DNA from: Escherichia phage KKE7M
DNA length: 64,000 bases
Reading direction: 5' to 3' (one strand)
Sequence record: PQ356295.1
The notes under the pieces were generated by a model. It was not told the origin of the DNA. It searched no databases and was given only the letters and a program-made list of their open reading frames with translations. How positions within the stretch are numbered: position 1 is the first letter of the stretch; every line of letters begins with the position of its first letter. This document shows positions 1 through 64,000 of this stretch, piece by piece. Both the position numbers and the translations under genes were made by a program.

Positions 1-177
1 GCCCTTCTTGAGCAGTCCAGTTTATAAAGTGTCTGTTATTAGCTAGAACGTTTTGTGGGTTTAATACATAGTGTTGCACTGTAGGATCTACAGTTAAACC
101 TGTATTACGATCTAAGAACTGAATATGTCCATCGATCAGTTGAAAAACATTGTCAATTCTGTGCTTAATTCTTGACA
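1..177 (-). CDS. partial CDS (N-terminus only, continues past window start); probable distal tail/tail-fiber protein
   Basis: ATG at 177-175 preceded by AGGAG RBS; frame open to position 1 (MSRIKHRIDNVFQLIDGH...); last gene of the tail string. Confidence 0.5.
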
Positions 178-651
178 TTAAATCACTCCTGCCATCACTA
201 AACTACCTATCCAGGTAGCTCCATTATCATAACTAACAAATTCAAAAATATCTGTAGCTCCCTGTTTATAACTCAAAACAGGAGCGCGACCAAAACTCCA
301 TTTAACAGATTGAGGCCACGTTACTTTATTTGCTCCACTTCCTTGACGTAGGGATAGAGTAAAGTTTTGAACAATGTTAGTTGTAACTGGAACATTACTA
401 AATGAAATACTGCAAGTTGGACTAGATAAAGTGGCAGAGAAATACTCTGCCGTGCTAATATCTAAAGCTAGGGTATTTGTAACAGTACCCCTTGCAGAAA
501 GACGATTTCGTGTAACACCAGCACCAGCAAGAAGAACACGTAATGATGTTTTCTTAGTGATGCCTGATTGATCTGTTACAAAATAATCTGTGTCTGAAAC
601 AGATGTTGTTACAGGTAGATCAGACACCTTGATTGTAGTTAAATCAGCCAT
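178..651 (-). CDS. hypothetical tail/baseplate protein
   Basis: 157 aa ORF in tail gene string; stop abuts start of next gene (TAA-ATG); Ser/Thr-rich beta-type composition. Confidence 0.5.
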   Translation of the reverse strand: MADLTTIKVSDLPVTTSVSDTDYFVTDQSGITKKTSLRVLLAGAGVTRNRLSARGTVTNTLALDISTAEYFSATLSSPTCSISFSNVPVTTNIVQNFTLSLRQGSGANKVTWPQSVKWSFGRAPVLSYKQGATDIFEFVSYDNGATWIGSLVMAGVI

Positions 652-1279
652 TATTATTTGTAGCTCCCATTGTTGCTGTTATAGCATAGTTGTAATTGGT
701 TGCAAGACCTTTATTGGCTTCGTTAACAAGGTATTTTTCAAGCAATGCCTCGTTAGACCACTCATTCCACCAAGTAGAATAAGTATCTTTAGGAAGACCA
801 ACAATGTTAATAAAGCGATAGAGTCTATTTGCAGATTCAACAATTTCAAATGCTTCACAAGTGATTGCTGCATTATCATCACCAGCTTCTGGATAGATAT
901 ATTCTTCAGACGGCTGTGTACTGAACAGCGCACTAACAACTTGTTCACCAACTGTAACAGTAACGTTCATTGAGTAATACCTATCATCTCTATCATAAGA
1001 GGATGTATAGGAATTAATATTATCTATATAAACATTACTTGCGATAGTTGATAAGAAAATGCGATCAACAATCTCTTTCTTCTTGGCAACACCAATAATC
1101 TCTTGCAGATATGGAACCCCAAAATTAGAATTGAGGAACCATTCTCCACGGAAAGTTCTAAGCGTTATTCCAAGCGTCTGTGCTGCAATTTCACTTTTAG
1201 TTGTGGTTAGTGTTAAATCACCATCCACCATTACTAAATCGTTAGAACCATCAAGTTTTAAATCAAATGGTATTCCCAT
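644..1279 (-). CDS. hypothetical baseplate/tail protein
   Basis: 211 aa ORF, 8 nt overlap with downstream gene, within baseplate block. Confidence 0.5.
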   Translation of the reverse strand: MGIPFDLKLDGSNDLVMVDGDLTLTTTKSEIAAQTLGITLRTFRGEWFLNSNFGVPYLQEIIGVAKKKEIVDRIFLSTIASNVYIDNINSYTSSYDRDDRYYSMNVTVTVGEQVVSALFSTQPSEEYIYPEAGDDNAAITCEAFEIVESANRLYRFINIVGLPKDTYSTWWNEWSNEALLEKYLVNEANKGLATNYNYAITATMGATNNNG

Positions 1280-1282
1280 CTG

Positions 1283-2020
1283 TTAACCTCCATTTGGTTT
1301 GTCGGAAGTAACAGTGCTACCACCAGTTTCAACACCGCGTACAGGGTGTGTATGTGTGTGTAAACCAATGCCACCACTATCTTTCATACGACCGTCAGGT
1401 GTGATTGTTAAACCGTTTAAATTTACAGTACCACCTTTATATGTCATAGTCCCACCTTGCAGTGTAAGTTTTCCTCCTCCTGCATCAGTAAGAACGATAC
1501 TGTTTGGTGTCATATCTATTTTCATACCTTGTGTGTTGTACACAGATATATTACCGTTAGGATCAAACGAAGCGTAAGTTTGCTTATTATTTGAGATAAC
1601 AACTTTTTCAGAATCTACTTCTTCTGAAGAATCTGTAGCTGTTGCTATCTTAGGAATAAAACAGGCTGGATACAAACCACAAGGTTGAATTAATGTTCCG
1701 CTGCTGGCTGTATCTCCGTCTGTCTGGAAAGCATTCGACGGATCTCTTTCTGAAAAGACAACAACACCAATATCTCCTGCTTTAATTGGAAATGAAATTC
1801 TACCTGTACCACCACCATTTACCATAAAAGGAACATCGTGGAATGTTGGGTAATCTATTTCATCTTCAGTAGATCTGGTATTTTTTACGATAGATTCTAA
1901 AGTTACTGTCTTAGACCCATAATCTACACCAATTACCCTTACAGGTAAAGATGTATGTACTTCCGCAACTTGTTCGTTGATTAATCCACGGATTGCTGTT
2001 ACAAAATTTAAAGCATCCAT
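1283..2020 (-). CDS. putative baseplate central spike (gpV-like)
   Basis: 245 aa, Gly-rich beta-helix-like repeats and C-terminal HTHTHP His-x-His tip typical of metal-binding spike apex; position after hub-like gene. Confidence 0.4.
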   Translation of the reverse strand: MDALNFVTAIRGLINEQVAEVHTSLPVRVIGVDYGSKTVTLESIVKNTRSTEDEIDYPTFHDVPFMVNGGGTGRISFPIKAGDIGVVVFSERDPSNAFQTDGDTASSGTLIQPCGLYPACFIPKIATATDSSEEVDSEKVVISNNKQTYASFDPNGNISVYNTQGMKIDMTPNSIVLTDAGGGKLTLQGGTMTYKGGTVNLNGLTITPDGRMKDSGGIGLHTHTHPVRGVETGGSTVTSDKPNGG

Positions 2021-2022
2021 TT

Positions 2023-3033
2023 CTAGCCCTTCTTAATAATTGCAGATACAGATACAGACTCTACTTCAGTTGTCCAGTCTTTACCTTCCCTATCTCCTGT
2101 ATGAACAACAGACACCACCTTAAAACCACCATCATAGTTATGGCTCTTGAGCCAAACAGTTTTTTCTGGTAAGATAGCACCGTTCATTTCACATCTGAAC
2201 TTAACACCATCTGTAGGCTTTTTAGCTTTCTTAGAAGATTTGGTTACTTTTTGTGTCGGTTTAATATCATTGTGGAAAGGTTCTGGACTACCAATTAAAC
2301 CTGTTTCTGCACTAATATATGCACATCTTGCACTAGACATTTGTGATCTTGGTGTTACGTAAACAGATCCGTCTTGTATTGACACATTATGATCAATACC
2401 TTTACAGATACTTTCTAAGTAATGTGATGTGTTACCACACATAGCTGTTGCAGATGATAAAGTTTTCTCTGTGTCTACGTGAATATTACCTTCTGTAGTA
2501 CCTAAATCTTTAACTAAATCTTTAACAACCTTACTTACTTTTGTACCTTTCGGATAACTTCTGCTTGTCCTTGCTTCGGAGATGTTAATACCACCATCCA
2601 GACAATGTAACACTGTACGTCTGTCTGTATTGTTAAAGGTATCACTCACCCATTGCACCGTTCCCTTAAAGATCATAATTAACTCTTGACCTTCATAACC
2701 TACTGCCAAAGCAACAGCCAAGTTGTTACGAATACCCTTGTTAATATAATTAACAGTATCATCGCTTAGGTTATAAATAGTTATCTCAGCTTGATTAGGA
2801 TCTTTATTATTATCTTTTCTTATTGTGAAAGATATTTGGTGCTCCGTAATAACATACAAATTAGGGGTTGACTTTTTAGCATCCCCTAGTTTAGTATCTA
2901 AGTCTACTGTAGATTTGAAAGAGGAATTTTTTGTCCTTTTTTCTTTAGTATTAGTAGCTGTACCTATTAACAGTTTGTATGCTCTGTTTAGATTGGGTGC
3001 AGGAGCTTTTGTGTACTTTCTTTCTTCTGCCAT
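2023..3033 (-). CDS. putative baseplate hub / tail protein
   Basis: 336 aa ORF tightly packed in baseplate block; no specific motif recognised. Confidence 0.35.
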   Translation of the reverse strand: MAEERKYTKAPAPNLNRAYKLLIGTATNTKEKRTKNSSFKSTVDLDTKLGDAKKSTPNLYVITEHQISFTIRKDNNKDPNQAEITIYNLSDDTVNYINKGIRNNLAVALAVGYEGQELIMIFKGTVQWVSDTFNNTDRRTVLHCLDGGINISEARTSRSYPKGTKVSKVVKDLVKDLGTTEGNIHVDTEKTLSSATAMCGNTSHYLESICKGIDHNVSIQDGSVYVTPRSQMSSARCAYISAETGLIGSPEPFHNDIKPTQKVTKSSKKAKKPTDGVKFRCEMNGAILPEKTVWLKSHNYDGGFKVVSVVHTGDREGKDWTTEVESVSVSAIIKKG

Positions 3034-3049
3034 TTAAAAACTCCTTTTA

Positions 3050-3469
3050 TCATGCTTGATATGGAAGAGCGTCGATATAAACCAAAGCAAATCTTTTATC
3101 TACACCTGTGTCATAGTAATTAGGTCTACCATTTATTTTAACAGTATCTACCAAATAAAGTTGACCATCCGGCACAGATTCTATATACTTATATGGTTCT
3201 AGAAGATCTAAACCATTGGTTACTTTAAAAGTTACACTAGGATTGTCTCCTGATAAGCCTAATTGCATTTGCCACGCTTGATCTCTTGTATTCCATCTCA
3301 AACGTATATCATAATCTACCCCATCGAGAGTTACTGTATATGTTTGATCTGGGTACTGTTCTGTAGGTAAGTACCAAGAAGAATAACCTAACTTTTGATC
3401 AATAAATACCGCGTTATATCCGCTATTTGAAGTGCTTCTACTTACTCTTGAATAAGATGAAATAGCCAA
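3050..3469 (-). CDS. hypothetical tail protein
   Basis: 139 aa ORF in tail block. Confidence 0.4.
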   Translation of the reverse strand: MAISSYSRVSRSTSNSGYNAVFIDQKLGYSSWYLPTEQYPDQTYTVTLDGVDYDIRLRWNTRDQAWQMQLGLSGDNPSVTFKVTNGLDLLEPYKYIESVPDGQLYLVDTVKINGRPNYYDTGVDKRFALVYIDALPYQA

Positions 3470-3483
3470 AATATTACTCCTTA

Positions 3484-4200
3484 TTACTTACCGTCTGGAC
3501 TGTCATTACTCAAATGTTCAGTGCCTGTTGCTTGTCCTGCTCGTTTGTTCAAATCAGCATCTGGTTTGCTACCTGTTGCGTTTGTTTTGTTCTTAACACC
3601 TGTGTTTTTATTTGGTTGAGTCTTAAGTGCAATAGCGTTGGTTTCTCCGTAAGAAACTAATCTTACCTGTTCAAATTCCAAGTCAAATTGCATTGCATAC
3701 TCTGTTTGATATTCATATGATATGCCTTTCAAAATAACATTCTCATAGACCTTATGTTCTGTTATTAAAATGATAGGCTGTCTTTCATCAAATATTTTAT
3801 CTAAGTAAGTAATTGCTTGACTGATACGAGTACCGTTAACTCCAGCACTATATAGCATATCTCGCATTAATCTTACAGGTGTCTCTGTAATCATCCCTGA
3901 TAAAGAGAAAGTATTATTTTTAACTTGAACGTGATCGGACACATTAGCACCATTTTCTACAGGATAGCTAGTAACATCTGCTTGGCGTTTTACACCGATA
4001 TTTGGCACAGCATCAAAAACTATAGCTTGATAGTTTTGAATATATTGATCACTTGCACTATTGTAAACACTTGCTAAAATACAAAAACCATTCTCCCCTT
4101 TCACAGTAGAGGCAGAGTTATTTGTGTTTTTTGTAGAGTTTATATCTTGTTCCGCTTTATAAACCGCTTGAACGTGTTGTTCTGGAGTGTTTGCTGCCAT
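3484..4200 (-). CDS. hypothetical tail protein (first gene after tape measure)
   Basis: 238 aa ORF downstream of a terminator plus promoter-like element. Confidence 0.4.
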   Translation of the reverse strand: MAANTPEQHVQAVYKAEQDINSTKNTNNSASTVKGENGFCILASVYNSASDQYIQNYQAIVFDAVPNIGVKRQADVTSYPVENGANVSDHVQVKNNTFSLSGMITETPVRLMRDMLYSAGVNGTRISQAITYLDKIFDERQPIILITEHKVYENVILKGISYEYQTEYAMQFDLEFEQVRLVSYGETNAIALKTQPNKNTGVKNKTNATGSKPDADLNKRAGQATGTEHLSNDSPDGK

Positions 4201-4247
4201 ATAATTTTACCTCTTAATGTGATAAGAAACATTCTCCCTTATCACTC

Positions 4248-4278
4248 ATTTTATCACGAAAAACAACTCTTTGTCAAG
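4248..4278 (-). promoter_or_regulatory. sigma70-like promoter candidate (TTGACA ~18-19 nt TAAAAT)
   Basis: minus-strand TTGACA at 4278-4273 and TAAAAT at 4253-4248, directly after the terminator. Confidence 0.35.
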
Positions 4279-4289
4279 ACAAATAAAAA

Positions 4290-4316
4290 GCCCCGCCGAA
4301 GCGAGGCTTTATCCAT
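4290..4316 (-). terminator. stem-loop with U-run immediately downstream of tape measure gene
   Basis: minus-strand AAAGCCTCGCTTCGGCGGGGCTTT hairpin followed by TTTATTT. Confidence 0.5.
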
Positions 4317-6295
4317 TAACCACCAGTAGAAGATTGTCCACTGCTTAACTGAAGAGTTAAACCTTGTGAGAAGTTACTAAAACTGGTATTCATTGTTGCA
4401 TCTAGATAATTACTAAAACCATAGCCATCTGGAATAACATTAATCTGGAATGCGTTGTCTGGGATAACAACCGTATTCTCTACACTTAACGGTACTGGAA
4501 CACCTTGGCGTGGTGTTAGCATAGATGCTGTTAAATCAGGTCTATTGTAACCGATACTAGAAGCACTTGGGTTTAAGGCACTAGTTAAGAAACTACTATC
4601 AAAGTCACCTAAAGGTTGATTTTCAGGTTTATGTTGATCTCTTCCAATAGGCCAATAAGCCCAAGGATTACCACCAACCTGTGCATCGTAACCATACTGC
4701 GTACCATTATAATATTCTCTTACAGCTTCTTTAGTATTGTTTTTTGGCCCAACCTTATTTGAAAAATCAAGGAAGTATTTCGCAATTTTTGCAAGGCTAC
4801 TTACAATACTACCAGACATTTCACCAAGACCACGAGCAGCTTCCTGGAAAGTTTTCATATTTTCTGCAAAATCTGGTGCAGATTTTAAACCATCCATAAA
4901 ACCTACAAGTAAGTTATTGGTAAAACCTTCTCCTGCTGCACTAATTTGTGCTCTTAGCTTAACAAAATCTTGTGCTGCTTGGATGTTTTCGTCGTTAAGA
5001 GTTGCACCTGAATTACTTAACATTCTCAGGACTTCCATAAACTCTTTACCATTGTCCAAAAACATACGTTGGTAGTGCATTAAGTCATCACCAAGGTTTT
5101 CCATCAGACGACCAATTTGCGCAGAGTTCATTCCTCTTTTTTGACCTTCATTAACAAGTGCTTGAACAAAGTCTAAAGGTCTGTTCTGGAATTTAGCAAC
5201 ATCTTCTTTTGTCCAACCAAATTGGTTCATGATTTCATTAATACCACTATCTCCACCTTTCCATTTCCCTGATTTTTCATCAAACTCAGAGTGGAGTACA
5301 GTATTACCTAAACGTTCACGAACGTCTTTAATGTTATCAATAGCTTTAATAATACTAGCAGAGTCTACACCGTTCATCTCACCCCAAGTACGCATTGTTA
5401 GGATTGCGTTAGGGTTTACCTGTACGTTCTGACCACCTCTACTAACCATATTAACACGCTCTGCCGATGCAGTAATACCTTCGGCAATTTTGCTTATGCC
5501 TTGATATAAACCAGCACCTAAAAGAGCAGCACCAAACATAGCAGGGTTAAGAGCAATAGCAGCATTACCTACACCAGATAGCTTACGTTGTCTATCTCGC
5601 TGTCTTGCTTCTTTTTCTCTTCTTTGCTGACGTTCGAACTCCTTTCTTTCTCTTTCTCTAACACGCTGTCTTCTTTTATCTTCTGCTTCTTGCAGACGGG
5701 CAATTCTACGTCTAGCTCTCTCTTCATCAAGAAGTTGTGCATTCTTCTCTTTATGAGATCTGCGTAGTTCTTCTAACTGTCTAGCCAAAGTATTATTCAT
5801 TTGTTGGCTAGTGATCACACCTTTACGATAAAGTTCAACAGTTTCTTCTACAATCTTTTTAGATTTTTCTAGAATTCTGCTGTCTGCTTTTGTAAAAGGC
5901 ATAGCTTTAAAACTAAAATCGTCTTGCTTCATATTAGCAAGTGCTGCACGTTTAGCGGCGGCTTCTGCGGCTCTTTCCTCTGGTGTCTTACGTCCTCCAG
6001 AAGATCCAGAACCACCTCTACCACTTCCTCCTTTTCCACCACCACTTGAACCTCCGGTTGGTGGGATTGGTGGAGGATTACCGCCGCCAAGACCTGACAT
6101 TTGCTGCCTTATTCTTTTAGCATACTCTTCCATACTTTTAAACTGACGACGCATTTTAGTCATATTTAAAGATGGTTCAATAGATTCTGTAAAAGTTTTA
6201 AGGTTTTTAATTGCGTCTTTAGTATTTTTTAAACTGTCTTTATCTACAGTAAACGTTACTGTATTCTTAATCTTGGAAGTGTTAATTTCTAACAA
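4316..6295 (-). CDS. tail tape measure protein (candidate)
   Basis: 659 aa, Gly/Ser-rich linker, long Arg/Glu coiled coil, hydrophobic segment, lies between chaperone pair and baseplate genes. Confidence 0.55.
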   Translation of the reverse strand: MLEINTSKIKNTVTFTVDKDSLKNTKDAIKNLKTFTESIEPSLNMTKMRRQFKSMEEYAKRIRQQMSGLGGGNPPPIPPTGGSSGGGKGGSGRGGSGSSGGRKTPEERAAEAAAKRAALANMKQDDFSFKAMPFTKADSRILEKSKKIVEETVELYRKGVITSQQMNNTLARQLEELRRSHKEKNAQLLDEERARRRIARLQEAEDKRRQRVRERERKEFERQQRREKEARQRDRQRKLSGVGNAAIALNPAMFGAALLGAGLYQGISKIAEGITASAERVNMVSRGGQNVQVNPNAILTMRTWGEMNGVDSASIIKAIDNIKDVRERLGNTVLHSEFDEKSGKWKGGDSGINEIMNQFGWTKEDVAKFQNRPLDFVQALVNEGQKRGMNSAQIGRLMENLGDDLMHYQRMFLDNGKEFMEVLRMLSNSGATLNDENIQAAQDFVKLRAQISAAGEGFTNNLLVGFMDGLKSAPDFAENMKTFQEAARGLGEMSGSIVSSLAKIAKYFLDFSNKVGPKNNTKEAVREYYNGTQYGYDAQVGGNPWAYWPIGRDQHKPENQPLGDFDSSFLTSALNPSASSIGYNRPDLTASMLTPRQGVPVPLSVENTVVIPDNAFQINVIPDGYGFSNYLDATMNTSFSNFSQGLTLQLSSGQSSTGG

Positions 6296-6314
6296 GGGTA
6301 ATCCTCCGTATTAC

Positions 6315-6542
6315 TTATGAATCTGGAATTAATTTTTTCATAGCCGTATCCAGTTCTCTTATTGTTCTCTGTTGACCACGTTTAATATCCGCATCTTTAA
6401 CGTGAAGATCTTGTACATAATCTTCGAATGTTAAATATTCATAAATTTTAAGTAGATAATCTACACCATAATTATCTAACGAGGACAAGGTTTCGGAGGT
6501 ATTCTTAATTACCTTACAAAGAATTACTTCATACCATGTCAA
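6315..6542 (-). CDS. tail assembly chaperone -1 frame extension (GT-like)
   Basis: ORF in -1 frame relative to 6590..7072, open upstream across that gene's stop; slippery CCCCTTTTTTC at 6653-6663. Confidence 0.45.
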   Translation of the reverse strand: MTWYEVILCKVIKNTSETLSSLDNYGVDYLLKIYEYLTFEDYVQDLHVKDADIKRGQQRTIRELDTAMKKLIPDS

Positions 6543-6589
6543 GCTAAGGGTTTGTGAGGCAATTTCAATTGCTGATTTAATTGCCGGAC

Positions 6590-7072
6590 TTAACTCTTCG
6601 CTAGAGTCTCTATTCCTTGAAATTGGGTCAACAGTTTTCCGAAACCTCGTTTGAAAAAAGGGGCATAGTTCACCTCAAGAACTTTTGCAGCTAAGTCAAC
6701 AACTAATTCTGGGTGAGCAAAAAACAATTCATCAAAATTATCGGAAACACTGTGACCTGCTTCTGTGTAAACTTCATCTAAAATTTTACGTAAGAATGCG
6801 GCTAAGTTTTTTTCTTCCAGACCACTGAATAACTGGATCAGCGCCATAGCAATACGAGCTTCTAGATCTTCATCTGCTGACATAAGAGCAGTATTATACA
6901 TTGTCATAGGAACAGCTAGTACACTACCTAGTTCTGGAATCCTTTCAAAAACTTTAGTTGGACTCCACTTGAGAACTCTAAATTTTACACTGCGTCCTTC
7001 ATCCAGATCAATTTCAACCATTACTTCTGGACGAGCAAATTTTGCAATAGTATTATCTTTTTGTTGTTCCAT
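6590..7072 (-). CDS. tail assembly chaperone (G-like)
   Basis: 160 aa acidic protein immediately upstream of tape measure; contains slippery run near 3' end. Confidence 0.5.
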   Translation of the reverse strand: MEQQKDNTIAKFARPEVMVEIDLDEGRSVKFRVLKWSPTKVFERIPELGSVLAVPMTMYNTALMSADEDLEARIAMALIQLFSGLEEKNLAAFLRKILDEVYTEAGHSVSDNFDELFFAHPELVVDLAAKVLEVNYAPFFKRGFGKLLTQFQGIETLAKS

Positions 7073-7117
7073 TATTTCCTCTCTCTTTAAAAATAAAGGG
7101 CATTTCTGCCCTTTTTA

Positions 7118-7597
7118 TTACTGAATAGTTAGAGCACTAATAGAGTTAAGTGCGTTAACACCAACACCTACAGTAGAACGAAGTAGGCTTGCATCTTTAA
7201 GACCAATTACCCATTGGTTTTCTTGAATAGTTTCACCAATAGTGTCGTCCGGTTGGCTTTGAATCCAACCAATTGTGCTGATATAATATCCGCGAGGGTC
7301 TTCTAGATATACGCTAAATGCTACTTGACGAGTAGAATACATCGTTTGTGCATAAGCAGCAAGAACTTCGTTTGCTGGGGAAGTACGTTGCAGTGACATT
7401 GTTAGCGTACCTAAACGGTTACGACTAAGCGCCAAGGAAACGTCACCATCAGTACCTGAATATGGGTTGATGATATCGTTAGTTTTGTTAATAACAATTT
7501 TGGTATCTGCGGCGAAACCCCAAGGTTCCCAACCACCCAAAGACAGGATTACTTGAGAAGGATCATAGGCCATTACGCCAGTAAGCATTTTATCCAA
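7118..7597 (-). CDS. tail tube protein (candidate)
   Basis: 159 aa ORF directly after putative sheath gene; TTG start with AGGAG RBS 6 nt upstream. Confidence 0.45.
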   Translation of the reverse strand: MDKMLTGVMAYDPSQVILSLGGWEPWGFAADTKIVINKTNDIINPYSGTDGDVSLALSRNRLGTLTMSLQRTSPANEVLAAYAQTMYSTRQVAFSVYLEDPRGYYISTIGWIQSQPDDTIGETIQENQWVIGLKDASLLRSTVGVGVNALNSISALTIQ

Positions 7598-7629
7598 AGT
7601 GGATCTCCTTTTATACTACTTTTCATATA

Positions 7630-7647
7630 AGCGGGGTTGCCCCCGCT
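7630..7647 (-). promoter_or_regulatory. intercistronic hairpin between sheath and tube genes
   Basis: AGCGGGG-TTGC-CCCCGCT 7 bp stem, no clean U-run on minus strand. Confidence 0.4.
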
Positions 7648-7655
7648 GCTTTTAA

Positions 7656-9062
7656 TTATGAAGATACAGTAGAGCTATTGGAATTCTGGCTATTTGCAGT
7701 GCGGTTCGTCAGAACGTTTACCTGCACTTTAACATAGTGGAAGAATCCAGCATATACGTATTCAATAACCATACCATCAACCAAACGTGCATTGATTTGA
7801 GCATCAGTCATATCTGCACGAGATGGGATATAGATAGTAGGTTTAAGGCTTACCAGAAGTCCTGTTTCCTCTGAAGTTACTACCTCATTGGCAATAGAAC
7901 CATTGTTAATACCTACTTGGATTGGGTTTGCAGTAACAGCCTGACGAATCAAAGCAAGACCAGCAGAAGTTGCTCTAACACCACTACCAAGCATAGATTG
8001 CTGTTTGAATAGAGCAAACAGAGATTCTTCTACGCGAGCTTTGAACCACAGAGCGTGTACCACATAGTCAACATAGAAACCACTAACCATGAAGCCATCA
8101 CGGTAGAACAGAACACCGTGTTCTTTACGGTAAATATTACCATTCTGTTGAACGATAAAGTTTTCTGCTGTCTGACCAAGTTTTTCAATCTCGATACCAA
8201 CAAGGGTTTTACCATGCAGGGTAGTAGTACCTGGTGTTGCAGAGCAGATAGAACCAACTACAGCAGCCTCTGGGAACACTGTATCAGCGTTAGTCATCCA
8301 CAATGCCATACAAGTGTTATTGTAGCCCATATCACCTAAGCGTTCTAGAATGTTATCTTCTTCTTTAGTTAGAACACCTGGTTGCGAGGTAGAGAAGAAA
8401 TACACTTTATCATGCTCTTCTACATAACCTGCTAGATCGATAATATCTTGTTCTGCGTGAGAATCAGATAGTAACCAGAACCAACTGTTTTCATAGTCTG
8501 CAATTTTAGCAATATCCTCTAAGATATCATTTGCATATTCTACTTTAGTTGTGAATCCTGAACTATCCATAGTAGCGTATTTACCTGCAACTGGGGTTAC
8601 AGTGATAACACTACCATCGTTTGACACAGTGAAGAATTCTTTATACACCATGTCTGCGTTGATCATTTCTGTTAAACCAACAACAATCTCTTGCGCAGTT
8701 GCAGTATCATCGGCAACAAACTTGAAGTCCTTGCTTTTTGAATTTGCTTTAATAGTGATAACGTAAGTTGCACTATCTTCAACTACTGGAGTTAGAGTTG
8801 TTTTAGAAACATCACGCTTACCGACGATAACTTGTTCCGGTGCGAACAGACCGTCAAATAGTAGTTTTGCCATTTTATAAGCTGGATCGGCAGTGCCAAA
8901 ACCTGCTTGCAGAAGTGCGTCTGAAGAAGTGAAATAATCTACAAGATTGCCAGTAACGTTATGCCCTGTAAGAATTAGAGGGATATCAAACTGTGTTTCA
9001 CTAATTGAAGTAGCACCGTAGGTAAGGGTTACGGAAACTACCTTATCACGAAAAGTTGCCAT
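7656..9062 (-). CDS. tail sheath protein (candidate)
   Basis: 468 aa ORF upstream of tube-sized gene and chaperone/tape measure set; size and order typical of contractile tail. Confidence 0.45.
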   Translation of the reverse strand: MATFRDKVVSVTLTYGATSISETQFDIPLILTGHNVTGNLVDYFTSSDALLQAGFGTADPAYKMAKLLFDGLFAPEQVIVGKRDVSKTTLTPVVEDSATYVITIKANSKSKDFKFVADDTATAQEIVVGLTEMINADMVYKEFFTVSNDGSVITVTPVAGKYATMDSSGFTTKVEYANDILEDIAKIADYENSWFWLLSDSHAEQDIIDLAGYVEEHDKVYFFSTSQPGVLTKEEDNILERLGDMGYNNTCMALWMTNADTVFPEAAVVGSICSATPGTTTLHGKTLVGIEIEKLGQTAENFIVQQNGNIYRKEHGVLFYRDGFMVSGFYVDYVVHALWFKARVEESLFALFKQQSMLGSGVRATSAGLALIRQAVTANPIQVGINNGSIANEVVTSEETGLLVSLKPTIYIPSRADMTDAQINARLVDGMVIEYVYAGFFHYVKVQVNVLTNRTANSQNSNSSTVSS

Positions 9063-9082
9063 TTATGCTCCTGTTAGAAACT

Positions 9083-9739
9083 TTATTCCAATGAATTATC
9101 CGTTGGGATATACTTAATTAATGATCCATCATCAGTCGTCGTAAAGTAATAAGTTTTACTTCTGTGAGCAACAATGTAAATCTTATCCAAAGGAAGATCT
9201 ATTGGAGTAGGATCATCGTAATCATCTCTGAACGAATGAATGTTCATATTAATTGCTTCAATTTCGGTAGTTACTAAATCCTCAATAACCATCGTAGTAT
9301 TGAATGTAAGAAATATTCTCGCTCTTTGTTCAGTTTTATCTCCATCCAGAACAGTGTTAGCCTGTGCAACATTTGTTGCAGATAGAAAGCTAATACCTTT
9401 GGAATAAAGATACTGGTATTTTAATTCATCTGCACCACGAAGTGCCGCAAGAACATAACTTAAAAGTGTCATTGGTCTTCCTCTAAAAGCCATAAGTTCT
9501 ATTTCATACTTATTGTCCATTAGATAGGAAAACGCATCTTCACTAAAAGAATATTTTTGTGACCAACCACCTGAATCATCAGATGATACAATACGTAATG
9601 TCAGATATGGGGTTGTTGGTTTAACAAATGGCTTATCCATAACATAAACCGGAAGCCCCACGAGTCTTTGTAAGAACTTAGCGATATTTAATAATATCGT
9701 ATTTTCATACAATTCAATTTGTTCGTAGATATTAGCCAA
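9083..9739 (-). CDS. hypothetical neck/tail completion protein
   Basis: ORF 9083..9784 in track; likely start TTG at 9739 with GAGGAGG RBS, overlapping upstream stop. Confidence 0.4.
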   Translation of the reverse strand: MANIYEQIELYENTILLNIAKFLQRLVGLPVYVMDKPFVKPTTPYLTLRIVSSDDSGGWSQKYSFSEDAFSYLMDNKYEIELMAFRGRPMTLLSYVLAALRGADELKYQYLYSKGISFLSATNVAQANTVLDGDKTEQRARIFLTFNTTMVIEDLVTTEIEAINMNIHSFRDDYDDPTPIDLPLDKIYIVAHRSKTYYFTTTDDGSLIKYIPTDNSLE

Positions 9740-10148
9740 AATTACCACCCTCCTCAGAATAAGAATAGGTGTTATTCTGGTCATCTAGAATAGCAACACA
9801 ATGTGTGTGTATTAAGAAAGATGTTCTTGTCCAGTCTTTCAAAGAATAAATGGAAAACCATTGTCCATCTATTAGTATTTGGTCAGATAATTGATCTGAT
9901 CCTTGCTGGATGCCTCTGATTTCTGTTTTTGTCCAGAAGCTATATTGTGCCTTAGATCTGTATCCTTCTGGCAGTGCTTGAAGTGTTCTACCTGATATTG
10001 GTTGCAAACTTGCAGCCTCTATTGTAAAGTCTTCGTATGCTACTGTATTACCCATATTGGAAATTGGCGAATCAGGATCTTGAACATAAGTTCTTTTACG
10101 ACCCTGATACGTTGTTAGATCAAGGAGAGTAAATTGGTCTAATAGCAT
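9732..10148 (-). CDS. hypothetical neck protein
   Basis: 138 aa ORF in head-tail joining block. Confidence 0.4.
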   Translation of the reverse strand: MLLDQFTLLDLTTYQGRKRTYVQDPDSPISNMGNTVAYEDFTIEAASLQPISGRTLQALPEGYRSKAQYSFWTKTEIRGIQQGSDQLSDQILIDGQWFSIYSLKDWTRTSFLIHTHCVAILDDQNNTYSYSEEGGNFG

Positions 10149-19975: not shown

Positions 19976-20245
19976 TTATGGTCTGTTAATTACTTTAACA
20001 GTTTGTCCTTTATCATTCATTAAATATGCTGATTCAGTTTTGTGAATGAATAACACTCTTTCACCAGCAATCACAGAAGCTACAACACCATCTGGTCTAT
20101 CATAACCTTCCCAATGATATTGAATAATTACTTCATCTTCTAAGCAATAAAAGAATTCTTCTTCATTTACTACGAATGGTACAGTGTTATAAATTCTTAC
20201 TTCCTCTTCTTGAGGAAACTTGCGAATTACTTTTAAAGTATACAT
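19976..20245 (-). CDS. hypothetical protein
   Basis: ORF 19976..20302 in track; likely start ATG at 20245 with AGGAGA RBS (MYTLKVIRKF...). Confidence 0.45.
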   Translation of the reverse strand: MYTLKVIRKFPQEEEVRIYNTVPFVVNEEEFFYCLEDEVIIQYHWEGYDRPDGVVASVIAGERVLFIHKTESAYLMNDKGQTVKVINRP

Positions 20246-20359
20246 AATATCTCCTGATAAGTATTTAGTAGTAGTAGTATGTTGTGCGTTAAGGAGTCGC
20301 ACCCCTCCATCTCAGAAGGAACTAGGCTTGTTCTTCGAAGACACCGCTGGCACGGAGTT

Positions 20360-20435
20360 TGGTCGTGGTAAACGGAGTCGAACCGTTGTTTCTCGATTAT
20401 CGGTCGAGTGTACTAACCATCTGTACGATACCACA
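20360..20435 (-). tRNA. tRNA, anticodon GAU (Ile) by hand fold
   Basis: 7 bp acceptor, T-arm AACGG-TTCGACT-CCGTT, anticodon loop CCGATAA, CCA encoded; C at position 33 is unusual. Confidence 0.5.
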
Positions 20436-20440
20436 ATAAT

Positions 20441-20523
20441 TGGCAGCAAGGTGAGGAATCGAACCCCTTGATCTATGGTTTGGAGCCATATTGAGTACCA
20501 TACTCTTTTAAATCTACCCAGCT
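20441..20523 (-). tRNA. tRNA-like, anticodon CCA (Trp), atypical D region
   Basis: clean anticodon arm TATGG-CTCCAAA-CCATA and T-loop TTCGATT, but 26 nt between acceptor and anticodon stem and imperfect acceptor pairing. Confidence 0.35.
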
Positions 20524-20581
20524 ATGAGTTCCTTGAAGTGTCAATGTAACTTAATCATTACACCAGAAGGGAGGTATTTAG

Positions 20582-20660
20582 TGGAGGCGGGAATCGGATT
20601 TGAACCGATGATCTCCAGCATATGAAACTGGCGAGGACGACCAGACTCCTCTATCCCGCG
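20582..20660 (-). tRNA. tRNA-Met (CAU), initiator-like
   Basis: acceptor CGCGGGA with 1-72 mismatch as in bacterial initiator tRNA, loop TTCATAT, T-loop TTCAAAT, CCA encoded. Confidence 0.6.
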
Positions 20661-20675
20661 CAATCTGTAGTAATT

Positions 20676-20760
20676 TGGTAGCTAAGGTGAGACTCGAACT
20701 CACAATCCCTTGGGGCAATACGTTCTAAGCGTATCGTGTATACCATTCCACCACTTAGCC
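20676..20760 (-). tRNA. tRNA-Leu (UAG)
   Basis: class II fold with long variable arm, anticodon loop CTTAGAA, T-arm GTGAG-TTCGAGT-CTCAC, CCA encoded. Confidence 0.65.
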
Positions 20761-20837
20761 ATAATAAGTACACCACTGTAAGAAGCCTCAATGTGCTATT
20801 GACAGTTAACCAAGTCTACTCCTTGGATGGTGTTATT

Positions 20838-20912
20838 TGGTGCAGAGAGATGGTAACGATCCATCCTTTCTACCTTTTCAGGGTAGCACTAATCCGTCTC
20901 AGCTATCTCTGC
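20838..20912 (-). tRNA. tRNA-Phe (GAA)
   Basis: perfect acceptor GCAGAGA/TCTCTGC, anticodon arm CTACC-CTGAAAA-GGTAG, unusual T-loop ATCGTTA. Confidence 0.6.
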
Positions 20913-20917
20913 AAATT

Positions 20918-20993
20918 TGGTCAGTGCGGCAGGACTCGAACCTGCGACCTGAAGCGTCCAAGGCTCCCACGCTACCAACTGCGCTACGCACTG
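20918..20993 (-). tRNA. tRNA-Pro (UGG)
   Basis: perfect 7 bp acceptor, anticodon loop CTTGGAC, T-loop TTCGAGT, CCA encoded. Confidence 0.65.
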
Positions 20994-21000
20994 TAAATCT

Positions 21001-21075
21001 TGGCTGGAGATCTAGGAATCGAACCTAGTCATCACGACTTCAAAGGCCGTTGCCTTCCCACTAGGCTAATCTCCA
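21001..21075 (-). tRNA. tRNA-Gln (UUG)
   Basis: perfect acceptor TGGAGAT/ATCTCCA, anticodon loop CTTTGAA, T-loop TTCGATT, CCA encoded. Confidence 0.65.
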
Positions 21076-21127
21076 ATAAAACTAAAAATCACTTAAAAAG
21101 AACCGCTAGAGTTTGAAGGAGAAAACC

Positions 21128-21154
21128 ATGAGCGAAAAGAGAAATTTTCTCTAG
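21128..21154 (+). other. 8-codon mini-ORF (MSEKRNFL) with strong RBS inside an 8 bp inverted repeat
   Basis: GAAGGAGAAAACC-ATG; flanked by CGCTAGAG (21104-21111) and CTCTAGCG (21149-21156); lies between two tRNA genes. Confidence 0.25.
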
Positions 21155-21174
21155 CGATTCCATTTAAATAATCT

Positions 21175-21249
21175 TGGAGCGAGTAACAGGACTTGAACCT
21201 GCACCTGGAGGGTGGAAACCTCATATGCTACCATTAACACTATACCCGC
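21175..21249 (-). tRNA. tRNA-Gly (UCC)
   Basis: acceptor GCGGGTA with one G-U, anticodon loop TTTCCAC, T-loop TTCAAGT, CCA encoded. Confidence 0.6.
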
Positions 21250-21260
21250 TTAACAATATT

Positions 21261-21290
21261 ACTCTAACATATTATTAGCCCCTTTGTCAA
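21261..21290 (-). promoter_or_regulatory. promoter candidate for tRNA transcript (TTGACA N18 TAGAGT), overlapping a hairpin
   Basis: minus-strand TTGACA at 21290-21285, TAGAGT at 21266-21261, about 12 nt upstream of the tRNA-Gly 5' end; hairpin 21277-21296. Confidence 0.35.
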
Positions 21291-21304
21291 GAGGCTTTTG
21301 ATAT

Positions 21305-21634
21305 TTATTTTAAAATAGTAGATGCACCACGTCTGTTTAGATATGCAACAGTAAAGTCCAAATCACCTATTTCTTCAGGTTCCCACTGACCTTCTAAGCC
21401 ATAGCAAGAACAATGATATGCGTGTACTTCATAAAACAGAGATGTTTTCATATCATAAAAATAAACGTGAGATTCACCTTCATAATATGCACAGTCATAA
21501 GTGGCAGAAAGAATTACAATGTTATCCTTATCTAACTCTACTTCATAATATCTTTCAACATCTTCGATATCATCAAAACCATCGAAAACATTGATGTTAA
21601 AATATTTCTCTAACTCTTTTTCTGTCACATACAC
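21305..21634 (-). CDS. hypothetical protein embedded in tRNA cluster
   Basis: 109 aa acidic ORF with AAAGGAG RBS (GTG start likely); no recognisable domain. Confidence 0.45.
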   Translation of the reverse strand: MYVTEKELEKYFNINVFDGFDDIEDVERYYEVELDKDNIVILSATYDCAYYEGESHVYFYDMKTSLFYEVHAYHCSCYGLEGQWEPEEIGDLDFTVAYLNRRGASTILK

Positions 21635-21651
21635 TCCTTTAGAGTTAAAAT

Positions 21652-21726
21652 TGGTGCTCCCACAAGGACTCGAACCCTGATAAGTTGCTTACAAGGCAAC
21701 CGTAATAGCCGTTATACGATAGGAGC
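21652..21726 (-). tRNA. tRNA-Thr (UGU)
   Basis: acceptor GCTCCTA/TGGGAGC, anticodon arm GTTGC-CTTGTAA-GCAAC, T-loop TTCGAGT, CCA encoded. Confidence 0.6.
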
Positions 21727-21732
21727 AATACT

Positions 21733-21809
21733 TGGACTCGACAGGATTCGATACCTGCAATTCCAGAAGCCTATTGGCGACTGGGGGTTTACCTTAACTC
21801 TACAAGTCC
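21733..21809 (-). tRNA. tRNA-like element without a canonical anticodon arm (possible pseudo-tRNA)
   Basis: 7 bp acceptor GGACTTG/CGAGTCC and T-arm with 8 nt loop TATCGAAT, but the 44 nt core does not fold into D and anticodon arms. Confidence 0.3.
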
Positions 21810-21816
21810 ATAATTC

Positions 21817-21901
21817 TGGCGATGGATCAAGGATTTGAACCTTGCTAGAACTTTCGTTCACGGATTAACAGTCCGTCGCCCAACCACTAGGCCAATCCAT
21901 C
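21817..21901 (-). tRNA. tRNA with anticodon GUU (Asn) but class II-like 15 nt variable arm
   Basis: perfect acceptor GATGGAT/ATCCATC, anticodon arm ACGGA-CTGTTAA-TCCGT, variable arm GAACGAAAGTTCTAG, T-loop TTCAAAT, CCA encoded. Confidence 0.5.
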
Positions 21902-21908
21902 TTTAATT

Positions 21909-21995
21909 TGGTGCAGGTAGTTGGACTCGAACCAACGAAGCCCCGAAGGGCAAGAGATTTACAGTCTCCAGCAATTGCCGCTATGCGATACCTAC
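21909..21995 (-). tRNA. tRNA-Tyr (GUA)
   Basis: class II fold, anticodon loop CTGTAAA, long variable arm with GCCC/GGGC stem, T-loop TTCGAGT, CCA encoded. Confidence 0.6.
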
Positions 21996-22000
21996 GTGTT

Positions 22001-22075
22001 TGGTACATCGTGAAGGATTCGAACCTTCGCTCCCTTGATTAAAAGTCAAGTGCCTTACCGCTTGGCTAACGATGC
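22001..22075 (-). tRNA. tRNA-Lys (UUU)
   Basis: acceptor GCATCGT/ACGATGT, anticodon arm CTTGA-CTTTTAA-TCAAG, T-loop TTCGAAT, CCA encoded. Confidence 0.65.
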
Positions 22076-22435
22076 ATACTCTTTACACCACCGTGTATGT
22101 CCAGCATAAGCCTTTGTACTATGGAATACTGCTCCGCAAACACACACCGTGGTTCTAATTCTGTTTCCCATGTCTTGGGAAATTCTTGTCTTCTTCATGT
22201 GACAAGCATGACACAAAAGTTGACATTTGGCAAGTTCTTCTTGCCATTTAGCCTCCGAACATGAACTCATTCGACTAATATAAAACTTCTTCTCGCTTGA
22301 ATCTTTATGATCAAATTCCAAGTCATCTACAGACCCACAATTAACACATTTACCTCCAAGCTGGAGGATTGCGGAAGCTCTTCGCTTCTGCCACCGAGTT
22401 TTCATGTATTCCCGCATATAATCATTACTTGGCAT
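22055..22435 (-). CDS. HNH homing endonuclease
   Basis: CVNCGS...EFDHKD...LLCHACH motif set; AGGAGG RBS; 3' end overlaps first 21 nt of tRNA-Lys. Confidence 0.7.
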   Translation of the reverse strand: MPSNDYMREYMKTRWQKRRASAILQLGGKCVNCGSVDDLEFDHKDSSEKKFYISRMSSCSEAKWQEELAKCQLLCHACHMKKTRISQDMGNRIRTTVCVCGAVFHSTKAYAGHTRWCKEYASLAKR

Positions 22436-22582
22436 ACATCCTCCTCGTATAAATTATCTTTAAAATAGCCAGTGTTTGCGGCACTTAGCTATGAAGTATT
22501 GGGGTATCGGTAAAGTGGTTGCCGCCACTTGCCGAAGATTTACTCTGCTAAAGTAAGAGTACAAGCTACATTAAAGATAACT

Positions 22583-22668
22583 TGGCGGTAGATGTAGGAC
22601 TTGAACCTACACGCCGTTTCCGACGACAGTTTAGCAAACTGTTGTGGCTACCATTTCACCAATCTACC
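22583..22668 (-). tRNA. tRNA-Ser (GCU)
   Basis: perfect acceptor GGTAGAT/ATCTACC, anticodon arm ACAGT-TTGCTAA-ACTGT, long variable arm, T-loop TTCAAGT, CCA encoded. Confidence 0.65.
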
Positions 22669-22713
22669 ATTTTTAATTATTCAAAACAACCTGAATCTGT
22701 TACTAATTGAATT

Positions 22714-22803
22714 TGGAGGAAGATAATGGAGTCGAACCATCACCGTATCGCTACAATGGGCCAGGGTTCAAACCTGGTTGCGCACCGCTGCGCCCTACCT
22801 TCC
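22714..22803 (-). tRNA. tRNA-Ser (UGA)
   Basis: anticodon arm CCAGG-TTTGAAC-CCTGG, long variable arm, T-loop TTCGACT, CCA encoded. Confidence 0.6.
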
Positions 22804-22867
22804 CGTTATCATACTTTAAATCTAACATAAAACTATCTTGCTTGTCAAGTAGTTTTTAAAAACTTTT

Positions 22868-22949
22868 TGGCCGGGGTGACAGGATTCGAACCTGCATACT
22901 CCAATTACTCGGTTAACGCCTGATTAGAAGTCAGGTGAGATACACCCCG
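22868..22949 (-). tRNA. tRNA-like, anticodon UCU (Arg), apparently lacking a D arm
   Basis: perfect acceptor CGGGGTG/CACCCCG and canonical T-arm, but only 7 nt between acceptor and anticodon stem (CCTGA-CTTCTAA-TCAGG) and 23 nt before the T-arm. Confidence 0.4.
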
Positions 22950-23030
22950 TTTTCACAGTAACTATAACAAAAAACTAAGTAAATGTCAAGATATTTTTAC
23001 TAAAATTATTATTTAAATTGAAGCCTAGGT

Positions 23031-23116
23031 TGGTGCAAGTGGAGGGATTCGAACCCTCAATCATTTAAGCGTTGCGTTTTAAGCACAATGTGTATCACCA
23101 ATTCCACCACACTTGC
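23031..23116 (-). tRNA. tRNA-Leu (UAA)
   Basis: perfect acceptor GCAAGTG/CACTTGC, anticodon loop CTTAAAA, long variable arm, T-arm GAGGG-TTCGAAT-CCCTC, CCA encoded. Confidence 0.65.
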
Positions 23117-23147
23117 ATATAGGAGATGCATAGCACCTCCTTTTAAA

Positions 23148-23223
23148 TGGTGGTTCCCCAGGGTTACAATCCCTGCCCTCGACACTTATGAGGTGTGCGC
23201 TCTCGTCAGTGAGCTATGGAACC
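23148..23223 (-). tRNA. tRNA with anticodon CAU (elongator Met or Ile2), unusual T-loop
   Basis: anticodon loop CTCATAA, D-stem GCTC/GAGC, T-loop ATTGTAA between CAGGG/CCCTG, CCA encoded. Confidence 0.5.
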
Positions 23224-23230
23224 TTGAATA

Positions 23231-23497
23231 TTAAGCATACTGGGTCATTTCACCAGCTTCGCGTTTCTCCAGAAGAACTGTAATCAAAGCAATAGCTGCT
23301 TCTTCTTCGTGAGGAAGCCCCATTTCATCCAGAAGAGCAAGGAAATCAATTACCAAACTTTCTGTTTTAAGGCTAACGCTACCATTTTCGTTTTCAGTAA
23401 GAACTGATTCAGGTTCAAAAATAAAGATTGCTCCACCTTTATTATCAATCAATACGTGCTTCTCAATCAATTCTTTACCATAAGTACGTTCTGTCAT
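23231..23497 (-). CDS. hypothetical protein
   Basis: 88 aa acidic ORF upstream of tRNA cluster. Confidence 0.45.
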   Translation of the reverse strand: MTERTYGKELIEKHVLIDNKGGAIFIFEPESVLTENENGSVSLKTESLVIDFLALLDEMGLPHEEEAAIALITVLLEKREAGEMTQYA

Positions 23498-23553
23498 AGT
23501 TTTCTCCTTTTTGTTTAACTTGGGCTTATCTTAGCAAATAACTAGCTATGTTG

Positions 23554-23664
23554 TCAACTAGTTTTTACAATATTTTTTCTTGATCTGTAACCTAGTGTAT
23601 AACCGCATACAAAAGATACAAGAGCAATAAAAACAGATAAGCCAAAAATAATTTCTGTAGACAT
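23554..23664 (-). CDS. small hydrophobic peptide (36 aa, single TM)
   Basis: ATG with AAGGAAACAGT RBS; MSTEIIFGLSVFIALVSFVCGYTLGYRSRKNIVKTS; below track cutoff. Confidence 0.3.
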   Translation of the reverse strand: MSTEIIFGLSVFIALVSFVCGYTLGYRSRKNIVKTS

Positions 23665-23677
23665 ACTGTTTCCTTAA

Positions 23678-23899
23678 TTATGTGAAATCTAATTCCTCCT
23701 CTGGTGCTGTGTAATTTAGAAGAAGATCAGTTACACTTTGATGTTGATAAACCCTTTCGGGACTGTCATCGAATGCCAAACTTGTACAAATCGAGCATAG
23801 ATCCGACTCTTGAATATTACCATTCCTGTCTCTACGGGAGTGATTAGTCAAGTGTCTGTTACAGGCTCGGCAACGAAAATAAAAATTATGTTGTTTCAT
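23678..23899 (-). CDS. small Cys-rich (zinc-finger-like) protein
   Basis: 73 aa with CRAC and CSIC pairs. Confidence 0.45.
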   Translation of the reverse strand: MKQHNFYFRCRACNRHLTNHSRRDRNGNIQESDLCSICTSLAFDDSPERVYQHQSVTDLLLNYTAPEEELDFT

Positions 23900-23970
23900 A
23901 AATCCTTCGTGAAGCCCATCCAGGGCAGTTATAGGCTCTCCTTACCTTAATCTTATCACGAAGTTTTTAT

Positions 23971-25704
23971 TTAGTCAACCTGGATGGTTCCCATAGTACG
24001 AAGAACCTCTACATCAACACGGTTGCGGATATCAGTGAATGTTTCATCACGTCCTTCTACTTGTGGTGTAATAACCTTACCATCCTTGAAGATAACTTGT
24101 AACTCATTGTCTTCATCCTGGATATCTTTAAAAGAAAGATTATCTACAAGAGAAAGATTACCATTGGTATCCTTAACAACCTTAATAAAACCTTTTGCAG
24201 AGCGTTTACCAGGATCAGTTTTAGGCTCCTTACTTACCAAAATTTCGTGTTCACCGATGATGCTACCTGTTGCTTTAACAGCAAAGCCAAAAGTATCTCG
24301 TGTATTGAACTGATAAGTATAACTACCAACACCAAATACAATATTGGAAGCTGCAAAACCTTTCTTCTTCAGTCGGCGTAAGATCTCGTGTTCTCGTTCA
24401 ACAGTAATAGAATCACCATAAATCATACCGATATGCTCATCAAGAACCTTGTAGCCTTTTCGGTTGATAGTACCACCAAACACTTCCCAAAGGATTTGAA
24501 TAGAACCTACTGCTTCACAATAAGGAATCTCATAAGTTTCATCAATACAGTCAGCAACACTACAATCCTGAAGAACATTGTAATACTTATTAACATCAGC
24601 CAAATGAACTACTTCAGTGGCTGTCGCAATACCATTATTTAAAAGATCTTCATAGTTGTCAAAAGATTCAACATTGTATCCTGCAACAACTTTAACCGGA
24701 TCTCCTGAATCTGGACGAATAACAAGACGACCATTTCGTGACATAATGGAATCTTTCAATTCTACCAGAATGCGAGTCAATACAGCCCAATAGTCATAAG
24801 AGTCTGCTACATATGAACAAAAACCTTCTGGAACAATTTCTTCGATATAACGACGAAGAAACTCTTTTTCTGCTACATAACGAAGCCCATCTACATCATC
24901 TTTAAGATGTGGGAAATGTTTCTTCAGATCTTCAACAATAGCTCCAATGTTAGTCGTTGCTACTGAATGTTCTGTTGCCGGAATCGAACCTGCAACAAAC
25001 TGATCATAATCAATACCATAATAGTCATGCACAGTTTCAATAGCCAGAATATTATCTGTTCCTGTGAACGATGCCAAGTGAGCGATACCACTCTTATAAC
25101 CATCTTCGATATTACTTAAACCACGTAGGCTAAAATCATGACACTGGAAGTTAACGTGATCAATATTATCACACGTTGCCATCGCATATGCCATAGCGAT
25201 ACGCTTATACTGAAAAGCTGCTGTGGCATTAGTCATTGTCTTCCAAGTTTCATCTGACAACAGTGTTTCCACATAGTTAGTTAACCAAAAGAATTTTTCT
25301 AAAGTATTATGCACAGTAAATACAGGAACACCAATAGGACACAAAACACCTTCTGGCAGAGATCGAACTTCCAGCGGAAGATAACCTAAATCGTGCAATT
25401 CTCCCCAACACTCAGCAGAAGGAGCAGAAGCACCTAATGCATTCTTAGACATACGATAAAATTTATTTACTGCTGCACTACGAGACATTTTAAAGAAGCC
25501 GTCCCACATAGTTACAAGAGCATCGGTTACTGCTCGACGAATACCTAAGACAATCACACCACGTGCTTCACGATCTGCATAGTGTGCAAAGTTTTTATCA
25601 TTACGAGGAGTTAAATTAGAGAAAATTAGTTTTGTATTTTGGTTGTACATCTGCTTGTGACCAGGTTTATACCAATCAGTAGCAAAAGGTGCAAAAATAT
25701 TCAT
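23971..25704 (-). CDS. nicotinamide phosphoribosyltransferase family protein (NAMPT/NadV-like; could be a Namat-type enzyme)
   Basis: 577 aa with RPDSGDP signature of the NAMPT/NAPRT family; adjacent to Prs-like gene. Confidence 0.75.
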   Translation of the reverse strand: MNIFAPFATDWYKPGHKQMYNQNTKLIFSNLTPRNDKNFAHYADREARGVIVLGIRRAVTDALVTMWDGFFKMSRSAAVNKFYRMSKNALGASAPSAECWGELHDLGYLPLEVRSLPEGVLCPIGVPVFTVHNTLEKFFWLTNYVETLLSDETWKTMTNATAAFQYKRIAMAYAMATCDNIDHVNFQCHDFSLRGLSNIEDGYKSGIAHLASFTGTDNILAIETVHDYYGIDYDQFVAGSIPATEHSVATTNIGAIVEDLKKHFPHLKDDVDGLRYVAEKEFLRRYIEEIVPEGFCSYVADSYDYWAVLTRILVELKDSIMSRNGRLVIRPDSGDPVKVVAGYNVESFDNYEDLLNNGIATATEVVHLADVNKYYNVLQDCSVADCIDETYEIPYCEAVGSIQILWEVFGGTINRKGYKVLDEHIGMIYGDSITVEREHEILRRLKKKGFAASNIVFGVGSYTYQFNTRDTFGFAVKATGSIIGEHEILVSKEPKTDPGKRSAKGFIKVVKDTNGNLSLVDNLSFKDIQDEDNELQVIFKDGKVITPQVEGRDETFTDIRNRVDVEVLRTMGTIQVD

Positions 25705-25736
25705 AGTTATGTCTCCTTGTTTGTTAGTGTGGGAGT

Positions 25737-25765
25737 ATCTTACTAAGCATACTCCCTATTGTCAA
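25737..25765 (-). promoter_or_regulatory. promoter candidate (TTGACA N17 TAAGAT) overlapping an 8 bp hairpin
   Basis: minus-strand TTGACA at 25765-25760, TAAGAT at 25742-25737; stem GGGAGTAT/ATACTCCC at 25731-25756. Confidence 0.35.
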
Positions 25766-25775
25766 CACTTATTAT

Positions 25776-26669
25776 TTAAAAATTCCACACGTATGGAAAT
25801 ACAATTTGTTGTTGCAAATCTGACTGATTCTTAACAAGAACACCGGAATCTTCTTGGATGTTATCTTCCCACACATTAAGAGAATGAATGCAGTCAAAGT
25901 GCTCACTTAACTCTTTAAGACCTTTAGAAAAGATACCGTGTGTAACATATAACTCAATCTTACCTGCGTTACGAGCACGTAGCACTTTAGCCAACTCAAT
26001 AAAAGTTCTACCACCATCACAGATATCATCTACGATCATCAGGTTACGCTTATTGAAATCCTGTACAGAAATGTCTGTACGAACAATAGCACCTGTTGCG
26101 GTATCTCTAACCTTCTCTGCACAGAACACATCTAAAGACATTTTCTTAGATAATTTAAATATTTTCTTAAGAGCACCACCATCAGGGCTAACAAGAGCAA
26201 AATTCTCCATACGTAACTTCCACTTTAAAGTTTCGTAAGCAATCTCTTCTTGAGGTATTACACAGAGTCTGTCAAACACTGCTGGAGTAACATCACTGTG
26301 GGGATCAGCAACGATAACACGTGAGAAATTTAATGAGTTAATTATAGAAGCAAATGCTTTAACTCCGAATGCTTCTCCAGGCTCACACACTCTGTCTTGT
26401 CGTGCATACGGTACATACAGCATGAGTAAATCAACACAATATGGTTTATGATATAGCATATTGTCCAATGCATTCTTAGTCATAACCAAAGTCATCAAGT
26501 CTTTAGCAGATCTTACTTCTAAAGTGAGTAAGATTCTGTCTGTAGCATGATTGAAACCTGATAGATTCGTATCTAATTGAACATGTTGTTCTCCACCAGA
26601 GAATGTAAACACTTTAACGTCTACATCAGTAACATAACAGTCAACACCATGCAGAATACTAACTTTCAT
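25776..26669 (-). CDS. ribose-phosphate pyrophosphokinase family protein (Prs-like; could be an ADP-ribose pyrophosphokinase)
   Basis: 297 aa with VSPDGGA and DDICDGGRT PRPP-binding loop motifs. Confidence 0.8.
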   Translation of the reverse strand: MKVSILHGVDCYVTDVDVKVFTFSGGEQHVQLDTNLSGFNHATDRILLTLEVRSAKDLMTLVMTKNALDNMLYHKPYCVDLLMLYVPYARQDRVCEPGEAFGVKAFASIINSLNFSRVIVADPHSDVTPAVFDRLCVIPQEEIAYETLKWKLRMENFALVSPDGGALKKIFKLSKKMSLDVFCAEKVRDTATGAIVRTDISVQDFNKRNLMIVDDICDGGRTFIELAKVLRARNAGKIELYVTHGIFSKGLKELSEHFDCIHSLNVWEDNIQEDSGVLVKNQSDLQQQIVFPYVWNF

Positions 26670-27078
26670 TCTTTATCTCCTTAGTTGAGTTAGGACTTTA
26701 TGTTCTCTACTCTACCTACAGATAGATCTAAAGTCAATAGATATTTATTATTTAATTAATAATAAAATTAATAAAGAATCTATTGTTAGTATAGAGTATG
26801 TATGTTAGTATTATAGACATAACATAGTGCTATATGTAGACTACTCAGTTGTTTGTTAGATCATGTATCACAAGATTAGATAACACCCCCTCGCTGCGCT
26901 CGGCGTTTTTCGGGGGTTAGGGTAGCATACTTTTTTGCGTTTGTCAACACCTTTTTGGATTATTTTTAAGTACAACCTAAACCTCCTAAAAACGATTGTA
27001 ACGAGTTTTACTGTGAGGTAAGGTGATTGCATATCTTAAAGGCGATTAGCTCGTTACAGAGCCATACAGGAGGAAATA
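26670..27078. promoter_or_regulatory. AT-rich divergent intergenic region with short repeats and a GC hairpin
   Basis: 409 bp between minus-strand and plus-strand gene blocks; direct repeat GTTAGTAT twice, inverted CAATAGAT/ATCTATTG, CCCCC...GGGGG hairpin near 26886-26917. Confidence 0.4.
26709..26737 (-). promoter_or_regulatory. promoter candidate (TTGACT N17 TAGAGT) for the Prs/NAMPT-like operon
   Basis: minus-strand TTGACT at 26737-26732, TAGAGT at 26714-26709. Confidence 0.35.
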
Positions 27079-27447
27079 ATGAGGGTCACACGTTACGTTA
27101 GAAGTGAAACAATAGATGGAGGCATAATGTATGCTTTCTACGATGATAAAACTTTTTGTTCTGCGTTCTATGAAGAAGACTTGTCTATGGAATGGCAACA
27201 AATCATCTTCTTACTTGACATTTTGAAAAGAAGAGATAACTTTGAAGGTATTGAGTGGACAATGGGAAGCAAAGTTATCGTTGCAGGTTTAAGCAAACAT
27301 GAGTTGCTTGACTTAGACTGTAAACTTTGTAATTATCAATTCTCAAAACGTTTACCATTAGAAAGACAGTTAGGAGTTGAGATTCATGTTGACTTGGGCG
27401 ATGGAGTATCCTATACTCTCAACAATCATAGTGCTGACATTAATTAG
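27079..27447 (+). CDS. hypothetical early protein
   Basis: 122 aa ORF with GGAGGAAATA RBS. Confidence 0.5.
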   Translation: MRVTRYVRSETIDGGIMYAFYDDKTFCSAFYEEDLSMEWQQIIFLLDILKRRDNFEGIEWTMGSKVIVAGLSKHELLDLDCKLCNYQFSKRLPLERQLGVEIHVDLGDGVSYTLNNHSADIN

Positions 27448-27513
27448 TGGAATCACAAAGTGCGTCACAAGCATTTGCGATTGTTTAACACATTTTAAAC
27501 AAAGGAAAAATAA

Positions 27514-27711
27514 ATGAATCAAACTATGCAAACAATCTATAGAGTCATCCTTGGTGAGTTCCATGTTGTTAAGTCAACATTGAATTATGAAGAAGCTAAA
27601 GAGAATTTCTTGCTGTGGGTTGAAGCATTCTCTGAAGTTGAAAAGGTGAGTTACAATTGTGTAACTTTAACTGCTGATCACGTACCTGTATTGGAGTTTA
27701 TTAAGAAATGA
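27514..27711 (+). CDS. hypothetical protein
   Basis: 65 aa ORF with AAAGGAAAAATAA RBS. Confidence 0.45.
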   Translation: MNQTMQTIYRVILGEFHVVKSTLNYEEAKENFLLWVEAFSEVEKVSYNCVTLTADHVPVLEFIKK

Positions 27712-27947
27712 AAAAAGAAATTTTAACTGATGTAACATATTCTTGTATTAGCAAAGGTGGTTTATATCGTGTAGTTGGCTTCCCTAAACCAGCAGGTGTA
27801 TCTAAAGTATTTGATCCTGTTGTGATCTACGAAGATGTAAGGACTGGTCAACAGTATTGGCGATTCCAGCAAGATTTCTTACACCGCATGGAGGTTGTTG
27901 ATGGCGAAAACACCGAAGAAGCGATCCGTAACAAAGCGCGCATCTAA
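27708..27947 (+). CDS. hypothetical protein
   Basis: 79 aa ORF, ATGA overlap with upstream gene. Confidence 0.45.
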   Translation: MKKEILTDVTYSCISKGGLYRVVGFPKPAGVSKVFDPVVIYEDVRTGQQYWRFQQDFLHRMEVVDGENTEEAIRNKARI

Positions 27948-28224
27948 AGATGGGGCGGCAAAAGCCGCTCCTAAGAAGGAAAAATTTGACACAGAGGCTT
28001 TTGTCTTTGATACTCCAATAGAAAAGATAGAAGAAGCTCTTGCTAAATTTGAAGAACGTGATGCAGATCCTTTTACAGAAGATGAATTATACTGGTTTGG
28101 CTGGTGGGTTTTGAATCTACCAGAAGCTAAAAAACGAGGAATGAAGTCAGTTCCTATTTGTGCAAAAGAATCGGCTGTGTTAGGTTTATACGAGAAGCCT
28201 AAAAGAAGGAGCAAAAAGAAATGA
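27901..28224 (+). CDS. Lys-rich basic protein, possible DNA-binding
   Basis: ATG at 27901 with GGAGG RBS; KKRSVTKRASK N-terminus and KPKRRSKKK C-terminus. Confidence 0.45.
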   Translation: MAKTPKKRSVTKRASKDGAAKAAPKKEKFDTEAFVFDTPIEKIEEALAKFEERDADPFTEDELYWFGWWVLNLPEAKKRGMKSVPICAKESAVLGLYEKPKRRSKKK

Positions 28225-28499
28225 GAAAAACTTATCTGAAGTGTTTGTCTGTTGTGCAAAATGAATGGTATTCAGGTTTGCTGACAGCAGGTAAGAAATA
28301 TGAAGTGCTCAATAAACCAGGCGCAAGATTTTCATTAATCAAGAACGACGAAGGCACTGAAATGCTTATTTCAGTTGCAGATTCTGTGTATGGTACTTTT
28401 GAGTTGGTCTATGAATATGTACCAATTATTCTTGAATACAGCGGTACAAACAAACCTTACACAGCTTTAGATGTGATCAACAACAAAAGGAATAAGTAA
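28221..28499 (+). CDS. hypothetical protein
   Basis: 92 aa ORF. Confidence 0.45.
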   Translation: MRKTYLKCLSVVQNEWYSGLLTAGKKYEVLNKPGARFSLIKNDEGTEMLISVADSVYGTFELVYEYVPIILEYSGTNKPYTALDVINNKRNK

Positions 28500-28690
28500 T
28501 GTTCCTTATTTATTCAGGTAAAGCCAAATACATGCAAGGTGTAAAGCGTGTAGAAGTAGCAGATACTGTAACTATAGGAAAATCCTTTATTCTTTATTTG
28601 TTTTATATCAATGGAGAAAGATTTGCTGTTTCTAAGAAGTTGGTAGATAATGGTAAAACTTGGAAAGAAGAGAAACAGGAAGGGGGTTGA
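28499..28690 (+). CDS. hypothetical protein
   Basis: 63 aa ORF. Confidence 0.4.
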   Translation: MFLIYSGKAKYMQGVKRVEVADTVTIGKSFILYLFYINGERFAVSKKLVDNGKTWKEEKQEGG

Positions 28691-29034
28691 TAGTGGCTAA
28701 AATTCTTTGGTTAGACGATTTAAGAGATCCTAAAGATTATGGTTATGAGGATGCCATTTGGTTAAAATCTTTTGAGGATTGGTTAGCTTTTGTTTCAGAT
28801 GAAGATAATTTCAATAATATCTCAGAGATACACTTCGACAATGATCTTGGAGAAGATCAGGAAGGATATCATGCATTCTTAGACGTAGAATGTATGTTGT
28901 ACGTGGGTGAATGGGATGCTCTTAAAACTATCTATGTTCATACATCAAATCCTTCTGCTGCTGGTAAATATATGTTAGCTAAGGAAAATTTTATTTCATC
29001 CTATGGTGTTGAAATTAAACGTGTTAACTATTAA
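28660..29034 (+). CDS. hypothetical protein
   Basis: ORF in track; likely GTG start at 28693 after GGAAGGGGG. Confidence 0.45.
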   Translation: MERRETGRGLIVAKILWLDDLRDPKDYGYEDAIWLKSFEDWLAFVSDEDNFNNISEIHFDNDLGEDQEGYHAFLDVECMLYVGEWDALKTIYVHTSNPSAAGKYMLAKENFISSYGVEIKRVNY

Positions 29035-29042
29035 GGAGGTGT

Positions 29043-29189
29043 TATGCTTTATGTTATTTGGGTAGATGAAGGGGATGGGTTTTATGTATACAAACACACT
29101 AACCATTGGCCCGATGTAGAAAAAGCACTTGCAACTTTTGAAGATTGCTTTTACGATATATATACAGACGAAGAGTATGAAGAGAATTG
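29043..29189 (+). CDS. small hypothetical protein (48 aa)
   Basis: ATG with AAGGAGGTGTT RBS; below track cutoff. Confidence 0.4.
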
Positions 29190-29549
29190 ATGTGCGCTAC
29201 TAATCAACATGATATTTGTTACCAACCTCTTACCTGGATTGGTGAGGATCACTATGCTCAACGTGTTATAGTCTGCGCTGCGAATAAGTATATTCTCAAC
29301 AATGGCGAAGAGTTAATTATTCCTTGTGTTAGGCATGCAAATCCTGTACTATCTGCACAACTTAATGTTTTAAAAGATGCAGGATTGATCGATAAACTGT
29401 TTTGCTTACCTGATAATCAAGGGTTTATTGATCAGTATTATAATTGGTGGAGTCGCAAAGATGCTTATATCATTGCAGATAACGCCAAACAAATTAACTA
29501 TGAAAGAAATGGTCACGACAGTGAACTATTCAGCGAGGGATTATACTAA
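29187..29549 (+). CDS. hypothetical protein
   Basis: 120 aa ORF. Confidence 0.45.
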   Translation: MMCATNQHDICYQPLTWIGEDHYAQRVIVCAANKYILNNGEELIIPCVRHANPVLSAQLNVLKDAGLIDKLFCLPDNQGFIDQYYNWWSRKDAYIIADNAKQINYERNGHDSELFSEGLY

Positions 29550-30100
29550 TGTTTATTACAAGTGATTTGCATTTTATGCACAAACGTATTCGAGAGTTTG
29601 CTCCTGCATATCGCCCGTGGGAAGATATGGAGCATATGACAGAAGCCCTGATCGAAGCATGGAATAAATGTGCCACAACACCAGGAGTAAAGATGTACCA
29701 TCTTGGGGACTTCTGTTTCGGGACTGAAGAAGATACCCGTAAGATTGCTTCCCGTCTCCAAGGGGATATTACTTACTGTGTTGGGAACCATGATTACAGT
29801 AAACACAGAAAAGTGCTTGCAGAGTATGGAGAAGTGGTTTATTATGACGAAGTGAAATATCAGAAGCTGTTTTTCGTCTTAAGCCATTACCCTATGGCTG
29901 CCTGGAATAAACAAGGGCATGGATCAATCATGCTACACGGGCACTCTCATGGATCATTCCCTGATCATTTGTATGGGAAAATGTTGGATGTTGGTTGGGA
30001 CGCACACGGAAAAATCTTGCATTTTGACGAAATTATCTCTATTATGGATAAGCGTGATATTGTTGTTGTAGATCATCATAAGATAATCAAAGGAGATTAA
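29549..30100 (+). CDS. calcineurin-like metallophosphoesterase
   Basis: DLHF, GDxxxG, GNHD and HGHSH metal-binding motifs. Confidence 0.7.
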   Translation: MFITSDLHFMHKRIREFAPAYRPWEDMEHMTEALIEAWNKCATTPGVKMYHLGDFCFGTEEDTRKIASRLQGDITYCVGNHDYSKHRKVLAEYGEVVYYDEVKYQKLFFVLSHYPMAAWNKQGHGSIMLHGHSHGSFPDHLYGKMLDVGWDAHGKILHFDEIISIMDKRDIVVVDHHKIIKGD

Positions 30101-30101
30101 G

Positions 30102-31034
30102 GTGGCTAAGTTCAACTGTGATGACCTGATTGCAAAAGGTTTAGTGCATAAAAAAGAAGTTAAATCTGGAGAGTATGCTGGTCTTGCTGTACTTAAATAC
30201 AAAAACAATGTATTCTGGGACAATTTGTGGGACGTAGACAAACGCCTTCTAGATTGTCGTGGGTTGGTTGTTGACTCAGAAGACAATGTTGTTATTTGGC
30301 CTTTTACTAAAATCTTTAATCGTTTTGAAAATGGTACAGATCTTCCAGCAGACCAACTTGTAGATGCTGTCCGTAAAGTAAACGGTTTTATGGCATCTGT
30401 AGGTGTGTACAAAGGGAAACTTGTTGTATCAACAACAGGGAGCCTAGAATCAGATTTTGCAATTATGGCAAAGAACCGTATTGTTTCCGAGTGTGACGAC
30501 ATAGAGTATTTCATTAAGTGGACAGAAAGTGCAAAAGCAACTTTTCTTTTTGAAATCTGTGATCCTTCTGATCCACATATTGTCGAAGAAGAACCAGGCG
30601 CGTACTTAATTGGAGCAAGAATTCAAAACCTGGATGGGACAAGTTTCATGTTACCTGAAGGTGTTCTTGATGGGATTGCATCTGTTACAAAGTTTAAACG
30701 TCCTGAAGTTTATCCGATGATTAAATTTTCAGATGTTGTTGAAATGTCTAAACATTGTAGACACGAAGGCTTTGTTGTTCGTGAAACAAACTATCCGTTT
30801 AACTTACTCTTAAAGATTAAGTCACCATACTATCTTGCTAAGAAGTTCCTTATGCGTGGTGGTAATAAGAAGTGGGATATGATTTGGGACAACCCAAACA
30901 ATGCTAAACAAATTGTTGACGAAGAATATTATACTTTGCTAGAATGGCTTCGAAATAATTTTACGAAGGTTCAATGGGCTGCTCTAGATTCACAAGAGCG
31001 ACGTAAAGAAATAGAAAACTTCTTTGGAGGCTAA
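30102..31034 (+). CDS. nucleotidyltransferase-fold ligase, probable RNA ligase
   Basis: motif I-like KVNG, motif IV EGFVVRE, motif V LLKIK; flanked by phosphoesterase and kinase genes. Confidence 0.45.
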   Translation: MAKFNCDDLIAKGLVHKKEVKSGEYAGLAVLKYKNNVFWDNLWDVDKRLLDCRGLVVDSEDNVVIWPFTKIFNRFENGTDLPADQLVDAVRKVNGFMASVGVYKGKLVVSTTGSLESDFAIMAKNRIVSECDDIEYFIKWTESAKATFLFEICDPSDPHIVEEEPGAYLIGARIQNLDGTSFMLPEGVLDGIASVTKFKRPEVYPMIKFSDVVEMSKHCRHEGFVVRETNYPFNLLLKIKSPYYLAKKFLMRGGNKKWDMIWDNPNNAKQIVDEEYYTLLEWLRNNFTKVQWAALDSQERRKEIENFFGG

Positions 31035-31439
31035 ATGAAACAACTTATCATTTTACGTGGTGTTTCAGGCGCAGGTAAATCTACAGTAGCAGAAATTATT
31101 TCTGAAGGTTATTGGCCTATCTGTGAGGCAGATCAATATCATTACACAGAAAACGGTGTTTACGATTGGAAGCCAGAAAATGTAGGTAAAGCACACGCAT
31201 GGTGTCAGAGTATTGTTCGTGATGCTATGGCATCTAATATTAAAAAGATTATTGTCTCTAACACTTCAACCACAGAGAAAGAACTTAAACCTTATTTTAC
31301 TCTTGCTGAAGAGTTTGGTTATCAAGTTATCTCTTTAGTTGTTGAAAATAGGCACGGTAACGACTCAATTCATGAGGTTCCACAACATACTCGTGATCAG
31401 CAAGAGAAACGTCTTCGCAGTTCACTTAAGCTACAATAA
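31035..31439 (+). CDS. P-loop kinase, probable polynucleotide kinase
   Basis: Walker A GVSGAGKST at N-terminus; 134 aa kinase-only size. Confidence 0.5.
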   Translation: MKQLIILRGVSGAGKSTVAEIISEGYWPICEADQYHYTENGVYDWKPENVGKAHAWCQSIVRDAMASNIKKIIVSNTSTTEKELKPYFTLAEEFGYQVISLVVENRHGNDSIHEVPQHTRDQQEKRLRSSLKLQ

Positions 31440-31448
31440 GGAGAGTGT

Positions 31449-31769
31449 ATGGAAATTTATTCTGGTGAAGGTAAGTATTTTACAGTAGTCGATAATGGTG
31501 AAATTATTATTTATCGCTACGGAAGTGAGTGGAGGAACGAGACAGGAGACGGTTATATCTTATCTTTGCTCCATTTGATTAATGATCTTAAGGAAGAACT
31601 TGAAGAAACAAAACGTTCATATGATGACCAAGTAGATTCATTAGAAAACATTATTTCAGATCTAAATGAAGAAGTTTGTTATTTGAGTGGACAAGTTTCA
31701 GAGTTAACACTGGAATGTGAAGATTTAGGTGATGTTATTGCAGATTTAAATGAACGTCTTAAGGATTAA
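31449..31769 (+). CDS. hypothetical acidic coiled-coil protein
   Basis: 106 aa ORF. Confidence 0.45.
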   Translation: MEIYSGEGKYFTVVDNGEIIIYRYGSEWRNETGDGYILSLLHLINDLKEELEETKRSYDDQVDSLENIISDLNEEVCYLSGQVSELTLECEDLGDVIADLNERLKD

Positions 31770-31772
31770 TAT

Positions 31773-31997
31773 ATGAGTACAGCTATCTATGTTAAAGGTG
31801 TAAGCGAAGATCAACAAATGTTATTCTCATTTGGTGAGAATACTGAAATGGAAGATATGTTTAATGATATCCTTGATGCCCTTTCTTCGGAAGGGTTCAC
31901 AATGATTACATACTTTATGGCAACATCTTCTGAATACGTTGATACAGATCTTGAAGACTTGATGGAAGAGATTCAAACTCTTGTGTATAATTGGTAA
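31773..31997 (+). CDS. hypothetical protein
   Basis: 74 aa ORF. Confidence 0.4.
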   Translation: MSTAIYVKGVSEDQQMLFSFGENTEMEDMFNDILDALSSEGFTMITYFMATSSEYVDTDLEDLMEEIQTLVYNW

Positions 31998-32194
31998 GGG
32001 TAACTATGACATTTATTGAAGAACTAACGAGAATTGCAAACGCACCTAACAGTAGCGAAGATCCTTACTTTATGGTGGATGATTACACTGGTGGTAATAT
32101 TGATGATGCCTATGAACTAGGCAGACTACACGGTGAAATTGAAATGGCTAAATGGGTTCTTTCGCAACTGGAGGTTAAAGATGAAACAAACTAA
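31991..32194 (+). CDS. hypothetical protein
   Basis: 67 aa ORF. Confidence 0.4.
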   Translation: MVRVTMTFIEELTRIANAPNSSEDPYFMVDDYTGGNIDDAYELGRLHGEIEMAKWVLSQLEVKDETN

Positions 32195-33296
32195 TCCTAC
32201 ATTATATGGTAAAACTTCTACAGGTAAAATTAAACAGTGGTCAGTCTATACCGAAGGTAGTGTTGTAACTGTTGCTCATGGTCAATTAGGTGGAAAGATT
32301 ACTAGCAAATCTTATACAGCAGAACCTAAAAATATTGGTCGCTCAAATGAAACAACAGCAGAAGAACAAGCTGAAATAGAAGCTCTTGCCAAATGGACAA
32401 AGCAACTTAAGAATGGGTATTATAAAACAAAAGAGGAAGCTGAAAACCATGTTCCTTCCACACCCATGAAATGTCAGGATTATAAAGATTATGCTGATCG
32501 TGTTTTGTTCCCAGGTTATGCACAATATAAATTGAATGGCCTACGTTCAATGATTAACATGCAAGGTGAATGTTTATCTAAAGCTGGGGAGGTATATAAA
32601 CTTCCACCTCACTGGAAAGAAATTCCAACCTTCATTAAAGAAGTAGTTGGTCATCCTCTTGACGGTGAAGTTTTTGCTGGCTTGGGTGTCCTTAGCCTTC
32701 AACAAATTAATAGTGCGTGGAAAAAGCATAATGCTAACACTCCGCTTCTTAAATACTATGTATATGATGTTCCTGTGCCATCTGTACCATTTGAGAAGAG
32801 GGTTCAAGTTTTAGCTGCTCTAAAAGAAGTTGTTGAAGATAAAGGTTTAGATGAACTTATTTGTGTAGTACATACAGAATACATTGAAAACCAAGAGCAG
32901 TTTGATGAATTCTATGCAAAGGCTCTACGTGAAAAAGCGGAAGGTGTGGTGTATCGTAACGCACAAGGTGTTTACGAGTTTGATAAACGTTCTTATGATG
33001 TTATTAAACGTAAACCACGGCAGACTCTTGAAGTTAAGGTAGTCAGTGCAAAACGTGATAAAAATGGTGACGGGGTATTGACAGGCGAGATGGAAAATGG
33101 TAAAGTAGTCGAATTCCTGATGCGTAAGGATTCAGATGAAACCATTAACTATCGTAAAGAAGAAAATGCTTTGACACTTATTGGTCAATTTGTTGAAATT
33201 GAGTACGAAGAATTTTCAGACGAAGGTATTCCTACCAAGCCTGTTGGGGTACGTGTACGTAAGATGATTCCAGGTACTTGGGAACCAGCAGAGTAA
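32181..33296 (+). CDS. ATP-dependent DNA ligase
   Basis: likely start ATG 32181 with GGAGG RBS; motif I KLNGLR, motif IV EGVVYR, motif V VIKRK. Confidence 0.65.
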   Translation: MKQTNPTLYGKTSTGKIKQWSVYTEGSVVTVAHGQLGGKITSKSYTAEPKNIGRSNETTAEEQAEIEALAKWTKQLKNGYYKTKEEAENHVPSTPMKCQDYKDYADRVLFPGYAQYKLNGLRSMINMQGECLSKAGEVYKLPPHWKEIPTFIKEVVGHPLDGEVFAGLGVLSLQQINSAWKKHNANTPLLKYYVYDVPVPSVPFEKRVQVLAALKEVVEDKGLDELICVVHTEYIENQEQFDEFYAKALREKAEGVVYRNAQGVYEFDKRSYDVIKRKPRQTLEVKVVSAKRDKNGDGVLTGEMENGKVVEFLMRKDSDETINYRKEENALTLIGQFVEIEYEEFSDEGIPTKPVGVRVRKMIPGTWEPAE

Positions 33297-33305
33297 GAGG
33301 TAAAT

Positions 33306-33485
33306 ATGGTATTAGCAACAGTTCTTATGATGTTAATTGCTATTGCAATTATAATGTTAGCCTCGTTTCCAGTGGACAAATGGTACTGCAATTTTTGTAG
33401 ATTTGTTGTTTTCCTCTGTGCTGGGGCGTATATGGGCGAATCGGTAGTTCGCATTAGTGTTTTGTTAGAACAATATTTTAAATAA
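33306..33485 (+). CDS. small membrane protein (59 aa, two hydrophobic segments)
   Basis: ATG with GAGG RBS; below track cutoff. Confidence 0.35.
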   Translation: MVLATVLMMLIAIAIIMLASFPVDKWYCNFCRFVVFLCAGAYMGESVVRISVLLEQYFK

Positions 33486-33494
33486 GGAGAAACA

Positions 33495-34217
33495 ATGATC
33501 GAGAATTTTTTCAAACAAGTAAAAGTGGACAATAGCTTCTTTATCAAAGCTGCCGATCAAATTGTTGCTTGGAATGCTAAGGCACGTGGTGGAGTAACTC
33601 CAGAGTTTACTCAAGAGATGTTTGAAGCTCAACTTTCTTTTGTACGAGAAGAACTTAAAGAGTTCCAAGCAGCAGCACAGGAAAATGATCACGTTGAATT
33701 ACTTGATGCAGCAGCAGATATTTTTGTGGTAGCATCCTACCTGGCGTTTATGTTCTTTGGTAAAGAAGGTGTTGATAAAGCTCTGGAAATGCCGACAGGA
33801 GATGTTCTGGCAGAAAACATCTACGATGTTATCATTGAATTTGATAAAATGGTAGAAAATGACTTGCAATTTGCCCTAATGTCTCTTACACTTACACGTA
33901 TGGCACGAGATACTTTGGTACGTTCTGTTTATAACGAGAAGAAGGTTATGCGTGAAGTGTTGAATAGCAATGAGTCCAAGTATCCTACCAAGAAGCAACT
34001 CCTGGCTATTTGGGAAACTAAGGATATTATTGAAGCTCTTGAAAAAGAATGTGATGCTATCGAGATGCGAAGCAAAGATCGTGCAGAAGGTTCTTATACT
34101 GGGGTACACGCTGTATATAACGAAGTTCAAAAGGTGTATGTATTCTTTGATGACAAAGGTAAAATTATGAAACCATCTACCTTTGTTAAACCTAATATCG
34201 CAGCAATCATTGCTTAA
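33495..34217 (+). CDS. MazG-like nucleotide pyrophosphohydrolase (candidate)
   Basis: N-terminal EExxEF...ELLDAAADI all-alpha NTP-PPase pattern. Confidence 0.4.
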   Translation: MIENFFKQVKVDNSFFIKAADQIVAWNAKARGGVTPEFTQEMFEAQLSFVREELKEFQAAAQENDHVELLDAAADIFVVASYLAFMFFGKEGVDKALEMPTGDVLAENIYDVIIEFDKMVENDLQFALMSLTLTRMARDTLVRSVYNEKKVMREVLNSNESKYPTKKQLLAIWETKDIIEALEKECDAIEMRSKDRAEGSYTGVHAVYNEVQKVYVFFDDKGKIMKPSTFVKPNIAAIIA

Positions 34218-34221
34218 GAAA

Positions 34222-34241
34222 TAAAGCCCCTTCGGGGGCTT
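34222..34241 (+). terminator. hairpin AAGCCCC-TTCG-GGGGCTT
   Basis: 7 bp GC stem with UUCG loop after the 33495..34217 gene. Confidence 0.45.
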
Positions 34242-34253
34242 ATTGGAGGTATT

Positions 34254-34532
34254 ATGTTAACAGCAGAAGATATCTTTAAACACGGTTTGCGTCAGGTGAT
34301 CAAATCCTTGAAGAATGCAGGTATTGAAGATATCACACAGGAAATTGTTGGTTTAGAAAAAGAAGGTAAGAGAACAGAATTTAAGTTTTACACAGAAGAA
34401 CAGTGGTTGAGTAACCCGCAAAACAAAGCTAATGAGGCTGTTAGTCTGTTTGGTAAATCTTATAAAGGATTTAAATATCCTGATCATATTGTCGAATATG
34501 ATGGTGTAAAATATTTTGTAGTTGTTATTTGA
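34254..34532 (+). CDS. hypothetical protein
   Basis: 92 aa ORF. Confidence 0.45.
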   Translation: MLTAEDIFKHGLRQVIKSLKNAGIEDITQEIVGLEKEGKRTEFKFYTEEQWLSNPQNKANEAVSLFGKSYKGFKYPDHIVEYDGVKYFVVVI

Positions 34533-34542
34533 GGAGAAAACT

Positions 34543-35427
34543 ATGTTTGCTAAAAATTTCAAATCTTGCGTAACCCTGATTTCTGGTGATGGCCTGTCTA
34601 TTTCAGCACTGAACACAGTAACAGACAAACCGCTGGATTTTGTTGTGGCACAGGGGCAACAAGCACATACCATTGGTCTTGTTCGTTTTGAAGATGATGG
34701 TTCCTATGTAAAAGTGTTCTCTGGTTTAGAGGTTATTAAAGTAGGGCAATCTGTTAAGAAAGTTAACAAGAAGAAAGTTAAACGCATTCTTAATGAAAAA
34801 CTCCAGGAGATGGAACAAGAGTTTATTGCTGCAAATCCTACTAAAGAATTCTTCTTGGATAAAGAAAGTAAAAAAGCAATTGAGGCTGATATCGTGTTTT
34901 CTCTGCTTCCAGAAACAGAGGCAGATGATTTCTACAACTATGTTGTTGTAGACACTGAAAACAGTATTACCTATGTTCTTAATGGTTCTAAGAAAATTAG
35001 TGAAGATATTGCTGTATTTCTTCGTGAGGTGTTGGGTACTTTCCCAGTTCTGCCGTTTAGTGTACACGAAGAAGCCATTATTAAAGGTTTTGATACCATC
35101 TTAGAAGAACATGAGGCTGAACGACTGACCCTGGGTAATTATATTAAACTTGAAGATTCTGAAGGTGTGGTTGTATGGAGTAAAGAGTCCCTTTATGAAT
35201 CTCGTGCAGTAGAACTTATGGAAGATGGTAAGCACGTTGTTGCCATTGGCCTGGAATATGACGGTTTCGTTAACTTTATTGTCGATAAAGAATTTAAGTT
35301 GAGTGGTATTAAATTCCCTAAATACTTTAACGATGAAGAAGGATCTTTTGAAGCATCTGTCCTTCTGTGCTTTAATGAAATCCGTGGTATTATGCAAGAC
35401 CTTATCAAGTCAACTATTCAAAAATAA
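34543..35427 (+). CDS. hypothetical protein, weak RdgC-like resemblance
   Basis: ORF 34522..35427 in track; likely ATG 34543 with AGGAGAAAACT RBS; about 295 aa acidic. Confidence 0.3.
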   Translation: MFAKNFKSCVTLISGDGLSISALNTVTDKPLDFVVAQGQQAHTIGLVRFEDDGSYVKVFSGLEVIKVGQSVKKVNKKKVKRILNEKLQEMEQEFIAANPTKEFFLDKESKKAIEADIVFSLLPETEADDFYNYVVVDTENSITYVLNGSKKISEDIAVFLREVLGTFPVLPFSVHEEAIIKGFDTILEEHEAERLTLGNYIKLEDSEGVVVWSKESLYESRAVELMEDGKHVVAIGLEYDGFVNFIVDKEFKLSGIKFPKYFNDEEGSFEASVLLCFNEIRGIMQDLIKSTIQK

Positions 35428-35430
35428 TAC

Positions 35431-35460
35431 TTGACTTACTAATTTAATATGTGTTAATAT
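35431..35460 (+). promoter_or_regulatory. promoter candidate (TTGACT N18 TAATAT)
   Basis: TTGACT at 35431-35436, TAATAT at 35455-35460, followed by hairpin CCTACCTA...TAGGTGGG. Confidence 0.35.
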
Positions 35461-35501
35461 GCCTACCTACTTAGTTAGGTGGGCTTTTAAGGAGACACAC
35501 C

Positions 35502-35714
35502 ATGAAAAAACTTCTTGTCGGTTTACTTTTAGTAATCAGTTCTTATTCTTATGCTGGTCAAATAACTTTAATTAATTCTGGAGAACAAGTTTCTGGAAGT
35601 ACAAAATACTGTTTTTACTCTAACGGTATGTACGACAAGGTTATAGAGGTTTCTGCAAGTCGTCAGTGTCCCTACACACGAACATTCTCAACAGAGAGTT
35701 CAGATGATGAATAG
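35502..35714 (+). CDS. small secreted protein with signal peptide
   Basis: MKKLLVGLLLVISSYSYA signal-like N-terminus; AAGGAGA RBS; paired cysteines. Confidence 0.5.
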   Translation: MKKLLVGLLLVISSYSYAGQITLINSGEQVSGSTKYCFYSNGMYDKVIEVSASRQCPYTRTFSTESSDDE

Positions 35715-35722
35715 GAGGTAAT

Positions 35723-36841
35723 ATTAGCGGTTACATTTTAATCCAACCGGAAGACCTGCACAAATATGTTGACGAGAACACAATTCTTGCAATAGACTAC
35801 GATCAAGTGGCGTTCCAAGCGTCTTCAGCTTTAGAGCAAAGAAAAATCCACGCTGTACATAAGGCTTCCGGTAATGTAAAAGAGTTTGAAACAAGAACAG
35901 ATTTTTGGGGTAAGTCTTCAAAAAATATTGGAGGATGGTTAGGAGCACTTAACGCGCAACGCGAAGCTGCTGGTAAGAAGTTGTTCTCTAGAGAAGATTT
36001 TGAAATAAAAGATGTTCAAATAGTTCCAGATAATATTTCTTTTACGTTTCAAGCTGCAAAGACAAAAATAACCCAGATGATGGATCACCTAAAACTTCAA
36101 AAGTATTGCGGTGTCATCGGGGTAGGAAAAACCTTCCGGCATTCTTTCAAAATGCCAAAAGAATATAAATCAGAACGATCAGATTTAAGACCAATCCATT
36201 TATCAGATACTAAAGATTATCTAGTTGAAAAACATAACGGTGACGTTGTTACTGGTATTGAGGCAGATGATGCTTTAGAAATCTATGGGTATGCAGGGTA
36301 TAAAGCCTACAAGGAAACTGGTAAGTTTTCTCATATTGTAGCGTCTATCGACAAAGATAGCTTGCACACACCAAGTTTACTCTTTAACTTTTATAAAGAG
36401 GATGGTGTTTATAAAAATCCTTGTATTATTCTGATTGATGAATCTATCGGCGATATCTGGATCGTAGAAAAAGGTAAGAAAAAAGAAATTAAGGGCTGGG
36501 GTAGTTACTGGTTAGCTTATCAAATGCTAATGGGCGATAAGACAGATAGTATTCGACCTTACCAAGATTTCGATGTTAAGTTTGGAGATATTACTTGCTT
36601 TAATCTTATTTCCAAATGTAAAACACAGGCTGAACTTTTTCAGACAGTTAAAGATCAGTATTATGAATGGTTCCCAGATGGCGTTAAATTTACTTCTTGG
36701 GATGGTGAAGAAGTAGAGATGACAACTGACGAATGGATAGAGACAATTTTTCAGTTGGTATATATGAAACGTTGGGCGAATGATGAAACAACTTTTGAAA
36801 GTATGCTACAAGCATATATTTCAGAGCAGGAGGAACATTGA
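35723..36841 (+). CDS. 5'-3' exonuclease / flap endonuclease (RNase H-like)
   Basis: GIEADDALE and LMGDKTDSIRPY helix-3-turn-helix motifs; FEN-like N-terminus LAIDYDQVAFQAS lies upstream of the GTG at 35807 and is reachable only from an ATT codon at 35723 after AGGAGG. Confidence 0.5.
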   Translation: MSGYILIQPEDLHKYVDENTILAIDYDQVAFQASSALEQRKIHAVHKASGNVKEFETRTDFWGKSSKNIGGWLGALNAQREAAGKKLFSREDFEIKDVQIVPDNISFTFQAAKTKITQMMDHLKLQKYCGVIGVGKTFRHSFKMPKEYKSERSDLRPIHLSDTKDYLVEKHNGDVVTGIEADDALEIYGYAGYKAYKETGKFSHIVASIDKDSLHTPSLLFNFYKEDGVYKNPCIILIDESIGDIWIVEKGKKKEIKGWGSYWLAYQMLMGDKTDSIRPYQDFDVKFGDITCFNLISKCKTQAELFQTVKDQYYEWFPDGVKFTSWDGEEVEMTTDEWIETIFQLVYMKRWANDETTFESMLQAYISEQEEH

Positions 36842-37800
36842 GTAAATTAACAGACGAACAGAAAGCCTTGATTGTATCTATGAAAGCACAAGGTTACTCT
36901 TCGCGTAAGATTGCACAAGAGGTGTTGGGAAGTTCTACTAAGAAGAGCACAGTAAATGATTACTTAGCTCGTGTAAATTCACCACATCGCGGTGCTCCGC
37001 AAGACAAAGGTGGGCCAGTAATTAAAATTATTGACGTAGAGACAGCACCGGAGATTGTGTATAGCTTCTCACGTTTCAAAGCCTTTATTTCACCTGAACA
37101 AGTTATTCGTCGAGGTTACTTGCTTTCCTATTCATCTGCTGACTTAGAAACAGGAGAAGTAGAAGGTAAGAACCTTAGCAATTACCCTCTGTTTGACATA
37201 GATCATACCGATGATTGGGAATTATGTCAAGATCTGTGGCACTTGCTTGACGATGCAGATATTGTGATCGCGCATAACGGTATTAAGTTTGATAAGGCTT
37301 ATATTAACCAACGTTTTGCTTTTCACGGTATGGAGCCACCATCACACTATGTTGTAATTGATACACTCAAGGCAGCTAAGAAGCAGTTTGCACTACCTTC
37401 TAATGCGCTTAAAGAAATGTGTTTGTATTTTGATACAGAAAACTTTAAACTTGACAATGAAGGTTTTCCTTTGTGGAAAGCATGTTGTGAAGGAGACAGA
37501 CACGCCTTCTTCCGTATGCAAACATACAACGATGGTGATGTTGTTTCTCTTAGAGATCTTTACATCAAACTTCGTGCGTGGATTCCACAACATCCTAACG
37601 TATCTGCATTCTATGACGATGAAAAACTTCGTTGTCCTCGTTGCGGTAAAGAGCACCTTGAAGTTGTTCCTGGTAAGGTTTACACAACAGCGGTTAGTAC
37701 ATTCCAAGTGCTAAGATGCACATCATGTAATAGCCTGTCTCGTGGACGTGTTAATTTGCGTAGCAAAGAGAAGCGTGTAAACACTGTTATTGGAATTTAA
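36838..37800 (+). CDS. DEDD-family 3'-5' exonuclease with N-terminal HTH and C-terminal zinc ribbon
   Basis: Exo motifs IDVETAP, HNGIKFD, YNDGD; CPRCG...CTSCN; TTG start overlapping upstream TGA. Confidence 0.6.
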   Translation: MSKLTDEQKALIVSMKAQGYSSRKIAQEVLGSSTKKSTVNDYLARVNSPHRGAPQDKGGPVIKIIDVETAPEIVYSFSRFKAFISPEQVIRRGYLLSYSSADLETGEVEGKNLSNYPLFDIDHTDDWELCQDLWHLLDDADIVIAHNGIKFDKAYINQRFAFHGMEPPSHYVVIDTLKAAKKQFALPSNALKEMCLYFDTENFKLDNEGFPLWKACCEGDRHAFFRMQTYNDGDVVSLRDLYIKLRAWIPQHPNVSAFYDDEKLRCPRCGKEHLEVVPGKVYTTAVSTFQVLRCTSCNSLSRGRVNLRSKEKRVNTVIGI

Positions 37801-37802
37801 TA

Positions 37803-37829
37803 AAAAGGGGCGGAAGCCCCTTTATTTTT
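37803..37829 (+). terminator. rho-independent terminator
   Basis: AAAGGGGC-GGAA-GCCCCTTT followed by ATTTTT. Confidence 0.6.
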
Positions 37830-37838
37830 GGAGGATTT

Positions 37839-38240
37839 ATGACTACAGCACTGGATATTCAAATTGATGGTGATCACTACAAACGTATGCGTATGCAACC
37901 TTTGGAACTTGCATATCTAATTGGTGCAACTCCTTGTTTCACTAAGTTAGCTAAGTATGCTTGTCGAAACAAAGGTGATCGTGTGATCAACCTAAACAAA
38001 GCGATTCACGTTATTCATATTGAAAAAGAATTGAGTGATAAGTATTACAATATGTTGTATGAAGCCTACCCTAATCTAAAAAACCCTGTAAAAATTGAGT
38101 TAGCTAATCAGCTAATTGATTTATACACAGACGATGATCTTGTTCGTAAGGCTTTAAAAGCAATGTATAAAGGTAAGTACATTGAAGCAGCAGATGCTAT
38201 TGAACAATTGAAGGAGAGTGTAGATGGCTTCTCACGGTAA
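37839..38240 (+). CDS. hypothetical protein
   Basis: 133 aa ORF with GGAGG RBS. Confidence 0.5.
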   Translation: MTTALDIQIDGDHYKRMRMQPLELAYLIGATPCFTKLAKYACRNKGDRVINLNKAIHVIHIEKELSDKYYNMLYEAYPNLKNPVKIELANQLIDLYTDDDLVRKALKAMYKGKYIEAADAIEQLKESVDGFSR

Positions 38241-38418
38241 ACAATACGGAGAGGGTGAAGTATATAAAATATACAATAAACGTGGAGATAAACTCCTATA
38301 TACAATCACAATCCCAGAAAACATGTGTAAGGCTGGTTTAGACCGTATGCTTTTCTTTAAGTATAACATTCCACCCGGAGATTATGTAGCTAAAAAGGTG
38401 AGCACTATTGGAAAATAA
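38224..38418 (+). CDS. hypothetical protein
   Basis: 64 aa ORF. Confidence 0.4.
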   Translation: MASHGKQYGEGEVYKIYNKRGDKLLYTITIPENMCKAGLDRMLFFKYNIPPGDYVAKKVSTIGK

Positions 38419-38983
38419 AGAACCTAAAGTTATTTGGGGAGATGGAACACCTTGGAAAACTCAAGCAGCCTTTTATACATATTTAAGGGGTTGCTTAAGG
38501 AAAGCATGGGTGAGACACCCGAATAAGATAAAAAAGATCCAATCTGTACGATTTAAAGCCGATAGGTTGGATAAAGATGGCAATGTAGTTTTAGATAAGA
38601 AAACAGGCAAACCGAAACAGGTTTGGAATTGTAAATGTGAATTGTGTGGACATACAGGAGGTATGAAAGACTTTCAAGTAGACCATATTAATGCAGCAGG
38701 TACATTAACCTGTTATGAAGATATCCCAAGTTTTGTTTTACGCCTATTGTATGTAACAGAAGACGACCTGCGTGTAGTTTGTAAGCAGTGTAACGCTATC
38801 CTGGCTTATGCTGACAAGCACGATATGACATTCAGGGAAGCAAAAGCGGAGAAAGAAGCGATAGCTTTATGCCAGTCTAAAAAGGATAAAAATTGGCTAA
38901 CGAAGCGCGGAATTTCACCAGAAAGTACAATAACTAAGCGAAGAAAACAGATAGTAAAAATTCTTCTTGACGAAGAGAAATAA
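38408..38983 (+). CDS. HNH endonuclease
   Basis: CKCELCGH...DFQVDHINAAG...CKQCNAIL HNH motif set. Confidence 0.65.
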   Translation: MENKEPKVIWGDGTPWKTQAAFYTYLRGCLRKAWVRHPNKIKKIQSVRFKADRLDKDGNVVLDKKTGKPKQVWNCKCELCGHTGGMKDFQVDHINAAGTLTCYEDIPSFVLRLLYVTEDDLRVVCKQCNAILAYADKHDMTFREAKAEKEAIALCQSKKDKNWLTKRGISPESTITKRRKQIVKILLDEEK

Positions 38984-39028
38984 TAAAGTATTATCGCTCC
39001 CACAAATGGGAGCGTTAGAGGAGAAAAT

Positions 39029-39592
39029 ATGGCTAAACTTTATTTCCGATATAGTCCAATGAACAGTGGTAAAAGCACACATCTGCTACAAACAGCTTGG
39101 AACTATAAAGAAAGAAATATGAAAGTTCTTCTTTTAACTTCAGCTTTAGATACCAGATCTGGTTGTGCTATTGCTTCTAGGATAGGTATTAAAGAGGAAG
39201 CAAAACCAGTTAAAACAAAAGAAGATATGCTGGAAATTTATACACAGCTTAAAGAAAATCCAGTAGATGCAGTATTTGTGGACGAATCACAATTCCTAAC
39301 TAAAGATATGGTTGACATTCTTGGAGATGTGGTAGATAATTACGATATTCCTGTATTCTGCTATGGACTTAAAACAGATTTTGCTACAGAATTGTTTGAA
39401 GGTTCTGAACGGCTATTAGCCATAGCAGATTCAATTACAGAATTGAAAAGCATTTGTAAATGTGGAAGAAAAGCTATTTTCAATGCTAGACTTATCGACT
39501 CTAAAGAACAGATTGTTATTGGGGGAGAAGACATTTACGAAACAATGTGTAGAAAATGTTATAACAGGAGAAATAATGCGTCTAGTATGTGA
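39029..39592 (+). CDS. tdk: thymidine kinase
   Basis: YSPMNSGKST P-loop, VDESQFL, C-terminal CxxC...CxxC zinc site; near-colinear with bacterial Tdk. Confidence 0.9.
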   Translation: MAKLYFRYSPMNSGKSTHLLQTAWNYKERNMKVLLLTSALDTRSGCAIASRIGIKEEAKPVKTKEDMLEIYTQLKENPVDAVFVDESQFLTKDMVDILGDVVDNYDIPVFCYGLKTDFATELFEGSERLLAIADSITELKSICKCGRKAIFNARLIDSKEQIVIGGEDIYETMCRKCYNRRNNASSM

Positions 39593-40166
39593 TTGGGATT
39601 TAGTAATAGCTCCTGCGGATATAGAATGGTTAAATTGGTTAAATGCGGTAAGTAGATCTAATATCAAATTTGATAAGACACATAAAACTGTGCATTATGA
39701 TATTACGAAATATTTCCCTGATTTTAAAAAGCAATTTGGTGTAGATCCTTACTCTTTTTGGGATAACCAACATCTATATGATACTATGGGCGTAGTACCT
39801 AATAGTACAGATGTTGTTCATCGTATAATTGCAAATGGAGCTAATATATCTATAGCAAGCCACACTAAGGGTGGACACCTTAGTTCTAAATATAGACACG
39901 TAACACGGTCTTTAGATAAAGTGGATTTTAGTAGAACATCTGGTAATGGTTTTTTCGCAACAAAAGAAAAATACTTATTACCTTGCGACGTAACTATTGA
40001 TGATAGGGCTGAAAATCTTGTCCTATTTCCAGATGAAACGTTGAAAATATATTTCAACACTATTTACGAAGATCCGTACTTGGAAGAGTTAAAGAAACTT
40101 CCTAATGTAATTATCACTGGTTTAGATAATCAGTGGGAAGAAATTGAAAGTATTTTACTACCTTAA
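39576..40166 (+). CDS. 5'(3')-deoxyribonucleotidase-like HAD hydrolase (candidate)
   Basis: ORF 39462..40166 in track; likely ATG 39576 with AGGAGAAATA RBS; N-terminal DWD motif. Confidence 0.35.
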   Translation: MRLVCDWDLVIAPADIEWLNWLNAVSRSNIKFDKTHKTVHYDITKYFPDFKKQFGVDPYSFWDNQHLYDTMGVVPNSTDVVHRIIANGANISIASHTKGGHLSSKYRHVTRSLDKVDFSRTSGNGFFATKEKYLLPCDVTIDDRAENLVLFPDETLKIYFNTIYEDPYLEELKKLPNVIITGLDNQWEEIESILLP

Positions 40167-40175
40167 GGAGAAATA

Positions 40176-41147
40176 ATGGCAGATTCTATTTCAGCAAAAA
40201 TTATTGCACACTCTCAAACATCTGAAGGTAAGGATATTGTTACCTTTGAACTTGAATATCCTCGAATCATTCACTCTGAATTGATGACGCATCGTTTGTT
40301 TTCTCGTAATGCTGCATCAAGTCGAGCTATCCCTGTTAAAACTCTAATTGAAATGGTACGGCAATCTCCAGCACGTCCTTATCGTTTTGGTGCTAACCAA
40401 CCAGGTATGCAAGATAAAGGCACAGATCACGATGCCCTAATTGATGCAGGTTACACTGCAAAAGAATGGTGGGACTTGGCTGCACTAAGTGCTGCACGTT
40501 TTGCAGAAGAGTTTGCCCTTGCTGGTTATCATAAACAGGTTGCAAACCGATTACTAGAACCATTCCAGCGTATGAAGACTGTAGTAACCACTACAGAGTT
40601 AGAAAACTTCTTGTGGTTGCGCGTAGATGCTGATGCAGATCCTACTATTGAGGCTCTTGCTAAAGAAATTAAAAAACTGTATGAATCTTCTGAACCATAT
40701 CTTCTTTTCCCAGGGGAGTGGCATACACCTTACGTTAATCGTGATCGAGATCCAGAAACTGGTATGATCCGTTATTTCTTGGGTGAAACCTTCTCCAACG
40801 AGAAAATGTTGACAGAAGACGAAGCAAAAGCTATTTCAGCTTCTTGTTGCGCTCAGGTAAGTTATCGTAAGTTGAATGATACTAAAGATAAAGCATTGGA
40901 TATCTATTCTCGTTTGCTGTCTGGACAAAAGGTACATGCATCTCCGTTTGAACACCAGGCAACGCCAATGAAAGAAATGGATTTGTCAGGATTAAAACAA
41001 CAGAAAGGTGGTATTAATATTCCTCCGTTCCCTTCCTCTTGGGAAGAAGGTATTACACATATGGATCGTAAACATCGTTTGTGGAGTGGAAACTTCTGCG
41101 GTTGGATTCAACATCGTCAACTTTTGACTAACCATACAAAATGGTGA
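40176..41147 (+). CDS. thyX: flavin-dependent thymidylate synthase
   Basis: ThyX signature HRLFSRNAASSRA (RHR...SxR). Confidence 0.85.
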   Translation: MADSISAKIIAHSQTSEGKDIVTFELEYPRIIHSELMTHRLFSRNAASSRAIPVKTLIEMVRQSPARPYRFGANQPGMQDKGTDHDALIDAGYTAKEWWDLAALSAARFAEEFALAGYHKQVANRLLEPFQRMKTVVTTTELENFLWLRVDADADPTIEALAKEIKKLYESSEPYLLFPGEWHTPYVNRDRDPETGMIRYFLGETFSNEKMLTEDEAKAISASCCAQVSYRKLNDTKDKALDIYSRLLSGQKVHASPFEHQATPMKEMDLSGLKQQKGGINIPPFPSSWEEGITHMDRKHRLWSGNFCGWIQHRQLLTNHTKW

Positions 41148-41164
41148 TCAACTTAAAATTATAG

Positions 41165-41193
41165 TTGACTTTTAATTGAGATTCGTGTAGTAT
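41165..41193 (+). promoter_or_regulatory. promoter candidate (TTGACT N17 TAGTAT) followed by 8 bp hairpin
   Basis: TTGACT 41165-41170, TAGTAT 41188-41193; hairpin AGGAGAGC-TAT-GCTCTCCT 41205-41223. Confidence 0.4.
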
Positions 41194-41244
41194 AGGCTAA
41201 CGTTAGGAGAGCTATGCTCTCCTTAAAAGAGAGAAGGAGAATTT

Positions 41245-41655
41245 ATGTCACTAATTAATACAACCATTTGGGCGACCGTAAGTATGTCTACCATTAAGGC
41301 TACACCGATCTGGAAAGAAATGGCTAAAAAGCACGGAGGAAAAATTCCTCACGAATATCATAACACTACATTGCGAGCAGCATTAGTAATGCTTGGTATG
41401 TCTACCGATGGACATTATACAGTAGAACGTGGTGTTAATATTCGTAGTAACAACAATCGACGTGTGGTGTTTGCAAATACTACATTGTATACTTTCCCAG
41501 TTCGACAGGACTATAAATATAAGCGAATCTATCAAGGTGTAGATATTTTGCACTTTGGAGAAGAAGATTTTACAGGTTGGGGTAGCTCTCATATCAAAAT
41601 GGAAGACTTCGGAAATGAACATGATCCATCACGAGATGATGATTCTGAATTCTAA
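41245..41655 (+). CDS. hypothetical protein
   Basis: 136 aa ORF with GAAGGAGAA RBS. Confidence 0.5.
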   Translation: MSLINTTIWATVSMSTIKATPIWKEMAKKHGGKIPHEYHNTTLRAALVMLGMSTDGHYTVERGVNIRSNNNRRVVFANTTLYTFPVRQDYKYKRIYQGVDILHFGEEDFTGWGSSHIKMEDFGNEHDPSRDDDSEF

Positions 41656-41916
41656 TTGAGAGGCCAAATGACAGAAAGTAATAAATATGAAGGCTGTGAA
41701 ATTGAAGTCTATTTTGATGAAACATTAGGTTGCAATGTAACAGTTATCCTTGATACATCTAAAAGATTATCCCCAAAAAGACAAGAAGCAGACCGCAAAG
41801 CAAAGGCAAAAGGTTTTGAAGGTATAGATCATTTTGAAGGTTTTCTATACGCAAATGGCTTATATAATGAGATGCGTGGCGGTTATGATGTAGATGTTCT
41901 AAACATGCACAATTAA
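41656..41916 (+). CDS. hypothetical protein
   Basis: 86 aa ORF. Confidence 0.45.
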   Translation: MRGQMTESNKYEGCEIEVYFDETLGCNVTVILDTSKRLSPKRQEADRKAKAKGFEGIDHFEGFLYANGLYNEMRGGYDVDVLNMHN

Positions 41917-41927
41917 TAGGAGAGGAA

Positions 41928-44189
41928 GTGACTCAGTATCTAAGCAAATCTATCCGTTATGTAACAAAAACAAACGGCAAGAAAGAAGAATTTAATCCAG
42001 AAAAACTTCGTAAATGGTCAGAGTTTGCTGCTGGTAAATTAAATTGGTCTGAAATTGAACTCGAAGCTGTTAAACGTTGTTACGACGGTGTGCCTACTCG
42101 TGATTTACATAAAGCTATGATAGCAGCATGTATTGATAAGAAAGATCAGGCATATAGTGATATGGCAGGTCGGTTACTTCTTGGTATGATTTATAAACAG
42201 GCTCATGGGGGATATCATAATATCCCCTCCCTCCTGGATTTCTACAATATGTCTGTAAGTAAAGGCTATTGGGGAAAAATGGATTATACAGAAGAAGAAA
42301 TTATTGAGATTGGTAAAATTGTCGATCACGATAAAAACCTAACTTATGGTTATTCCGTACTGCGCCAGATGGTTGATAAGTATCTTGTGAAAGATGCGAT
42401 CAATGATGTTGTTTTTGAATCACCACAGTTTTTATTCATTGGTGTAGCAATGAAGGTAATGGAAATTCAACCAAAAGATCGCAGAGTAGAAGACATTAAA
42501 CGTCTATATACCTACGTAAGTGATCTCAAGATTAATTTACCATCGCCTTATTTAACAACTTTGCGTACTAAGATTAAAGGTAGTGCTTCTTGTTGTCTGT
42601 TTAGAGCAGATGATACAGCAGAATCTTTAGCAATTGCTAACTATCTTGCGCATGAATATACATTGAATAATGCAGGTATTGGTGTTAACCTCCAAACCCG
42701 TGCTACAGGACAAGGTGTTAAGAACAACCGTATCGTTCACGGTGGTCTTTTACCATACCTGAAATGGATGGAGACAAGTGTTGGAGCATCAAAACAAGCA
42801 AGTCGTGGTGGAAGTGCAACAGTAACGTTTACAATATTAGAACCTGATTTTGAAGATCTGGTACGTTTGAAAAACCCAACTACTGTTAGTGAAAAACGAG
42901 TAGATAAACTTGATTACTCTATCGTAGTAAACAATGCTTTCCTGCGTCGTGCAGCAAAAGGTAAAGATTGGATGCTAGTCAGTTATGACGAAGCACCAGA
43001 ACTCTATGAGGCGCTTTATAAAAGCGAGGAAGAGTTTGAAGAAGTATATGAAAAAGTTAGTCGCAAACGAATTAAGAAGAAGTTTGTAAAAGCACGAGAT
43101 CTTCTGGCAGAAATTATTACACAAAGAGCAGAGACAGGACGTATTTATATGTTCTTTGCGGATAATGCTAATAAGCATACTCCGTTTAAGGATGTTATTT
43201 ACCAGTCAAACTTGTGCCAAGAAATTTTCTTACCTACGAAAGCATTTCACAATATGACTGATCTTTTCACAGGTGAGAATACAGAAGATCAAGAATTGGC
43301 ATTATGCTTCCTGTCTTCTATTGTAGCTGGTCGTGTTACACCAGAAGAATATGAAGATGTTGCATATTATACCGTTCTGACTATTGATAATGTTATTGAA
43401 ACAATGCAGTATCCGTTTAAACATAACGAAATCACTGCTAAAGCACGTAGGTCTATCGGTGTAGGTATTACAAACCTTGCACATTATCTGGCAAGTAATT
43501 TTGTTACTTATTCAGATCCTTACGGCAAAAAACTAATTCATGAATTAGCAGAAAGACATTATTATTGGTTAGCAAGAGCTTCTCTTCGTTTGGCAAAAGA
43601 GAAAGGTAATGCAGAATGGATGCATAAAACCAAATGGCCTGGAGGATGGTTGCCTATTGACACCTACGCTAAAGCTGTAGACGATATTGGCAATTTTAAA
43701 CTTAAAATGGATTGGGAAGGTTTACGACAAGATATCATTGCACAGGGCGGTATCCGAAATAGTGTATTAGCAGCTATTGCTCCAAATGAGTCCAGTAGTC
43801 TTGTAAGTAATACGACTAACTCTGTGTATCCTGTACGTGATACTATAGTTTATAAACAAAGCCAAAAGGGTAATGTTCTGTTTATTGTGCCAGACTACGA
43901 TAAACTAAAAGATATTTACCAATCGGCTTGGGATACACCAGATAAAGATATGGCTGAAGCATATGGACTGTTGACTAAATTCTTAGATCAAGGTGCATCA
44001 TGTGATAAGTGGATTGACTATTCTAAGATGGAAGGTGGTCGTTTATCCATTAAATCAGAAATGCAATATATTCTTCAGTTTGCAAAACTTGGTGGTAAAT
44101 CTTTGTACTATCTAAATAGCAGAACAAAATCGGCAACCTCACTCGCTCAAGAGGATGAAGAATCCGGTTGTGAGGCTTGTAAGATGTAA
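41928..44189 (+). CDS. nrdA: ribonucleoside-diphosphate reductase alpha subunit (class I)
   Basis: 753 aa; SNLCQEIFLPT active-site region; GTG start after AGGAGAGGAA. Confidence 0.9.
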   Translation: MTQYLSKSIRYVTKTNGKKEEFNPEKLRKWSEFAAGKLNWSEIELEAVKRCYDGVPTRDLHKAMIAACIDKKDQAYSDMAGRLLLGMIYKQAHGGYHNIPSLLDFYNMSVSKGYWGKMDYTEEEIIEIGKIVDHDKNLTYGYSVLRQMVDKYLVKDAINDVVFESPQFLFIGVAMKVMEIQPKDRRVEDIKRLYTYVSDLKINLPSPYLTTLRTKIKGSASCCLFRADDTAESLAIANYLAHEYTLNNAGIGVNLQTRATGQGVKNNRIVHGGLLPYLKWMETSVGASKQASRGGSATVTFTILEPDFEDLVRLKNPTTVSEKRVDKLDYSIVVNNAFLRRAAKGKDWMLVSYDEAPELYEALYKSEEEFEEVYEKVSRKRIKKKFVKARDLLAEIITQRAETGRIYMFFADNANKHTPFKDVIYQSNLCQEIFLPTKAFHNMTDLFTGENTEDQELALCFLSSIVAGRVTPEEYEDVAYYTVLTIDNVIETMQYPFKHNEITAKARRSIGVGITNLAHYLASNFVTYSDPYGKKLIHELAERHYYWLARASLRLAKEKGNAEWMHKTKWPGGWLPIDTYAKAVDDIGNFKLKMDWEGLRQDIIAQGGIRNSVLAAIAPNESSSLVSNTTNSVYPVRDTIVYKQSQKGNVLFIVPDYDKLKDIYQSAWDTPDKDMAEAYGLLTKFLDQGASCDKWIDYSKMEGGRLSIKSEMQYILQFAKLGGKSLYYLNSRTKSATSLAQEDEESGCEACKM

Positions 44190-44196
44190 TGAAACT

Positions 44197-44217
44197 AGGG
44201 GGCTTTGTCCCCCTTTC
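44197..44217 (+). terminator. hairpin AGGGGG-CTTTGT-CCCCCT with T-run
   Basis: follows the nrdA stop. Confidence 0.4.
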
Positions 44218-44229
44218 TTAAGGAGGAAT

Positions 44230-44565
44230 ATGCCTACATTAGTTGTATTACCTGGGGCAACACCACAAAGACGCTGGGGAAATTATACACTGGTAGATAG
44301 TAAAGATTTTACATTCGATTGGTGTTGTCATTATATTGCAGGTTTTCAATTTTCCAGTGTTGAAATATGGGCTTCCAATGATCCCATAGCTACCTGGTAT
44401 GCTTTAACCAGAGCAAGGTATGAGGGAGAGGTTACTATATTACTCACAAAGAGTGTATGGGACGCATTAGAGAAGGCTTACCTAGAGGATGGTATGGAGA
44501 GAGAACACATTGATACAATAAAAGCAATGTGTGATATTGTGGAGGATTTAAATGGCAGCAATTAA
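44230..44565 (+). CDS. hypothetical protein between nrdA and nrdB
   Basis: ORF 44155..44565 in track; likely ATG 44230 with AAGGAGGAAT RBS. Confidence 0.45.
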   Translation: MPTLVVLPGATPQRRWGNYTLVDSKDFTFDWCCHYIAGFQFSSVEIWASNDPIATWYALTRARYEGEVTILLTKSVWDALEKAYLEDGMEREHIDTIKAMCDIVEDLNGSN

Positions 44566-45637
44566 CTTATACAACGACACTTACAAAGAAGGTTTCTACC
44601 CTGTATTTTTGGGAGAACAGTTAGGTATTTTTGATTCTATTAATGTAACATACCCAGAAATGCATCGTCTGTACAAACTACAAAAACAGCAAGATTGGGA
44701 TGAAAACGAAGTAAACTTAGATCAGACACGAAAAGATTTCGTAGCTTGTTCTAAAAGCAACTATGATGTTATGATCAAAAACCTATCCTTCCAATGGGAA
44801 AATGATTCACTTGCTAAATCAATCATCACTTTGTTTGCACCATTTTTAAGCAACAATGAAGCATGTGCAATGATGATGAAGCAATCAGAAATGGAAGTTT
44901 TACACGCTTTGACATATTCTGAAATTATTCGTCAGTGTATCCCTAATCCAAATGAAGTTATCGATCAGATTATGGAGAACGAAAGAATCTTCCAGAGGAT
45001 GGGTATAGTTGAAGAGATAATGAGTGATCTGGCAGAGGCAGGACATAAATATGCTCTAGGTCTGATTGAGAAGGATGATAACCTTCGTCTACTGATTCTG
45101 AAAGGAATGATTGCACTTATCGGTCTGGAAGGCATTCAATTCATATCATCTTTTGCTGCAACATTTGCCTTAGCAGAGCAGCAACTGTTTGTAGGTGCAG
45201 CTAAACTCATTCAAAAAATTATGTTGGATGAACTATTGCACGTTAAAATGGATTATGCTATTATTGATGCACTGCTGAAAGATCCTGTCTGGAGAAAAGT
45301 ATACGAAGATAATATCGACGTTCTGACAGAAATTCTTGACACGGTAGTTGGACAAGAGGAAGATTGGTGTGACTATCTGTTTAGTGAAGGAAGGATTATC
45401 GTTGGTGGTAACGCAGAGTTGTTCAAACTTTGGGTTTACTTCAATGCTGCGCCTATCTATCGCAGACTGAAAATGAAACACAAATTCCGTGCACCGAAGA
45501 AAAGTCCACTACCTTGGATGGATGTTTGGTTAAATCCAGACCAAATTCAAGCAGCAGCACAAGAGATCCAAATTACAGCTTACAAACTGAATTCAGCAAA
45601 TAAAGATGTAAGTGATGACGAGGAGTTAGACTTCTAA
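44552..45637 (+). CDS. nrdB: ribonucleoside-diphosphate reductase beta subunit
   Basis: 361 aa ferritin-like protein with paired Glu/His iron-ligand helices; downstream of nrdA. Confidence 0.85.
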   Translation: MAAINLYNDTYKEGFYPVFLGEQLGIFDSINVTYPEMHRLYKLQKQQDWDENEVNLDQTRKDFVACSKSNYDVMIKNLSFQWENDSLAKSIITLFAPFLSNNEACAMMMKQSEMEVLHALTYSEIIRQCIPNPNEVIDQIMENERIFQRMGIVEEIMSDLAEAGHKYALGLIEKDDNLRLLILKGMIALIGLEGIQFISSFAATFALAEQQLFVGAAKLIQKIMLDELLHVKMDYAIIDALLKDPVWRKVYEDNIDVLTEILDTVVGQEEDWCDYLFSEGRIIVGGNAELFKLWVYFNAAPIYRRLKMKHKFRAPKKSPLPWMDVWLNPDQIQAAAQEIQITAYKLNSANKDVSDDEELDF

Positions 45638-45855
45638 TGAAACTACTTTGTGTTGGATTAATTTCTGACTTCAAAGACGTTTTCGAAAAGGGAGCCTCTT
45701 ATGAGGCTTCCGAATTACAGAATGGTTTCTGTGATGTTTACGGCAAACGTTTAAAAAAGAATGGTGATCATTGGCTAGGAGTTATGTCTTGCGGTCATAT
45801 TATAGTTAATGGTGTAGCCAAGTTTGAAATTATCAAAGGAGAAAAAGATGATTGA
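45637..45855 (+). CDS. hypothetical protein
   Basis: 72 aa ORF, ATGA-type overlap with nrdB. Confidence 0.4.
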   Translation: MKLLCVGLISDFKDVFEKGASYEASELQNGFCDVYGKRLKKNGDHWLGVMSCGHIIVNGVAKFEIIKGEKDD

Positions 45856-46030
45856 TTTTGTTGATGTAGATATTAATTCTGACTTAACAGAAGATGAAGG
45901 TGGTGCTTTTGTGTGTTCAGATGGAGAGAAATGTTTTACTCTGATGGTAGAAACTTATGATGGTATCACAGAAATTCTGTTAACAGAGAATGAGTTAAAA
46001 CAGATGTTAGAAAAGATTGAGGAGCTTTAA
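45824..46030 (+). CDS. hypothetical acidic protein
   Basis: 68 aa ORF. Confidence 0.4.
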   Translation: MKLSKEKKMIDFVDVDINSDLTEDEGGAFVCSDGEKCFTLMVETYDGITEILLTENELKQMLEKIEEL

Positions 46031-46032
46031 TA

Positions 46033-46179
46033 ATGGACGATGTAAGTATTTGTCCTATCTGCGGCGGCACTGGGAATTTTATTGTTAGTATGGAACAATT
46101 TATTCCTTGTTGGAATTGTAACGGCTTAGGTTTCGTTCATACAGAAGAAAAAGAAGAGGAGGAAGATAGTGGGAGTTGA
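46033..46179 (+). CDS. small zinc-ribbon protein (DnaJ-type CxxCxGxG pair)
   Basis: 48 aa; CPICGGTG and CWNCNGLG; GAGGAG RBS; below track cutoff. Confidence 0.4.
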   Translation: MDDVSICPICGGTGNFIVSMEQFIPCWNCNGLGFVHTEEKEEEEDSGS

Positions 46180-46495
46180 TATTGCATGGCGTATGTTACA
46201 GGGTGCACCTTTTAATAAATGGGAAGAGGCTGTAGGAGAAGATCCTAAAATTGAAGAAGAATTTGGTGGAGATTTGAACTGGTTCTTACAAGAAGGTCTT
46301 GATTTAAGTCGTATCTCTCCTTTCTATGATGCTGATGAATCTTATTGCATATATGGCATTTATTTAGAAGGTGGCGAAGGAAGTATAGCTGTAGATCTTG
46401 AGCAACTAAATAAGAATGCAAAAGAAGCCTATGCACAACTTCTTGAAAAATATAACATTGAAACGGAAACTATTATTTCTCAACACGTTTGGTAA
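46169..46495 (+). CDS. hypothetical protein
   Basis: 108 aa ORF. Confidence 0.45.
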   Translation: MGVDIAWRMLQGAPFNKWEEAVGEDPKIEEEFGGDLNWFLQEGLDLSRISPFYDADESYCIYGIYLEGGEGSIAVDLEQLNKNAKEAYAQLLEKYNIETETIISQHVW

Positions 46496-46508
46496 GGAGG
46501 ATAGTAGA

Positions 46509-46706
46509 ATGATGCTAGATCAACTGATCAATGCTCCTCGCGTAACAGTAAGTCCAAAAACATTTGCATCACTTTTAGAAGATGCTAGAGAGGTTTATAA
46601 CTTTACTGAAGAAGAGCTTCCTGTTCCTGTTAAAAAAGGTTCCAGATGGTTATTTTATGAAGGTATTGTTTTTACTGAAGGGAATAATTGGAAGGAGACT
46701 AAATGA
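46509..46706 (+). CDS. hypothetical protein
   Basis: ORF 46416..46706 in track; likely ATG 46509 with AAGGAGGATAG RBS. Confidence 0.4.
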   Translation: MMLDQLINAPRVTVSPKTFASLLEDAREVYNFTEEELPVPVKKGSRWLFYEGIVFTEGNNWKETK

Positions 46707-47692
46707 AATACTTAGTAACAGGTGGTTTAGGCTTTATTGGAAGTGCGGTAGTTCGTTTCCTGGCTAAAAACACTAAGAATGATATTTACGTTATAGATAA
46801 ATGGGGTTACGCTTCAGACCCTAGAAATTTATCAGAAACACCTAATGTAAAGTTTTGTCGTGTTGACTTGACAAATGCTCAGTTAACTGCTAAGATTGTG
46901 GCAGATGTTAATCCAGATTATATAATGCATCTTGCAGCAGAAAGTCACGTAGATAATTCAATAGCATCACCGAGTGTTTTTATAAATTCAAATATTGTTG
47001 GAACATTTAATCTTCTAGAAGCTGTTCGTTTAATGGGAGATAAATCAAATCTTAAAATGTTTCATCATATTTCAACAGATGAAGTGTATGGTGATATGGA
47101 AGAAGGGGATTATCCGTTTACAGAACAGAATCCTTATAAGCCAAGTAGTCCATATGCTGCATCTAAGGCAGCAAGCGATCATTTGGTAAGAGCGTGGCAT
47201 CGTACTTATGGTATTCCAACAGTTATAACAAATTGTTCAAATAATTTTGGAGCGTATCATCATCCAGAAAAACTAATACCTAAAACGATAACAAATATCT
47301 TGATGCATAAACCAATCCCTGTTTATGGCAATGGTCTTCAAGTAAGAGATTGGTTATACGTTGACGATCACGCAGAAGCATTACACCTAGTAGTAACTAA
47401 AGGCAAATCTGGAGAAACATATAATATTGGGAGCAGAAACCCTAGAACTAATATTGATGTAATCTATATGATTTGTGATTATATGGATGCGGTGTATCCA
47501 TCTGAAACAGATGCTTGTAGCCTCATTGAGATGGTTACAGATAGACCTGGACATGATTTAAGATACGAAGTGAATCCTTATAAGATTGAAAAGGAATTAG
47601 GGTGGAAAGCTAAAGGCACATTTGAAGAAAAACTTTATTCAACCATTGATTGGTATGTAGATAACAAAGAGTGGTGGGAAAATAAAGTTTAA
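46703..47692 (+). CDS. rmlB: dTDP-glucose 4,6-dehydratase
   Basis: GGLGFIGS Rossmann motif, [20 protein letters not shown] (YxxxK). Confidence 0.8.
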
Positions 47693-47700
47693 GGAGGAGT

Positions 47701-48570
47701 ATGAAAGGTATTATCTTAGCAGGTGGTAGTGGAACAAGACTTTACCCAGTTACTAAAGGGGTTAGTAAACAACTATTACCAATTTATGATAAGCCTATGA
47801 TTTATTATCCACTCTCTGTCCTAATGCTTTCTGGAATTAGGGAAATACTAATAATTACAACACCAGAAGATCAAATTAATTTTGTAAATCTTTTAGGTGA
47901 TGGTTCTTCTTTTGGTATTTCCCTACAGTATGCAATACAGGATAGCCCAAGAGGTTTAGCAGAAGCGTTTATTATTGGTGAGAACTTTATTGGTGAAGAT
48001 TCTGTAGCACTTGTGCTAGGTGATAATTTATTCTTTGGTCAGAGTTTTGGTAGCATTTTAGATTCTGCTAAAGAACATATTGAAAAGAATGGTGGAGCTA
48101 ATATTTTTGGGTATCACGTAAATGATCCTGAAAGATTTGGTGTTGTTGAGTTTGATTCTGAAGGTACAGTGGTGAGTATTGAAGAAAAACCAAAAGCACC
48201 AAAAAGCAACTATGCAGTTACAGGCTTGTACTTTTACGATAATTCTGTTATACAGAAAGCTAAAAGCGTTAAACCTTCTGCTAGAGGGGAGTTAGAGATT
48301 ACAGATATAAATGAGATGTACTGGAAAGAAAAGACTTTACGTGTCTGTAAACTAGGAAGAGGTTTCACTTGGTTGGATACAGGAACACATGAAAGTCTTA
48401 TGGAAGCATCTCAATTTGTTCATGCAATAGAGAAGCAACAAGGTATGAAGGTTGCATGCCTAGAAGAGATTGCTTTTAAAAATGAATGGATTACTTTAGA
48501 TTCTGTAAAAAGTTCTGGAGAGGTTTTAAGTAAAACAGACTACGGTAAGTATTTACTTAAATTAAAATAA
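47701..48570 (+). CDS. rmlA: glucose-1-phosphate thymidylyltransferase
   Basis: [18 protein letters not shown]...[18 protein letters not shown], near-colinear with bacterial RmlA. Confidence 0.9.
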
Positions 48571-48581
48571 AGGGGAATTAA

Positions 48582-49136
48582 ATGATTCAAGCAACAAAAA
48601 TCGAAGACTTGTTGATCATTCAACCTGACGTTTATGGAGATGAACGTGGCTTTTTCTTAGAAAGTTTTAATCAGGCTTTATATGATCAATACATAGGTAA
48701 ACAAAACTTTGTCCAAGATAACCATTCACGTTCTATCAGAGGAGTTCTACGTGGGCTTCATTTTCAAAAGAAAAACCCACAAGGGAAGTTAGTACGTTGT
48801 GTTCGTGGTGAAGTTTATGATGTTGCTGTAGATATTAGGGTTGGTAGTCCAACATTTGGAGAATGGGTAGGTGTTCTCTTATCTGAAAAGAATAAAACAC
48901 AATTTTGGATTCCTCCTGGTTTCGCTCATGGCTTTGTTGTGATTAGCGATATTGCTGATTTTGAATACAAATGTACAGAATATTACGATCCGACTTCAGA
49001 GTGTAGTCTTGCGTGGAATGATCCAGATATCAATATAGATTGGGGTTTTGATTTAATCTTTAATGATATTAATTTTAAACCTATCTTGTCACAAAAAGAT
49101 CAGGAAGCCAAAACACTAAAGGAGATCATATTTTGA
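48582..49136 (+). CDS. rmlC: dTDP-4-dehydrorhamnose 3,5-epimerase
   Basis: 184 aa cupin-size protein with RGLHFQ motif; position in operon. Confidence 0.75.
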   Translation: MIQATKIEDLLIIQPDVYGDERGFFLESFNQALYDQYIGKQNFVQDNHSRSIRGVLRGLHFQKKNPQGKLVRCVRGEVYDVAVDIRVGSPTFGEWVGVLLSEKNKTQFWIPPGFAHGFVVISDIADFEYKCTEYYDPTSECSLAWNDPDINIDWGFDLIFNDINFKPILSQKDQEAKTLKEIIF

Positions 49137-49963
49137 CAAAATTTTTAGTCTTTGGTTCAAAAGGTCAATTAGGACAGTCTTTGGCAAAAGTTGCGCCAGA
49201 AGATGTTATTTTGATTGAAGCAAGTGATGTAGACATTACCAACTTTAAAGATGTTATGGATAGTCTTGTACAACATATGCCTGATGTTGTTGTGAATTGT
49301 GCGGCTTACACGGCAGTAGATAAAGCGGAAGAAGATGTTAACACCTGTATAAATGTTAATGCATACGGTGCAACAAACATTGCCAAAGCATGTAATGATT
49401 TACTGATACAGTTTGTACATATTTCAACAGATTATGTTTTTGATGGGAATGTTGCTGGCACAGAAGATAGTAAAACAAACCCCTTGAACATCTACGGTTA
49501 CAGTAAACAATTAGGTGAAACTTTAGTACAAACAGTTTGTCCTACAGCACTTATTATCAGAACAGCTTCTGTTTATAGTGAATTTGGACATAACTTTTTG
49601 AAAACTATGTTGGAACGCTACAACGGTGGTCAAAAAGAATTTAATGTAGTGTGTGATCATTTATCATGTCCTACTTATGCACCTGATCTTGCAGAAACAA
49701 TTTTTAAACTTGTAAAAGATGGTGTAAATAGTAAAATTGTACACTATGCAGGTGCAGATTATATTTCTTGGTATGATTTTGCACGAAAGATATTTCTTGT
49801 TATAGATTTATCTGTTACAGTTAATCCTGTATCTGCTTCAACCTATAATTCAAAAGCAGTCAGACCAGCAACATCTTATTTAAAAACAGATCCTACTTTA
49901 AATCCGCGAAGTGTTGATAGCGGTATTGTAAGAACTTTAACTATACTTTTAAACAAGGAGTGA
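49133..49963 (+). CDS. rmlD: dTDP-4-dehydrorhamnose reductase
   Basis: 276 aa, FGSKGQLGQ Rossmann N-terminus; last gene of rml set. Confidence 0.7.
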   Translation: MTKFLVFGSKGQLGQSLAKVAPEDVILIEASDVDITNFKDVMDSLVQHMPDVVVNCAAYTAVDKAEEDVNTCINVNAYGATNIAKACNDLLIQFVHISTDYVFDGNVAGTEDSKTNPLNIYGYSKQLGETLVQTVCPTALIIRTASVYSEFGHNFLKTMLERYNGGQKEFNVVCDHLSCPTYAPDLAETIFKLVKDGVNSKIVHYAGADYISWYDFARKIFLVIDLSVTVNPVSASTYNSKAVRPATSYLKTDPTLNPRSVDSGIVRTLTILLNKE

Positions 49964-50226
49964 AAATGAATTTTATTATCTACGGTAAACCAAATTGTCC
50001 TTTCTGCACTAACGCTAAGATTCTACTGGAACAGCGTGAACAGGATTTTAAATACCTTACCTTAGATGAAGACTATTCTTTAGATCAGATTCAGAATCTG
50101 GTTTTAGAGAAAACAGGTGTTCTACCACGCACATTTCCTCAGATTTTTGTGGAAGATGGTGAACAGCTAACCCACGTAGGAGGTTTTTCTGAACTACGTG
50201 AATTCATGGCTCAGATTGCGGAGTAA
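49960..50226 (+). CDS. nrdH: glutaredoxin (NrdH-like)
   Basis: 88 aa with CPFC redox motif. Confidence 0.75.
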   Translation: MKMNFIIYGKPNCPFCTNAKILLEQREQDFKYLTLDEDYSLDQIQNLVLEKTGVLPRTFPQIFVEDGEQLTHVGGFSELREFMAQIAE

Positions 50227-50229
50227 CAA

Positions 50230-50373
50230 TATGAAAGGTAAACAGAAACGTAAGATCTTTTCTCGTGCTTTGGCAACAGAGCTTAAGTCCCAAACTAAAA
50301 AGACGAAGCCTAAACGTGAAATGTCTCCTGAACACCTACTGTTTCAAGAGCTAGATCATGGGGAGGGCGACTA
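50230..50373 (+). CDS. small basic protein (47 aa)
   Basis: ATG 50230; Lys/Arg-rich; below track cutoff. Confidence 0.3.
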
Positions 50374-50386
50374 ATATAAGGAAAAC

Positions 50387-50887
50387 ATGGCTAAAGTAGT
50401 TGATGTGTTTGATATGTTACGTTTTGATGAAGGACTAAAGCTAACTGTATACACTGATACCGAAGGGTATTGGACAGTTGGTATTGGACACCTTCTGACA
50501 AAACTCAAAGATAAAGCAGAAGCTATACGCATTCTTGATAACTTAGTAGGTAGAAAAACCAATGGGGTTATTACTGAAGCGGAGGCTAGAAAAATCTTTG
50601 AGGGTGACGTAAAGAAAGCGATACAACAAATCCATTCAAGTACCATATTATCTCCTATTTACGATAAAGTAAGTCCTAATCGTAAAATGGCTATTATCAA
50701 TATGGTATTTCAAATGGGGTTGAAAGGTGCAGAATCTTTCAAAAATAGCTTGACTTTAGTGAGTAATTCATATTATACTCAAGCCTCTATAAATTTACGT
50801 AAAAGTAAATGGTATCGCCAAACGCCTAATCGCGCAGAGCGTGTAATTCAGGTGCTTAAAACTGGAACATTAGACGCTTATAACTAA
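50387..50887 (+). CDS. T4-type lysozyme (endolysin)
   Basis: DEGLKLTVYTDTEGYWTVGIGHLL catalytic region and WYRQTPNRAERV near-identical in pattern to T4 gene e product. Confidence 0.9.
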   Translation: MAKVVDVFDMLRFDEGLKLTVYTDTEGYWTVGIGHLLTKLKDKAEAIRILDNLVGRKTNGVITEAEARKIFEGDVKKAIQQIHSSTILSPIYDKVSPNRKMAIINMVFQMGLKGAESFKNSLTLVSNSYYTQASINLRKSKWYRQTPNRAERVIQVLKTGTLDAYN

Positions 50888-50888
50888 A

Positions 50889-50910
50889 CAAAGGGGCGAA
50901 AGCCCCTTTT
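50889..50910 (+). terminator. rho-independent terminator
   Basis: AAAGGGGC-GAAA-GCCCCTTTT. Confidence 0.65.
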
Positions 50911-50925
50911 ATAAGGAGTGCAAAC

Positions 50926-51678
50926 ATGGGAAATAAAACCGCAAAGGCTCGTCGTCAATCAGCAGCCAATGATGACAAACGTGCCAGTCGTTATGCGGCT
51001 AAAGCAGTAGGAAATGATGATTACCGTCTTGATGAATTTACCCCTATTGGGAATCAAGAAGCTATTGTAAGAAGCATGGTTTGGAATGACTTAACCATTG
51101 TTAATGCCCCAGCAGGAACAGGAAAAACAACAACAGCACTATGGAAAGCATTGCAAATGCTTAAAGCTGGTGACTTCAGAAAGTTGATTTTCCTTAAAAA
51201 CCCGACAGAAGTAGGTGATGATCAAATTGGTTTCTTATCTGGAGATAAGACTGATAAACTAGCAGCACACTATGAATCAACTAAAAGAATTTTCCAACAG
51301 TTTATGACTGCAAATAAATTGGAAAACGATATTGCAAGTGGCAAAATTGAACTTAATATTCCAAACTATGCACTAGGTGCTACGTGGGATAACAGCATTA
51401 TTCTTATTGATGAAGTTCAACTTATGTCACCAAATACAGTAAAACTTCTCCTTGAGCGAGCAGGTCTTAATACACGTATTGTCATTATGGGCGATGTTAA
51501 TCAAACATATGCAATTAAACGAAGAGCTAATGGGTTAGGTGATTTGTTAGATCGTGTTGTTCCTATTAACGAAGAAGGAGAAAGGGAAGCTATTGTAGAT
51601 TTTATTGGTTATGTTGAAATGACAACTGCTGATAACCAACGTTCCCGTTTGTCTCAGTTCATCACGGAAGTATATTAA
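50926..51678 (+). CDS. phoH: PhoH-like ATPase
   Basis: NAPAGTGKTT Walker A and overall PhoH length and pattern. Confidence 0.75.
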   Translation: MGNKTAKARRQSAANDDKRASRYAAKAVGNDDYRLDEFTPIGNQEAIVRSMVWNDLTIVNAPAGTGKTTTALWKALQMLKAGDFRKLIFLKNPTEVGDDQIGFLSGDKTDKLAAHYESTKRIFQQFMTANKLENDIASGKIELNIPNYALGATWDNSIILIDEVQLMSPNTVKLLLERAGLNTRIVIMGDVNQTYAIKRRANGLGDLLDRVVPINEEGEREAIVDFIGYVEMTTADNQRSRLSQFITEVY

Positions 51679-51714
51679 TAATTACAAGGCAAGGATGCCT
51701 ATTATGGAGGTTAA

Positions 51715-52206
51715 ATGACGCTAATTGAGATTGATCGCAATGGTATTGATGAATGCTATCAAGCTGGCTTAGTTAAGCCGAATGAGTTTAGACAGATTTA
51801 TATTGACAAGATTGAAAAAGAAATATCTCTTCGTTTAGAGAACATGACAACTTTGCAAAAAGTTCAGATGTTTTTTAGTTGGTTGAAAGGGGAGGATTGG
51901 CTAACTAAATATTACCAGGAATTATCTGATAGTCAAGAAGGCTTGTTTGAGTGTATAATAAATGTAGCTGGGTCTAATTCAGAATTACTCCTGATCGATG
52001 AAGAAGATTGTAAACTTCTTTTTCTTAGCAGCATCTTTCACAAGAAATCTATGTTAGTAAGAAATTGCAGTGATTTACTAAATCATCCACTAACAAGAAC
52101 TAATAAAATTCTTGTGGATAAAGAAACACTAAGAGCTATTGATTACCTCCGTAAATATGTAAGCGGTGGTAAAGCAGTCCTTAAAACACTACAGGAGGAA
52201 GTATAA
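51715..52206 (+). CDS. hypothetical protein
   Basis: 163 aa ORF. Confidence 0.45.
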   Translation: MTLIEIDRNGIDECYQAGLVKPNEFRQIYIDKIEKEISLRLENMTTLQKVQMFFSWLKGEDWLTKYYQELSDSQEGLFECIINVAGSNSELLLIDEEDCKLLFLSSIFHKKSMLVRNCSDLLNHPLTRTNKILVDKETLRAIDYLRKYVSGGKAVLKTLQEEV

Positions 52207-52859
52207 TGACAACAATTATTGCAACACGTAACAAAATTCTGTCTGACGGTAAGGTAACAGTAGGTAGTCGTGTAGACACTTTAAATTTCAAGAAAGTGCG
52301 TAAAATTGGGGACTACCTTGTTGGTGGTGCAGGACGTCTGTCTTCTATCCTGACTTTCTTTTCTTGGTTTGAACAAAACTTACAATGCCAGGCAGCACAA
52401 GAGACAATCCCAGGTTTGGTGATCCAGTCAGATCCCGATAAAGAAGATGAAGAGTTTGTGGCATTGGTTGTTCACCCAGACGGTAAAATTTATATGCACG
52501 AGGGTAATAATCCAACTCGAGCATATCCTTTAACTGAAGATTATTATGCAGTTGGTAGTGGGGCAGATTTTGCTTTAGCAGCTTTAGATGCTGGGGCAAC
52601 CCCGGAAGAAGCGATGGAAGTTGCAAAACTACGAGATGCTTTTTCAGGTGGTGAAACTTTTGTCGAAGAGATCGAAGAACAACTGGAGTTAACAGCGGAA
52701 GATATTCTGAACTTCAGCAAGGAGCAACTAATTAGTATGCTGTTGACTGGTGATCCTGATAGTGATGAAGCTGAAAGTATTTTAGCAGAAATGAAAGAAT
52801 CACAAGAAAAAGTATTGACAGTCTCTGAAAAACTTGATAAAGTATCCTCTGATAATTAA
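52206..52859 (+). CDS. HslV-like Ntn-hydrolase peptidase (proteasome beta-type), candidate
   Basis: N-terminal MTTIIA (Thr nucleophile after Met), KKVRK and AVGSGADFALAALDAG parallel HslV blocks. Confidence 0.45.
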   Translation: MTTIIATRNKILSDGKVTVGSRVDTLNFKKVRKIGDYLVGGAGRLSSILTFFSWFEQNLQCQAAQETIPGLVIQSDPDKEDEEFVALVVHPDGKIYMHEGNNPTRAYPLTEDYYAVGSGADFALAALDAGATPEEAMEVAKLRDAFSGGETFVEEIEEQLELTAEDILNFSKEQLISMLLTGDPDSDEAESILAEMKESQEKVLTVSEKLDKVSSDN

Positions 52860-52867
52860 TCTATCAT

Positions 52868-52886
52868 AAACCCCCTCAAGGGGGTT
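52868..52886 (+). terminator. hairpin AACCCCC-TCAA-GGGGGTT
   Basis: 7 bp GC stem after the 52206..52859 gene. Confidence 0.45.
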
Positions 52887-52899
52887 ATTAGGAGGAGAT

Positions 52900-53328
52900 A
52901 TGTTACCAGTACCTGTAATATTTGTAGAAAAAGCCTACTACTCTTTAGAACAAAACTGTAAAAGAGCTAAAAATTTTATTGAAAGTTTAGCAGAACAACG
53001 TTACACTGTATCTAAAAAGGGATGGTTTAGAAATTCACAATATTTAGTCAACCCTTTCGGAGAAGTTCGTGTGTTGTACGGCAACACAGAAAACATCTTA
53101 GAAAGAATGTTAGAACTAGATAGGATCTCCTCCTGTGATTATCAACTGTTGAAATTTTACGATGTGTCAGAAAACATTAAAAACTTTCTTGACGATTTGT
53201 CTAAACGAAAAACAGAAGAAGATACAATACCAGTATCTATGGAAGAATTAACGTTCTTAAGAGATATTATGGTTTTTGAAGAAAACCCTGAAATTACAAA
53301 AGAGGAGATTTTAAGTAGTGGCAAATAA
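52900..53328 (+). CDS. hypothetical protein
   Basis: 142 aa ORF with GGAGG RBS. Confidence 0.5.
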   Translation: MLPVPVIFVEKAYYSLEQNCKRAKNFIESLAEQRYTVSKKGWFRNSQYLVNPFGEVRVLYGNTENILERMLELDRISSCDYQLLKFYDVSENIKNFLDDLSKRKTEEDTIPVSMEELTFLRDIMVFEENPEITKEEILSSGK

Positions 53329-53827
53329 GTATGATCGTCCACCAACTGATTACTATCCTACTCCACAAAAATGTATAAATGCATTATTTAGTGTAATAGA
53401 TTTTAATAACCTTAAAGAAGAAGGTTTTATTTTTGCAGAACCGTGTAAAGGCGCTGCTGCTGCAATTTATCAACATTTTCCAGAAGGATCAGAATATTGT
53501 GAGTTAGAAGAAGGGAAGGATTATTTTAACCACGAATGGCATACTAAGCCGGATATTATAATCACAAATCCACCATTCAGACTTGCACTTGAGTTCTTGC
53601 AAAAGAGCTTAAAAGAAGCAGACGTTTGCATATACTTGTTGCGTCTTGGGTTCCTAGAGTCTATTAAACGAAGGGAATTCCATAAACAGAATCCACCAAC
53701 AAATTTGATTGTTCTCTCTGAACGACCATCTTTTGTTGCAGGTGGCACTGACAAGACAGCATATGCTTGGTACGTCTACGACCCAAAAAACAGGCTGGGT
53801 TTAACTCAACCTTTCTATTTTGTTTAA
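53318..53827 (+). CDS. DNA N6-adenine methyltransferase (phage Dam-like), candidate
   Basis: IIITNPPF motif IV and FAEPCKGAAA SAM-binding motif I. Confidence 0.55.
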   Translation: MANKYDRPPTDYYPTPQKCINALFSVIDFNNLKEEGFIFAEPCKGAAAAIYQHFPEGSEYCELEEGKDYFNHEWHTKPDIIITNPPFRLALEFLQKSLKEADVCIYLLRLGFLESIKRREFHKQNPPTNLIVLSERPSFVAGGTDKTAYAWYVYDPKNRLGLTQPFYFV

Positions 53828-53840
53828 GAGGAGCATTTTT

Positions 53841-54071
53841 ATGACCGAGAAATTTATTGTTACTATGGAACTCACCTTTGATGAAGAAGATTTTGATCTT
53901 CACGTATCAACTAAAGCAGATAACATTCACACAACACAGAGTGTTGCAATCGCTATGTTCTTTAAACAAGCAATTGCAAAACAAGCTGAAGTGTGTGCTG
54001 GTTTAGCTGTAGAGTATGCAGAAGTTGTCAAGGTTCTTGAAAATGCTCGTAACAACGATTGGGAAGAATAA
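53841..54071 (+). CDS. hypothetical protein
   Basis: ORF 53820..54071 in track; likely ATG 53841 with AAGAGGAG RBS. Confidence 0.4.
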   Translation: MTEKFIVTMELTFDEEDFDLHVSTKADNIHTTQSVAIAMFFKQAIAKQAEVCAGLAVEYAEVVKVLENARNNDWEE

Positions 54072-54274
54072 TGGCATACAATTACTATCTGGTATATTTT
54101 AACGAAACTAAGAAAAAAGACACAGGGACTAATGTTTATGCGGAATCCGAAGAACACGCAAAAGCTATTGGTTCAGTGCTTCTTTCTAGAATAGCAGGTG
54201 AAGAAATTCCTGTAGAAGCTATCTTTGCAGAAGTTGATCCTGGTATTCAAGAAGATGATATTACCACTACTTAA
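54071..54274 (+). CDS. hypothetical protein
   Basis: ORF 54059..54274 in track; likely ATG 54071. Confidence 0.35.
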   Translation: MAYNYYLVYFNETKKKDTGTNVYAESEEHAKAIGSVLLSRIAGEEIPVEAIFAEVDPGIQEDDITTT

Positions 54275-54277
54275 CTG

Positions 54278-54306
54278 TTGACTTTAACGTTAAGGTAGTG
54301 CATACT
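54278..54306 (+). promoter_or_regulatory. promoter candidate (TTGACT N17 CATACT) with palindrome TTAACGTTAA in the spacer
   Basis: TTGACT 54278-54283; 10 bp perfect palindrome 54284-54293; -10-like 54301-54306. Confidence 0.3.
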
Positions 54307-54331
54307 TCCTGTAACAGAACAGGAGGGTATT

Positions 54332-54994
54332 ATGAAGTTTGTACTGTATCATCGACTTTCTAAGAAGAAACAACAAGGCAACCAGTATGGTATAGAATCA
54401 CAGGAAGCAGATATCCAACGCTTCCTGGATTCACAAGAAAATTATACTATTGTAGGTAGCTTTGCAGAGTTTTATTCTGGTAAAGGCGATTGGAAGCAAC
54501 GTAGAGAGCTTGTAAAAGCTGTTAATCTTTGCAAAGAAACAGGTGCTACACTTGTTGTTGCTAAGGTTGACCGTCTTGGACGTAACACAGCTTCTGTTGC
54601 AACCTTGTTAGAGATGATTAATGTACGAATAGCAACGATGCCCTCCGCTGAAAATATGATAATAAATATTTTAGCAGTTCTGGCAGAAGAAGAGGCTCGT
54701 GCAATATCGGATCGTGTTAAGAAGAGCCTTAAGGTAGCAAAAGCGAAGGGAACGCTTCTTGGTGCAGCAAACCCTAAATACAAAAGAACAGATTATACGA
54801 AAACGGAAGAAGCAAAACGCTCAAAAGAGTTTGCGCTTTCTTTAAAAGATTCTTTAGTTGCATACAGGGCTTGTAAAACGCCATATATGACGATTGCAAA
54901 GCATCTGAATGAATCAGGAAAGAGAACTATTCGTGGGAGTTTGTTCGATGCCAAAGCGGTACAACGTCTTTGTGCAAAATTGAATATTAAATAA
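54332..54994 (+). CDS. small serine recombinase (resolvase/invertase family)
   Basis: LYHRLSKKKQQ catalytic Ser region, VVAKVDRLGRN, LAEEEARAISDRVKKSLKVAKAKG, C-terminal HTH-like tail. Confidence 0.65.
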   Translation: MKFVLYHRLSKKKQQGNQYGIESQEADIQRFLDSQENYTIVGSFAEFYSGKGDWKQRRELVKAVNLCKETGATLVVAKVDRLGRNTASVATLLEMINVRIATMPSAENMIINILAVLAEEEARAISDRVKKSLKVAKAKGTLLGAANPKYKRTDYTKTEEAKRSKEFALSLKDSLVAYRACKTPYMTIAKHLNESGKRTIRGSLFDAKAVQRLCAKLNIK

Positions 54995-55003
54995 GGAGGA
55001 AAC

Positions 55004-55207
55004 ATGGCAGTTCAATCTTTTGAGGAGACTGTTAAAAAACAATTCCTATCGAAGCGAGCGATGGTTGAATTTTTGCATTTTCTCGAAGTAGATAGGGTAC
55101 TTATTGAGACTACACCAGATGGTAACTGGCAAGTCTCGTATATTGCCACCAGGCATATCGTAGACAGTACGAAAGAAGAAATTTCGGAAGTTACGGTTGC
55201 TAGTTAA
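55004..55207 (+). CDS. hypothetical protein
   Basis: 67 aa ORF with AAGGAGGAAAC RBS. Confidence 0.45.
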   Translation: MAVQSFEETVKKQFLSKRAMVEFLHFLEVDRVLIETTPDGNWQVSYIATRHIVDSTKEEISEVTVAS

Positions 55208-55218
55208 AGGAGTTAAAT

Positions 55219-55791
55219 ATGCGTTTAGCTTTTAACGGGAAGATAAGCACAGCAAACATATTATCAGCAATAGGATTATTAGGTAAAAAATTCACACCTT
55301 TCAGTTTACCCGTTTGTGTAGATTTTGATCATGTATTTGATATTAATAATCCTTCACGTTGTATCGCCAGAAGTAATATTGATAACCCAAGTGAAAATCT
55401 GTTTTATATTACTAAACCATCCCAAGCAATTTTGAATCAATGGGAAGCAGGTCTGATTAAACCAGGTAAATATTTTGCATTACTACCTTGTAAATCATTG
55501 GCTATAGAGGACAGTCTAAACTATGCAAACAATCTTATTGTTACAGCATTCATTGTCTCAGAAAAAGAAGAAACTGCGGCACTTGCAAACACTGTTAAAT
55601 CTTTGTATGATTCTTTGGGTGTTACTTACACTACATTCGTTTGTGAAGATATTCCTCATTGCGTTGAATTTGTAGTAAATGGTGTAACTGTATGTCGTGT
55701 AGAAACAACGCAAGATGAGGACGTTTTTATTACTGTAGCCGATGTAATATCTGAACCTGTGTTTAGTTACGCAGTTTCATTAACACATTAA
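55219..55791 (+). CDS. hypothetical protein
   Basis: 190 aa ORF. Confidence 0.5.
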   Translation: MRLAFNGKISTANILSAIGLLGKKFTPFSLPVCVDFDHVFDINNPSRCIARSNIDNPSENLFYITKPSQAILNQWEAGLIKPGKYFALLPCKSLAIEDSLNYANNLIVTAFIVSEKEETAALANTVKSLYDSLGVTYTTFVCEDIPHCVEFVVNGVTVCRVETTQDEDVFITVADVISEPVFSYAVSLTH

Positions 55792-55801
55792 GGAGAAGGG
55801 G

Positions 55802-56128
55802 ATGAAAATAACGACAGAACAGGCTTTAATAGACAAAGGAAGGGAAATCTTAGAAAGTCATTTGGAGGATATTCAAAGGACTCCAGGGTATCTCGGCTGG
55901 CGTATACAAGAAGCCGTCGATTTTCTACCCCGAAAAAATAAAGAGATTGAGGTAAGATCTCTATTCCTCCTTGTTAAAGTAGATGGTGACGCTATATACA
56001 AAGATGTAGCGTCTCACATTGAACAAATAGAAGAAAAAGCCTACAAAGAATTTGCAGATCTTGTTGTAGAACATAATATAGAAGGTAAAGTTAATATCTT
56101 TATACTTATGGATTTTGAGGAGAATTGA
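55802..56128 (+). CDS. hypothetical protein
   Basis: 108 aa ORF with AAGGAGAAGGGG RBS. Confidence 0.5.
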   Translation: MKITTEQALIDKGREILESHLEDIQRTPGYLGWRIQEAVDFLPRKNKEIEVRSLFLLVKVDGDAIYKDVASHIEQIEEKAYKEFADLVVEHNIEGKVNIFILMDFEEN

Positions 56129-56871
56129 TGCTAGTATATCAAGAAATTAGTGTAAAAGATGATCAAGACCTGTTTATTATTGGTGATTTACATGGTTGCT
56201 TTGATTTGTACCAGAAAGGTGTTAATACTTTAGGTATCCGAGATCAAGATGTTGTTGTATCTTTAGGAGATCTTACAGATCGCGGCAAGCAGAATTTTCG
56301 TTGTACCGTTGAATTCACCAGAAAGCTAAATCGCTATGGTATTCGTGGAAATCACGAAGATATGATGATTAAAGGGTTGCTAGAAGGTGATAGACGATAT
56401 TACGAATGTTGGTTTCAGAACGGAGGCCATACAGTTCTAAATGAGTGTGGAGAAGAAGGTGCAACTGCTCTTGCTTTGATGCTAGAAGACTTACCTGTTG
56501 TACTTGTTGTCAATTATCGTAATATGAAACTAGGCTTTATTCACGGAGGATATCCTTCAGTTTTGGAACATCTGCCAGTGACGGAAGTTTTGCCATTTTG
56601 TTCGAATATGAATAAAGAACAAGTATCTCGATTCACAGAATCTTTAATGTGGGATCGTGATATGATAGATTGCGCCCTTGAAGGGATTCTTCTTCCTAGA
56701 GTTTCAGGAGTAGATTATGTATTTCACGGGCATTCTTATGTTCCTAAACCTGTGATTAGCAGTAATAGGGTATATATGGATACAGGATCTTGCTTCAATG
56801 GTAATTTAACCTTTGCATATTTTGATGATTCAAATACGTTACAATTTTATTCTACTTTAGAGGAGGACTAA
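56128..56871 (+). CDS. PPP-family Ser/Thr protein phosphatase (lambda-phosphatase-like)
   Basis: GDLHGC, GDLTDRG, GNHE motifs in canonical order; ATG 56128 with GAGGAG RBS. Confidence 0.8.
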   Translation: MLVYQEISVKDDQDLFIIGDLHGCFDLYQKGVNTLGIRDQDVVVSLGDLTDRGKQNFRCTVEFTRKLNRYGIRGNHEDMMIKGLLEGDRRYYECWFQNGGHTVLNECGEEGATALALMLEDLPVVLVVNYRNMKLGFIHGGYPSVLEHLPVTEVLPFCSNMNKEQVSRFTESLMWDRDMIDCALEGILLPRVSGVDYVFHGHSYVPKPVISSNRVYMDTGSCFNGNLTFAYFDDSNTLQFYSTLEED

Positions 56872-57191
56872 TGTATAAAGTCACAATTAAAGAGACGGTA
56901 GGGAATATTACGAAAGAAACTACTATTGAAACAGAAGATGTTGAGTTAGTCAAAGAGCTTTTATTTCCAAAACCAGAAATAAAAGATAATGACGAACAGT
57001 TGGATGAAGATAATGAGACAGCAAGGGATAAATGGAAGAAACAACTAGCGGAGATTTGGAAAAAGCCTCAAGTAACGCCTCCATTTGATCCTCGTACACC
57101 TTATAATCCCTGGGAAATTGGAAGCCCTTGGTATACGTATCCTATTACTCCAATTGTTACTCCTAATATTATTCCCAATATTACTTGTTAA
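56871..57191 (+). CDS. hypothetical protein
   Basis: 106 aa ORF. Confidence 0.45.
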   Translation: MYKVTIKETVGNITKETTIETEDVELVKELLFPKPEIKDNDEQLDEDNETARDKWKKQLAEIWKKPQVTPPFDPRTPYNPWEIGSPWYTYPITPIVTPNIIPNITC

Positions 57192-57201
57192 GGAGAAAAC
57201 C

Positions 57202-57780
57202 ATGAGCGATTTATTCTACACAGGTGTTGGTAGCAGAGACATTACAGACGAAGAATGGGACACTATGGTAGCTGTTGCAAAATGGTTATCTACATGGTTC
57301 ATTTTGCGATCTGGTAAAGCAGAAGGTGCAGATTCCGCATTTGAATGCGGGGTATATGATAGTGGAAACAATACAAAGAAAGAAATATACATTCCTTGGC
57401 CTTCGTTTAAAGGTAATGAGATAGAGGGAGAGGTTATTGTTCTTGACAGACCCGATAGTGTAAACTATGCTCTAACTTTGCAATATGCAAAAGAATTGCA
57501 TCCAGCTTGGGACAGATTATCTCAAGGTGCTAAAAAATTACATCAAAGAAATATCCACCAAGTTCTTGGCAGAGATCTTGAGAATCCAAAACCATCTTGT
57601 TTTCTTTTAGCTTGTGCAAATACAGATAAGAATGGAGATCCTTTAGGTGGTACAAGAACAGCTTGGATGTTGGCTAAAAAGTTTAATGTTCCTTGTTTTA
57701 ATATTCGAGGTAAAAGTAAAAAACAAATCTTCGAATTTATTAAACCTATTTTAGAGGAGAATGGTCTTGTCCAGAAATAA
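57202..57780 (+). CDS. SLOG/DprA-like Rossmann-fold protein (candidate)
   Basis: ORF 57085..57780 in track; likely ATG 57202 with AAGGAGAAAACC RBS; GVGSRD...SGKAEGADS pattern. Confidence 0.3.
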   Translation: MSDLFYTGVGSRDITDEEWDTMVAVAKWLSTWFILRSGKAEGADSAFECGVYDSGNNTKKEIYIPWPSFKGNEIEGEVIVLDRPDSVNYALTLQYAKELHPAWDRLSQGAKKLHQRNIHQVLGRDLENPKPSCFLLACANTDKNGDPLGGTRTAWMLAKKFNVPCFNIRGKSKKQIFEFIKPILEENGLVQK

Positions 57781-58285
57781 TATAAGTGTCATTAAAGATA
57801 GCTTTATTGATGTAACAAACGATATTGTACCTACAATACAATATATAGTTGAGGCACAAGGTTTAAACTTCATACGTGATAAAGTTAAGATTGTTTTTCA
57901 TAACACTCCAGGTTTTGTAATAGTAGGTTCAACAGAAACGATGTATCCTACAGATCTGATCACTTTAGACAAAAACTTAACACAAGAAGAAGTAGAAATT
58001 CTTAACCTCTATTGGTTAGGTTTTAAAAGATATGAGGATACAGCTTTATCCCGAATGTCAACTATTTTAGCTAATATTCTGGTGCGGAAAATTTCTAAAA
58101 TATGGGATGAAGAAAACCCAGATGAAATAATTTTACACTTTGCTAAACCGGAAGACGGGGCATATGATATAGACACATCTGAAATGGCTTATGGGTTTAT
58201 TATTTCTGGTAATGTATTACAGATGGAATCTTTATTGTATGTTGAGACAGTAAAACACAATAACAATTACGAGGAGGTTGTATGA
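57761..58285 (+). CDS. hypothetical protein
   Basis: 174 aa ORF overlapping upstream gene end. Confidence 0.45.
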   Translation: MVLSRNNISVIKDSFIDVTNDIVPTIQYIVEAQGLNFIRDKVKIVFHNTPGFVIVGSTETMYPTDLITLDKNLTQEEVEILNLYWLGFKRYEDTALSRMSTILANILVRKISKIWDEENPDEIILHFAKPEDGAYDIDTSEMAYGFIISGNVLQMESLLYVETVKHNNNYEEVV

Positions 58286-58539
58286 AAGGTTTAGAGTTTA
58301 ACTTTGTAGATGCGTGGGAAGGATGGGATGAACTAGGAGTAGGGGATTTATGTTTTTATGATGTTACCTTGAAGGAAGAATACAAACATCTAGCTCCTAG
58401 TGAAGATTGCGATGTGATTCTATCTATTCTATTAAGTCAGTCTATAGTGCAATTCGATTTCTTAAAAGGTAGTGAATGTATTGAAAGTAAAGCATTCCGT
58501 TTGGAAGTTTCTCTTGGTGAAGAAATTCCTGTAGAATAA
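58282..58539 (+). CDS. hypothetical protein
   Basis: 85 aa ORF. Confidence 0.45.
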   Translation: MKGLEFNFVDAWEGWDELGVGDLCFYDVTLKEEYKHLAPSEDCDVILSILLSQSIVQFDFLKGSECIESKAFRLEVSLGEEIPVE

Positions 58540-58544
58540 TATAA

Positions 58545-58567
58545 ACCCGCTTCGGCGGGTTTTTTGT
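58545..58567 (+). terminator. rho-independent terminator
   Basis: AAACCCGC-TTCG-GCGGGTTTTTT. Confidence 0.7.
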
Positions 58568-58621
58568 TGACAACACCAGTTTTTTCGAATAAACTACAGA
58601 AAAACAGAAGAGGAGATTAGC

Positions 58622-59035
58622 ATGTACTATAGTGACTATTTTGTAAACCCAACAAAAGAACAACTTCAATCGGCAGTGGATAAGATGCAGATTGTAGTTA
58701 AAGAATGTGAGAAAATAAGAAAACAACTACAAGAAGAAACTGTTGTTGTTAATAAATGGTTTGGTCTTAGAAAGAAGGTTGTTAGTAAACACAATATCAT
58801 CCTTGAAAAAGCAAAAACGACAGGGACTAGTTACGCCTTACAAGGCTTGTTGCTAAATTACATTGATATAGAACAACATTCTCTTCTGCACTGTTGGCTT
58901 CACAGTCCTAGTATTGAGGATCTCTTGTTCTGGTTGTCGTGTGAATCTGTACTTTTAAACGAAAATGAGGCTTACCGTTTAAACTTCTGCCTTAAGGCAG
59001 AGTTACCAGCTAGTGTTAAGGAGAAGAAGCAATAA
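58622..59035 (+). CDS. hypothetical protein
   Basis: 137 aa ORF with GAGGAGA RBS. Confidence 0.5.
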   Translation: MYYSDYFVNPTKEQLQSAVDKMQIVVKECEKIRKQLQEETVVVNKWFGLRKKVVSKHNIILEKAKTTGTSYALQGLLLNYIDIEQHSLLHCWLHSPSIEDLLFWLSCESVLLNENEAYRLNFCLKAELPASVKEKKQ

Positions 59036-60024
59036 TGAAAGTTTTAAGTCTTTTTGATGGTATGTCAGGAGGAATGCTTGCACTAAAAAGCGCAGGTATT
59101 GAAGTAGATAAGTATTATGCCTCAGAATTGGACAAATTTGCCATAGCTGAAAGCCAAGCCAATTTTCCAGATATTATTCAATTAGGTGATGTTACAAAAT
59201 GGAGAGAATGGGATATCCCGTGGGGAGAAATTGATCTTTTGTTAGGTGGTAGCCCGTGCCAAGGCTTCTCTTCTTCTGGTAAGGGTTTGAACTTTCAAGA
59301 TCCGCGATCTAAACTGTTCTTTGAATATGTTGAAATTCTTGAACATATTAAAAAGTTTAACCCTAATGTTAAGTTCATGCTTGAAAACGTTAAGATGAAG
59401 GTGGAGTGGGAAAACGTGATCACAAGTTACTTAGGTGTTGATCCCGTATTCATTAACTCCGCAGATTTCACGGCACAGAATAGGCAACGTTTATACTGGT
59501 GCAATTGGGAAATAAAACCTTGGGATATTACCAATGAAGTGTTGCAAGATATCATTGAAGATGATAGTATCGTAGACAGAGATAAGGCTTATTGCATAGA
59601 TGCAAATTATGCCAAAGGTGGTAATATAGAACAGTATTTTGAAAAGAGTCGCAGACAACTGGTTTTTTATCCGGCAGCAATATATGGGCGTAGAATTAAT
59701 GAAAATGGCAAACGTAGTACATCTAAAACTGATCGTTTGGTACATTGTTTGGAAGTTCAGGACAGTGAAAAAACTCGTTGCCTCACGACTGTGCCTAAAG
59801 ACGTACTACTAGCTTACATTCCACCTGGAAGATATCTAGATGCCTTTGAAAAATTGAGTGAAGGCGTACATTATAGAAAGTTAACGGTTAAAGAGTGTTG
59901 CCGCTTACAAGGTGTTCCAGATGATTACTTTAAAGTGAGTAGTAACACACAAGCATATAAGATGTTAGGCAATGGTTGGACTATACCTGTCATTGCGCAT
60001 ATTCTTAAATCTATGGAGGAATAA
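59035..60024 (+). CDS. DNA (cytosine-5)-methyltransferase
   Basis: motif I LFDGMSGG, motif IV GGSPCQGFS, motif VI ENV. Confidence 0.85.
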   Translation: MKVLSLFDGMSGGMLALKSAGIEVDKYYASELDKFAIAESQANFPDIIQLGDVTKWREWDIPWGEIDLLLGGSPCQGFSSSGKGLNFQDPRSKLFFEYVEILEHIKKFNPNVKFMLENVKMKVEWENVITSYLGVDPVFINSADFTAQNRQRLYWCNWEIKPWDITNEVLQDIIEDDSIVDRDKAYCIDANYAKGGNIEQYFEKSRRQLVFYPAAIYGRRINENGKRSTSKTDRLVHCLEVQDSEKTRCLTTVPKDVLLAYIPPGRYLDAFEKLSEGVHYRKLTVKECCRLQGVPDDYFKVSSNTQAYKMLGNGWTIPVIAHILKSMEE

Positions 60025-60147
60025 TGGAAACATTGTGGAAAGGCTGGAAGACTGCTCTGATAGCTTTTATAATTCCATTAACTTTTCTTGGTTGGTGTTT
60101 TTGGGAATTTATCTTTTGGGTAATTTCCCATATACATTGGGGGTAAT
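60025..60147 (+). CDS. small hydrophobic peptide (40 aa)
   Basis: ATG with GGAGG RBS directly after the methyltransferase stop; below track cutoff. Confidence 0.35.
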
Positions 60148-60759
60148 ATGACTCAAAAAGTTGCATATCAAGTAGATCGTGAAGATGGTGAAGGTAGCGT
60201 TGTAGTTTTTGATACACATGGTCTTGCAGCAAGACGCAGAGGCGCTTGTCTATTGGACATTGGTGGTGAAGATGAATACTGCACTGTACGTAGAGTAAAA
60301 GAATTTGATCAATACGCTGAAAAAGGTTTTGTACCTGCAAAAGCACTATTAGAAGCTGGATGGTGGATACCTAGTGCACATGATTATGATATTTTGGAAT
60401 CAGATACAGACGAGTTTAACAGTGAAAATTTTGTTTTCTCTCTGGATGAAAAATGCGTTTGGAAAGATTGGGATGAAATGGAACGCCATGCTTATTTTAT
60501 AAACGAAGCATTAGATCGTAAAACTTGGTTTGAAAATACAGTTAAAGCAGCGTATCCTCAATTTACTTTTACAGAGTTTTGGGGTGGCCCACACCATATT
60601 ACTCATGTGGCATACTTCGAGTTCCCAGGCTCACGCTATAAAGGTACTGTCTACTGGGATTGGGACGAGGACAAAGAACCTTCTGCTCAAGACTTCCGTT
60701 GCTATGTTTGTCAAGGTGATCAAGAAGCCCTTGACAAGTACCTTAAAAGTCTGGTATAA
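60148..60759 (+). CDS. hypothetical protein
   Basis: 203 aa ORF. Confidence 0.5.
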   Translation: MTQKVAYQVDREDGEGSVVVFDTHGLAARRRGACLLDIGGEDEYCTVRRVKEFDQYAEKGFVPAKALLEAGWWIPSAHDYDILESDTDEFNSENFVFSLDEKCVWKDWDEMERHAYFINEALDRKTWFENTVKAAYPQFTFTEFWGGPHHITHVAYFEFPGSRYKGTVYWDWDEDKEPSAQDFRCYVCQGDQEALDKYLKSLV

Positions 60760-60775
60760 TCCGTAAAACTTAACC

Positions 60776-60797
60776 AAAGCCCCAAGCAGGGGCTTTA
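60776..60797 (+). terminator. hairpin AAAGCCCC-AAGCA-GGGGCTTT with T-run
   Basis: follows the 60148..60759 gene. Confidence 0.55.
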
Positions 60798-60813
60798 TTT
60801 GTCTGGAGGATAT

Positions 60814-61347
60814 ATGGGTTTTGATGACATGTTATTATATGAGGAGGCTTGTGTGAAAGAAGCTATGGCTTTACCAGTTTTATCTATTGATATTACAACA
60901 GTAGACACTTTTTCAGATTGTGAAACGTGTGGATCGTATTCATCTATTGTACATGAAGTCAGTGGGGATTTAGGCACTTACGAAGATGGAGATTATGCAA
61001 GTTGTTTAGGTGATAATCGAGATGGTGAAGTGGCGAATGTTGCAAACTGGATCGCTTCTAAGTTAAAAGAAAGAAATCGTCCGTTCCCTAATCTTCTTAC
61101 ACCAGAATCTATGCTTAAAGCTGAACAAGAGATGGATGACTATGGTTATAAAGTAGATTATGACTATAATGATCCTACTTATAAAAAATTGAGTGACAAG
61201 TATTGGGAACTAGCTAATGCTTATGATAAATACTACTCTACAGAAAACATTGTTAAATTATTTTTAGATTTTGGAGTAGAAATTAATTGGGATTTCGAAG
61301 AGGAAGAGCGTTACGATGCATCTTATTGGGAGGACGAGGGTGAATGA
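60814..61347 (+). CDS. hypothetical acidic protein
   Basis: ORF 60799..61347 in track; likely ATG 60814 with GGAGG RBS. Confidence 0.45.
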   Translation: MGFDDMLLYEEACVKEAMALPVLSIDITTVDTFSDCETCGSYSSIVHEVSGDLGTYEDGDYASCLGDNRDGEVANVANWIASKLKERNRPFPNLLTPESMLKAEQEMDDYGYKVDYDYNDPTYKKLSDKYWELANAYDKYYSTENIVKLFLDFGVEINWDFEEEERYDASYWEDEGE

Positions 61348-62084
61348 TAGAACGAAAACCCTTACCAGATAGAGATTACTTGTTATCAAGGTTTAGTGTG
61401 GAGAATGGTCGTCTTGTTTGGAAACCTAAACCTTCTACAACAAAAGAGAACAAAAGGTGGAATAGCAGATACGCAGGGAAGATTGCAGGGACTATTGATA
61501 AAGTTGGTTACTCTCATGTCAAAATAGATGGTATTGTATATTTGGAGCACAGAATTTGTTTTAAAATGTATCATAATTACTGTCCAGATGTTATAGACCA
61601 TGACGACGGCAATAAACTTAATAATGCGGAAAGTAATTTATTGGATAGTAACTATTTATTAAATAATAACAATAGACACGTAGATGGGTTAGAAGGTATT
61701 TATGAAAAGGATGGTGTTTTTCTTTGGGTTATAAACTACAACCAAGAAACTTTCTCTGTTTCAGGTTTCAAAACTAAAGAGGAAGCTACTGTAGCTAGAG
61801 CTTTAGCAAAACAAGAAATTTTGAAAGGATCTTATATCAAAAAAGAAAAGAAGCGTATAGATAACACTTCAGGATTAAGTTGTGTGTTTGTGGCAACAAG
61901 AGAGAGAACATTCTTTTTCAAGTTTGTGTTTGACAAGACCGCTTATTGCAAATATGGTTTCAACGATCCAGAGAGATGTGCTATAGCTCTGGAGAAGTTA
62001 AGGTTGAAGGTGATGAAAGAAAAATATAAACCTGCAAATAAAAGCATTTGCGAAAAATATAAGGAGGAGATTTATGCCGCGTAG
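61344..62084 (+). CDS. HNH homing endonuclease
   Basis: GYSHVKIDGIVYLEHRICFKMYHNYCPDVIDHDDGNKLNN HNH core. Confidence 0.65.
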   Translation: MIERKPLPDRDYLLSRFSVENGRLVWKPKPSTTKENKRWNSRYAGKIAGTIDKVGYSHVKIDGIVYLEHRICFKMYHNYCPDVIDHDDGNKLNNAESNLLDSNYLLNNNNRHVDGLEGIYEKDGVFLWVINYNQETFSVSGFKTKEEATVARALAKQEILKGSYIKKEKKRIDNTSGLSCVFVATRERTFFFKFVFDKTAYCKYGFNDPERCAIALEKLRLKVMKEKYKPANKSICEKYKEEIYAA

Positions 62085-62889
62085 AGTCATATTCATAACT
62101 GGCGCAGGACTATCTGTGGATAGCGGTATCCCAGCTTTTAGAACAGATACTTCTTCAGGGGAGGCGTTATGGTCTTCTTATGATCTTTCTGAGGTCTGTG
62201 ACATTTTCAACTTCCGTGATGGTTATCAGCAAGAACAAGGTGTTCTTGATGCTATGGGTGGTTTAGATGCGGAAGGATATAACCTCTACCGTAAAACTCA
62301 CGACTTTTACAATAAACGTCGCGTGGAATTAGCGAAAGTTGACCCGAATCCAGCACATCTTCAGATTGGAGAATGGTTCAAAAAATATGGCCCAGAACGA
62401 ATTCTTAACATTACTACTAACGTGGATGACCTCCTTGAACGAGCAGGAGTAAATAGGGAAGAAGTGCTACATGTGCACGGTTTTCTTCCTGAAATTACTT
62501 TTCAAAGAAAAGCTGGACAACCTACAATTGTAAAAGATGTTGGTTATCAAGCCATAGATGTAGATGACTACCATTATGTAAAACCTAATGTAATTTTCTT
62601 TGGAGAAGCTGCTCCACTTTACACAGATATGTATCATATTCTTGATACACTAACGGCTCAAGATATGGTTGTAGTAGTAGGATGTTCAAACCAAGTTATC
62701 AATTTTAATTGGGAATTATTCCCTGCACTTAATATGGGTACAAAAATGATCGTTGTTAACCCAGGAATTAATTACGAAGAAACTCTTCTTTACGAAGATA
62801 GAGGAGTCTTTGTTTATCGAGAAAAGGCCGCAGATGCTTTTAGCAATCCTGCTTTCATAAAAATGATAGAAGATCATTTGACTAAATAA
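62074..62889 (+). CDS. SIR2-family (sirtuin-like) NAD-dependent protein
   Basis: FITGAGLSVDSGIPAFR NAD-binding motif, TTNVDDL, HVHG catalytic His; no CxxC zinc module evident. Confidence 0.75.
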   Translation: MPRRVIFITGAGLSVDSGIPAFRTDTSSGEALWSSYDLSEVCDIFNFRDGYQQEQGVLDAMGGLDAEGYNLYRKTHDFYNKRRVELAKVDPNPAHLQIGEWFKKYGPERILNITTNVDDLLERAGVNREEVLHVHGFLPEITFQRKAGQPTIVKDVGYQAIDVDDYHYVKPNVIFFGEAAPLYTDMYHILDTLTAQDMVVVVGCSNQVINFNWELFPALNMGTKMIVVNPGINYEETLLYEDRGVFVYREKAADAFSNPAFIKMIEDHLTK

Positions 62890-62896
62890 CTTAACC

Positions 62897-62917
62897 AAGG
62901 GGGCGAAAGCCCCTTTT
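62897..62917 (+). terminator. rho-independent terminator
   Basis: AAGGGGGC-GAAA-GCCCCTTTT, near-identical to the one at 50889. Confidence 0.65.
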
Positions 62918-62933
62918 CTTATAGGAGAATATT

Positions 62934-63191
62934 ATGACCACAGAACAAATCGTTAAAGACCATTTTATGATGCACTACGTTTATTACTTCAATAATAATC
63001 AGCAGAAAGGTGAGGGATTTTGTTATCTATCCGCACAACAAGGTTTTGGTATCCGTCAAGCAGATATTAACGGGGCAGTAGCTGGGATTACAAAAGGCTT
63101 GGTTGCAAACCTTAAAGATAATGTTGTTGTTGTCCCAACGTGCATTTCTTATCTCTCAACCTGTCCTGAAGAAGATTTTATGCATTCCTAA
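62934..63191 (+). CDS. hypothetical protein
   Basis: 85 aa ORF. Confidence 0.45.
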   Translation: MTTEQIVKDHFMMHYVYYFNNNQQKGEGFCYLSAQQGFGIRQADINGAVAGITKGLVANLKDNVVVVPTCISYLSTCPEEDFMHS

Positions 63192-63257
63192 AACCTCCTG
63201 TAACGCATTCTAACGCACTTTTTATTTTAGTAATACGTTTCCCTACCTTATGCAAAC

Positions 63258-63290
63258 AAAAGCCCCTAGAAGCGATTCTAGGGGCTTTAT
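63258..63290. terminator. bidirectional terminator between convergent gene blocks
   Basis: AAAGCCCCTAGAA-TCGC-TTCTAGGGGCTTT long perfect stem flanked by A/T runs on both sides. Confidence 0.65.
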
Positions 63291-63291
63291 T

Positions 63292-63366
63292 TTAGTCTTC
63301 TGTAAAATATCCTATGACAACAATGATAAAGATGATTAACACTACAATACTCTCTAATAAAGTCAT
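63292..63366 (-). CDS. small hydrophobic peptide (24 aa)
   Basis: ATG immediately after upstream stop; MTLLESIVVLIIFIIVVIGYFTED. Confidence 0.2.
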   Translation of the reverse strand: MTLLESIVVLIIFIIVVIGYFTED

Positions 63367-63588
63367 CTATAGATCTCGTTCATATAGTTCAATTATCAAT
63401 TCATCCTCTGCTGTTATCGTACCAATTTGCCAAGTGTGAAGATAAACCTCTGTATAAGAGTGTATCTTACTATCTAACAAGCACAGCCACGTATTGTTGC
63501 TTACCTTTTCTTGAATATGAACCTTAACCACGAAAGGGTGAGGGTTATCTACTAAGAAACCAATACTACCTTCTACAACTACAGACAT
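63367..63588 (-). CDS. hypothetical protein
   Basis: 73 aa ORF. Confidence 0.4.
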   Translation of the reverse strand: MSVVVEGSIGFLVDNPHPFVVKVHIQEKVSNNTWLCLLDSKIHSYTEVYLHTWQIGTITAEDELIIELYERDL

Positions 63589-63645
63589 AATACCTCCTAT
63601 TGTTTATGCTAAAAGTGTTTATAACATATAAAGAGCATATATACA

Positions 63646-63668
63646 AGAAAACCCGCCGAAGCGGGTTT
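63646..63668 (-). terminator. rho-independent terminator
   Basis: minus-strand AAACCCGC-TTCG-GCGGGTTT, same stem as the one at 58545. Confidence 0.55.
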
Positions 63669-63673
63669 ATGCG

Positions 63674-63997
63674 TCATACAATGTGTTTTGTTTTAACGTG
63701 CGAAGATTTAAAAATCTTGTTATGTAATGAAATACGATTATCACGGAACACATAATAGTTAGCAACATCTGGTTTATCAACACAGAGTGTAGCCACAACT
63801 TTCATAGGTATAGATACATTCTCACGAAGAGTAACACTACCTTTCAAACGTTCAGATGAAATGTGAATCAAACCTTCTTTTTCATCAATGATGACTTCTT
63901 TAACATTTTTGAAATTATAACAAGAGTTATCAATATAAGACACCCTTGCTTTTGTTTGCTTCTGTTTAGGACGAGAACCAGTGTTTATTTTTTGCAT
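63674..63997 (-). CDS. hypothetical protein
   Basis: 107 aa ORF. Confidence 0.45.
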   Translation of the reverse strand: MQKINTGSRPKQKQTKARVSYIDNSCYNFKNVKEVIIDEKEGLIHISSERLKGSVTLRENVSIPMKVVATLCVDKPDVANYYVFRDNRISLHNKIFKSSHVKTKHIV

Positions 63998-64000
63998 AGT

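Follow-up and report, generated by a model that had tools for sequence, protein, structure and literature searches.

The NAD+ reconstitution pathway 1 (NARP1) is one of the main answers of phages to immunity that depletes NAD+ (SIR2, TIR, SEFIR, DSR), and its correct recognition helps to predict which defences a therapeutic phage overcomes. Among the closest described systems is that of Escherichia phage Bas63 (JohannRWettstein), in which NARP1 is encoded by genes 79-80 and the operon was validated by deletion (Osterman et al. 2024). The two enzymes of the pathway, the Prs-like ADP-ribose pyrophosphokinase Adps and the NAMPT-like nicotinamide ADP-ribose transferase Namat, are also known from SPbetaL1, where both have been characterised in vitro and structures of Namat are available (9W5X and 9W5W), while the Adps of Vibrio phage ICP1 (ORF228) has been solved with ADPR/ATP and with ADPR-PP/AMP. 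Two structural papers of 2026 (PMC12774641, PMC13586617) supply sequence signatures that discriminate these enzymes from their relatives. For Adps these are a remodelled PP loop that serves the ATP donor (C215-S220 in ICP1 Adps), a catalytic lysine carried on a beta-hairpin, and a set of ADPR contacts (PMC13586617), the adenine being contacted by F18, R87 and F92 in the ICP1 enzyme. In Namat the adenine is held by a clamp helix (SCH) and a clamp loop (SCL); the third SCL residue is Arg, Lys or Tyr and provides or precedes the adenine-stacking residue, and in Bas63 Namat the Trp at the fourth position is said to stack on adenine.

Here, a gene pair of this kind is described from a 64-kb stretch of DNA (the window) of Escherichia phage KKE7M. 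We consider it to be a plain two-gene NARP1 operon of a phi92-like phage with a probability of about 0.9, the predicted function resting on 31-44% identity to validated enzymes and on motifs. The locus is already known, as it is the phi92-family copy of the published NARP1: Osterman et al. (10.1101/2024.02.11.579819) list the orthologues of phi92, PHB05 and JohannJBalmer in their Supplementary Tables S1 and S2 with the entry 'Namat within 10 genes: Yes' and the label 'Adps-associated', not 'Nmnat-associated', and the JohannJBalmer Namat is 99.5% identical to that of the window. In the literature searched, neither an enzyme assay nor phage genetics was found for Justusliebigvirus, nor a test of NARP1 in phi92-like or Bas60-62 phages.

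Gene organization and putative expression signals

The window represents 64 kb of a genome of approximately 148 kb, belonging to a phi92-like E. coli myophage (Justusliebigvirus), and 55 GenBank phages are 98-99% identical to it. A preliminary description of this DNA had placed a Prs-like gene with the loop DDICDGGRT directly upstream of a NAMPT-like gene with the motif RPDSGDP, and both open reading frames were found exactly as described. The first, designated adps (25776-26669, minus strand), specifies a putative ADP-ribose pyrophosphokinase of 297 aa, and the second, namat (23971-25704, minus strand), a putative nicotinamide ADP-ribose transferase of 577 aa, which is a long form of the enzyme; the two genes are separated by a gap of 71 bp. 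Each is preceded by a ribosome-binding site AAGGAG that can be read directly from the sequence, 7 nt before the ATG of adps (26677-26682, minus strand) and 8 nt before that of namat (25713-25718, minus strand). The pair had also been credited with its own promoter-like element, and such an element is indeed present upstream of adps in the divergent intergenic region 26670-27078, albeit a weak one, as this sigma-70-like candidate (TTGACT-17-TAGAGT; 26709-26737, minus strand) is a consensus match only, at 9 of 12 positions. The consensus scan returned a stronger candidate in the gap between adps and namat, where TTGACA-17-TAAGAT (25765-25737, minus strand) matches at 10 of 12 positions. Sequences of the form TTGACW-N16-18-TAAGAT occur four times in the window as against 0.18 expected, and three of these belong to the present cluster and are on the strand of the genes. 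A search of that strand downstream of namat did not reveal an intrinsic terminator, and the leftward unit seems to run on past namat into small ORFs and a tRNA cluster. The adps and namat genes head a leftward transcription unit behind host-type promoter-like sites, an arrangement that would be compatible with early expression.

Nucleotide-metabolism genes and the tRNA cluster adjoin the pair, and elsewhere the same phage encodes a zinc-less, NAD-consuming protein of the Sir2 family (62074-62889). Pfam scans of the two ORFs downstream and the seven ORFs upstream of adps-namat did not find a Macro domain, and no RyR-domain gene was found among the flanking genes. A neighbouring gene with a cREC_REC 'cyclic-phosphate processing' domain (28660-29034) was considered as an ADPR-cyclic-phosphate accessory and rejected, because its own neighbours, encoding a phosphoesterase, an Rnl1-type RNA ligase and a P-loop kinase, form an RNA-repair cassette unrelated to NAD.

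Assignment of the Prs-like protein

The two genes could in principle encode a true PRPP synthetase and a true Nampt, which would convert ribose-5-phosphate and nicotinamide to NMN and leave completion of NAD+ to the host NadR or NadD. Both proteins belong to the corresponding superfamilies, and it is under this reading that the genes are annotated, about 50 phi92-like GenBank records still naming them 'ribose-phosphate pyrophosphokinase' and 'nicotinamide phosphoribosyltransferase'. For the first protein, profile searches returned a match to phrog_619 (E=3.8e-91) and a score of 118 bits against TIGR01251, covering only positions 24-253 of the 309 profile positions. Validated Adps enzymes score 98-138 bits against the same profile, whereas E. 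coli Prs scores 423 bits and spans positions 1-309. Against PRK01259 the protein reached 98 bits, as compared to a cut-off of 297 and to 533 bits for E. coli Prs, and every NCBIfam Prs equivalog scores it far below its cut-off. With 72-118 bits the protein therefore resembles validated Adps and not real Prs (423-533 bits). One canonical Prs, that of E. coli, served in this calibration, and the published tree was relied upon in addition. By BLASTP the protein is 41, 36 and 35% identical to the Adps of ICP1, Bas63 and SPbetaL1, respectively, and 28% identical to E. coli Prs.

The Adps residues were mapped to F23, R90, H124, D163, K186, D214, D215, I216, C217, D218 and F223, among which F23, R90, H124, D163, D214 and D215 correspond to ADPR contacts. 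The PP loop, DDICDGGRTF at aa 214-223, is identical to that of Bas63 Adps, the corresponding loops being DDICDGAASF in ICP1 Adps, DDLSSFGGTF in SPbetaL1 Adps and DDMIDTGGTL in E. coli Prs. The catalytic lysine K186 is located in EKVRDTATGAIV, which conforms to the hairpin motif K-x-R-D/N-x-x-T-G-x-I common to the four Adps proteins, while E. coli Prs has DKRRPRAN at this position; both loop and hairpin are thus of the Adps kind and not of the Prs kind, which argues against a PRPP synthetase. One adenine contact differs, as Phe92 of ICP1 Adps is replaced by Cys95; this position is Met102 in the validated Bas63 enzyme, and F23 and R90 are conserved. The C-terminal module of Prs (alpha11-alpha12), which serves filament formation and allosteric control, has no detectable match in the window protein, the tail of which could not be aligned to Prs. 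By its PP loop, hairpin lysine, profile scores and apparent loss of the C-terminal module, assignment of the Prs-like protein to the Adps type is supported at the level of sequence.

Assignment of the NAMPT-like protein

The NAMPT-like protein matches phrog_448 (E=1.8e-188) and the Pfam family NAPRTase (E=6e-38), and its best sequence match in the PDB is SPbetaL1 Namat (9w5x, E=6e-118). An AlphaFold2 model (pLDDT 90.2, pTM 0.90) likewise has 9w5x as its best fold match, with a TM score of 0.93. The protein also passes NF006629, an 'equivalog' for nicotinate/nicotinamide phosphoribosyltransferase, its 462 bits exceeding the cut-off of 405, which would favour a true Nampt; however, this profile scores Namats and Nampts alike (460-490 bits) and validated Namats pass it too. 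Overall similarity discriminates weakly (342 bits to Haemophilus ducreyi NadV, 398 bits to SPbetaL1 Namat) and was rejected as a means of classifying the second protein. Only motif and context evidence separates Namat from Nampt. Against NARP2-type Nampt the protein scores low (118 bits).

In the adenine-clamp helix, the window protein carries GSYTYQFNTRD at aa 460-470, with the aromatic residues Y462 and F466, and the validated SPbetaL1 Namat has GSFTYQYNTRD at this position; the signature is kept in 118 of 120 close homologues. True Nampts lack it, the equivalent segments being GAQTYQRNTRD in H. ducreyi NadV, GSGGALLQKLTRD in mouse Nampt and GMGGGLLQQLDRD in a KVP40-like phage Nampt. The Nampt-like catalytic core, phospho-histidine included, is conserved with respect to SPbetaL1 Namat (D10, Y12, F191, R194, D217, A243, H246, R330, D332, G430, D431, G460, S461, T468, R469 and D470). 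The clamp loop reads TPR-N-D-K37-N38-F39, in which the third residue, Lys37, agrees with the rule for this position and is the same as in Bas63, and the fourth is Asn38 where Bas63 has Trp; the Phe at the fifth position, here Phe39, is almost invariant among homologues.

SPbetaL1 Namat retains some PRPP-to-NMN activity in vitro, a property which lends the Nampt reading some credit and owing to which the window Namat may, by analogy, support a minor NMN route alongside NAD+ synthesis. The presence of the adenine clamp, absent from true Nampts, argues against a true Nampt, and experiments with the homologous operon of Bas63, in a host devoid of pncC and nadR, excluded the NMN route there. Taken with the features of the first protein, a PRPP synthetase-Nampt pair is considered highly unlikely, and we regard the two products as Adps and Namat.

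As a long form, the window Namat contains two insertions, which are folded confidently in the model as a predicted helical hairpin (approximately aa 246-290) and a predicted alpha/beta subdomain (approximately aa 343-399). With the two insertions and Asn38, the protein may differ in its specificity for the donor or may have gained a function in regulation or in the binding of a partner. It might also act together with the Sir2-family protein of the phage in a cycle of NAD+ cleavage and resynthesis run by the phage itself, and not solely in answer to host NADases, but such a specialisation is judged to be very unlikely. A protein of 867 aa (P0096), which was considered as an Adps-Namat fusion, proved instead to be a homologue of Namat in which an intein-like insertion interrupts RPD|SGDP.

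Search for an NMN adenylyltransferase and conservation of the gene pair

A NARP2-type pathway would require, besides a Prs-like enzyme giving PRPP and a Nampt, a phage NMN adenylyltransferase (NMNAT), and a distant gene was conceivable, as most of the approximately 148 kb lies outside the 64-kb window. The phmmer searches with NadD and NadR took in every ORF of the window and of a complete relative of 148 kb, which is 94-98% identical where the two overlap, and returned noise only (E>=1). The (H/T)xGH motif, the filter by which NadM-type NMNATs were covered, occurs in just two ORFs of the window and the relative, neither in a GxFxPxHxGH context. A NadR-like bifunctional enzyme, as in NARP3 (PnuC plus NadR-like), was likewise sought by phmmer of the ORFs with E. 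coli NadR, again with noise only. In the NARP2-type loci of Klebsiella phage Kiwi_ER50 and Vibrio phage VS2, a NadM-type Nmnat was not found adjacent to Nampt. With these results, the published label 'Adps-associated' and the 118 bits to NARP2-type Nampt, we regard a NARP2-type pathway as extremely improbable.

The pairing of the two genes is conserved among viral contigs, where a Namat homologue lies downstream on the same strand in 79 of 80 Adps-type loci; 74 of these 79 match the clamp-helix motif G[SA]X6TRD, with Y or F at position 3 in 71, and none of the Adps-Namat loci has a NadD/NadR-like ORF within 4 kb. The suggestion that the pair is an NAD+ reconstitution module is supported by the motifs in both proteins, the score calibration, synteny and the listing in the NARP1 tables. 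The preference of the preliminary description for the two-enzyme ADP-ribose route agrees with the specificity motifs, the calibration, the missing NMNAT, synteny and the same tables. Its observation that the window shows no NMN adenylyltransferase holds and extends to the complete 148-kb relative; an NMNAT elsewhere in the genome, in combination with clustering of both proteins in housekeeping Prs and NadV clades, was what it had named as evidence against this route. Of the profile searches that it proposed, TIGR01251 sets the window protein apart from Prs (118 versus 423 bits), and NF006629 does not separate Namat from Nampt. Its view that the two chemistries are indistinguishable by sequence is now out of date, given the signatures of the two structural papers, the Namat and Adps versions of which are present here.

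Proposed mechanism and significance

By homology to other NARP1 systems, the following sequence of events is proposed. Host defences that act as NADases, such as SIR2-HerA, DSR, type I Thoeris, SEFIR and similar systems, would cleave NAD+ to ADP-ribose and nicotinamide. Adps would then move the beta,gamma-diphosphate from ATP onto the terminal ribose of ADP-ribose, yielding ADPR-pyrophosphate and AMP, and Namat would replace the pyrophosphate with nicotinamide, thereby regenerating NAD+ directly without NMN and without an adenylyltransferase. The pathway is predicted to be ineffective against aRES-type defence because the locus is devoid of a Macro-domain ADPR-1''-phosphate phosphatase (Adpp), and the prediction for phi92-like phages is accordingly resistance to SIR2-HerA, DSR and type I Thoeris and no resistance to aRES. 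It could be argued that the pair mainly lifts nucleotide or NAD+ supply for replication, independently of immunity, given the adjoining nucleotide-metabolism genes and tRNA cluster and the NAD-consuming Sir2-family protein of this phage. However, in cells that carry no defence system NARP1 phages did not increase NAD+, as ADP-ribose is scarce there, and the motifs indicate an ADPR-PP chemistry which pays only once NAD+ has been cleaved; a role as a housekeeping booster is thus very unlikely, and reconstitution of NAD+ in response to immunity is the function we favour.

The practical value of this locus is limited to annotation. Short signatures, namely the PP loop and hairpin for Adps and GS-aromatic-X3-aromatic-X-TRD for Namat, separate what NF006629 cannot.

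Comparison with known systems

The Nampt of NARP2 (KVP40 Nampt plus Nmnat) and NadV of H. ducreyi (9KE8) share the NAPRTase/Nampt fold and the nicotinamide-coupling core with the window Namat, but they lack the aromatic adenine clamp and, unlike the system of this phage, depend on an NMNAT. The same two core enzymes are found in NARP1-AP (Adps, the Macro-domain phosphatase Adpp, encoded no more than two genes from the operon, and Namat) and in RyDEP-associated NARP1, as compared to which the window locus is a minimal form, with no Macro- or RyR-domain gene in its flanks. SPbetaL1 Namat is a short form of 491 aa without either insertion and has Arg40 in the SCL where Lys37 is present here, while its core and SCH signature are conserved in the window protein; in SPbetaL1 Adps the catalytic lysine K162 aligns with K186. 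The closest validated Adps is that of ICP1 (41% identity, 160 bits). Its DDICD PP loop and the hairpin with K185 are conserved in the window protein, as are F18, R87, H121, D161, D212, D213, D216 and F221; A218, A219 and S220 are replaced by G, R and T, as in Bas63, and the C-terminal tail of the window protein is longer. The Bas63 operon, from a Felixounavirus as opposed to a Justusliebigvirus, has the same order of adps followed by namat on one strand, with a gap of 45 bp compared to 71 bp here. The Adps proteins of Bas63 and of the window are only 36% identical and the Namat proteins 40-44%, yet the two systems have in common, besides the PP loop, an identical LYVTHGIFSKG motif, and the Bas63 Namat is also a long form (593 versus 577 aa), both proteins containing an insertion after RPDSGDP, which is longer in Bas63.

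Gene pair and expression signals

The preliminary description had placed a Prs-like gene directly upstream of a NAMPT-like gene, and both open reading frames (ORFs) were found exactly there on the minus strand; adps (25776-26669, 297 aa), containing DDICDGGRT, precedes namat (23971-25704, 577 aa), containing RPDSGDP, with 71 bp between them. The family assignments made at that stage proved unambiguous in profile searches, as the Prs-like protein matches phrog_619 (E=3.8e-91) and TIGR01251 (118 bits) and the NAMPT-like protein matches phrog_448 (E=1.8e-188), Pfam NAPRTase (E=6e-38) and NF006629 (462 bits). AAGGAG lies 7-8 nt before the ATG of each gene. The promoter-like element previously ascribed to the pair is present 5′ of adps as a weak sigma-70-like site, TTGACT-17-TAGAGT (26737-26709, minus strand), while a stronger site, TTGACA-17-TAAGAT (25765-25737, minus strand), occupies the gap. 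TTGACW-N16-18-TAAGAT has four promoter-like matches in the window versus 0.18 expected, three of them in the operon cluster on the gene strand (23528-23557, 23950-23978 and 25737-25765) and one on the plus strand (46868-46896). Every minus-strand copy is directly 5′ of a gene, namely namat and two small ORFs of 73 and 88 aa. We infer that the gene pair would be expressed early from host-type promoters.

Specificity of the two enzymes

Structures of Adps from phage ICP1 established three traits of this enzyme: its PP loop is remodelled and binds the ATP donor, its catalytic lysine (K185) sits on a β-hairpin, and the C-terminal regulatory module of PRPS has been lost (PMC13586617). The aligned PP loop of the window Adps, DDICDGGRTF, is identical to that of phage Bas63 Adps and differs from those of ICP1 Adps (DDICDGAASF) and E. 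coli Prs (DDMIDTGGTL). K186 lies in the hairpin K-x-R-D/N-x-x-T-G-x-I, which is common to the four aligned Adps proteins, whereas E. coli Prs has DKRRPRAN there. F23, R90, H124, D163, D214 and D215 are also kept in the alignment, while F92 of ICP1 Adps corresponds to Cys95 in the window protein and to Met in the validated Bas63 Adps. By BLASTP the window protein scores 160 bits against ICP1 Adps, 137 against Bas63, 82 against SPbetaL1 and 72 against E. coli Prs. In the TIGR01251 calibration its 118 bits fall among those of three validated Adps (98-138 bits), as against 423 for E. coli Prs, and in the profile search it came nowhere near any Prs equivalog cut-off.

For the second enzyme, library profiles do not discriminate: the curated 'equivalog' NF006629 gives similar scores of 460-490 bits to validated Namats (468 and 488), to the window protein (462) and to a Nampt of the NARP2 type (464), the partner of an NMN adenylyltransferase (NMNAT). 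Standard pipelines will therefore go on labelling Namat a nicotinate/nicotinamide phosphoribosyltransferase. The structural study of SPbetaL1 Namat defined an adenine 'selectivity clamp' whose signature is absent from Nampt (PMC12774641). At the clamp helix the window Namat reads GSYTYQFNTRD, as compared to GSFTYQYNTRD in SPbetaL1 Namat (9W5X), GAQTYQRNTRD in Haemophilus ducreyi NadV (9KE8, solved with NMN), GSGGALLQKLTRD in mouse Nampt and GMGGGLLQQLDRD in a KVP40-like phage Nampt. The variable clamp loop is only partly canonical, with Lys37 at position 3 followed by Asn38 and the nearly invariant Phe39; Bas63 Namat likewise has Lys at position 3, but Trp in place of Asn38. Every residue with which SPbetaL1 Namat binds nicotinamide and ribose-phosphate is kept in the window protein. 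The AlphaFold2 model of the window Namat (pLDDT 90.2, pTM 0.90) has 9W5X as its best fold match (TM 0.93), with HdNadV and human NAMPT behind.

Relative to SPbetaL1 and ICP1 Namat, the window protein is a long form with two insertions, both modelled with high confidence: a helical hairpin (~aa 246-290) and an α/β subdomain directly after RPDSGDP (~aa 343-399). Bas63 Namat (593 aa) shares both in part, the first being shorter and the second longer, and the long form has therefore already been functionally validated in vivo. It occurs in all but two of the 120 closest database homologues, many on ~150-kb contigs. In one Namat homologue from the database (P0096, 867 aa) the catalytic motif RPD|SGDP is split by a ~290-aa insertion that looks like an intein containing a homing endonuclease. 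In phrog_12872 (547 positions, annotated nicotinamide phosphoribosyl transferase) the N-terminal 222 positions match Adps and the C-terminal part Namat, which suggests that this family includes either naturally fused Adps-Namat proteins or gene calls that were merged.

Absence of an adenylyltransferase and synteny

The earlier remark that no NMNAT is visible in the window was borne out, and extends to the complete 148-kb relative OZ035770.1, to which the window is 94-98% identical, three short gaps excepted. With E. coli NadD and NadR as phmmer queries, all stop-to-stop segments down to 50 aa in both sequences returned only noise (E≥1), and (H/T)xGH occurred in just two ORFs, neither in the NMNAT context GxFxPxHxGH. 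Among 80 Adps-type loci retrieved from viral contigs with the four-protein Adps alignment, a sample selected with Adps-derived patterns and hence describing the Adps clade rather than Prs homologues as a whole, 79 have a Namat homologue downstream on the same strand and none has a NadD/NadR-like ORF within 4 kb. The clamp-helix motif is matched (G[SA]X6TRD) in 74 of these 79 homologues, with Y/F at position 3 in 71 and at position 7 in 59.

Genomic context

The 3.3-kb region with both genes matches 55 phi92-group phages in GenBank (Justusliebigvirus, Stephanstirmvirinae) at 98-99% identity. Among them are phi92, in which the pair carries gene numbers 107 and 108, and three BASEL phages, JohannJBalmer, PaulScherrer and EmilieFrey. 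In phi92 and the window alike, adps-namat heads a transcription unit continuing into small ORFs, a tRNA cluster and then terminase and structural genes, with replication and nucleotide-metabolism genes divergent from it; the GC content is unremarkable. Just 3′ of namat lie two conserved minus-strand ORFs, each preceded by a promoter-like site, encoding 73 aa (23678-23899, phrog_37033, with CxxC...CxxC cysteine pairs) and 88 aa (23231-23497, phrog_15056). No Macro or RyR domain occurs in either of them, and the operon flanks contain neither the Macro-domain phosphatase of NARP1-AP (10.64898/2026.01.28.702374) nor the RyR-domain RyDEP (PMC13232231).

Directly 3′ follow 15 tRNA genes (20360-23223, minus strand), within which an HNH homing-endonuclease ORF (22055-22435, minus strand; phrog_4234, E=5e-25) overlaps tRNA-Lys by 21 nt. 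A second HNH ORF (61344-62084, plus strand; phrog_99, E=6e-33) abuts the divergent 5′ part of a Sir2-like gene; both HNH ORFs are absent from the relative, otherwise 97-98% identical. The Sir2-family protein (62074-62889, plus strand, 271 aa; Pfam SIR2 E=1.5e-20, phrog_2162 E=2.6e-99) keeps GAGxSxxSGIPxFR and HVHG, lacks the cysteine quartet of the classical sirtuin zinc ribbon (only C42 and C204 are present) and is conserved in OZ035770.1 at only 70% amino-acid identity although the genomes are ~98% identical. It belongs to an NAD-consuming enzyme family and is encoded by a phage that also carries NARP1. On the divergent strand ~2 kb from the operon (28660-31439, plus strand) lies an RNA-repair-like cassette in which a protein with a cREC_REC 'cyclic-phosphate processing receiver' domain (PF20274, E=8e-14) is accompanied by a calcineurin-like phosphoesterase, an RNA ligase of the Rnl1 type and a P-loop kinase (AAA_33). 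This cassette probably counters nucleases that attack tRNAs or anticodons and has no relation to NAD.

Relation to the NARP1 pathway

The preliminary view that sequence alone cannot decide the chemistry no longer holds, as the Namat clamp signature, the Adps PP loop and hairpin, the calibration, NMNAT absence and synteny now decide it. Its NAD+ reconstitution reading was correct in outline: the genes are present, and the specificity motifs, gene order, NMNAT absence and synteny, all observed directly, agree with it. By homology, a host NADase would release ADP-ribose and nicotinamide, Adps would convert ADP-ribose and ATP to ADPR-pyrophosphate (ADPR-PP) and AMP, and Namat would join ADPR-PP and nicotinamide to give NAD+ and pyrophosphate. 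Such a pathway is predicted to fail against aRES, which produces ADPR-1″-phosphate.

Our literature search found no paper testing NARP1 in phi92-like phages. In the discovery paper of this two-enzyme pathway, Adps and Namat of SPbetaL1 formed NAD+ from ADP-ribose, ATP and nicotinamide, ADPR-PP was detected in infected cells, and genes 79-80 of Bas63 defeated SIR2-HerA (Osterman et al., 10.1101/2024.02.11.579819). Its supplementary tables enter phi92, PHB05 and JohannJBalmer proteins twice, once under Prs/Adps homologues, where they are marked 'Namat within 10 genes: Yes', and once under Namat homologues, where they are classed as 'Adps-associated' (10.1101/2024.02.11.579819). These are orthologues of the window proteins, the JohannJBalmer Namat being 99.5% identical, and the locus, as judged from its genes, is an already catalogued NARP1 system.

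Follow-up and report, generated by a model that had tools for sequence, protein, structure and literature searches.

Results

The window analysed here is a stretch of 64,000 nucleotides from Escherichia phage KKE7M (PQ356295.1). It contains three consecutive ORFs on the plus strand, at positions 29549-30100, 30102-31034 and 31035-31439. The first encodes a stand-alone metallophosphoesterase (MPP) of 183 residues that belongs to the Aquifex aq_1665-like family of small MPPs. The second, with a GTG start codon, encodes a predicted ATP-dependent RNA ligase of the Rnl1 family (310 residues, PF09511), and the third a minimal stand-alone P-loop kinase of the polynucleotide kinase type (134 residues, AAA_33 and phrog_505). 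The initial annotation, made from the letters of the DNA, had read these intervals as consecutive genes for a phosphoesterase, a ligase and a kinase, and all three ORFs were recovered with exactly these boundaries. The HMM searches that it proposed for each ORF placed the ligase in PF09511, the kinase in AAA_33 and phrog_505, and the phosphoesterase in Metallophos_2 and phrog_547.

The trio is packed in the manner of an operon. The MPP start codon overlaps the stop codon of the ORF upstream (TAATG), a single base separates the TAA stop of the MPP gene from the GTG start of the ligase gene, and the TAA stop of the ligase gene directly abuts the ATG of the kinase gene. Each of the three ORFs has a stop codon and a Shine-Dalgarno sequence of its own (AAGGAG ahead of the GTG, GGAGG ahead of the kinase ATG). 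A scan for promoters and terminators gave 27 and 4 candidates, compared with 24.5 and 3.1 in shuffled sequence. Because these numbers are not above expectation, we do not claim transcription-unit boundaries.

The ligase matched the Pfam family RNA_lig_T4_1 (PF09511) with 53 bits at a cut-off of 28.3. The NCBIfam equivalog model of T4 RnlA (TIGR02308) gave no match at E<0.1, and a PDB search with the single sequence gave no match either; with the kinase sequence, such a search gave only weak matches. Profiles built from homologues were therefore needed for both proteins. The ligase profile matched T4 Rnl1 (2C5U) with an E-value of 3.5e-10 and with the catalytic motifs in register. Nucleotidyltransferase motifs I (KxxG), III (E), IV (EG) and V (KxK) are all present; the initial annotation had pointed to KVNG, EGFVVRE and LLKIK, which occur in the protein as K92-V-N-G, H-E222-G-F-V-V-R-E and L-L-K238-I-K240. 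In the profile alignment, R53, K70, F72, K92 and G95 fall on R54, K75, F77, K99 and G102 of T4 Rnl1, and E151, E222, G223, K238 and K240 on E159, E227, G228, K240 and K242. All ten residues are invariant among 16 homologues of the ligase. The predicted adenylatable residue, Lys92, is encoded by positions 30375-30377. The lack of such a lysine on alignment would have spoken against a ligase; with K92 invariant and aligned with T4 K99, the assignment stands.

Two features set the protein apart from its T4 relative. The essential residues of T4 Rnl1 are all conserved in this member of the same family except K119, which is replaced by an invariant threonine (T112, in the context S-T-T-G). In addition, T4 Rnl1 has 374 residues and a tRNA-specificity domain of about 120 residues, whereas the C-terminal helical part of the 310-residue phage ligase comprises only about 70 (residues 241-310). 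Given the threonine in place of Lys119 and the short C-terminal domain, specificity for tRNA should not be assumed. The AlphaFold2 model of the ligase (pLDDT 88.5) had its best Foldseek matches with T4 Rnl1 (E = 3e-13, TM-score 0.61-0.65), followed by the ligase domain of fungal Trl1 (E about 1e-12). No ligase domain of a Pnkp was among the 50 matches listed for the model. Members of the ligase subfamily were found in 614 isolated phage genomes, including phages of Escherichia, Pseudomonas, Vibrio, Klebsiella, Acinetobacter and other hosts.

The kinase matched AAA_33 (6e-10) and the polynucleotide kinase family phrog_505 (6e-9). Its P-loop (G9-VSGAGKS-T17), the general-base aspartate, Asp33, and the lid arginine, Arg106, are invariant among 20 homologues, as is the lid motif R106-H-G...H-x-V-P. 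This is the layout of P-loop, aspartate and lid arginine that is seen in the kinase domain of T4 Pnk, and in the full-length profile alignment D33 falls on T4 D35. The best PDB matches of the kinase profile were Pnkp1 (4XRP, 1.6e-6), T4 Pnk (1LY1, 4.5e-5), CthPnk (4GP7, 4.6e-4) and PSTK, all with modest E-values; matches to gluconokinases were limited to the P-loop region. In T4 Pnk, R38 contacts the phosphate on the 3' side of the acceptor nucleotide. The equivalent position here is taken by a nearly invariant histidine (H36, in D-Q-Y-H). The HAD-type (DxDxT) 3'-phosphatase domain is absent from the phage protein, which ends after the lid at 134 residues (126-145 in the homologues).

The MPP matched phrog_547 ("phosphoesterase") with an E-value of 4.5e-55 and Metallophos_2 with an E-value of 3.7e-4 (21 bits, below the Pfam cut-off of 27); NCBIfam gave no match. 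The MPP profile matched 1XM7 with an E-value of 1.6e-21. The motifs that form the dinuclear metal centre, D6-x-H8, G53-D54, G79-N80-H81-D82, H113, G131-H132 and H134 are invariant among 21 homologues, and the protein is not of the lambda-phosphatase type. Its closest solved relative, aq_1665, is an uncharacterised protein, and among characterised structures it is nearest to generic phosphodiesterases (MJ0936, YfcE and LpxH). The initial annotation had named a match of the kinase and phosphoesterase with unrelated small-molecule enzymes as the outcome that would speak against RNA repair. For the kinase, the nearest solved structures are polynucleotide kinases.

The association of the three genes is not peculiar to this phage. 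In 80 ligase-centred viral loci from IMG/VR, the kinase family was present within 6 kb of the ligase in 73 loci and the MPP family in 65, and in 59 loci all three genes were on one strand. The order MPP-ligase-kinase (27 loci) and the order kinase-ligase-MPP (22 loci) were accompanied by others, giving at least four orders. When the ligases were clustered at 55% identity, 18 of the 23 clusters had all three genes in one locus, and 21 had this MPP family within 6 kb. Median gaps were 35 nt between kinase and ligase and 160 nt between MPP and ligase. Shadow ORFs opposite the ligase and MPP genes formed large clusters and were discarded from the neighbourhood clustering. In many phages the three genes form a module that is conserved but variable in order.

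Fusions tie the activities together further. Several proteins join this kinase family to the ligase family (P0385, P0394, P0405, P0458 and others; 66-156 bits), with the ligase first, as in P0385 and P0405, or the kinase first. Ligases of the same subfamily also occur joined to Pnkp-like kinase-MPP halves in proteins of 700-812 residues, and in one MPP-ligase fusion. The MPP domains of the trifunctional relatives are of the lambda/ApaH/PrpE type, and among the fusion proteins of relatives the MPP family of the trio was never found joined to a ligase or a kinase. This family also occurs away from the ligase: in 80 MPP-centred loci, only 32 had this ligase within 6 kb and 48 did not. In close relatives (L004 and L008) cREC, Arn.3 (both described below) and the MPP are kept, and ligase and kinase are not detectable, which suggests that the MPP may also act on its own.

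The initial annotation had described a three-gene set. The neighbourhood turned out to be larger: cREC, MazG and a sirtuin, which is distant here, belong to it as it has been described for rV5-like phages. The cREC gene (cyclic-phosphate-processing receiver-like; 28660-29034, plus strand; PF20274, 7.9e-14), for which annotations of relatives place the start at the equivalent of about 28693, has a role predicted previously (PMC7824862; PMC9503650) and is an accessory member of the neighbourhood, present in 26 of 160 loci. Its product shares 48% identity with bas54_0208, encoded between ligase and sirtuin in phage Bas54. A MazG-like nucleotide pyrophosphohydrolase (33495-34217, plus strand; PF01503, 3.2e-7; phrog_671) is likewise listed for the rV5-type neighbourhood (PMC9503650). 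The sirtuin gene (62074-62889, plus strand; PF02146, 1.5e-20) lies 30.6 kb from the trio; its product is 55% identical to the SIR2 protein of locus L085 and 49% identical to bas54_0207. In rV5-like phages it directly follows the kinase or cREC gene, as seen in L085 and Bas54, and it was found in about 19 of 160 loci.

Between cREC and the MPP lies a homologue of T4 Arn.3 (29187-29549, plus strand; 120 residues; phrog_839), the ORF whose stop codon overlaps the MPP start. A tblastn search with this protein retrieved 1535 phage records, mostly T4-like and annotated as arn.3 or "anti-restriction nuclease", and the gene adjoins the ligase only in loci of the type seen in this window and in L154. 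We had considered it as the possible sirtuin or another repair factor, but it probably lies outside the core of the module and was rejected as a core component.

Further genes in the window include an ATP-dependent DNA ligase (32133-33296), 0.7 kb downstream of the trio, and a lambda-phosphatase homologue (56128-56868; 4e-29 to 1G5B). RdgC, exonucleases and nucleotide-metabolism genes are also present in the region. A scan of ORFs between 27079 and 35427 revealed no Hen1 or other methyltransferase domain. A phage tRNA cluster is located outside the operon at 20360-23223 on the minus strand. ARAGORN identified 15 tRNA genes and Rfam 14, including one extra at 22871-22949, so that their union is 16, compared with about 18 counted initially. 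The cluster supposed to lie beside the trio does exist, but the link is loose: it is on the opposite strand and 6.3 kb upstream, and the interval contains NAMPT-like and PRPP-synthetase-like genes on the minus strand as well as several small ORFs on the plus strand. Its tRNAs are candidate substrates of the module or a parallel means of counter-defence.

Discussion

We propose that the three genes form a co-translated module for the healing and sealing of RNA ends, with an accessory function in counter-defence, and put the probability of this reading at roughly two in three. All three predicted activities are supported by profile matches, structure models and active-site residues. The sequence data establish the domain identities, the intactness of the active sites, the operon-like packing and the conserved linkage and fusions, whereas RNA ends and tRNA as substrates, the precise reaction of the MPP and the part played in counter-defence are inferred. 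Most likely, the module re-joins RNAs, probably tRNAs, that have been cut by bacterial defence nucleases, and the damage may be that done by anticodon nucleases. The MPP, our proposed healing enzyme for ends with a 2',3'-cyclic phosphate or a 3'-phosphate, would convert them to a 3'-OH; the upstream cREC protein may help in this step. The 134-residue kinase would convert the 5'-OH to a 5'-phosphate, and the Rnl1-type ligase would then seal 3'-OH and 5'-phosphate ends via a Lys92-AMP intermediate.

Phage T4 uses Pnkp (PseT) and RNA ligase 1 (RnlA, gp63) to counter the anticodon nuclease PrrC. The same three steps, 3'-end healing, 5'-phosphorylation and sealing, are predicted for the trio. The architecture is unlike that of T4, as the initial annotation had recognised: T4 Pnkp carries a HAD phosphatase, whereas the phage kinase lacks one and is linked to a separate MPP instead, and pseT and rnlA lie apart with other genes between them, whereas the trio is contiguous. 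The combination of kinase, metallophosphoesterase and ligase is shared with bacterial Pnkp and with the split Pnkp1-Rnl-Hen1 system of Capnocytophaga, and Pnkp1 is the best solved match of the kinase profile. In bacterial Pnkp of the Clostridium thermocellum type (TIGR04075), however, the three activities reside in one polypeptide with Hen1 as partner, whereas the trio consists of three polypeptides with a ligase of the Rnl1/Trl1 type and an aq_1665-like MPP. The initial label "split Pnkp" therefore holds only as a functional analogy based on three activities. As an evolutionary description we reject it, since the ligase is of the Rnl1/Trl1 type and the MPP is not lambda-phosphatase- or Pnkp-like. 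The module would function like T4 Pnkp with Rnl1 and like bacterial Pnkp, yet neither of these systems has orthologues of its end-healing enzymes. Fungal and plant Trl1 (ligase-kinase-CPD) shares with the phage system a related ligase domain and, in P0385 and P0405, the ligase-kinase order; its 2H cyclic phosphodiesterase domain has no counterpart in the trio.

The same RNA-repair reading has been proposed independently (PMC9503650; PMC12846349), and all three genes are annotated in the BASEL genomes. Iyer, Burroughs, Anantharaman and Aravind (2022; PMC9503650) described a sirtuin-centred RNA repair neighbourhood ("type 2") in Escherichia phage V5 and Proteus phage Mydo. The window has counterparts of its T4-like tRNA ligase, cREC, nucleotide kinase, MazG and calcineurin-like phosphoesterase, and in the rV5-like phage Bas54 the orthologues of these genes form a contiguous block. 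Two differences are apparent. The type-2 neighbourhood has the sirtuin inside, whereas here it is far away and the gene order is cREC, Arn.3, MPP, ligase, kinase. The phosphoesterase was called "occasional" in that study, whereas in our loci the MPP is the rule (65/80), and cREC and sirtuin are in the minority.

In the literature on Phapecoctavirus, Vequintavirinae and Stephanstirmvirinae, we found no biochemical or genetic experiment on members of the module. On E. coli K-12, the orthologues in Bas54 (35-47% identical) can be interrupted by transposons, whereas rnlA of T4 and of Bas37 takes few insertions. This dispensability fits a conditional role in counter-defence. The tRNA-nicking retron Eco2, however, still defends against Stephanstirmvirinae, which counts against the proposed reading.

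The sirtuin and the genes of NAD+ metabolism suggest a path resembling that of yeast, put forward for the rV5/Mydo neighbourhood by Iyer et al. (PMC9503650). The cREC protein or the MPP would open the cyclic phosphate to a 2'-phosphate and a 3'-OH, kinase and ligase would join the ends, and the sirtuin would remove the junction 2'-phosphate by ADP-ribosyl transfer, as an analogue of Tpt1/KptA; NAMPT and PRPP synthetase would supply NAD+, and MPP and MazG would clear by-products derived from ADP-ribose. The presence of cREC upstream of the trio, the sirtuin orthologue in the window and the position of SIR2 right after kinase or cREC in rV5-like loci are consistent with such a path, as are the NAMPT-like and PRPP-synthetase-like genes, which lie beside the region here; of 80 loci, 26 have the former and 31 the latter no more than 4 kb from the ligase. 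The ligase model also fits the Trl1 ligase domain almost as well as T4 Rnl1. But the low frequency of sirtuin (about 19/160) and cREC (26/160), compared with that of the MPP at ligase loci, indicates that the core module does not need them, and the sirtuin of this phage lies 30.6 kb from the trio. Moreover, we know of no sirtuin that removes a 2'-phosphate from RNA. We consider the path unlikely.

Slightly less likely still is that only ligase and kinase form a repair pair. The MPP would then be a phosphodiesterase for nucleotides or second messengers, or another small-molecule enzyme, held in place by synteny, and 3' ends would be healed by another enzyme, e.g. the lambda-phosphatase homologue; lambda phosphatase has 2',3'-cyclic phosphodiesterase activity (PMC2190708). 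The generic structural neighbours of the MPP, its occurrence apart from the ligase at 48 of 80 MPP-centred loci and its retention after loss of ligase and kinase in relatives all point this way, as do the absence of fusions to the ligase and the lambda/ApaH/PrpE-type domains of the trifunctional relatives. Yet the MPP stays within 6 kb of the ligase in 65 of 80 loci and 21 of 23 clusters, through at least four gene orders and with a median gap of 160 nt, whereas we estimate that chance placement in genomes of 100-150 kb would account for about 10%. In the window, one base separates the two genes, and very few loci have a lambda-phosphatase-like gene close to the ligase.

It is very unlikely that kinase and MPP prepare nicked DNA (5'-OH/3'-phosphate) for sealing by the ATP-dependent DNA ligase, or that the module serves nucleic acids generally in replication and recombination rather than tRNA. 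T4 Pnkp does act on both DNA and RNA, 41 of 80 loci have the DNA ligase gene no more than 4 kb from the RNA ligase, and RdgC, the exonucleases and the nucleotide-metabolism genes of the region would suit this role; however, the kinase is fused to Rnl1-type ligases and not to DNA ligases, and its gene lies much closer to the RNA ligase gene (median gap 35 nt) than to the DNA ligase gene. That the ligase is mainly a catalyst of tail-fibre attachment, the second activity of T4 gp63, with unrelated neighbours, is hardly credible: PHROG and GenBank annotations carry the gp63 name, but the catalytic ligase residues are all invariant, the Bas54 orthologue tolerates transposon insertions on K-12 where rnlA of T4 and Bas37 shows few, and the conserved linkage and fusions with the kinase would be left unexplained.

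The heal-and-seal reading invites a more speculative extension, which we regard as doubtful. The aq_1665-type MPP could represent a new class of RNA 2',3'-cyclic phosphodiesterase/3'-phosphatase and the kinase the smallest known polynucleotide kinase, and in enterobacterial phages they could be assisted by cREC and by a sirtuin that removes RNA 2'-phosphates with NAD+ from the NAMPT and PRPP synthetase of the phage. If true, this last step would amount to a chemistry new for sirtuins and resembling that of Tpt1/KptA.

The architecture itself has been described before (PMC9503650; PMC12846349; BASEL annotation), and since the prediction is already published and present in genome annotations, its value as a discovery is limited. 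Defences that cleave tRNA (PrrC, RloC, PARIS, retrons, Schlafen-like nucleases and OLD) are now known to be common, and to our knowledge T4 Pnkp with Rnl1 is the only phage repair pathway that has been studied experimentally. The module described here is far more widespread than the T4 pair and differs from it in the end-healing enzymes. It might yield compact RNA-end-modifying enzymes, and it has a bearing on therapeutic phages, e.g. of the genera Phapecoctavirus, Vequintavirus and Pakpunavirus. Characterisation would assign a function to the uncharacterised aq_1665-type MPP family and reveal which host nucleases these phages neutralise.

Organization of the three genes

The phage is an E. 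coli myovirus of the Stephanstirmvirinae (Justusliebigvirus/Phapecoctavirus-type). Over positions 28600-31500, its sequence shares 99.2% identity with Escherichia phage EC_OE_11 and 98.2% with PaulScherrer (Bas60), a BASEL phage. The three consecutive open reading frames of the initial annotation (29549-31439) were recovered on the plus strand at exactly these coordinates. They encode a metallophosphoesterase (MPP; 29549-30100, 183 aa), a ligase (30102-31034, 310 aa, GTG start) and a kinase (31035-31439, 134 aa). The MPP start is overlapped by the stop of the upstream ORF (TAATG), the MPP stop codon (TAA, 30098-30100) lies one base before the GTG start of the ligase, with AAGGAG ahead of that start, and the kinase ATG, preceded by GGAGG, directly follows the ligase TAA. 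The trio is packed like a translationally coupled operon. A consensus scan for promoters and terminators gave nothing above shuffled controls, and we therefore make no claim about transcript ends.

Earlier publications and annotations already record this module architecture. Iyer et al. (2022; PMC9503650, section 3.7.3) described the neighbourhood for Proteus phage Mydo and Escherichia phage V5, and in 2021 the same group had defined the cyclic-phosphate-processing receiver-like protein (cREC) together with its RNA-ligase linkage (PMC7824862). The homologous PaulScherrer genes are annotated as [quoted passage not shown]. A 2025 study of the Pakpunavirus Adele proposed that the kinase and ligase homologous to these restore tRNAs, and noted that its kinase has no 3'-phosphatase domain, unlike that of T4 (PMC12846349). 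Our literature searches turned up no biochemical or genetic experiment on the module.

Assignment of the three proteins

The middle gene very probably encodes an RNA ligase. Its product scores 53 bits against Pfam RNA_lig_T4_1 (cut-off 28.3), and across an alignment with 16 homologues (49-85% identity) there is no variation at R53, K70, F72, K92, N94, G95, E151, E222, G223, K238 and K240. The profile of this alignment matched T4 Rnl1 (2C5U, E = 3.5e-10), placing T4 residues R54, K75, F77, K99, G102, E159, E227, G228, K240 and K242 in register with the invariant positions. The adenylatable lysine, proposed earlier as a check on the ligase, is therefore present as K92 (codon 30375-30377), aligned with T4 K99. 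An AlphaFold model (pLDDT 88.5) best matched T4 Rnl1, followed by the ligase domain of the fungal tRNA ligase Trl1, and no Pnkp ligase domain was among the 50 structure matches listed. The protein differs from T4 Rnl1 in an invariant threonine at the position of K119 and in a C-terminal helical region of about 70 rather than about 120 residues, and the NCBIfam T4-RnlA equivalog model did not match it. With 614 phage genomes carrying this ligase subfamily, the module is very common.

The downstream product is probably a 5'-OH polynucleotide kinase. It matches AAA_33 and the PHROG polynucleotide-kinase family. Conserved across 20 homologues, which share 51-89% identity and all have 126-145 residues, are the P-loop, A32-D33, N76-T77 and E104-x-R106-H107 ... 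H113-x-V-P116. The solved structures that its profile matches best are those of RNA-repair kinases, with E-values of 1.6e-6 for Pnkp1 from the Pnkp1-Rnl-Hen1 system, 4.5e-5 for T4 Pnk (aligned over the full length) and 4.6e-4 for the C. thermocellum Pnk. The matches also include L-seryl-tRNA(Sec) kinase, and those to sugar kinases are confined to the P-loop. In contrast to T4 Pnk, the protein has no HAD phosphatase domain, and a conserved histidine occupies the position of T4 R38.

For the MPP, every metal-binding motif of the metallophosphoesterases is strictly conserved among 21 homologues (D6, H8, D54, N80, H81, H113, H132 and H134). Substrate aside, this makes its predicted chemistry clear: a two-metal centre that hydrolyses phosphoesters. 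That this adjacent enzyme heals 3' ends is a reading we favour by a narrow margin.

Linkage of the three genes

The ligase profile retrieved 6268 relatives from 1.8 billion representative proteins. These included ligase-kinase and kinase-ligase fusions (P0385, P0405, P0458, P0394, P0442, P0467, P0498), in which the kinase part scored 66-156 bits on the window-kinase profile, and one Metallophos-ligase protein. Kinase-Metallophos-ligase proteins of 700-812 aa were also found (P0421, P0452, P0484 and about 20 more), probably corresponding to phrog_8238. Their N-terminal half is Pnkp-like (TIGR04075, 79-146 bits, far under the cut-off) with a lambda/ApaH/PrpE-type MPP, and in place of the Pnkp ligase module they carry a ligase of the Rnl1 type that belongs to the window's subfamily. 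Their kinase was matched weakly by the window-kinase profile and their MPP not at all by the window-MPP profile. The logic of kinase, MPP and Rnl1-type ligase thus recurs, but the MPP of the window was recruited independently, and only the neighbourhood ties it to the ligase. The "split Pnkp" of the initial annotation holds as a functional analogy and fails as homology, the ligase being Rnl1/Trl1-like.

In 80 IMG/VR loci centred on ligases of 40-96% identity, the kinase family was encoded no more than 6 kb away in 73 and the MPP family in 65; we estimate about 10% by chance for a single-copy gene placed at random in a 100-150 kb genome. All three genes shared a strand in 59 of the 80 loci, and occurred in one locus in 18 of 23 ligase clusters (55% identity clustering). 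Orders included MPP>ligase>kinase (27), kinase>ligase>MPP (22) and MPP>ligase>cREC>kinase (6), and the window's order with cREC first was seen in three. The median gap was 35 nt for kinase-ligase and 160 nt for MPP-ligase. From the MPP side, this ligase was nearby in only 32 of the best 80 MPP-centred loci. Two close relatives, the IMG/VR contigs L004 (153 kb) and L008 (149 kb), keep cREC, MPP, DNA ligase and MazG in the window's order, L004 also keeping Arn.3 in place, with no Rnl1-type ligase or kinase detected within 6 kb. The ligase-kinase pair thus seems to come and go as a unit, with the MPP retained. cREC was not detected in a further locus, L005.

Wider neighbourhood

The system extends beyond the set of just three genes first proposed, to cREC, MazG and a distant sirtuin orthologue. 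cREC (28660-29034; PF20274, 7.9e-14) lies upstream of the trio, followed by a 120-aa homologue of T4 Arn.3 (29187-29549, plus strand), whose stop overlaps the MPP start. Arn.3 homologues occur in 1535 phage records, mostly T4-like, and are often mis-annotated as "anti-restriction nuclease". Downstream lie three small ORFs, an ATP-dependent DNA ligase (32133-33296), a MazG-like pyrophosphatase (33495-34217) and RdgC. Between DNA ligase and MazG, PaulScherrer has two extra ORFs of 209 and 63 aa (L001, 13907-14739), without Pfam matches and absent from the window (33296-33495). This interval is also about 0.6 kb longer in L003 than in L007, and the additional DNA may represent a mobile insertion.

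Where about 18 nearby tRNAs had been claimed, we counted 15 (ARAGORN) or 16 with an Rfam-only candidate, in a cluster at 20360-23223 on the strand opposite to the trio. The candidate (22871-22949, minus strand) scores 38.6 bits in Rfam and has no ARAGORN call; ARAGORN's tRNA-Ser(TGA) (22714-22803) and tRNA-Met (23148-23223) fall under the Rfam gathering score.

Proposed pathway and alternatives

The functional reading of the trio as RNA repair is reasonable. The MPP, perhaps with help from cREC, would make a 3'-OH, the mini-kinase would make a 5'-phosphate, and the Rnl1-type ligase would close the break. By analogy with T4 Rnl1 and fungal Trl1, tRNA anticodon-loop breaks would be the most plausible substrate, but tRNA specificity should not be assumed because the C-terminal domain of the ligase is shortened.

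Repair could instead follow the NAD+/sirtuin-dependent route of Iyer et al. In the rV5-like relatives, SIR2 lies directly 3' of the kinase (L085, 7724-8500) or after cREC, itself after the ligase (bas54_0207 of MaxBurger, Bas54). Bas54 carries contiguous orthologues of the window MPP, ligase, kinase, cREC and SIR2 (35-49% identical). The window sirtuin (62074-62889, plus strand; PF02146, 1.5e-20), 49-55% identical to these SIR2 proteins, is 30.6 kb from the trio and adjoins an HNH-like ORF (61344-62084) and a C5 DNA methylase (59035-60024). NAMPT-like and PRPP-synthetase-like genes (23971-25704 and 25776-26669, minus strand) lie between the tRNA cluster and the trio. In 26 and 31 of the 80 loci, respectively, such genes are again found no more than 4 kb from the ligase, which fits an NAD+ salvage-repair link, or simply shared synteny. 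Near its sirtuin and lambda-phosphatase-like gene, PaulScherrer encodes two proteins annotated as "putative aminoacyl-tRNA synthetase", bas60_0186 (L164, 22801-23355, 184 aa) and bas60_0197 (28378-28950, 190 aa); neither has a Pfam match, and the HNH-like ORF preceding the window sirtuin differs from them.

Alternatively, the MPP may act on an unrelated small molecule, with 3' healing left to another enzyme. The window encodes a clear lambda Ser/Thr phosphatase homologue (56128-56868, plus strand), matching 1G5B at 4e-29 and PaulScherrer bas60_0195 with 98% identity. Lambda phosphatase-type MPPs have documented 2',3'-cyclic phosphodiesterase activity, opening 2',3'-cyclic phosphates (PMC2190708), and this protein is therefore an unlinked candidate for 3'-end healing. 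Only a few loci (L009, L071/L131, L095, L155) have such an MPP at most 6 kb from the ligase. The kinase and MPP might also heal DNA nicks in service of the neighbouring DNA ligase.

A role of the ligase in tail-fibre attachment is the least convincing. The experimental data closest to the module come from the HIDEN-SEQ preprint supplement, in which transposon insertions are abundant in the Bas54 ligase, kinase and phosphoesterase (means 140-260 on E. coli K-12) and few in rnlA (T4, 36/16; Bas37, 6/8). Because many insertions are tolerated, we read the Bas54 trio as non-essential on K-12, which suits an accessory role in counter-defence and speaks against a structural one of the T4 gp63 kind.

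Set against experimentally characterised systems, the proposed RNA-repair module is a variant made up of an Rnl1-type ligase, a stand-alone mini-Pnk and an aq_1665-type MPP. Its main value is as a well-defined target for biochemistry and counter-defence genetics.

Follow-up and report, generated by a model that had tools for sequence, protein, structure and literature searches.

A complete dTDP-L-rhamnose pathway in phi92-like coliphages as a putative donor-sugar supply for a phage glycosyltransferase cassette

Introduction

A cluster of four genes for dTDP-L-rhamnose synthesis (rmlBACD) has been annotated since phi92 and phAPEC8 were described, and is found in phi92 (gp64-67), phAPEC8, ESCO5, the BASEL phages Bas60-62 and other members of the Stephanstirmvirinae. 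Olsen 2020 (PMC7552041) called it "peculiar" and proposed a role in DNA glycosylation, and Maffei 2021 (PMC8594841) mentions the dTDP machinery of these phages; our literature search found no paper testing the function of these phage rml genes. The window analysed here, a stretch of 64,000 nucleotides, represents a phi92-like myovirus (Stephanstirmvirinae) that is 99.5% identical to phage Antha, with 55 phage records revealing 98-99.5% nucleotide identity to it and the four rml genes being already named in GenBank. The window adds a further isolate to this group, its cluster shows nothing material different from those listed above, and the observation of the cluster itself adds nothing new. 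New here are the pairing of rmlC and rmlD with a cassette of four glycosyltransferase (GT) genes and the loss of rmlB and rmlA in relatives.

Results

Gene content and predicted activity

Four open reading frames on the plus strand at window positions 46703-49963 were identified as rmlB, rmlA, rmlC and rmlD, each scoring above the curated equivalog threshold of the NCBIfam model for its enzyme, with Pfam domains in agreement for all four proteins. These are the dTDP-D-glucose 4,6-dehydratase RmlB (46703..47692, 329 aa; TIGR01181, 441.7 bits, cut-off 365.1), the glucose-1-phosphate thymidylyltransferase RmlA (47701..48570, 289 aa; TIGR01207, 473.6 bits, cut-off 360.65, the match spanning residues 2-288), the dTDP-4-dehydrorhamnose 3,5-epimerase RmlC (48582..49136, 184 aa; TIGR01221, 259.8 bits, cut-off 155.75) and the dTDP-4-dehydrorhamnose reductase RmlD (49133..49963, 276 aa; TIGR01214, 254.9 bits, cut-off 224.05).

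Conserved motifs are present throughout. RmlB carries GxxGxxG (GGLGFIGS), the TDE motif in STDEVYG and the catalytic YxxxK motif in YAASK, while the translation of RmlA contains the N-terminal nucleotide-binding signature GGxGTRL and a conserved 18-residue segment, which we take to be signatures of the family. Aligned with Salmonella RmlC (1dzr), the phage RmlC retains the His of GLHFQ, the Lys of QGKLVRC and the Tyr of FEYK, the latter in an F(E/L)YK motif; the C-terminal Asp lies beyond the aligned stretch, and the SQKD motif is present in the translation. In RmlD, GSKGQLG, STDYVF(DG) and YGYSK align with PDB 3sc6 and 1vl0 at GxxGxxG, the catalytic Thr and YxxxK. As far as translations can tell, a complete and intact pathway with dTDP-L-rhamnose as predicted product, as claimed in a preliminary description of this DNA, is confirmed.

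Probable transcription unit

The same description had placed the four genes in one orientation with tight spacing, which holds: rmlB and rmlA are separated by 8 nt, rmlA and rmlC by 11 nt, and rmlC and rmlD overlap by 4 nt (TTGA), the TTG start codon of rmlD overlapping the rmlC stop. A Shine-Dalgarno sequence precedes each rml gene, and that of the following glutaredoxin gene (grx, 49966..50226, plus strand) lies inside the 3' end of rmlD. The cluster had also been described as wedged between nrdB and an NrdH-like redoxin. It does sit in a nucleotide-metabolism block, but nrdB (44552..45637, plus strand; class Ia ribonucleotide reductase small subunit, PF00268 116.5 bits, NF006576), a context gene of the same operon, is not adjacent: about 1.07 kb with five small open reading frames of unknown function (45637..46706, plus strand) precede rmlB. 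One of these encodes 108 aa (46169-46495, phrog_15453) and is kept directly 5' of rmlC in relatives without rmlBA, and the stop codon of another, of 65 aa, overlaps the rmlB start. The redoxin, for its part, is a glutaredoxin with a CPFC active site (PF00462, 45 bits), the NrdH model, with a cut-off of 85.75, giving only 20.5 bits; its start is most likely the ATG at 49966, giving 86 aa, and it is the probable reductant of NrdAB.

A G+C-rich hairpin with T-run just 3' of nrdA (44198..44212, plus strand; GGGGGCTTTGTCCCCC TTTCTT) is likely the upstream boundary of a unit holding nrdB, rmlBACD and grx, and the hairpin AAAGGGGCGAAAGCCCCTTTT 3' of the lysozyme gene (50890..50909, plus strand) is likely its downstream boundary; no further terminator-like hairpin was found between the two (44.2-50.9 kb). 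Only these two hairpins were used, a promoter scan of 41-53 kb being uninformative (39 sites found, 42 expected). From this arrangement, rmlBACD is apparently co-transcribed with nrdB and the glutaredoxin gene.

Origin and evolution of the cluster

Enterobacterial rfb loci commonly contain rml genes, and the cluster might be neutral passenger DNA picked up not long ago from the O-antigen locus of a host, a reading that the preliminary description had opposed on the grounds of an AT-rich, phage-like composition and that we can likewise refute. The GC content of the rml genes is 33.8-35.1% with a phage-like GC3 of 18-24%, against 37.2% GC for the window and 35-47% for an E. coli rfbBDAC set. Near-identity to host genes, which would have marked a recent fragment, was not found: blastn against 5,426 E. 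coli genomes aligned 52% of the region at about 65% DNA identity in every genome, and in none of them was 80% or more of the region covered. At the protein level, identity to E. coli RfbB, RfbA, RfbC and RfbD is 56, 65, 55 and 36%, respectively, and the gene order is BACD, not BDAC. The same locus and order (nrdB, small open reading frames, rmlBACD, grx, lysozyme, phoH) is displayed by phi92, ESCO5, phiWec186 and Klebsiella phage 05F01, with RmlC identity falling to 52% among lineages with the conserved locus. Comparison of four Stephanstirmvirinae lineages gave a pN of 0.17-0.41 and a pS of 0.62-0.83, reported side by side and not as a dN/dS ratio because synonymous sites are saturated. The rml genes are under purifying selection, and with identity, order, GC3 and synteny all against it, a recent capture has next to no probability.

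A neighbour-joining tree of RmlA, indicative only as it carries no bootstrap values, separated the phage sequences from those of bacteria. The Vequintavirinae phage PVP-SE1 has nrdB as gp139 and grx as gp141; therefore, the rml block is an insertion specific to the Stephanstirmvirinae. Loss of rmlB and rmlA with retention of rmlC and rmlD is seen in at least about 25 relatives, ESCO37 and FKP3 among them, and in Klebsiella phage FKP3 it is accompanied by a reduced GT cassette.

Glycosyltransferase cassette

That no glycosyltransferase is visible, as had been remarked, is true of the window, for no such annotation occurs in the corresponding stretch of relatives, but not of the genome. The search elsewhere that had been suggested was successful in the closest relative: Antha carries four tandem GT genes about 73 kb from rml, outside the window, adjoining primase/helicase and DNA polymerase genes. 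They encode two GT-A and two paralogous GT-B (GT4-like) enzymes. AlphaFold yielded confident models, one with a GT-B fold (pLDDT 94.7) whose closest structural relatives are GT4-family enzymes and one with a GT-A fold (pLDDT 88), and searches of PDB and BFVD confirmed the folds, the product of gene GT4 resembling generic GT4-family GT-B enzymes and that of GT2 generic GT-A enzymes, and identified neither donor nor acceptor. No NCBIfam family matched any of the four proteins, sequence searches of GT3 and GT4 against PDB gave no meaningful match, and neither sequence nor fold allowed a donor sugar to be assigned to any of the enzymes; UDP- or GDP-sugars are the donors of most GT4-family enzymes.

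The GT families are phage-restricted, forming 58 and 17 clusters in a set of 5.8 billion proteins. Phage records at 95% identity or more number 54 for RmlC, 54 for GT1, 53 for GT4 and 55 for GT2, and at 60-80% identity 77, 77, 74 and 71, respectively. By organism name, 105-106 Escherichia records were obtained for the GTs, equal to the RmlC and RmlD counts, and hits from other genera were absent, as expected if the Vequintavirinae have neither. The distribution of the GTs across phage records matches that of rmlC and rmlD. Lying about 73 kb apart, the two loci could both simply be core genes of the subfamily.

Discussion

Taken as a whole explanation, we lean towards rmlBACD being a module that supplies donor sugar to the GT cassette of the phage itself, and the pathway most likely feeds these four enzymes. 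A working, long-resident phage pathway of this kind would convert glucose-1-phosphate and dTTP to dTDP-L-rhamnose during infection, its genes being transcribed with nrdB and grx, and would guarantee the donor regardless of the O-antigen type of the host, so that the cassette could build a rhamnose-containing glycan on an acceptor chosen by the phage. RmlC and RmlD would be the only steps indispensable to it. Enterobacterial hosts make dTDP-4-keto-6-deoxyglucose through RffH and RffG for enterobacterial common antigen (ECA), and some relatives may have dropped rmlB and rmlA because this intermediate is already supplied. The phage rml genes would be redundant on K-12, where the host has an rfbBDAC set already, and this counts against the explanation.

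As to the acceptor, virion proteins appear the most likely one, if only tentatively, by analogy with the glycosylation of mycobacteriophage capsids and tails; host envelope glycans come next as an unlikely acceptor and DNA as an improbable one. In bacteria, GT3/4 homologues neighbour an invasin-like adhesin and a pertactin autotransporter, homologues in small phages lie just upstream of terminase, portal and capsid genes, and among the best structural matches are GtfC, Gtf3 and SdgB, which glycosylate adhesins, all of which we count for a protein acceptor. The GT locus of cluster F mycobacteriophages contains distant homologues of GT2 (25-27% identity, E about 1e-7), such as Job42 gp103, where only the N-terminus is matched. 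According to two papers that cite the original work, this is a phage group with proven virion glycosylation, and Che8 gp108-110 are described as the virion glycosyltransferases (PMC11256854, PMC12363180). Direct homology to Che8 gp108-110 was rejected, as BLASTP of the phage GTs against them revealed no similarity (E-values of 0.2 or worse). A scan of the structural proteins for a Ser/Thr-rich tail like the Che8 capsid extension gave nothing convincing, a Ser-rich tail being found only on a non-structural 196-aa protein near TerC, and our literature search turned up no account of virion glycosylation in these phages. The specific picture in which phi92/phAPEC8-like coliphages coat their own virion proteins with a rhamnose oligosaccharide, assembled by the four-GT cassette and fuelled by their own rmlBACD, is possible but doubtful.

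The remodelling of the host envelope, in which phage GTs and dTDP-rhamnose would alter glycans on lipid carriers or on the surface of the infected cell (O-antigen, LPS core, ECA or the NGR glycan), could block superinfection, free progeny from debris or tie up undecaprenyl phosphate. The many fibres and spikes of these phages recognise surface glycans (PMC8594841, PMC11990801), and structural neighbours include PglA, with an undecaprenyl-PP-linked acceptor, and TarM, acting on teichoic acid, for the GT-B enzymes, and WrtF, RmlT and TarP for the GT-A enzymes. Against this, flippase, polymerase and membrane-anchored GT are absent from the annotations of the relatives examined (Antha, Bas62), a strictly lytic phage with a short cycle has little time for surface turnover, and no lytic coliphage with such a function is known; we regard envelope remodelling as a minor prospect. 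RmlC and RmlD would, by textbook knowledge, also drain the ECA precursor made by RffH and RffG. Depletion of ECA by this route was given little weight because the NGR glycan, and no longer ECA, is given as the glycan that serves Bas60-62 as receptor (PMC11990801).

Rhamnose on a base of the phage DNA, comparable to the glucosyl-hmC of T-even phages and serving to evade DNA-targeting defences, was proposed by Olsen 2020 (PMC7552041) and had been listed as an option in the preliminary description. The rml genes do lie among nucleotide-metabolism genes, the GT cassette borders replication genes, and GT2 displays weak similarity to the beta-glucosyl-HMC alpha-glucosyltransferase family phrog_842 and to the TET-associated glycosyltransferase PF20691, the latter below the gathering threshold (23.3 bits, threshold 27.5) and confined to 60 residues at the DxD motif. 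However, these phages are "exceptionally susceptible" to restriction-modification despite their dTDP machinery (Maffei 2021, PMC8594841), HincII cut the DNA of ESCO-series members that are 98.5% identical to the window (PMC10269720), and T4 alpha- and beta-glucosyltransferases were not among the top 50 structural matches. The sole thymidylate-synthase-like gene (TIGR02170, 35.8 bits; phrog_85) is of the ThyX type and not a ThyA-family hydroxymethylase, and neither a hydroxymethylase nor TET/JBP occurs among the annotations of Antha 1-112,500 or of the Bas62 equivalent of the window at about 26 kb-64 kb. Restriction sensitivity, HincII cleavage and the lack of a ThyA-type hydroxymethylase together disfavour DNA as acceptor, which we hold to be improbable. 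Even less probable is the last option, a diversion or buffering of dTTP or dTDP-sugars for nucleotide metabolism with no glycosyltransferase involved. It would suit the apparent co-transcription with nrdAB and grx, the proximity of thymidylate synthase and thymidine kinase genes, and Sphingomonas phage PAU, whose rml genes also adjoin thymidylate synthase. Yet the many relatives described above keep RmlC and RmlD without RmlA, the sole dTTP-consuming step, and consuming dTTP offers no obvious gain when 145 kb of AT-rich DNA is to be replicated.

What calls for an explanation is that a strictly lytic coliphage infecting a very wide range of hosts has retained a rhamnose pathway of its own, above all the RmlC and RmlD steps, from a time before the lineages examined diverged. 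The pairing of rmlCD with the four-GT cassette is concrete and testable, and natural "knock-outs" exist in ESCO37 and FKP3, both without rmlBA and the latter also with a reduced GT set. Virion glycosylation, if true, would be described for the first time in a phage with a Gram-negative host, which would also be the first phage to carry both donor pathway and transferases, and the glycan could affect immune recognition, stability or self-adsorption to host glycans in phages that find wide use in therapy. A virion acceptor would bear on the pharmacology of phage therapy, these phages appearing in several therapy-oriented isolation studies. DNA as the acceptor would mean a new DNA modification, and the host envelope a takeover function of a novel type in a lytic phage.

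Compared with known systems, the cluster shares its four enzyme families, conserved catalytic residues and predicted product with the bacterial rmlBDAC (rfbBDAC) O-antigen operon, but differs in gene order and in sequence, its proteins being only 36-65% identical to those of E. coli. Bacterial rml genes stand beside wzx, wzy and GT genes, whereas the phage genes lie inside an nrdB-grx operon with nrdB, small open reading frames, grx, lysozyme and phoH as neighbours, not those of an O-antigen-type locus, and no wzx or wzy annotation was found in Antha 1-112,500 or in the Bas62 equivalent of the window (about 26-64 kb). The T-even system, with dCMP hydroxymethylase and alpha/beta-glucosyltransferases (arabinosyl-hmC in RB69), likewise combines phage GT-B enzymes with a nucleotide-sugar donor, and in both cases the genes lie among those for replication and nucleotide metabolism. 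T-even phages use host UDP-glucose and carry no donor pathway; unlike them, the phi92-like phages have revealed no hydroxymethylase, are restriction-sensitive and have DNA that is cut by HincII.

Virion glycosylation in the mycobacteriophages Che8, Corndog and Myrna was reportedly described by Freeman and colleagues in 2023, and these phages likewise have a multi-gene GT cassette outside the structural operon. In contrast, our phage has a Gram-negative host and its own complete donor-sugar pathway. A GT3/4 homologue next to NDP-sugar enzymes was also seen on an unrelated metagenomic phage contig. Cyanophage RN05-S and Sphingomonas phage PAU combine a virus-encoded 6-deoxyhexose pathway with GTs, though their enzyme sets differ and their function is mostly uncharacterised. 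Mimivirus has a UDP-L-rhamnose pathway, and in giant viruses the acceptor is a capsid or fibre glycan.

Phage Identity and the rmlBACD Genes

Sequence identity to the region is 99.5% for Escherichia phage Antha (PP925826) and 99.0% for BASEL phage Bas62 (JohannJBalmer), and phi92 encodes an RmlC protein that matches the one here at 100% identity; therefore, the window can be classified by sequence as a phi92-like myovirus (Stephanstirmvirinae, Justusliebigvirus). With 55 phage records being 95–99.5% identical to the region, it is one more isolate of a known phage group. The rml cluster is also already known, having been annotated and discussed from 2012 to 2021, including by Olsen et al. and Maffei et al., and rml names stand on all four genes in the records of relatives. 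Olsen et al. 2020 called the cluster “peculiar” and suggested DNA glycosylation as its role (PMC7552041). Maffei et al. 2021 described these phages as “exceptionally susceptible” to restriction-modification “despite ... a putative dTDP glycosylation machinery” (PMC8594841); our literature search found no paper testing rml gene function in them. Among the GenBank records, four “Campylobacter phages”, namely A150, A145, C3, and A110a (MG065639, MG065645, MG065656, MG065689), are 98.6% identical over 46000–51000, and “Campylobacter phage” B15 (MG065650) turned up in the GT1 protein search only, its 66% match being Phapecoctavirus-like; these host labels are probably mistaken or due to contamination.

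The four open reading frames lie in one orientation where the preliminary description had placed them, and each passed the curated cut-off of an NCBIfam equivalog model, one model per pathway step: rmlB (46703–47692, + strand, 329 aa; TIGR01181, 441.7 bits, cut-off 365.1), rmlA (47701–48570, + strand, 289 aa; TIGR01207, 473.6 bits, cut-off 360.65), rmlC (48582–49136, + strand, 184 aa; TIGR01221, 259.8 bits, cut-off 155.75), and rmlD (49133–49963, + strand, 276 aa; TIGR01214, 254.9 bits, cut-off 224.05). Pfam domains are consistent with these assignments. The translations reveal GGSGTRL in RmlA and GxxGxxG, TDE, and YxxxK in RmlB, while alignments display the conserved His, Lys, and Tyr in RmlC (to Salmonella RmlC 1dzr) and GxxGxxG, STDYVF, and YGYSK in RmlD (to 3sc6 and 1vl0), all of which we take to be catalytic in those families. 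By family models and motifs, the genes are assigned as bona fide rmlA, rmlB, rmlC, and rmlD, and the dTDP-L-rhamnose pathway predicted from them is very probably active.

Probable Transcription Unit and Genomic Neighbors

Gaps of 8 nt and 11 nt separate the first three genes of the cluster, and rmlC and rmlD overlap by 4 nt (TTGA), with a Shine-Dalgarno sequence before each gene; the rmlB start is overlapped by the stop of a preceding 65-aa ORF, and the Shine-Dalgarno sequence of the glutaredoxin gene (grx) lies inside rmlD. Terminator-like hairpins near the cluster were found only at 44198–44212, after nrdA, and at 50890–50909, after the lysozyme gene, and the rml genes therefore appear to share a transcript with nrdB, grx, and lysozyme. 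Two details of the preliminary description had to be corrected: the rml genes do not directly adjoin nrdB, about 1.07 kb with five small ORFs separating it from rmlB, and the supposed NrdH-like redoxin is a CPFC glutaredoxin according to NCBIfam and Pfam.

A 108-aa acidic protein (46169–46495, + strand, phrog_15453) is kept immediately 5' of the rml genes, also in phages that retain only rmlC and rmlD; it may have a functional link to the pathway or none. Just 3' of the rml-grx-lysozyme unit lie genes for a PhoH-like ATPase (50926–51678, + strand) and an HslV/proteasome-like peptidase (52206–52859, + strand), both kept across the subfamily. The 323-aa “thymidylate synthase” (40176–41147, + strand) is ThyX-like, scoring 35.8 bits, far below the NCBIfam cut-off of 87.9, and is assigned as a divergent phage ThyX rather than a member of the ThyA family. 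The sign of the GC skew flips at about 27000 and 63000, marking strand switches: the − strand holds structural and tRNA genes from 1 to about 26.7 kb, including those for the major head protein (11678–12679) and the head decoration protein (12701–13093) as well as NAMPT (23971–25704) and PRPP synthetase (25776–26669), and the + strand holds the replication and nucleotide-metabolism block.

Origin, Selection, and Loss of rmlBA

Host passenger DNA was considered as a source and rejected on low identity to E. coli, gene order, GC and GC3 content, and the grouping of RmlA. The best match among 5,426 complete E. coli genomes showed about 65% identity over 52% of the region, and none of them covered 80% of it or more. 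Near-identity to host rml genes, which the preliminary description had named as evidence against its reading of phage-like DNA, was looked for; the proteins share only 56, 65, 55, and 36% identity with RfbB, RfbA, RfbC, and RfbD of E. coli O4, and that reading stands. The host rfb order is BDAC, whereas that of the phage is BACD; the phage genes have 34–35% GC and a GC3 of 18–24%, similar to their phage neighbors, versus 35–47% GC for the E. coli genes. The RmlA of the window shares 98–99% identity with members of its clade and 70–73% with enzymes of Vibrio, Pseudoalteromonas, and Acinetobacter; phage-sized contigs (~118–155 kb) carry a second clade that is about 80% identical to it. In a neighbor-joining tree without support values, the phage sequences cluster together, separate from bacterial ones.

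Comparison of four lineages (phi92, the Phapecoctavirus ESCO5, phiWec186, and Klebsiella phage 05F01) revealed the common order nrdA, x, nrdB, small ORFs, rmlBACD, grx, small ORF, lysozyme, and phoH, with Rml protein identity to the window falling to 42–70%. Between lineages, pS is saturated (0.62–0.83) while pN is 0.17–0.41, which indicates sustained purifying selection on the rml genes; the flanking nrdB and phoH show the same pattern. Since the phi92 record equates NrdB and the glutaredoxin with PVP-SE1 gp139 and gp141, the two genes are nearly adjacent in the sister subfamily Vequintavirinae, and the rml block is, by this comparison, an insertion particular to its own subfamily, one that is old and under selection.

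Both rmlB and rmlA are cleanly absent in Klebsiella phage FKP3 (6645–8391 of its stretch L003) and Escherichia phage ESCO37 (3605–5343 of L013), where rmlC-rmlD comes immediately after a 327-nt ORF. Counting tblastn records shows RmlC/RmlD without RmlA in at least about 25 relatives: Escherichia-named records number 87 for RmlA and 105/106 for RmlC/RmlD, and Klebsiella-named ones at most 2 and 8/8. Enterobacteria make dTDP-4-keto-6-deoxyglucose via RffH and RffG for enterobacterial common antigen; therefore, the steps for which the host is unreliable are exactly the two, RmlC and RmlD, that every phage retains.

A Co-Inherited Glycosyltransferase Cassette

The preliminary description saw no glycosyltransferase (GT), which holds for the window, none being annotated in the matching stretch of relatives, but not for the whole genome: the search elsewhere that it had proposed uncovered four tandem GT genes in Antha (57459–60635; 12459–15635 of the stretch L008), about 73 kb from rmlB and just 5' of the genes for primase/helicase and DNA polymerase I. 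The cassette comprises two GT-A and two paralogous GT-B enzymes. GT1 (187 aa, phrog_14179) and GT2 (228 aa, phrog_2456) are of GT-A type with a DxD motif, the AlphaFold model of GT2 (pLDDT 88) giving generic GT-A structural matches. GT4 (314 aa, phrog_7162) is confidently modeled as GT-B (pLDDT 94.7), its nearest structures being the GT4-family enzymes GlgM, BshA, MshA, PglA, GtfC/Gtf3, SdgB, and TarM; its paralogue GT3 (337 aa) is predicted to have the same fold through their common PHROG family. These families are small and nearly all phage-borne (58 and 17 clusters among 5.8 billion proteins).

Over 50,697 phage records, matches at ≥95% and at 60–80% identity numbered 54 and 77 for both RmlC and GT1, 55 and 71 for GT2, and 53 and 74 for GT4. 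Each GT matches 105–106 Escherichia-named records, as many as RmlC and RmlD do, with no further hits from any other record group by organism name, as expected if Vequintavirinae lack both. In FKP3, which lost rmlBA, the GT cassette is likewise reduced; between ESCO37 and ESCO5, rmlA/rmlB differ and the GTs do not (PMC10269720). The rml operon is complete, intact, and under selection, with a co-inherited four-GT cassette; the matching distribution shows that rmlCD and the GTs are inherited together, which does not prove that they are linked in function.

Antha also carries a Ter-type cluster (~44.5–56 kb; L008 1–11108) of TerC, vWA-TerF-like, TerD, a “tellurite resistance protein”, phosphatase, hydrolase, and ATPase, which ends right before a second lysozyme gene and the GT cassette. 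Beside TerC, a 196-aa hypothetical protein (CDS0134; L008 5094–5684) has a serine-rich tail, SARKSYSSPISSYSKSSKSYSSSKRSFSSS; to regard it as a glycosylation substrate is pure speculation.

Possible Role and Acceptor

We lean slightly towards the rml pathway serving the phage GTs. With early or middle expression, host glucose-1-phosphate and dTTP, or the host RffG product in rmlCD-only phages, would be converted into dTDP-L-rhamnose. The donor sugar would then be available whatever the host serotype, in keeping with the very broad range of hosts that phi92-like phages infect; the GT cassette may then build a short rhamnose-containing glycan. Diversion of the dTTP pool, an option of the preliminary description, is contradicted by the rmlCD-only phages.

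Virion proteins are our tentative candidate for the acceptor, with modest support. A Burkholderia dolosa GT3/GT4 homologue shares an operon with an invasin/intimin-like adhesin, another bacterial one adjoins a pertactin autotransporter, and small metagenomic phages carry GT-A and GT-B pairs just 5' of small terminase, portal, and capsid genes, or beside NDP-sugar enzymes (these adhesin/autotransporter and small-phage loci being L015 3025–8440, L016 100–5501, and L017 6216–7984). Serine-rich adhesins are the substrates of several of the top structural matches. Cluster F mycobacteriophages, a group with established virion glycosylation (PMC11256854, PMC12363180), carry distant homologues of GT2 in their GT locus; BLASTP, however, found no similarity of the phage GTs to Che8 gp108–110. 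Modification of host envelope glycans is unlikely: the structural neighbors include PglA, TarM, TarP, and RmlT, but no flippase or polymerase was found among the annotations. DNA is an improbable acceptor despite the genomic placement of the genes and weak, sub-threshold matches of GT2 to TAGT and the T-even beta-glucosyl-HMC alpha-glucosyltransferase family, given the published restriction sensitivity (Maffei et al. 2021, PMC8594841), the digestion of ESCO-series members by HincII (PMC10269720), a sole thymidylate-synthase homologue of ThyX type, no hydroxymethylase or TET/JBP gene among the annotations of relatives, and the absence of T4 glucosyltransferases from the top structural matches. 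The remaining probability falls to other or unknown acceptors.

Comparison with Known Systems

To a specialist, the rml observation is no surprise; the question of its function is here narrowed to a specific pairing with the GTs. In Sphingomonas phage PAU, rmlB-rmlC-rmlA (3356–8437 of the stretch L021) lie within about 2 kb of a thymidylate synthase gene (two genes downstream), and as PAU is an unrelated jumbo phage, the placement of rml near thymidylate-metabolism genes recurs in phages. The rml locus is not of the O-antigen type, and the rml/GT system fails the defining tests of T-even-type DNA glycosylation; it works most like the sugar-nucleotide and GT cassettes of cyanophages, phage PAU, and giant viruses, and is possibly similar to mycobacteriophage virion glycosylation.

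Follow-up and report, generated by a model that had tools for sequence, protein, structure and literature searches.

The gene analysed here lies at positions 52206..52859 (+) of the window, a stretch of 64,000 nucleotides from Escherichia phage KKE7M (PQ356295.1). It is an intact ORF of 217 codons, whose product begins MTTIIATRNK and is predicted to be a proteasome-like (HslV/PPH-type) N-terminal-threonine peptidase, orthologous to gp058 of phage phi92. The initial annotation had pointed to the MTTIIA start and to an HslV-like order of two sequence blocks, and both can be read directly from the ORF translation: KKVRK occupies residues 29-33 and is followed by AVGSGADFALAALDAG at residues 115-130. 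The 6 kb around the gene are 98-99% identical to the phi92-type E. coli myoviruses (Justusliebigvirus, Stephanstirmvirinae), and the window aligns with phi92 at ~11.2-74.9 kb in the reverse orientation. The peptidase itself shares 98.6% identity with phi92 gp058, and the protein of phage 92CQ is 100% identical to it.

Directly upstream, at 51715..52206 (+), lies an ORF of 163 aa resembling phi92 gp059; it belongs to PHROG 14834, its function is unknown, and it may be regarded as a candidate partner of the peptidase. The TAA stop codon of this ORF shares 1 nt with the ATG of the peptidase gene and therefore, to judge from the sequence arrangement, the two are probably co-translated. A Shine-Dalgarno element, AGGAGGA (52193..52199, +), was read from the sequence 6 nt before the ATG, where the preceding ORF has its 3′ end, and in the phi92 annotation the matching position carries a ribosome-binding site, AGGAG. 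On the other side of the gene, 12 nt past the peptidase stop codon, the GC-rich palindromic sequence CCCCCTCAAGGGGG (52871..52883) can form a hairpin. The hairpin failed the T-run criterion for a terminator on the + strand; it may possibly act as a terminator, if a weak one, or stabilise the RNA.

The wider context includes a PhoH-like P-loop NTPase gene at 50926..51678 (+), recognized by Pfam PF02562 at 1.4e-35. In all seven relatives examined (36-76% identity) the gene order was NrdA/NrdB, glutaredoxin, lysozyme, PhoH-like gene, one to three small ORFs and the peptidase gene; the PhoH-like gene invariably lies 1-3 genes upstream of the last. This constant proximity may reflect an inherited gene order. 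The PhoH-like protein was considered as a missing ATPase and rejected, being a PhoH/SF1-type P-loop protein and not an AAA+ unfoldase. A role of the peptidase as a prohead or virion maturation protease was likewise rejected, because the gene sits in a non-structural block of nucleotide metabolism (NrdAB, glutaredoxin, lysozyme, PhoH) and the portal, scaffold and capsid genes are far off, at ~11.6-16.4 kb.

Profile searches placed the product among the proteasome-type proteins. The Pfam Proteasome model PF00227 matched with 25.1 bits (E = 1.6e-5) against a gathering cut-off of 22.4 bits, and the PHROG 1040 profile, 'peptidase HslV family', matched residues 1-212 with E = 8e-62 and 210 bits. Among sequences of solved structures, HslV chains were the best matches (5e-8 to 1e-5; 26-36 bits), followed weakly by beta5 subunits; in BLASTP, E. 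coli HslV and the phage protein are 29% identical over 157 columns. An AlphaFold2 model built on a 52-sequence family alignment reached a mean pLDDT of 84.6, mostly above 90 in the core, and is predicted to have the alpha-beta-beta-alpha Ntn fold of the proteasome-beta type. With this model as the query, Foldseek hits at E <= 1e-3 numbered 813 PDB chains, the best 50 listed being all proteasome-type; therefore, the predicted fold is not one unrelated to Ntn hydrolases. The relationship to the Ntn hydrolases, for which profile search and structure prediction had been proposed beforehand as the check, is thus borne out by PF00227, PHROG 1040 and AlphaFold2/Foldseek.

The predicted Ntn-hydrolase core comprises residues 1-158 (52206..52679, +), with strands S1-S11 and helices H1, H3 and H4. 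DSSP located the modelled helices at residues 45-67 (H1), 120-128 (H3) and 133-143 (H4), and the last core strand at 152-155. Residue equivalences were taken from family alignments with E. coli HslV included, and conservation was further counted in the best 150 cluster representatives that came out when 1.84 billion proteins were searched exhaustively. The predicted nucleophile, exposed after the removal of Met1 and equivalent to HslV Thr1, is Thr2 (52209..52211, +; Thr or Ser in 141 of the 150). It would be accompanied by Asp14 (52245..52247, +; HslV/proteasome Asp17; Asp in 146/150), by Lys30 (52293..52295, +; HslV/proteasome Lys33; Lys in 149/150) and by Gly117-Ser118-Gly119 (52554..52562, +; HslV Gly123-Ser124-Gly125), where the first Gly is present in all 150, the middle position is Ser or Thr in 145 and the last is Gly in 148. 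All these positions are invariant within the phage family, as are Gly40 (HslV Gly45) and Gly43; Thr2, Asp14, Lys30 and these two glycines recur in 141-149 of the 150 representatives. An M-T-T start was present in 118 of the 150 representatives. Threonine as the second residue permits the removal of Met1 by methionine aminopeptidase, and therefore a propeptide is not needed.

Selection acts on the gene in the same sense. Its dN/dS ranges from 0.05 to 0.23; for the core alone, it is 0.055 when phi92 is the reference and 0.13 with the rV5-like Shigella phage SF1-1, and the C-terminal 59 codons, with ~0.57, are under a far weaker constraint than the core. The conserved active site together with the low dN/dS thus shows a genuine gene, under selection for a function in which the catalytic residues are used. 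At the level of sequence, we regard it as confirmed that this is a real gene with an intact predicted active site, and its product would be an active peptidase. The initial reading of an HslV-like threonine peptidase is therefore supported by PF00227, by PHROG 1040, by the Ntn fold and by the family-invariant predicted active site.

HslV-like does not mean HslV, and judging from the comparisons below the protein is not an HslV (ClpQ) orthologue. With the NCBIfam equivalog models for HslV, it scored 34 bits for NF003964, whose cut-off is 137, and 31.6 bits for TIGR03692, whose cut-off is 157.75, i.e., ~100 bits or more too low in both cases; HslU is absent, and the features of helix H2 are missing. 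The first hairpin of the phage protein is four residues shorter than that of HslV. Residues 68-83 (TIPGLVIQSDPDKEDE; 52407..52454, +), which align with helix H2 of HslV, form an acidic segment that was modelled without a helix (none assigned by DSSP), at a pLDDT of 75-83, which affords moderate confidence only. The length of this region is nevertheless close to that in HslV, with 75 residues between the GxAG and GSG motifs vs. 76 in HslV. In short relatives the same region is ~15 residues shorter (median 60), the H2 segment being deleted altogether.

A further difference from HslV is the C-terminal extension of 59 residues (159-217; 52680..52856, +), which consists of a conserved helix and a variable acidic tail with a net charge of -10. 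The conserved helix spans approximately residues 164-181 ('TAEDILNFSKEQLISMLL'), and a conserved motif surrounds "sKEQLL". Helices were modelled in the extension at residues 164-168, 172-181 and 188-212; pLDDT falls below 50 past residue 204, and the last 14 residues are predicted to be disordered. Some relatives bear other C-terminal domains and reach a total of up to 379 aa; the shortest relatives have 130 aa.

The initial annotation had also stated that the window holds no HslU partner, and this stands: among the 18 window ORFs of 300 aa or more, none encodes an HslU/Clp-type AAA+ protein. When E. coli HslU was used as the tblastn query, the window and the complete phi92 genome likewise revealed no HslU even with the threshold set at E <= 10, the best hit having E = 3 over 15 aa. 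No AAA+ or unfoldase gene adjoins the peptidase gene in any of the seven relatives examined (36-76% identity). Among phages, it is chiefly the jumbo phages of Erwinia and Salmonella that have HslU-like genes; in Escherichia phage records, an HslU-like gene was found in four vs. the peptidase in 106.

What kind of proteasome homologue is this, then? By published description, the closest fit for the predicted structure is the phage-borne branch named PPH/RPC by Fuchs, Alva and Lupas (2021), who reported that the PPH and RPC groups lack helix H2 while keeping the S1-S11 core with H1, H3 and H4, and who found no co-occurring AAA+ interactor for them (PMC8665760). The PPH proteins are ~140 aa long and come from Caudovirales phages and prophages, the RPC proteins carry a C-terminal extension or domain, and the S12/H5 elements are missing as a group-I feature (PMC8665760). 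Just like these groups, the phage peptidase is a group-I Ntn protein that starts at the threonine without a propeptide, keeps the catalytic triad, lacks H2 in the model and has no known AAA+ partner; just like RPC, it has a C-terminal extension. There are differences as well. Its 217 aa exceed the ~140 aa of PPH, and its H2 segment retains the length of that in HslV instead of being deleted. Moreover, RPC has been reported only from Proteobacteria, whereas the form described here is apparently phage-only. The architecture (217 aa with a 59-residue extension) resembles RPC, and the host range resembles PPH.

The nearest relatives outside its own clade were M-T-T phage-type proteins of 130-160 aa with 35-41% identity, scoring 55-73 bits in a library of ~1.8 billion proteins, compared with the 26-36 bits of the HslV chains. 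A fold search of BFVD gave the closest superpositions with Caulobacter-phage proteins of 131-146 aa (target-normalised TM 0.83-0.89), and the fold is common to 51 viral structure clusters in that database. The other known classes are more distant. BPH and Anbu are cellular, keep both H1 and H2, lack the C-terminal helix and acidic tail of the phage family and are less similar to the phage peptidase than HslV is. Compared with the 20S proteasome beta subunits (PF00227, MEROPS family T1), the phage peptidase has neither a propeptide nor an alpha-subunit partner, is much smaller and lacks S12/H5. Other phage HslV/Ntn proteins are encoded by the Caulobacter phages CcrColossus and CcrBL9 and by Erwinia, Salmonella and Pseudomonas jumbo phages; some of the Erwinia and Salmonella jumbo phages encode an HslU-like ATPase, while the phi92/rV5 lineage does not.

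A homologue of the peptidase is encoded in 166 phage records, 106 of them Escherichia, and the hosts of the phages carrying it are Escherichia, Klebsiella, Vibrio, Aeromonas and Shewanella. In a pattern-limited scan of ~185,000 species genomes, the sole match was one contig of 425 bp; on this sequence evidence, therefore, the extended form appears to be confined to phages. When a 138-aa relative (P0149) served as the tblastn query, only the same family was recovered, at ~33% identity, and no closer isolate phages were found for it.

The absence of a phage HslU, the remodelled H2 segment and the added C-terminal helix and acidic tail make an accessory, unfoldase-independent peptidase the most likely reading. 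That the protein is a catalytically active threonine peptidase which works without a dedicated AAA+ unfoldase seems to us a reasonably probable, if by no means secure, conclusion. The peptidase would be made along with early or middle metabolic genes, in translational coupling with the helical gp059-like protein. Host methionine aminopeptidase would strip Met1, thereby exposing the threonine as the nucleophile with no propeptide involved, and the active site would further consist of Asp14, Lys30 and Gly-Ser118-Gly. Helix H2, by which HslV responds to HslU, would have been remodelled. Most probably acting as an oligomer, the enzyme would hydrolyse peptides or unfolded and loosely folded proteins during infection, and the C-terminal extension may serve assembly or the binding of a partner or substrate. 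Homology, fold, a conserved active site, purifying selection, the lack of HslU and a probable dispensability are what the analysis itself shows; the peptidase activity, the oligomeric state, the independence of an ATPase and the substrates are what we infer. HslV by itself is a poor peptidase, and therefore the phage peptidase may still need an activator.

One source of such help could be the host. The peptidase might dock on E. coli HslU hexamers, either replacing HslV or mixed with it, and so degrade proteins in an ATP-dependent manner with altered cleavage or substrate handling. Gamma-proteobacteria normally have hslVU, and all known hosts of the peptidase family belong there; E. coli K-12 has hslVU, and HslV is the closest solved relative of the phage protein. 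The contact residues, when compared, give a divided answer. In HslV, the C-terminus of HslU is accommodated by Phe54, Phe57, Gln114, Ala79 and Lys80 (PMC6429459). Of this pocket, the phage family retains the two H1 residues in identical or conservatively replaced form (F57 is an invariant Phe, F54 is changed to Leu), and R35 is invariant as well. However, A79, K80 and Q114 are not conserved, the position of R86 is variable, L88 is replaced by an invariant Asp and R89 by Glu. The non-helical H2 segment of the model and its deletion in the short relatives also speak against docking, as do the limited identity to E. coli HslV and the shortened first hairpin, and an AAA+ association was precisely what Fuchs et al. 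did not find for PPH/RPC. Taken together, these data render the recruitment of host HslU unlikely.

Another possible source of help is the neighbouring gene. In enterobacterial-type relatives, a gp059-like ORF adjoins the peptidase gene down to ~30% identity (profile E 1e-31 to 1e-42); in Vibrio and Aeromonas phages it was not detectable. The AlphaFold2 model of the gp059-like protein is mostly alpha-helical, with a pLDDT of 94.2, and searches with family profiles matched no known family, PHROG 14834 aside. The two proteins could constitute a phage-specific two-component protease, in which a non-ATPase partner or the C-terminal helix and tail of the peptidase replaces an AAA+ protein as the gate, adaptor or activator, and which targets particular host proteins (e.g., stress-response or anti-phage defence factors) under conditions outside laboratory culture. 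We consider this proposal rather improbable. If it were true, it would represent a regulation of a proteasome-type protease not yet described for bacteria or viruses. A PADLOC search gave no match for the peptidase as an anti-phage defence component.

The proteasome homologue connectase acts as a transpeptidase/ligase. By analogy, the phage peptidase could be a site-specific processor, or a transpeptidase/ligase like connectase, with a single phage or host target, possibly the gp059-like protein itself; we give this only a slim chance.

Outside the window, phi92 encodes two paralogous AAA-domain proteins, gp190 and gp221 (375-386 aa), which match Pfam AAA PF00004 at 27 and 39 bits and are weakly similar to p97/Cdc48 D2 (1e-4). 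If either of them served the peptidase, the phage would encode a proteasome-like machine of its own, and it speaks for this that the ATPase is present in 106/106 Escherichia phage records with the peptidase. Yet the family occurs in 379 phage records, many of them from Enterococcus, Bacillus, Staphylococcus and Lactococcus phages, none of which is found among the 166 records carrying the peptidase; its presence in these phages of Gram-positive hosts, which lack the peptidase, means that there is no specific co-occurrence. In addition, the ATPase genes lie ~95-110 kb from the peptidase gene, and their secondary PHROG matches are to clamp loaders and DnaC-like loaders. The chance of such a phage-encoded pair is therefore slimmer still. 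The idea of a non-catalytic decoy, which would switch off host HslVU proteolysis by poisoning the HslV rings of the host or by titrating HslU, accords with the homology to HslV and with a phage devoid of its own HslU, but it is very improbable, since a decoy has no use for the intact active site, the Thr, Asp, Lys and Gly-Ser-Gly are nonetheless family-invariant, the core dN/dS is low, and the residues of the HslV/HslU interface have diverged.

The peptidase as such is not new. It is already annotated in dozens of GenBank records, under the labels "peptidase HslV family", "HslV family peptidase", "putative proteasome component" and "putative 20S proteasome", and the class that it fits best, phage proteasome homologues without an AAA+ partner, was described and surveyed by Fuchs et al. 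in 2021. For the Salmonella phage pSal-SNUABM-04, the genome paper remarked on the presence of HslV but no HslU (PMC7823757). In the literature on the peptidase and its PPH-type homologues, we found no functional, biochemical or genetic study; the transcriptomics literature on phi92/rV5-type phages yielded no functional data on it, and the gene goes unmentioned in the main text of the paper on the rV5 genome. What the unfoldase-less phage peptidases of the proteasome type are for, and whether they can work without an ATPase, is a recognised question. The phi92-like lineage is practical for its study, offering an E. coli host, phages available in collections (BASEL, phi92) and an intact predicted active site.

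Finally, one genome record bears on whether the gene is needed. Phage VEcB (NC_052663.1) lacks an interval corresponding to 51270..52391 of the window, 1,122 bp long and located between 8-bp GCAGCACA repeats (microhomology), so that one CDS stands in place of three genes. Although a PhoH domain is present in its 267-aa product, this protein aligns with 71% of the peptidase query at 99% identity. The chimera is in frame and joins PhoH residues 1-113 to the peptidase from about residue 63, whereby the catalytic Thr (HslV Thr1), Asp14 and Lys30 are lost. The deletion is known from a single record and possibly reflects faulty assembly or a mutation peculiar to that stock; in OZ035773.1, the other VEcB record, which has 1,183 bp more, the peptidase gene is intact. 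If the deletion is genuine, then propagation in the laboratory requires neither PhoH nor gp059 nor the catalytic half of the peptidase, which would make the peptidase an accessory gene. Judging from this record, the peptidase gene is probably dispensable in the laboratory, and one VEcB stock may already be a naturally occurring deletion variant.

The PhoH-like NTPase gene (window 50926-51678, + strand) lies upstream of the peptidase gene, and we found such a gene 1-3 genes upstream of the peptidase across the full range of relatives examined (the peptidase-carrying loci L005, L007 and L008-L011). This neighbourhood extends to Vibrio phages with a peptidase only ~36% identical; the PhoH-like protein encoded upstream in Aeromonas phage 4L372D was only a weak match, with 26% identity. 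The proximity of the two genes could be a sign of a functional link, or it could merely be gene order kept by inheritance.

Between them lies the gp059-like ORF of 163 aa (window 51715-52206, + strand), whose translation is coupled to that of the peptidase gene and which still adjoins this gene in distant relatives at ~30% identity. The AlphaFold model of its product is very confident (pLDDT 94.2, pTM 0.85) and alpha-helical for the most part. Searches of Pfam, PDB sequences, NCBIfam and PADLOC gave no match for the protein; it belongs to PHROG 14834, a family that carries no functional annotation.

All three genes are affected in the RefSeq record of phage VEcB (NC_052663.1, 19500-25000), where 1,122 bp equivalent to window 51270-52391 are missing and the deletion is flanked by 8-bp GCAGCACA repeats. 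The gp059-like ORF and the catalytic N-terminus of the peptidase are lost, and the reading frame of the PhoH-like protein continues, after its N-terminal 113 residues, into the peptidase at about residue 63. The deletion is a probable natural knockout; in a second VEcB record, OZ035773.1, the peptidase gene is intact.

Short GC-rich palindromic hairpins were found in three consecutive intergenic gaps, namely after the lysozyme gene (window 50890-50909), the PhoH-like gene (51687-51700) and the peptidase gene (52871-52883), and were flagged as terminator-like on the minus strand only. They may be weak terminators, or else elements of RNA stability or processing. The window also encodes a serine recombinase of the resolvase/DNA invertase family (54332-54994, + strand), an unusual component for a module of a strictly lytic myovirus. 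It lies downstream of the peptidase gene, only a few genes away, and a serine recombinase was observed in a similar place in the distant metagenomic relatives L009-L011.

Outside the window, phi92 (L004) encodes two AAA-domain ATPases, gp190 (17149-18309, - strand) and gp221 (33606-34733, + strand). They are paralogues of PHROG 2376, a family common in phages of Gram-negative and Gram-positive hosts alike, and both show weak similarity to the D2 domain of p97/Cdc48.

The GenBank records MG065689.1 and MG065650.1 are named 'Campylobacter phage A110a' and 'B15' and bear the host label Campylobacter jejuni, and phi92-like and rV5-like phages of E. coli carry proteins identical or almost identical to theirs (hits H22, H43, H114 and H127); probably, the host labels are wrong or the records are contaminated. 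A 425-bp contig of a Lysobacteraceae assembly (JAPMLR010000072.1), 74% identical to peptidase residues 68-188, was the only peptidase match among species-genome contigs in a pattern-limited scan of about 185,000 species genomes, and most likely represents phage contamination, not a chromosomal gene.
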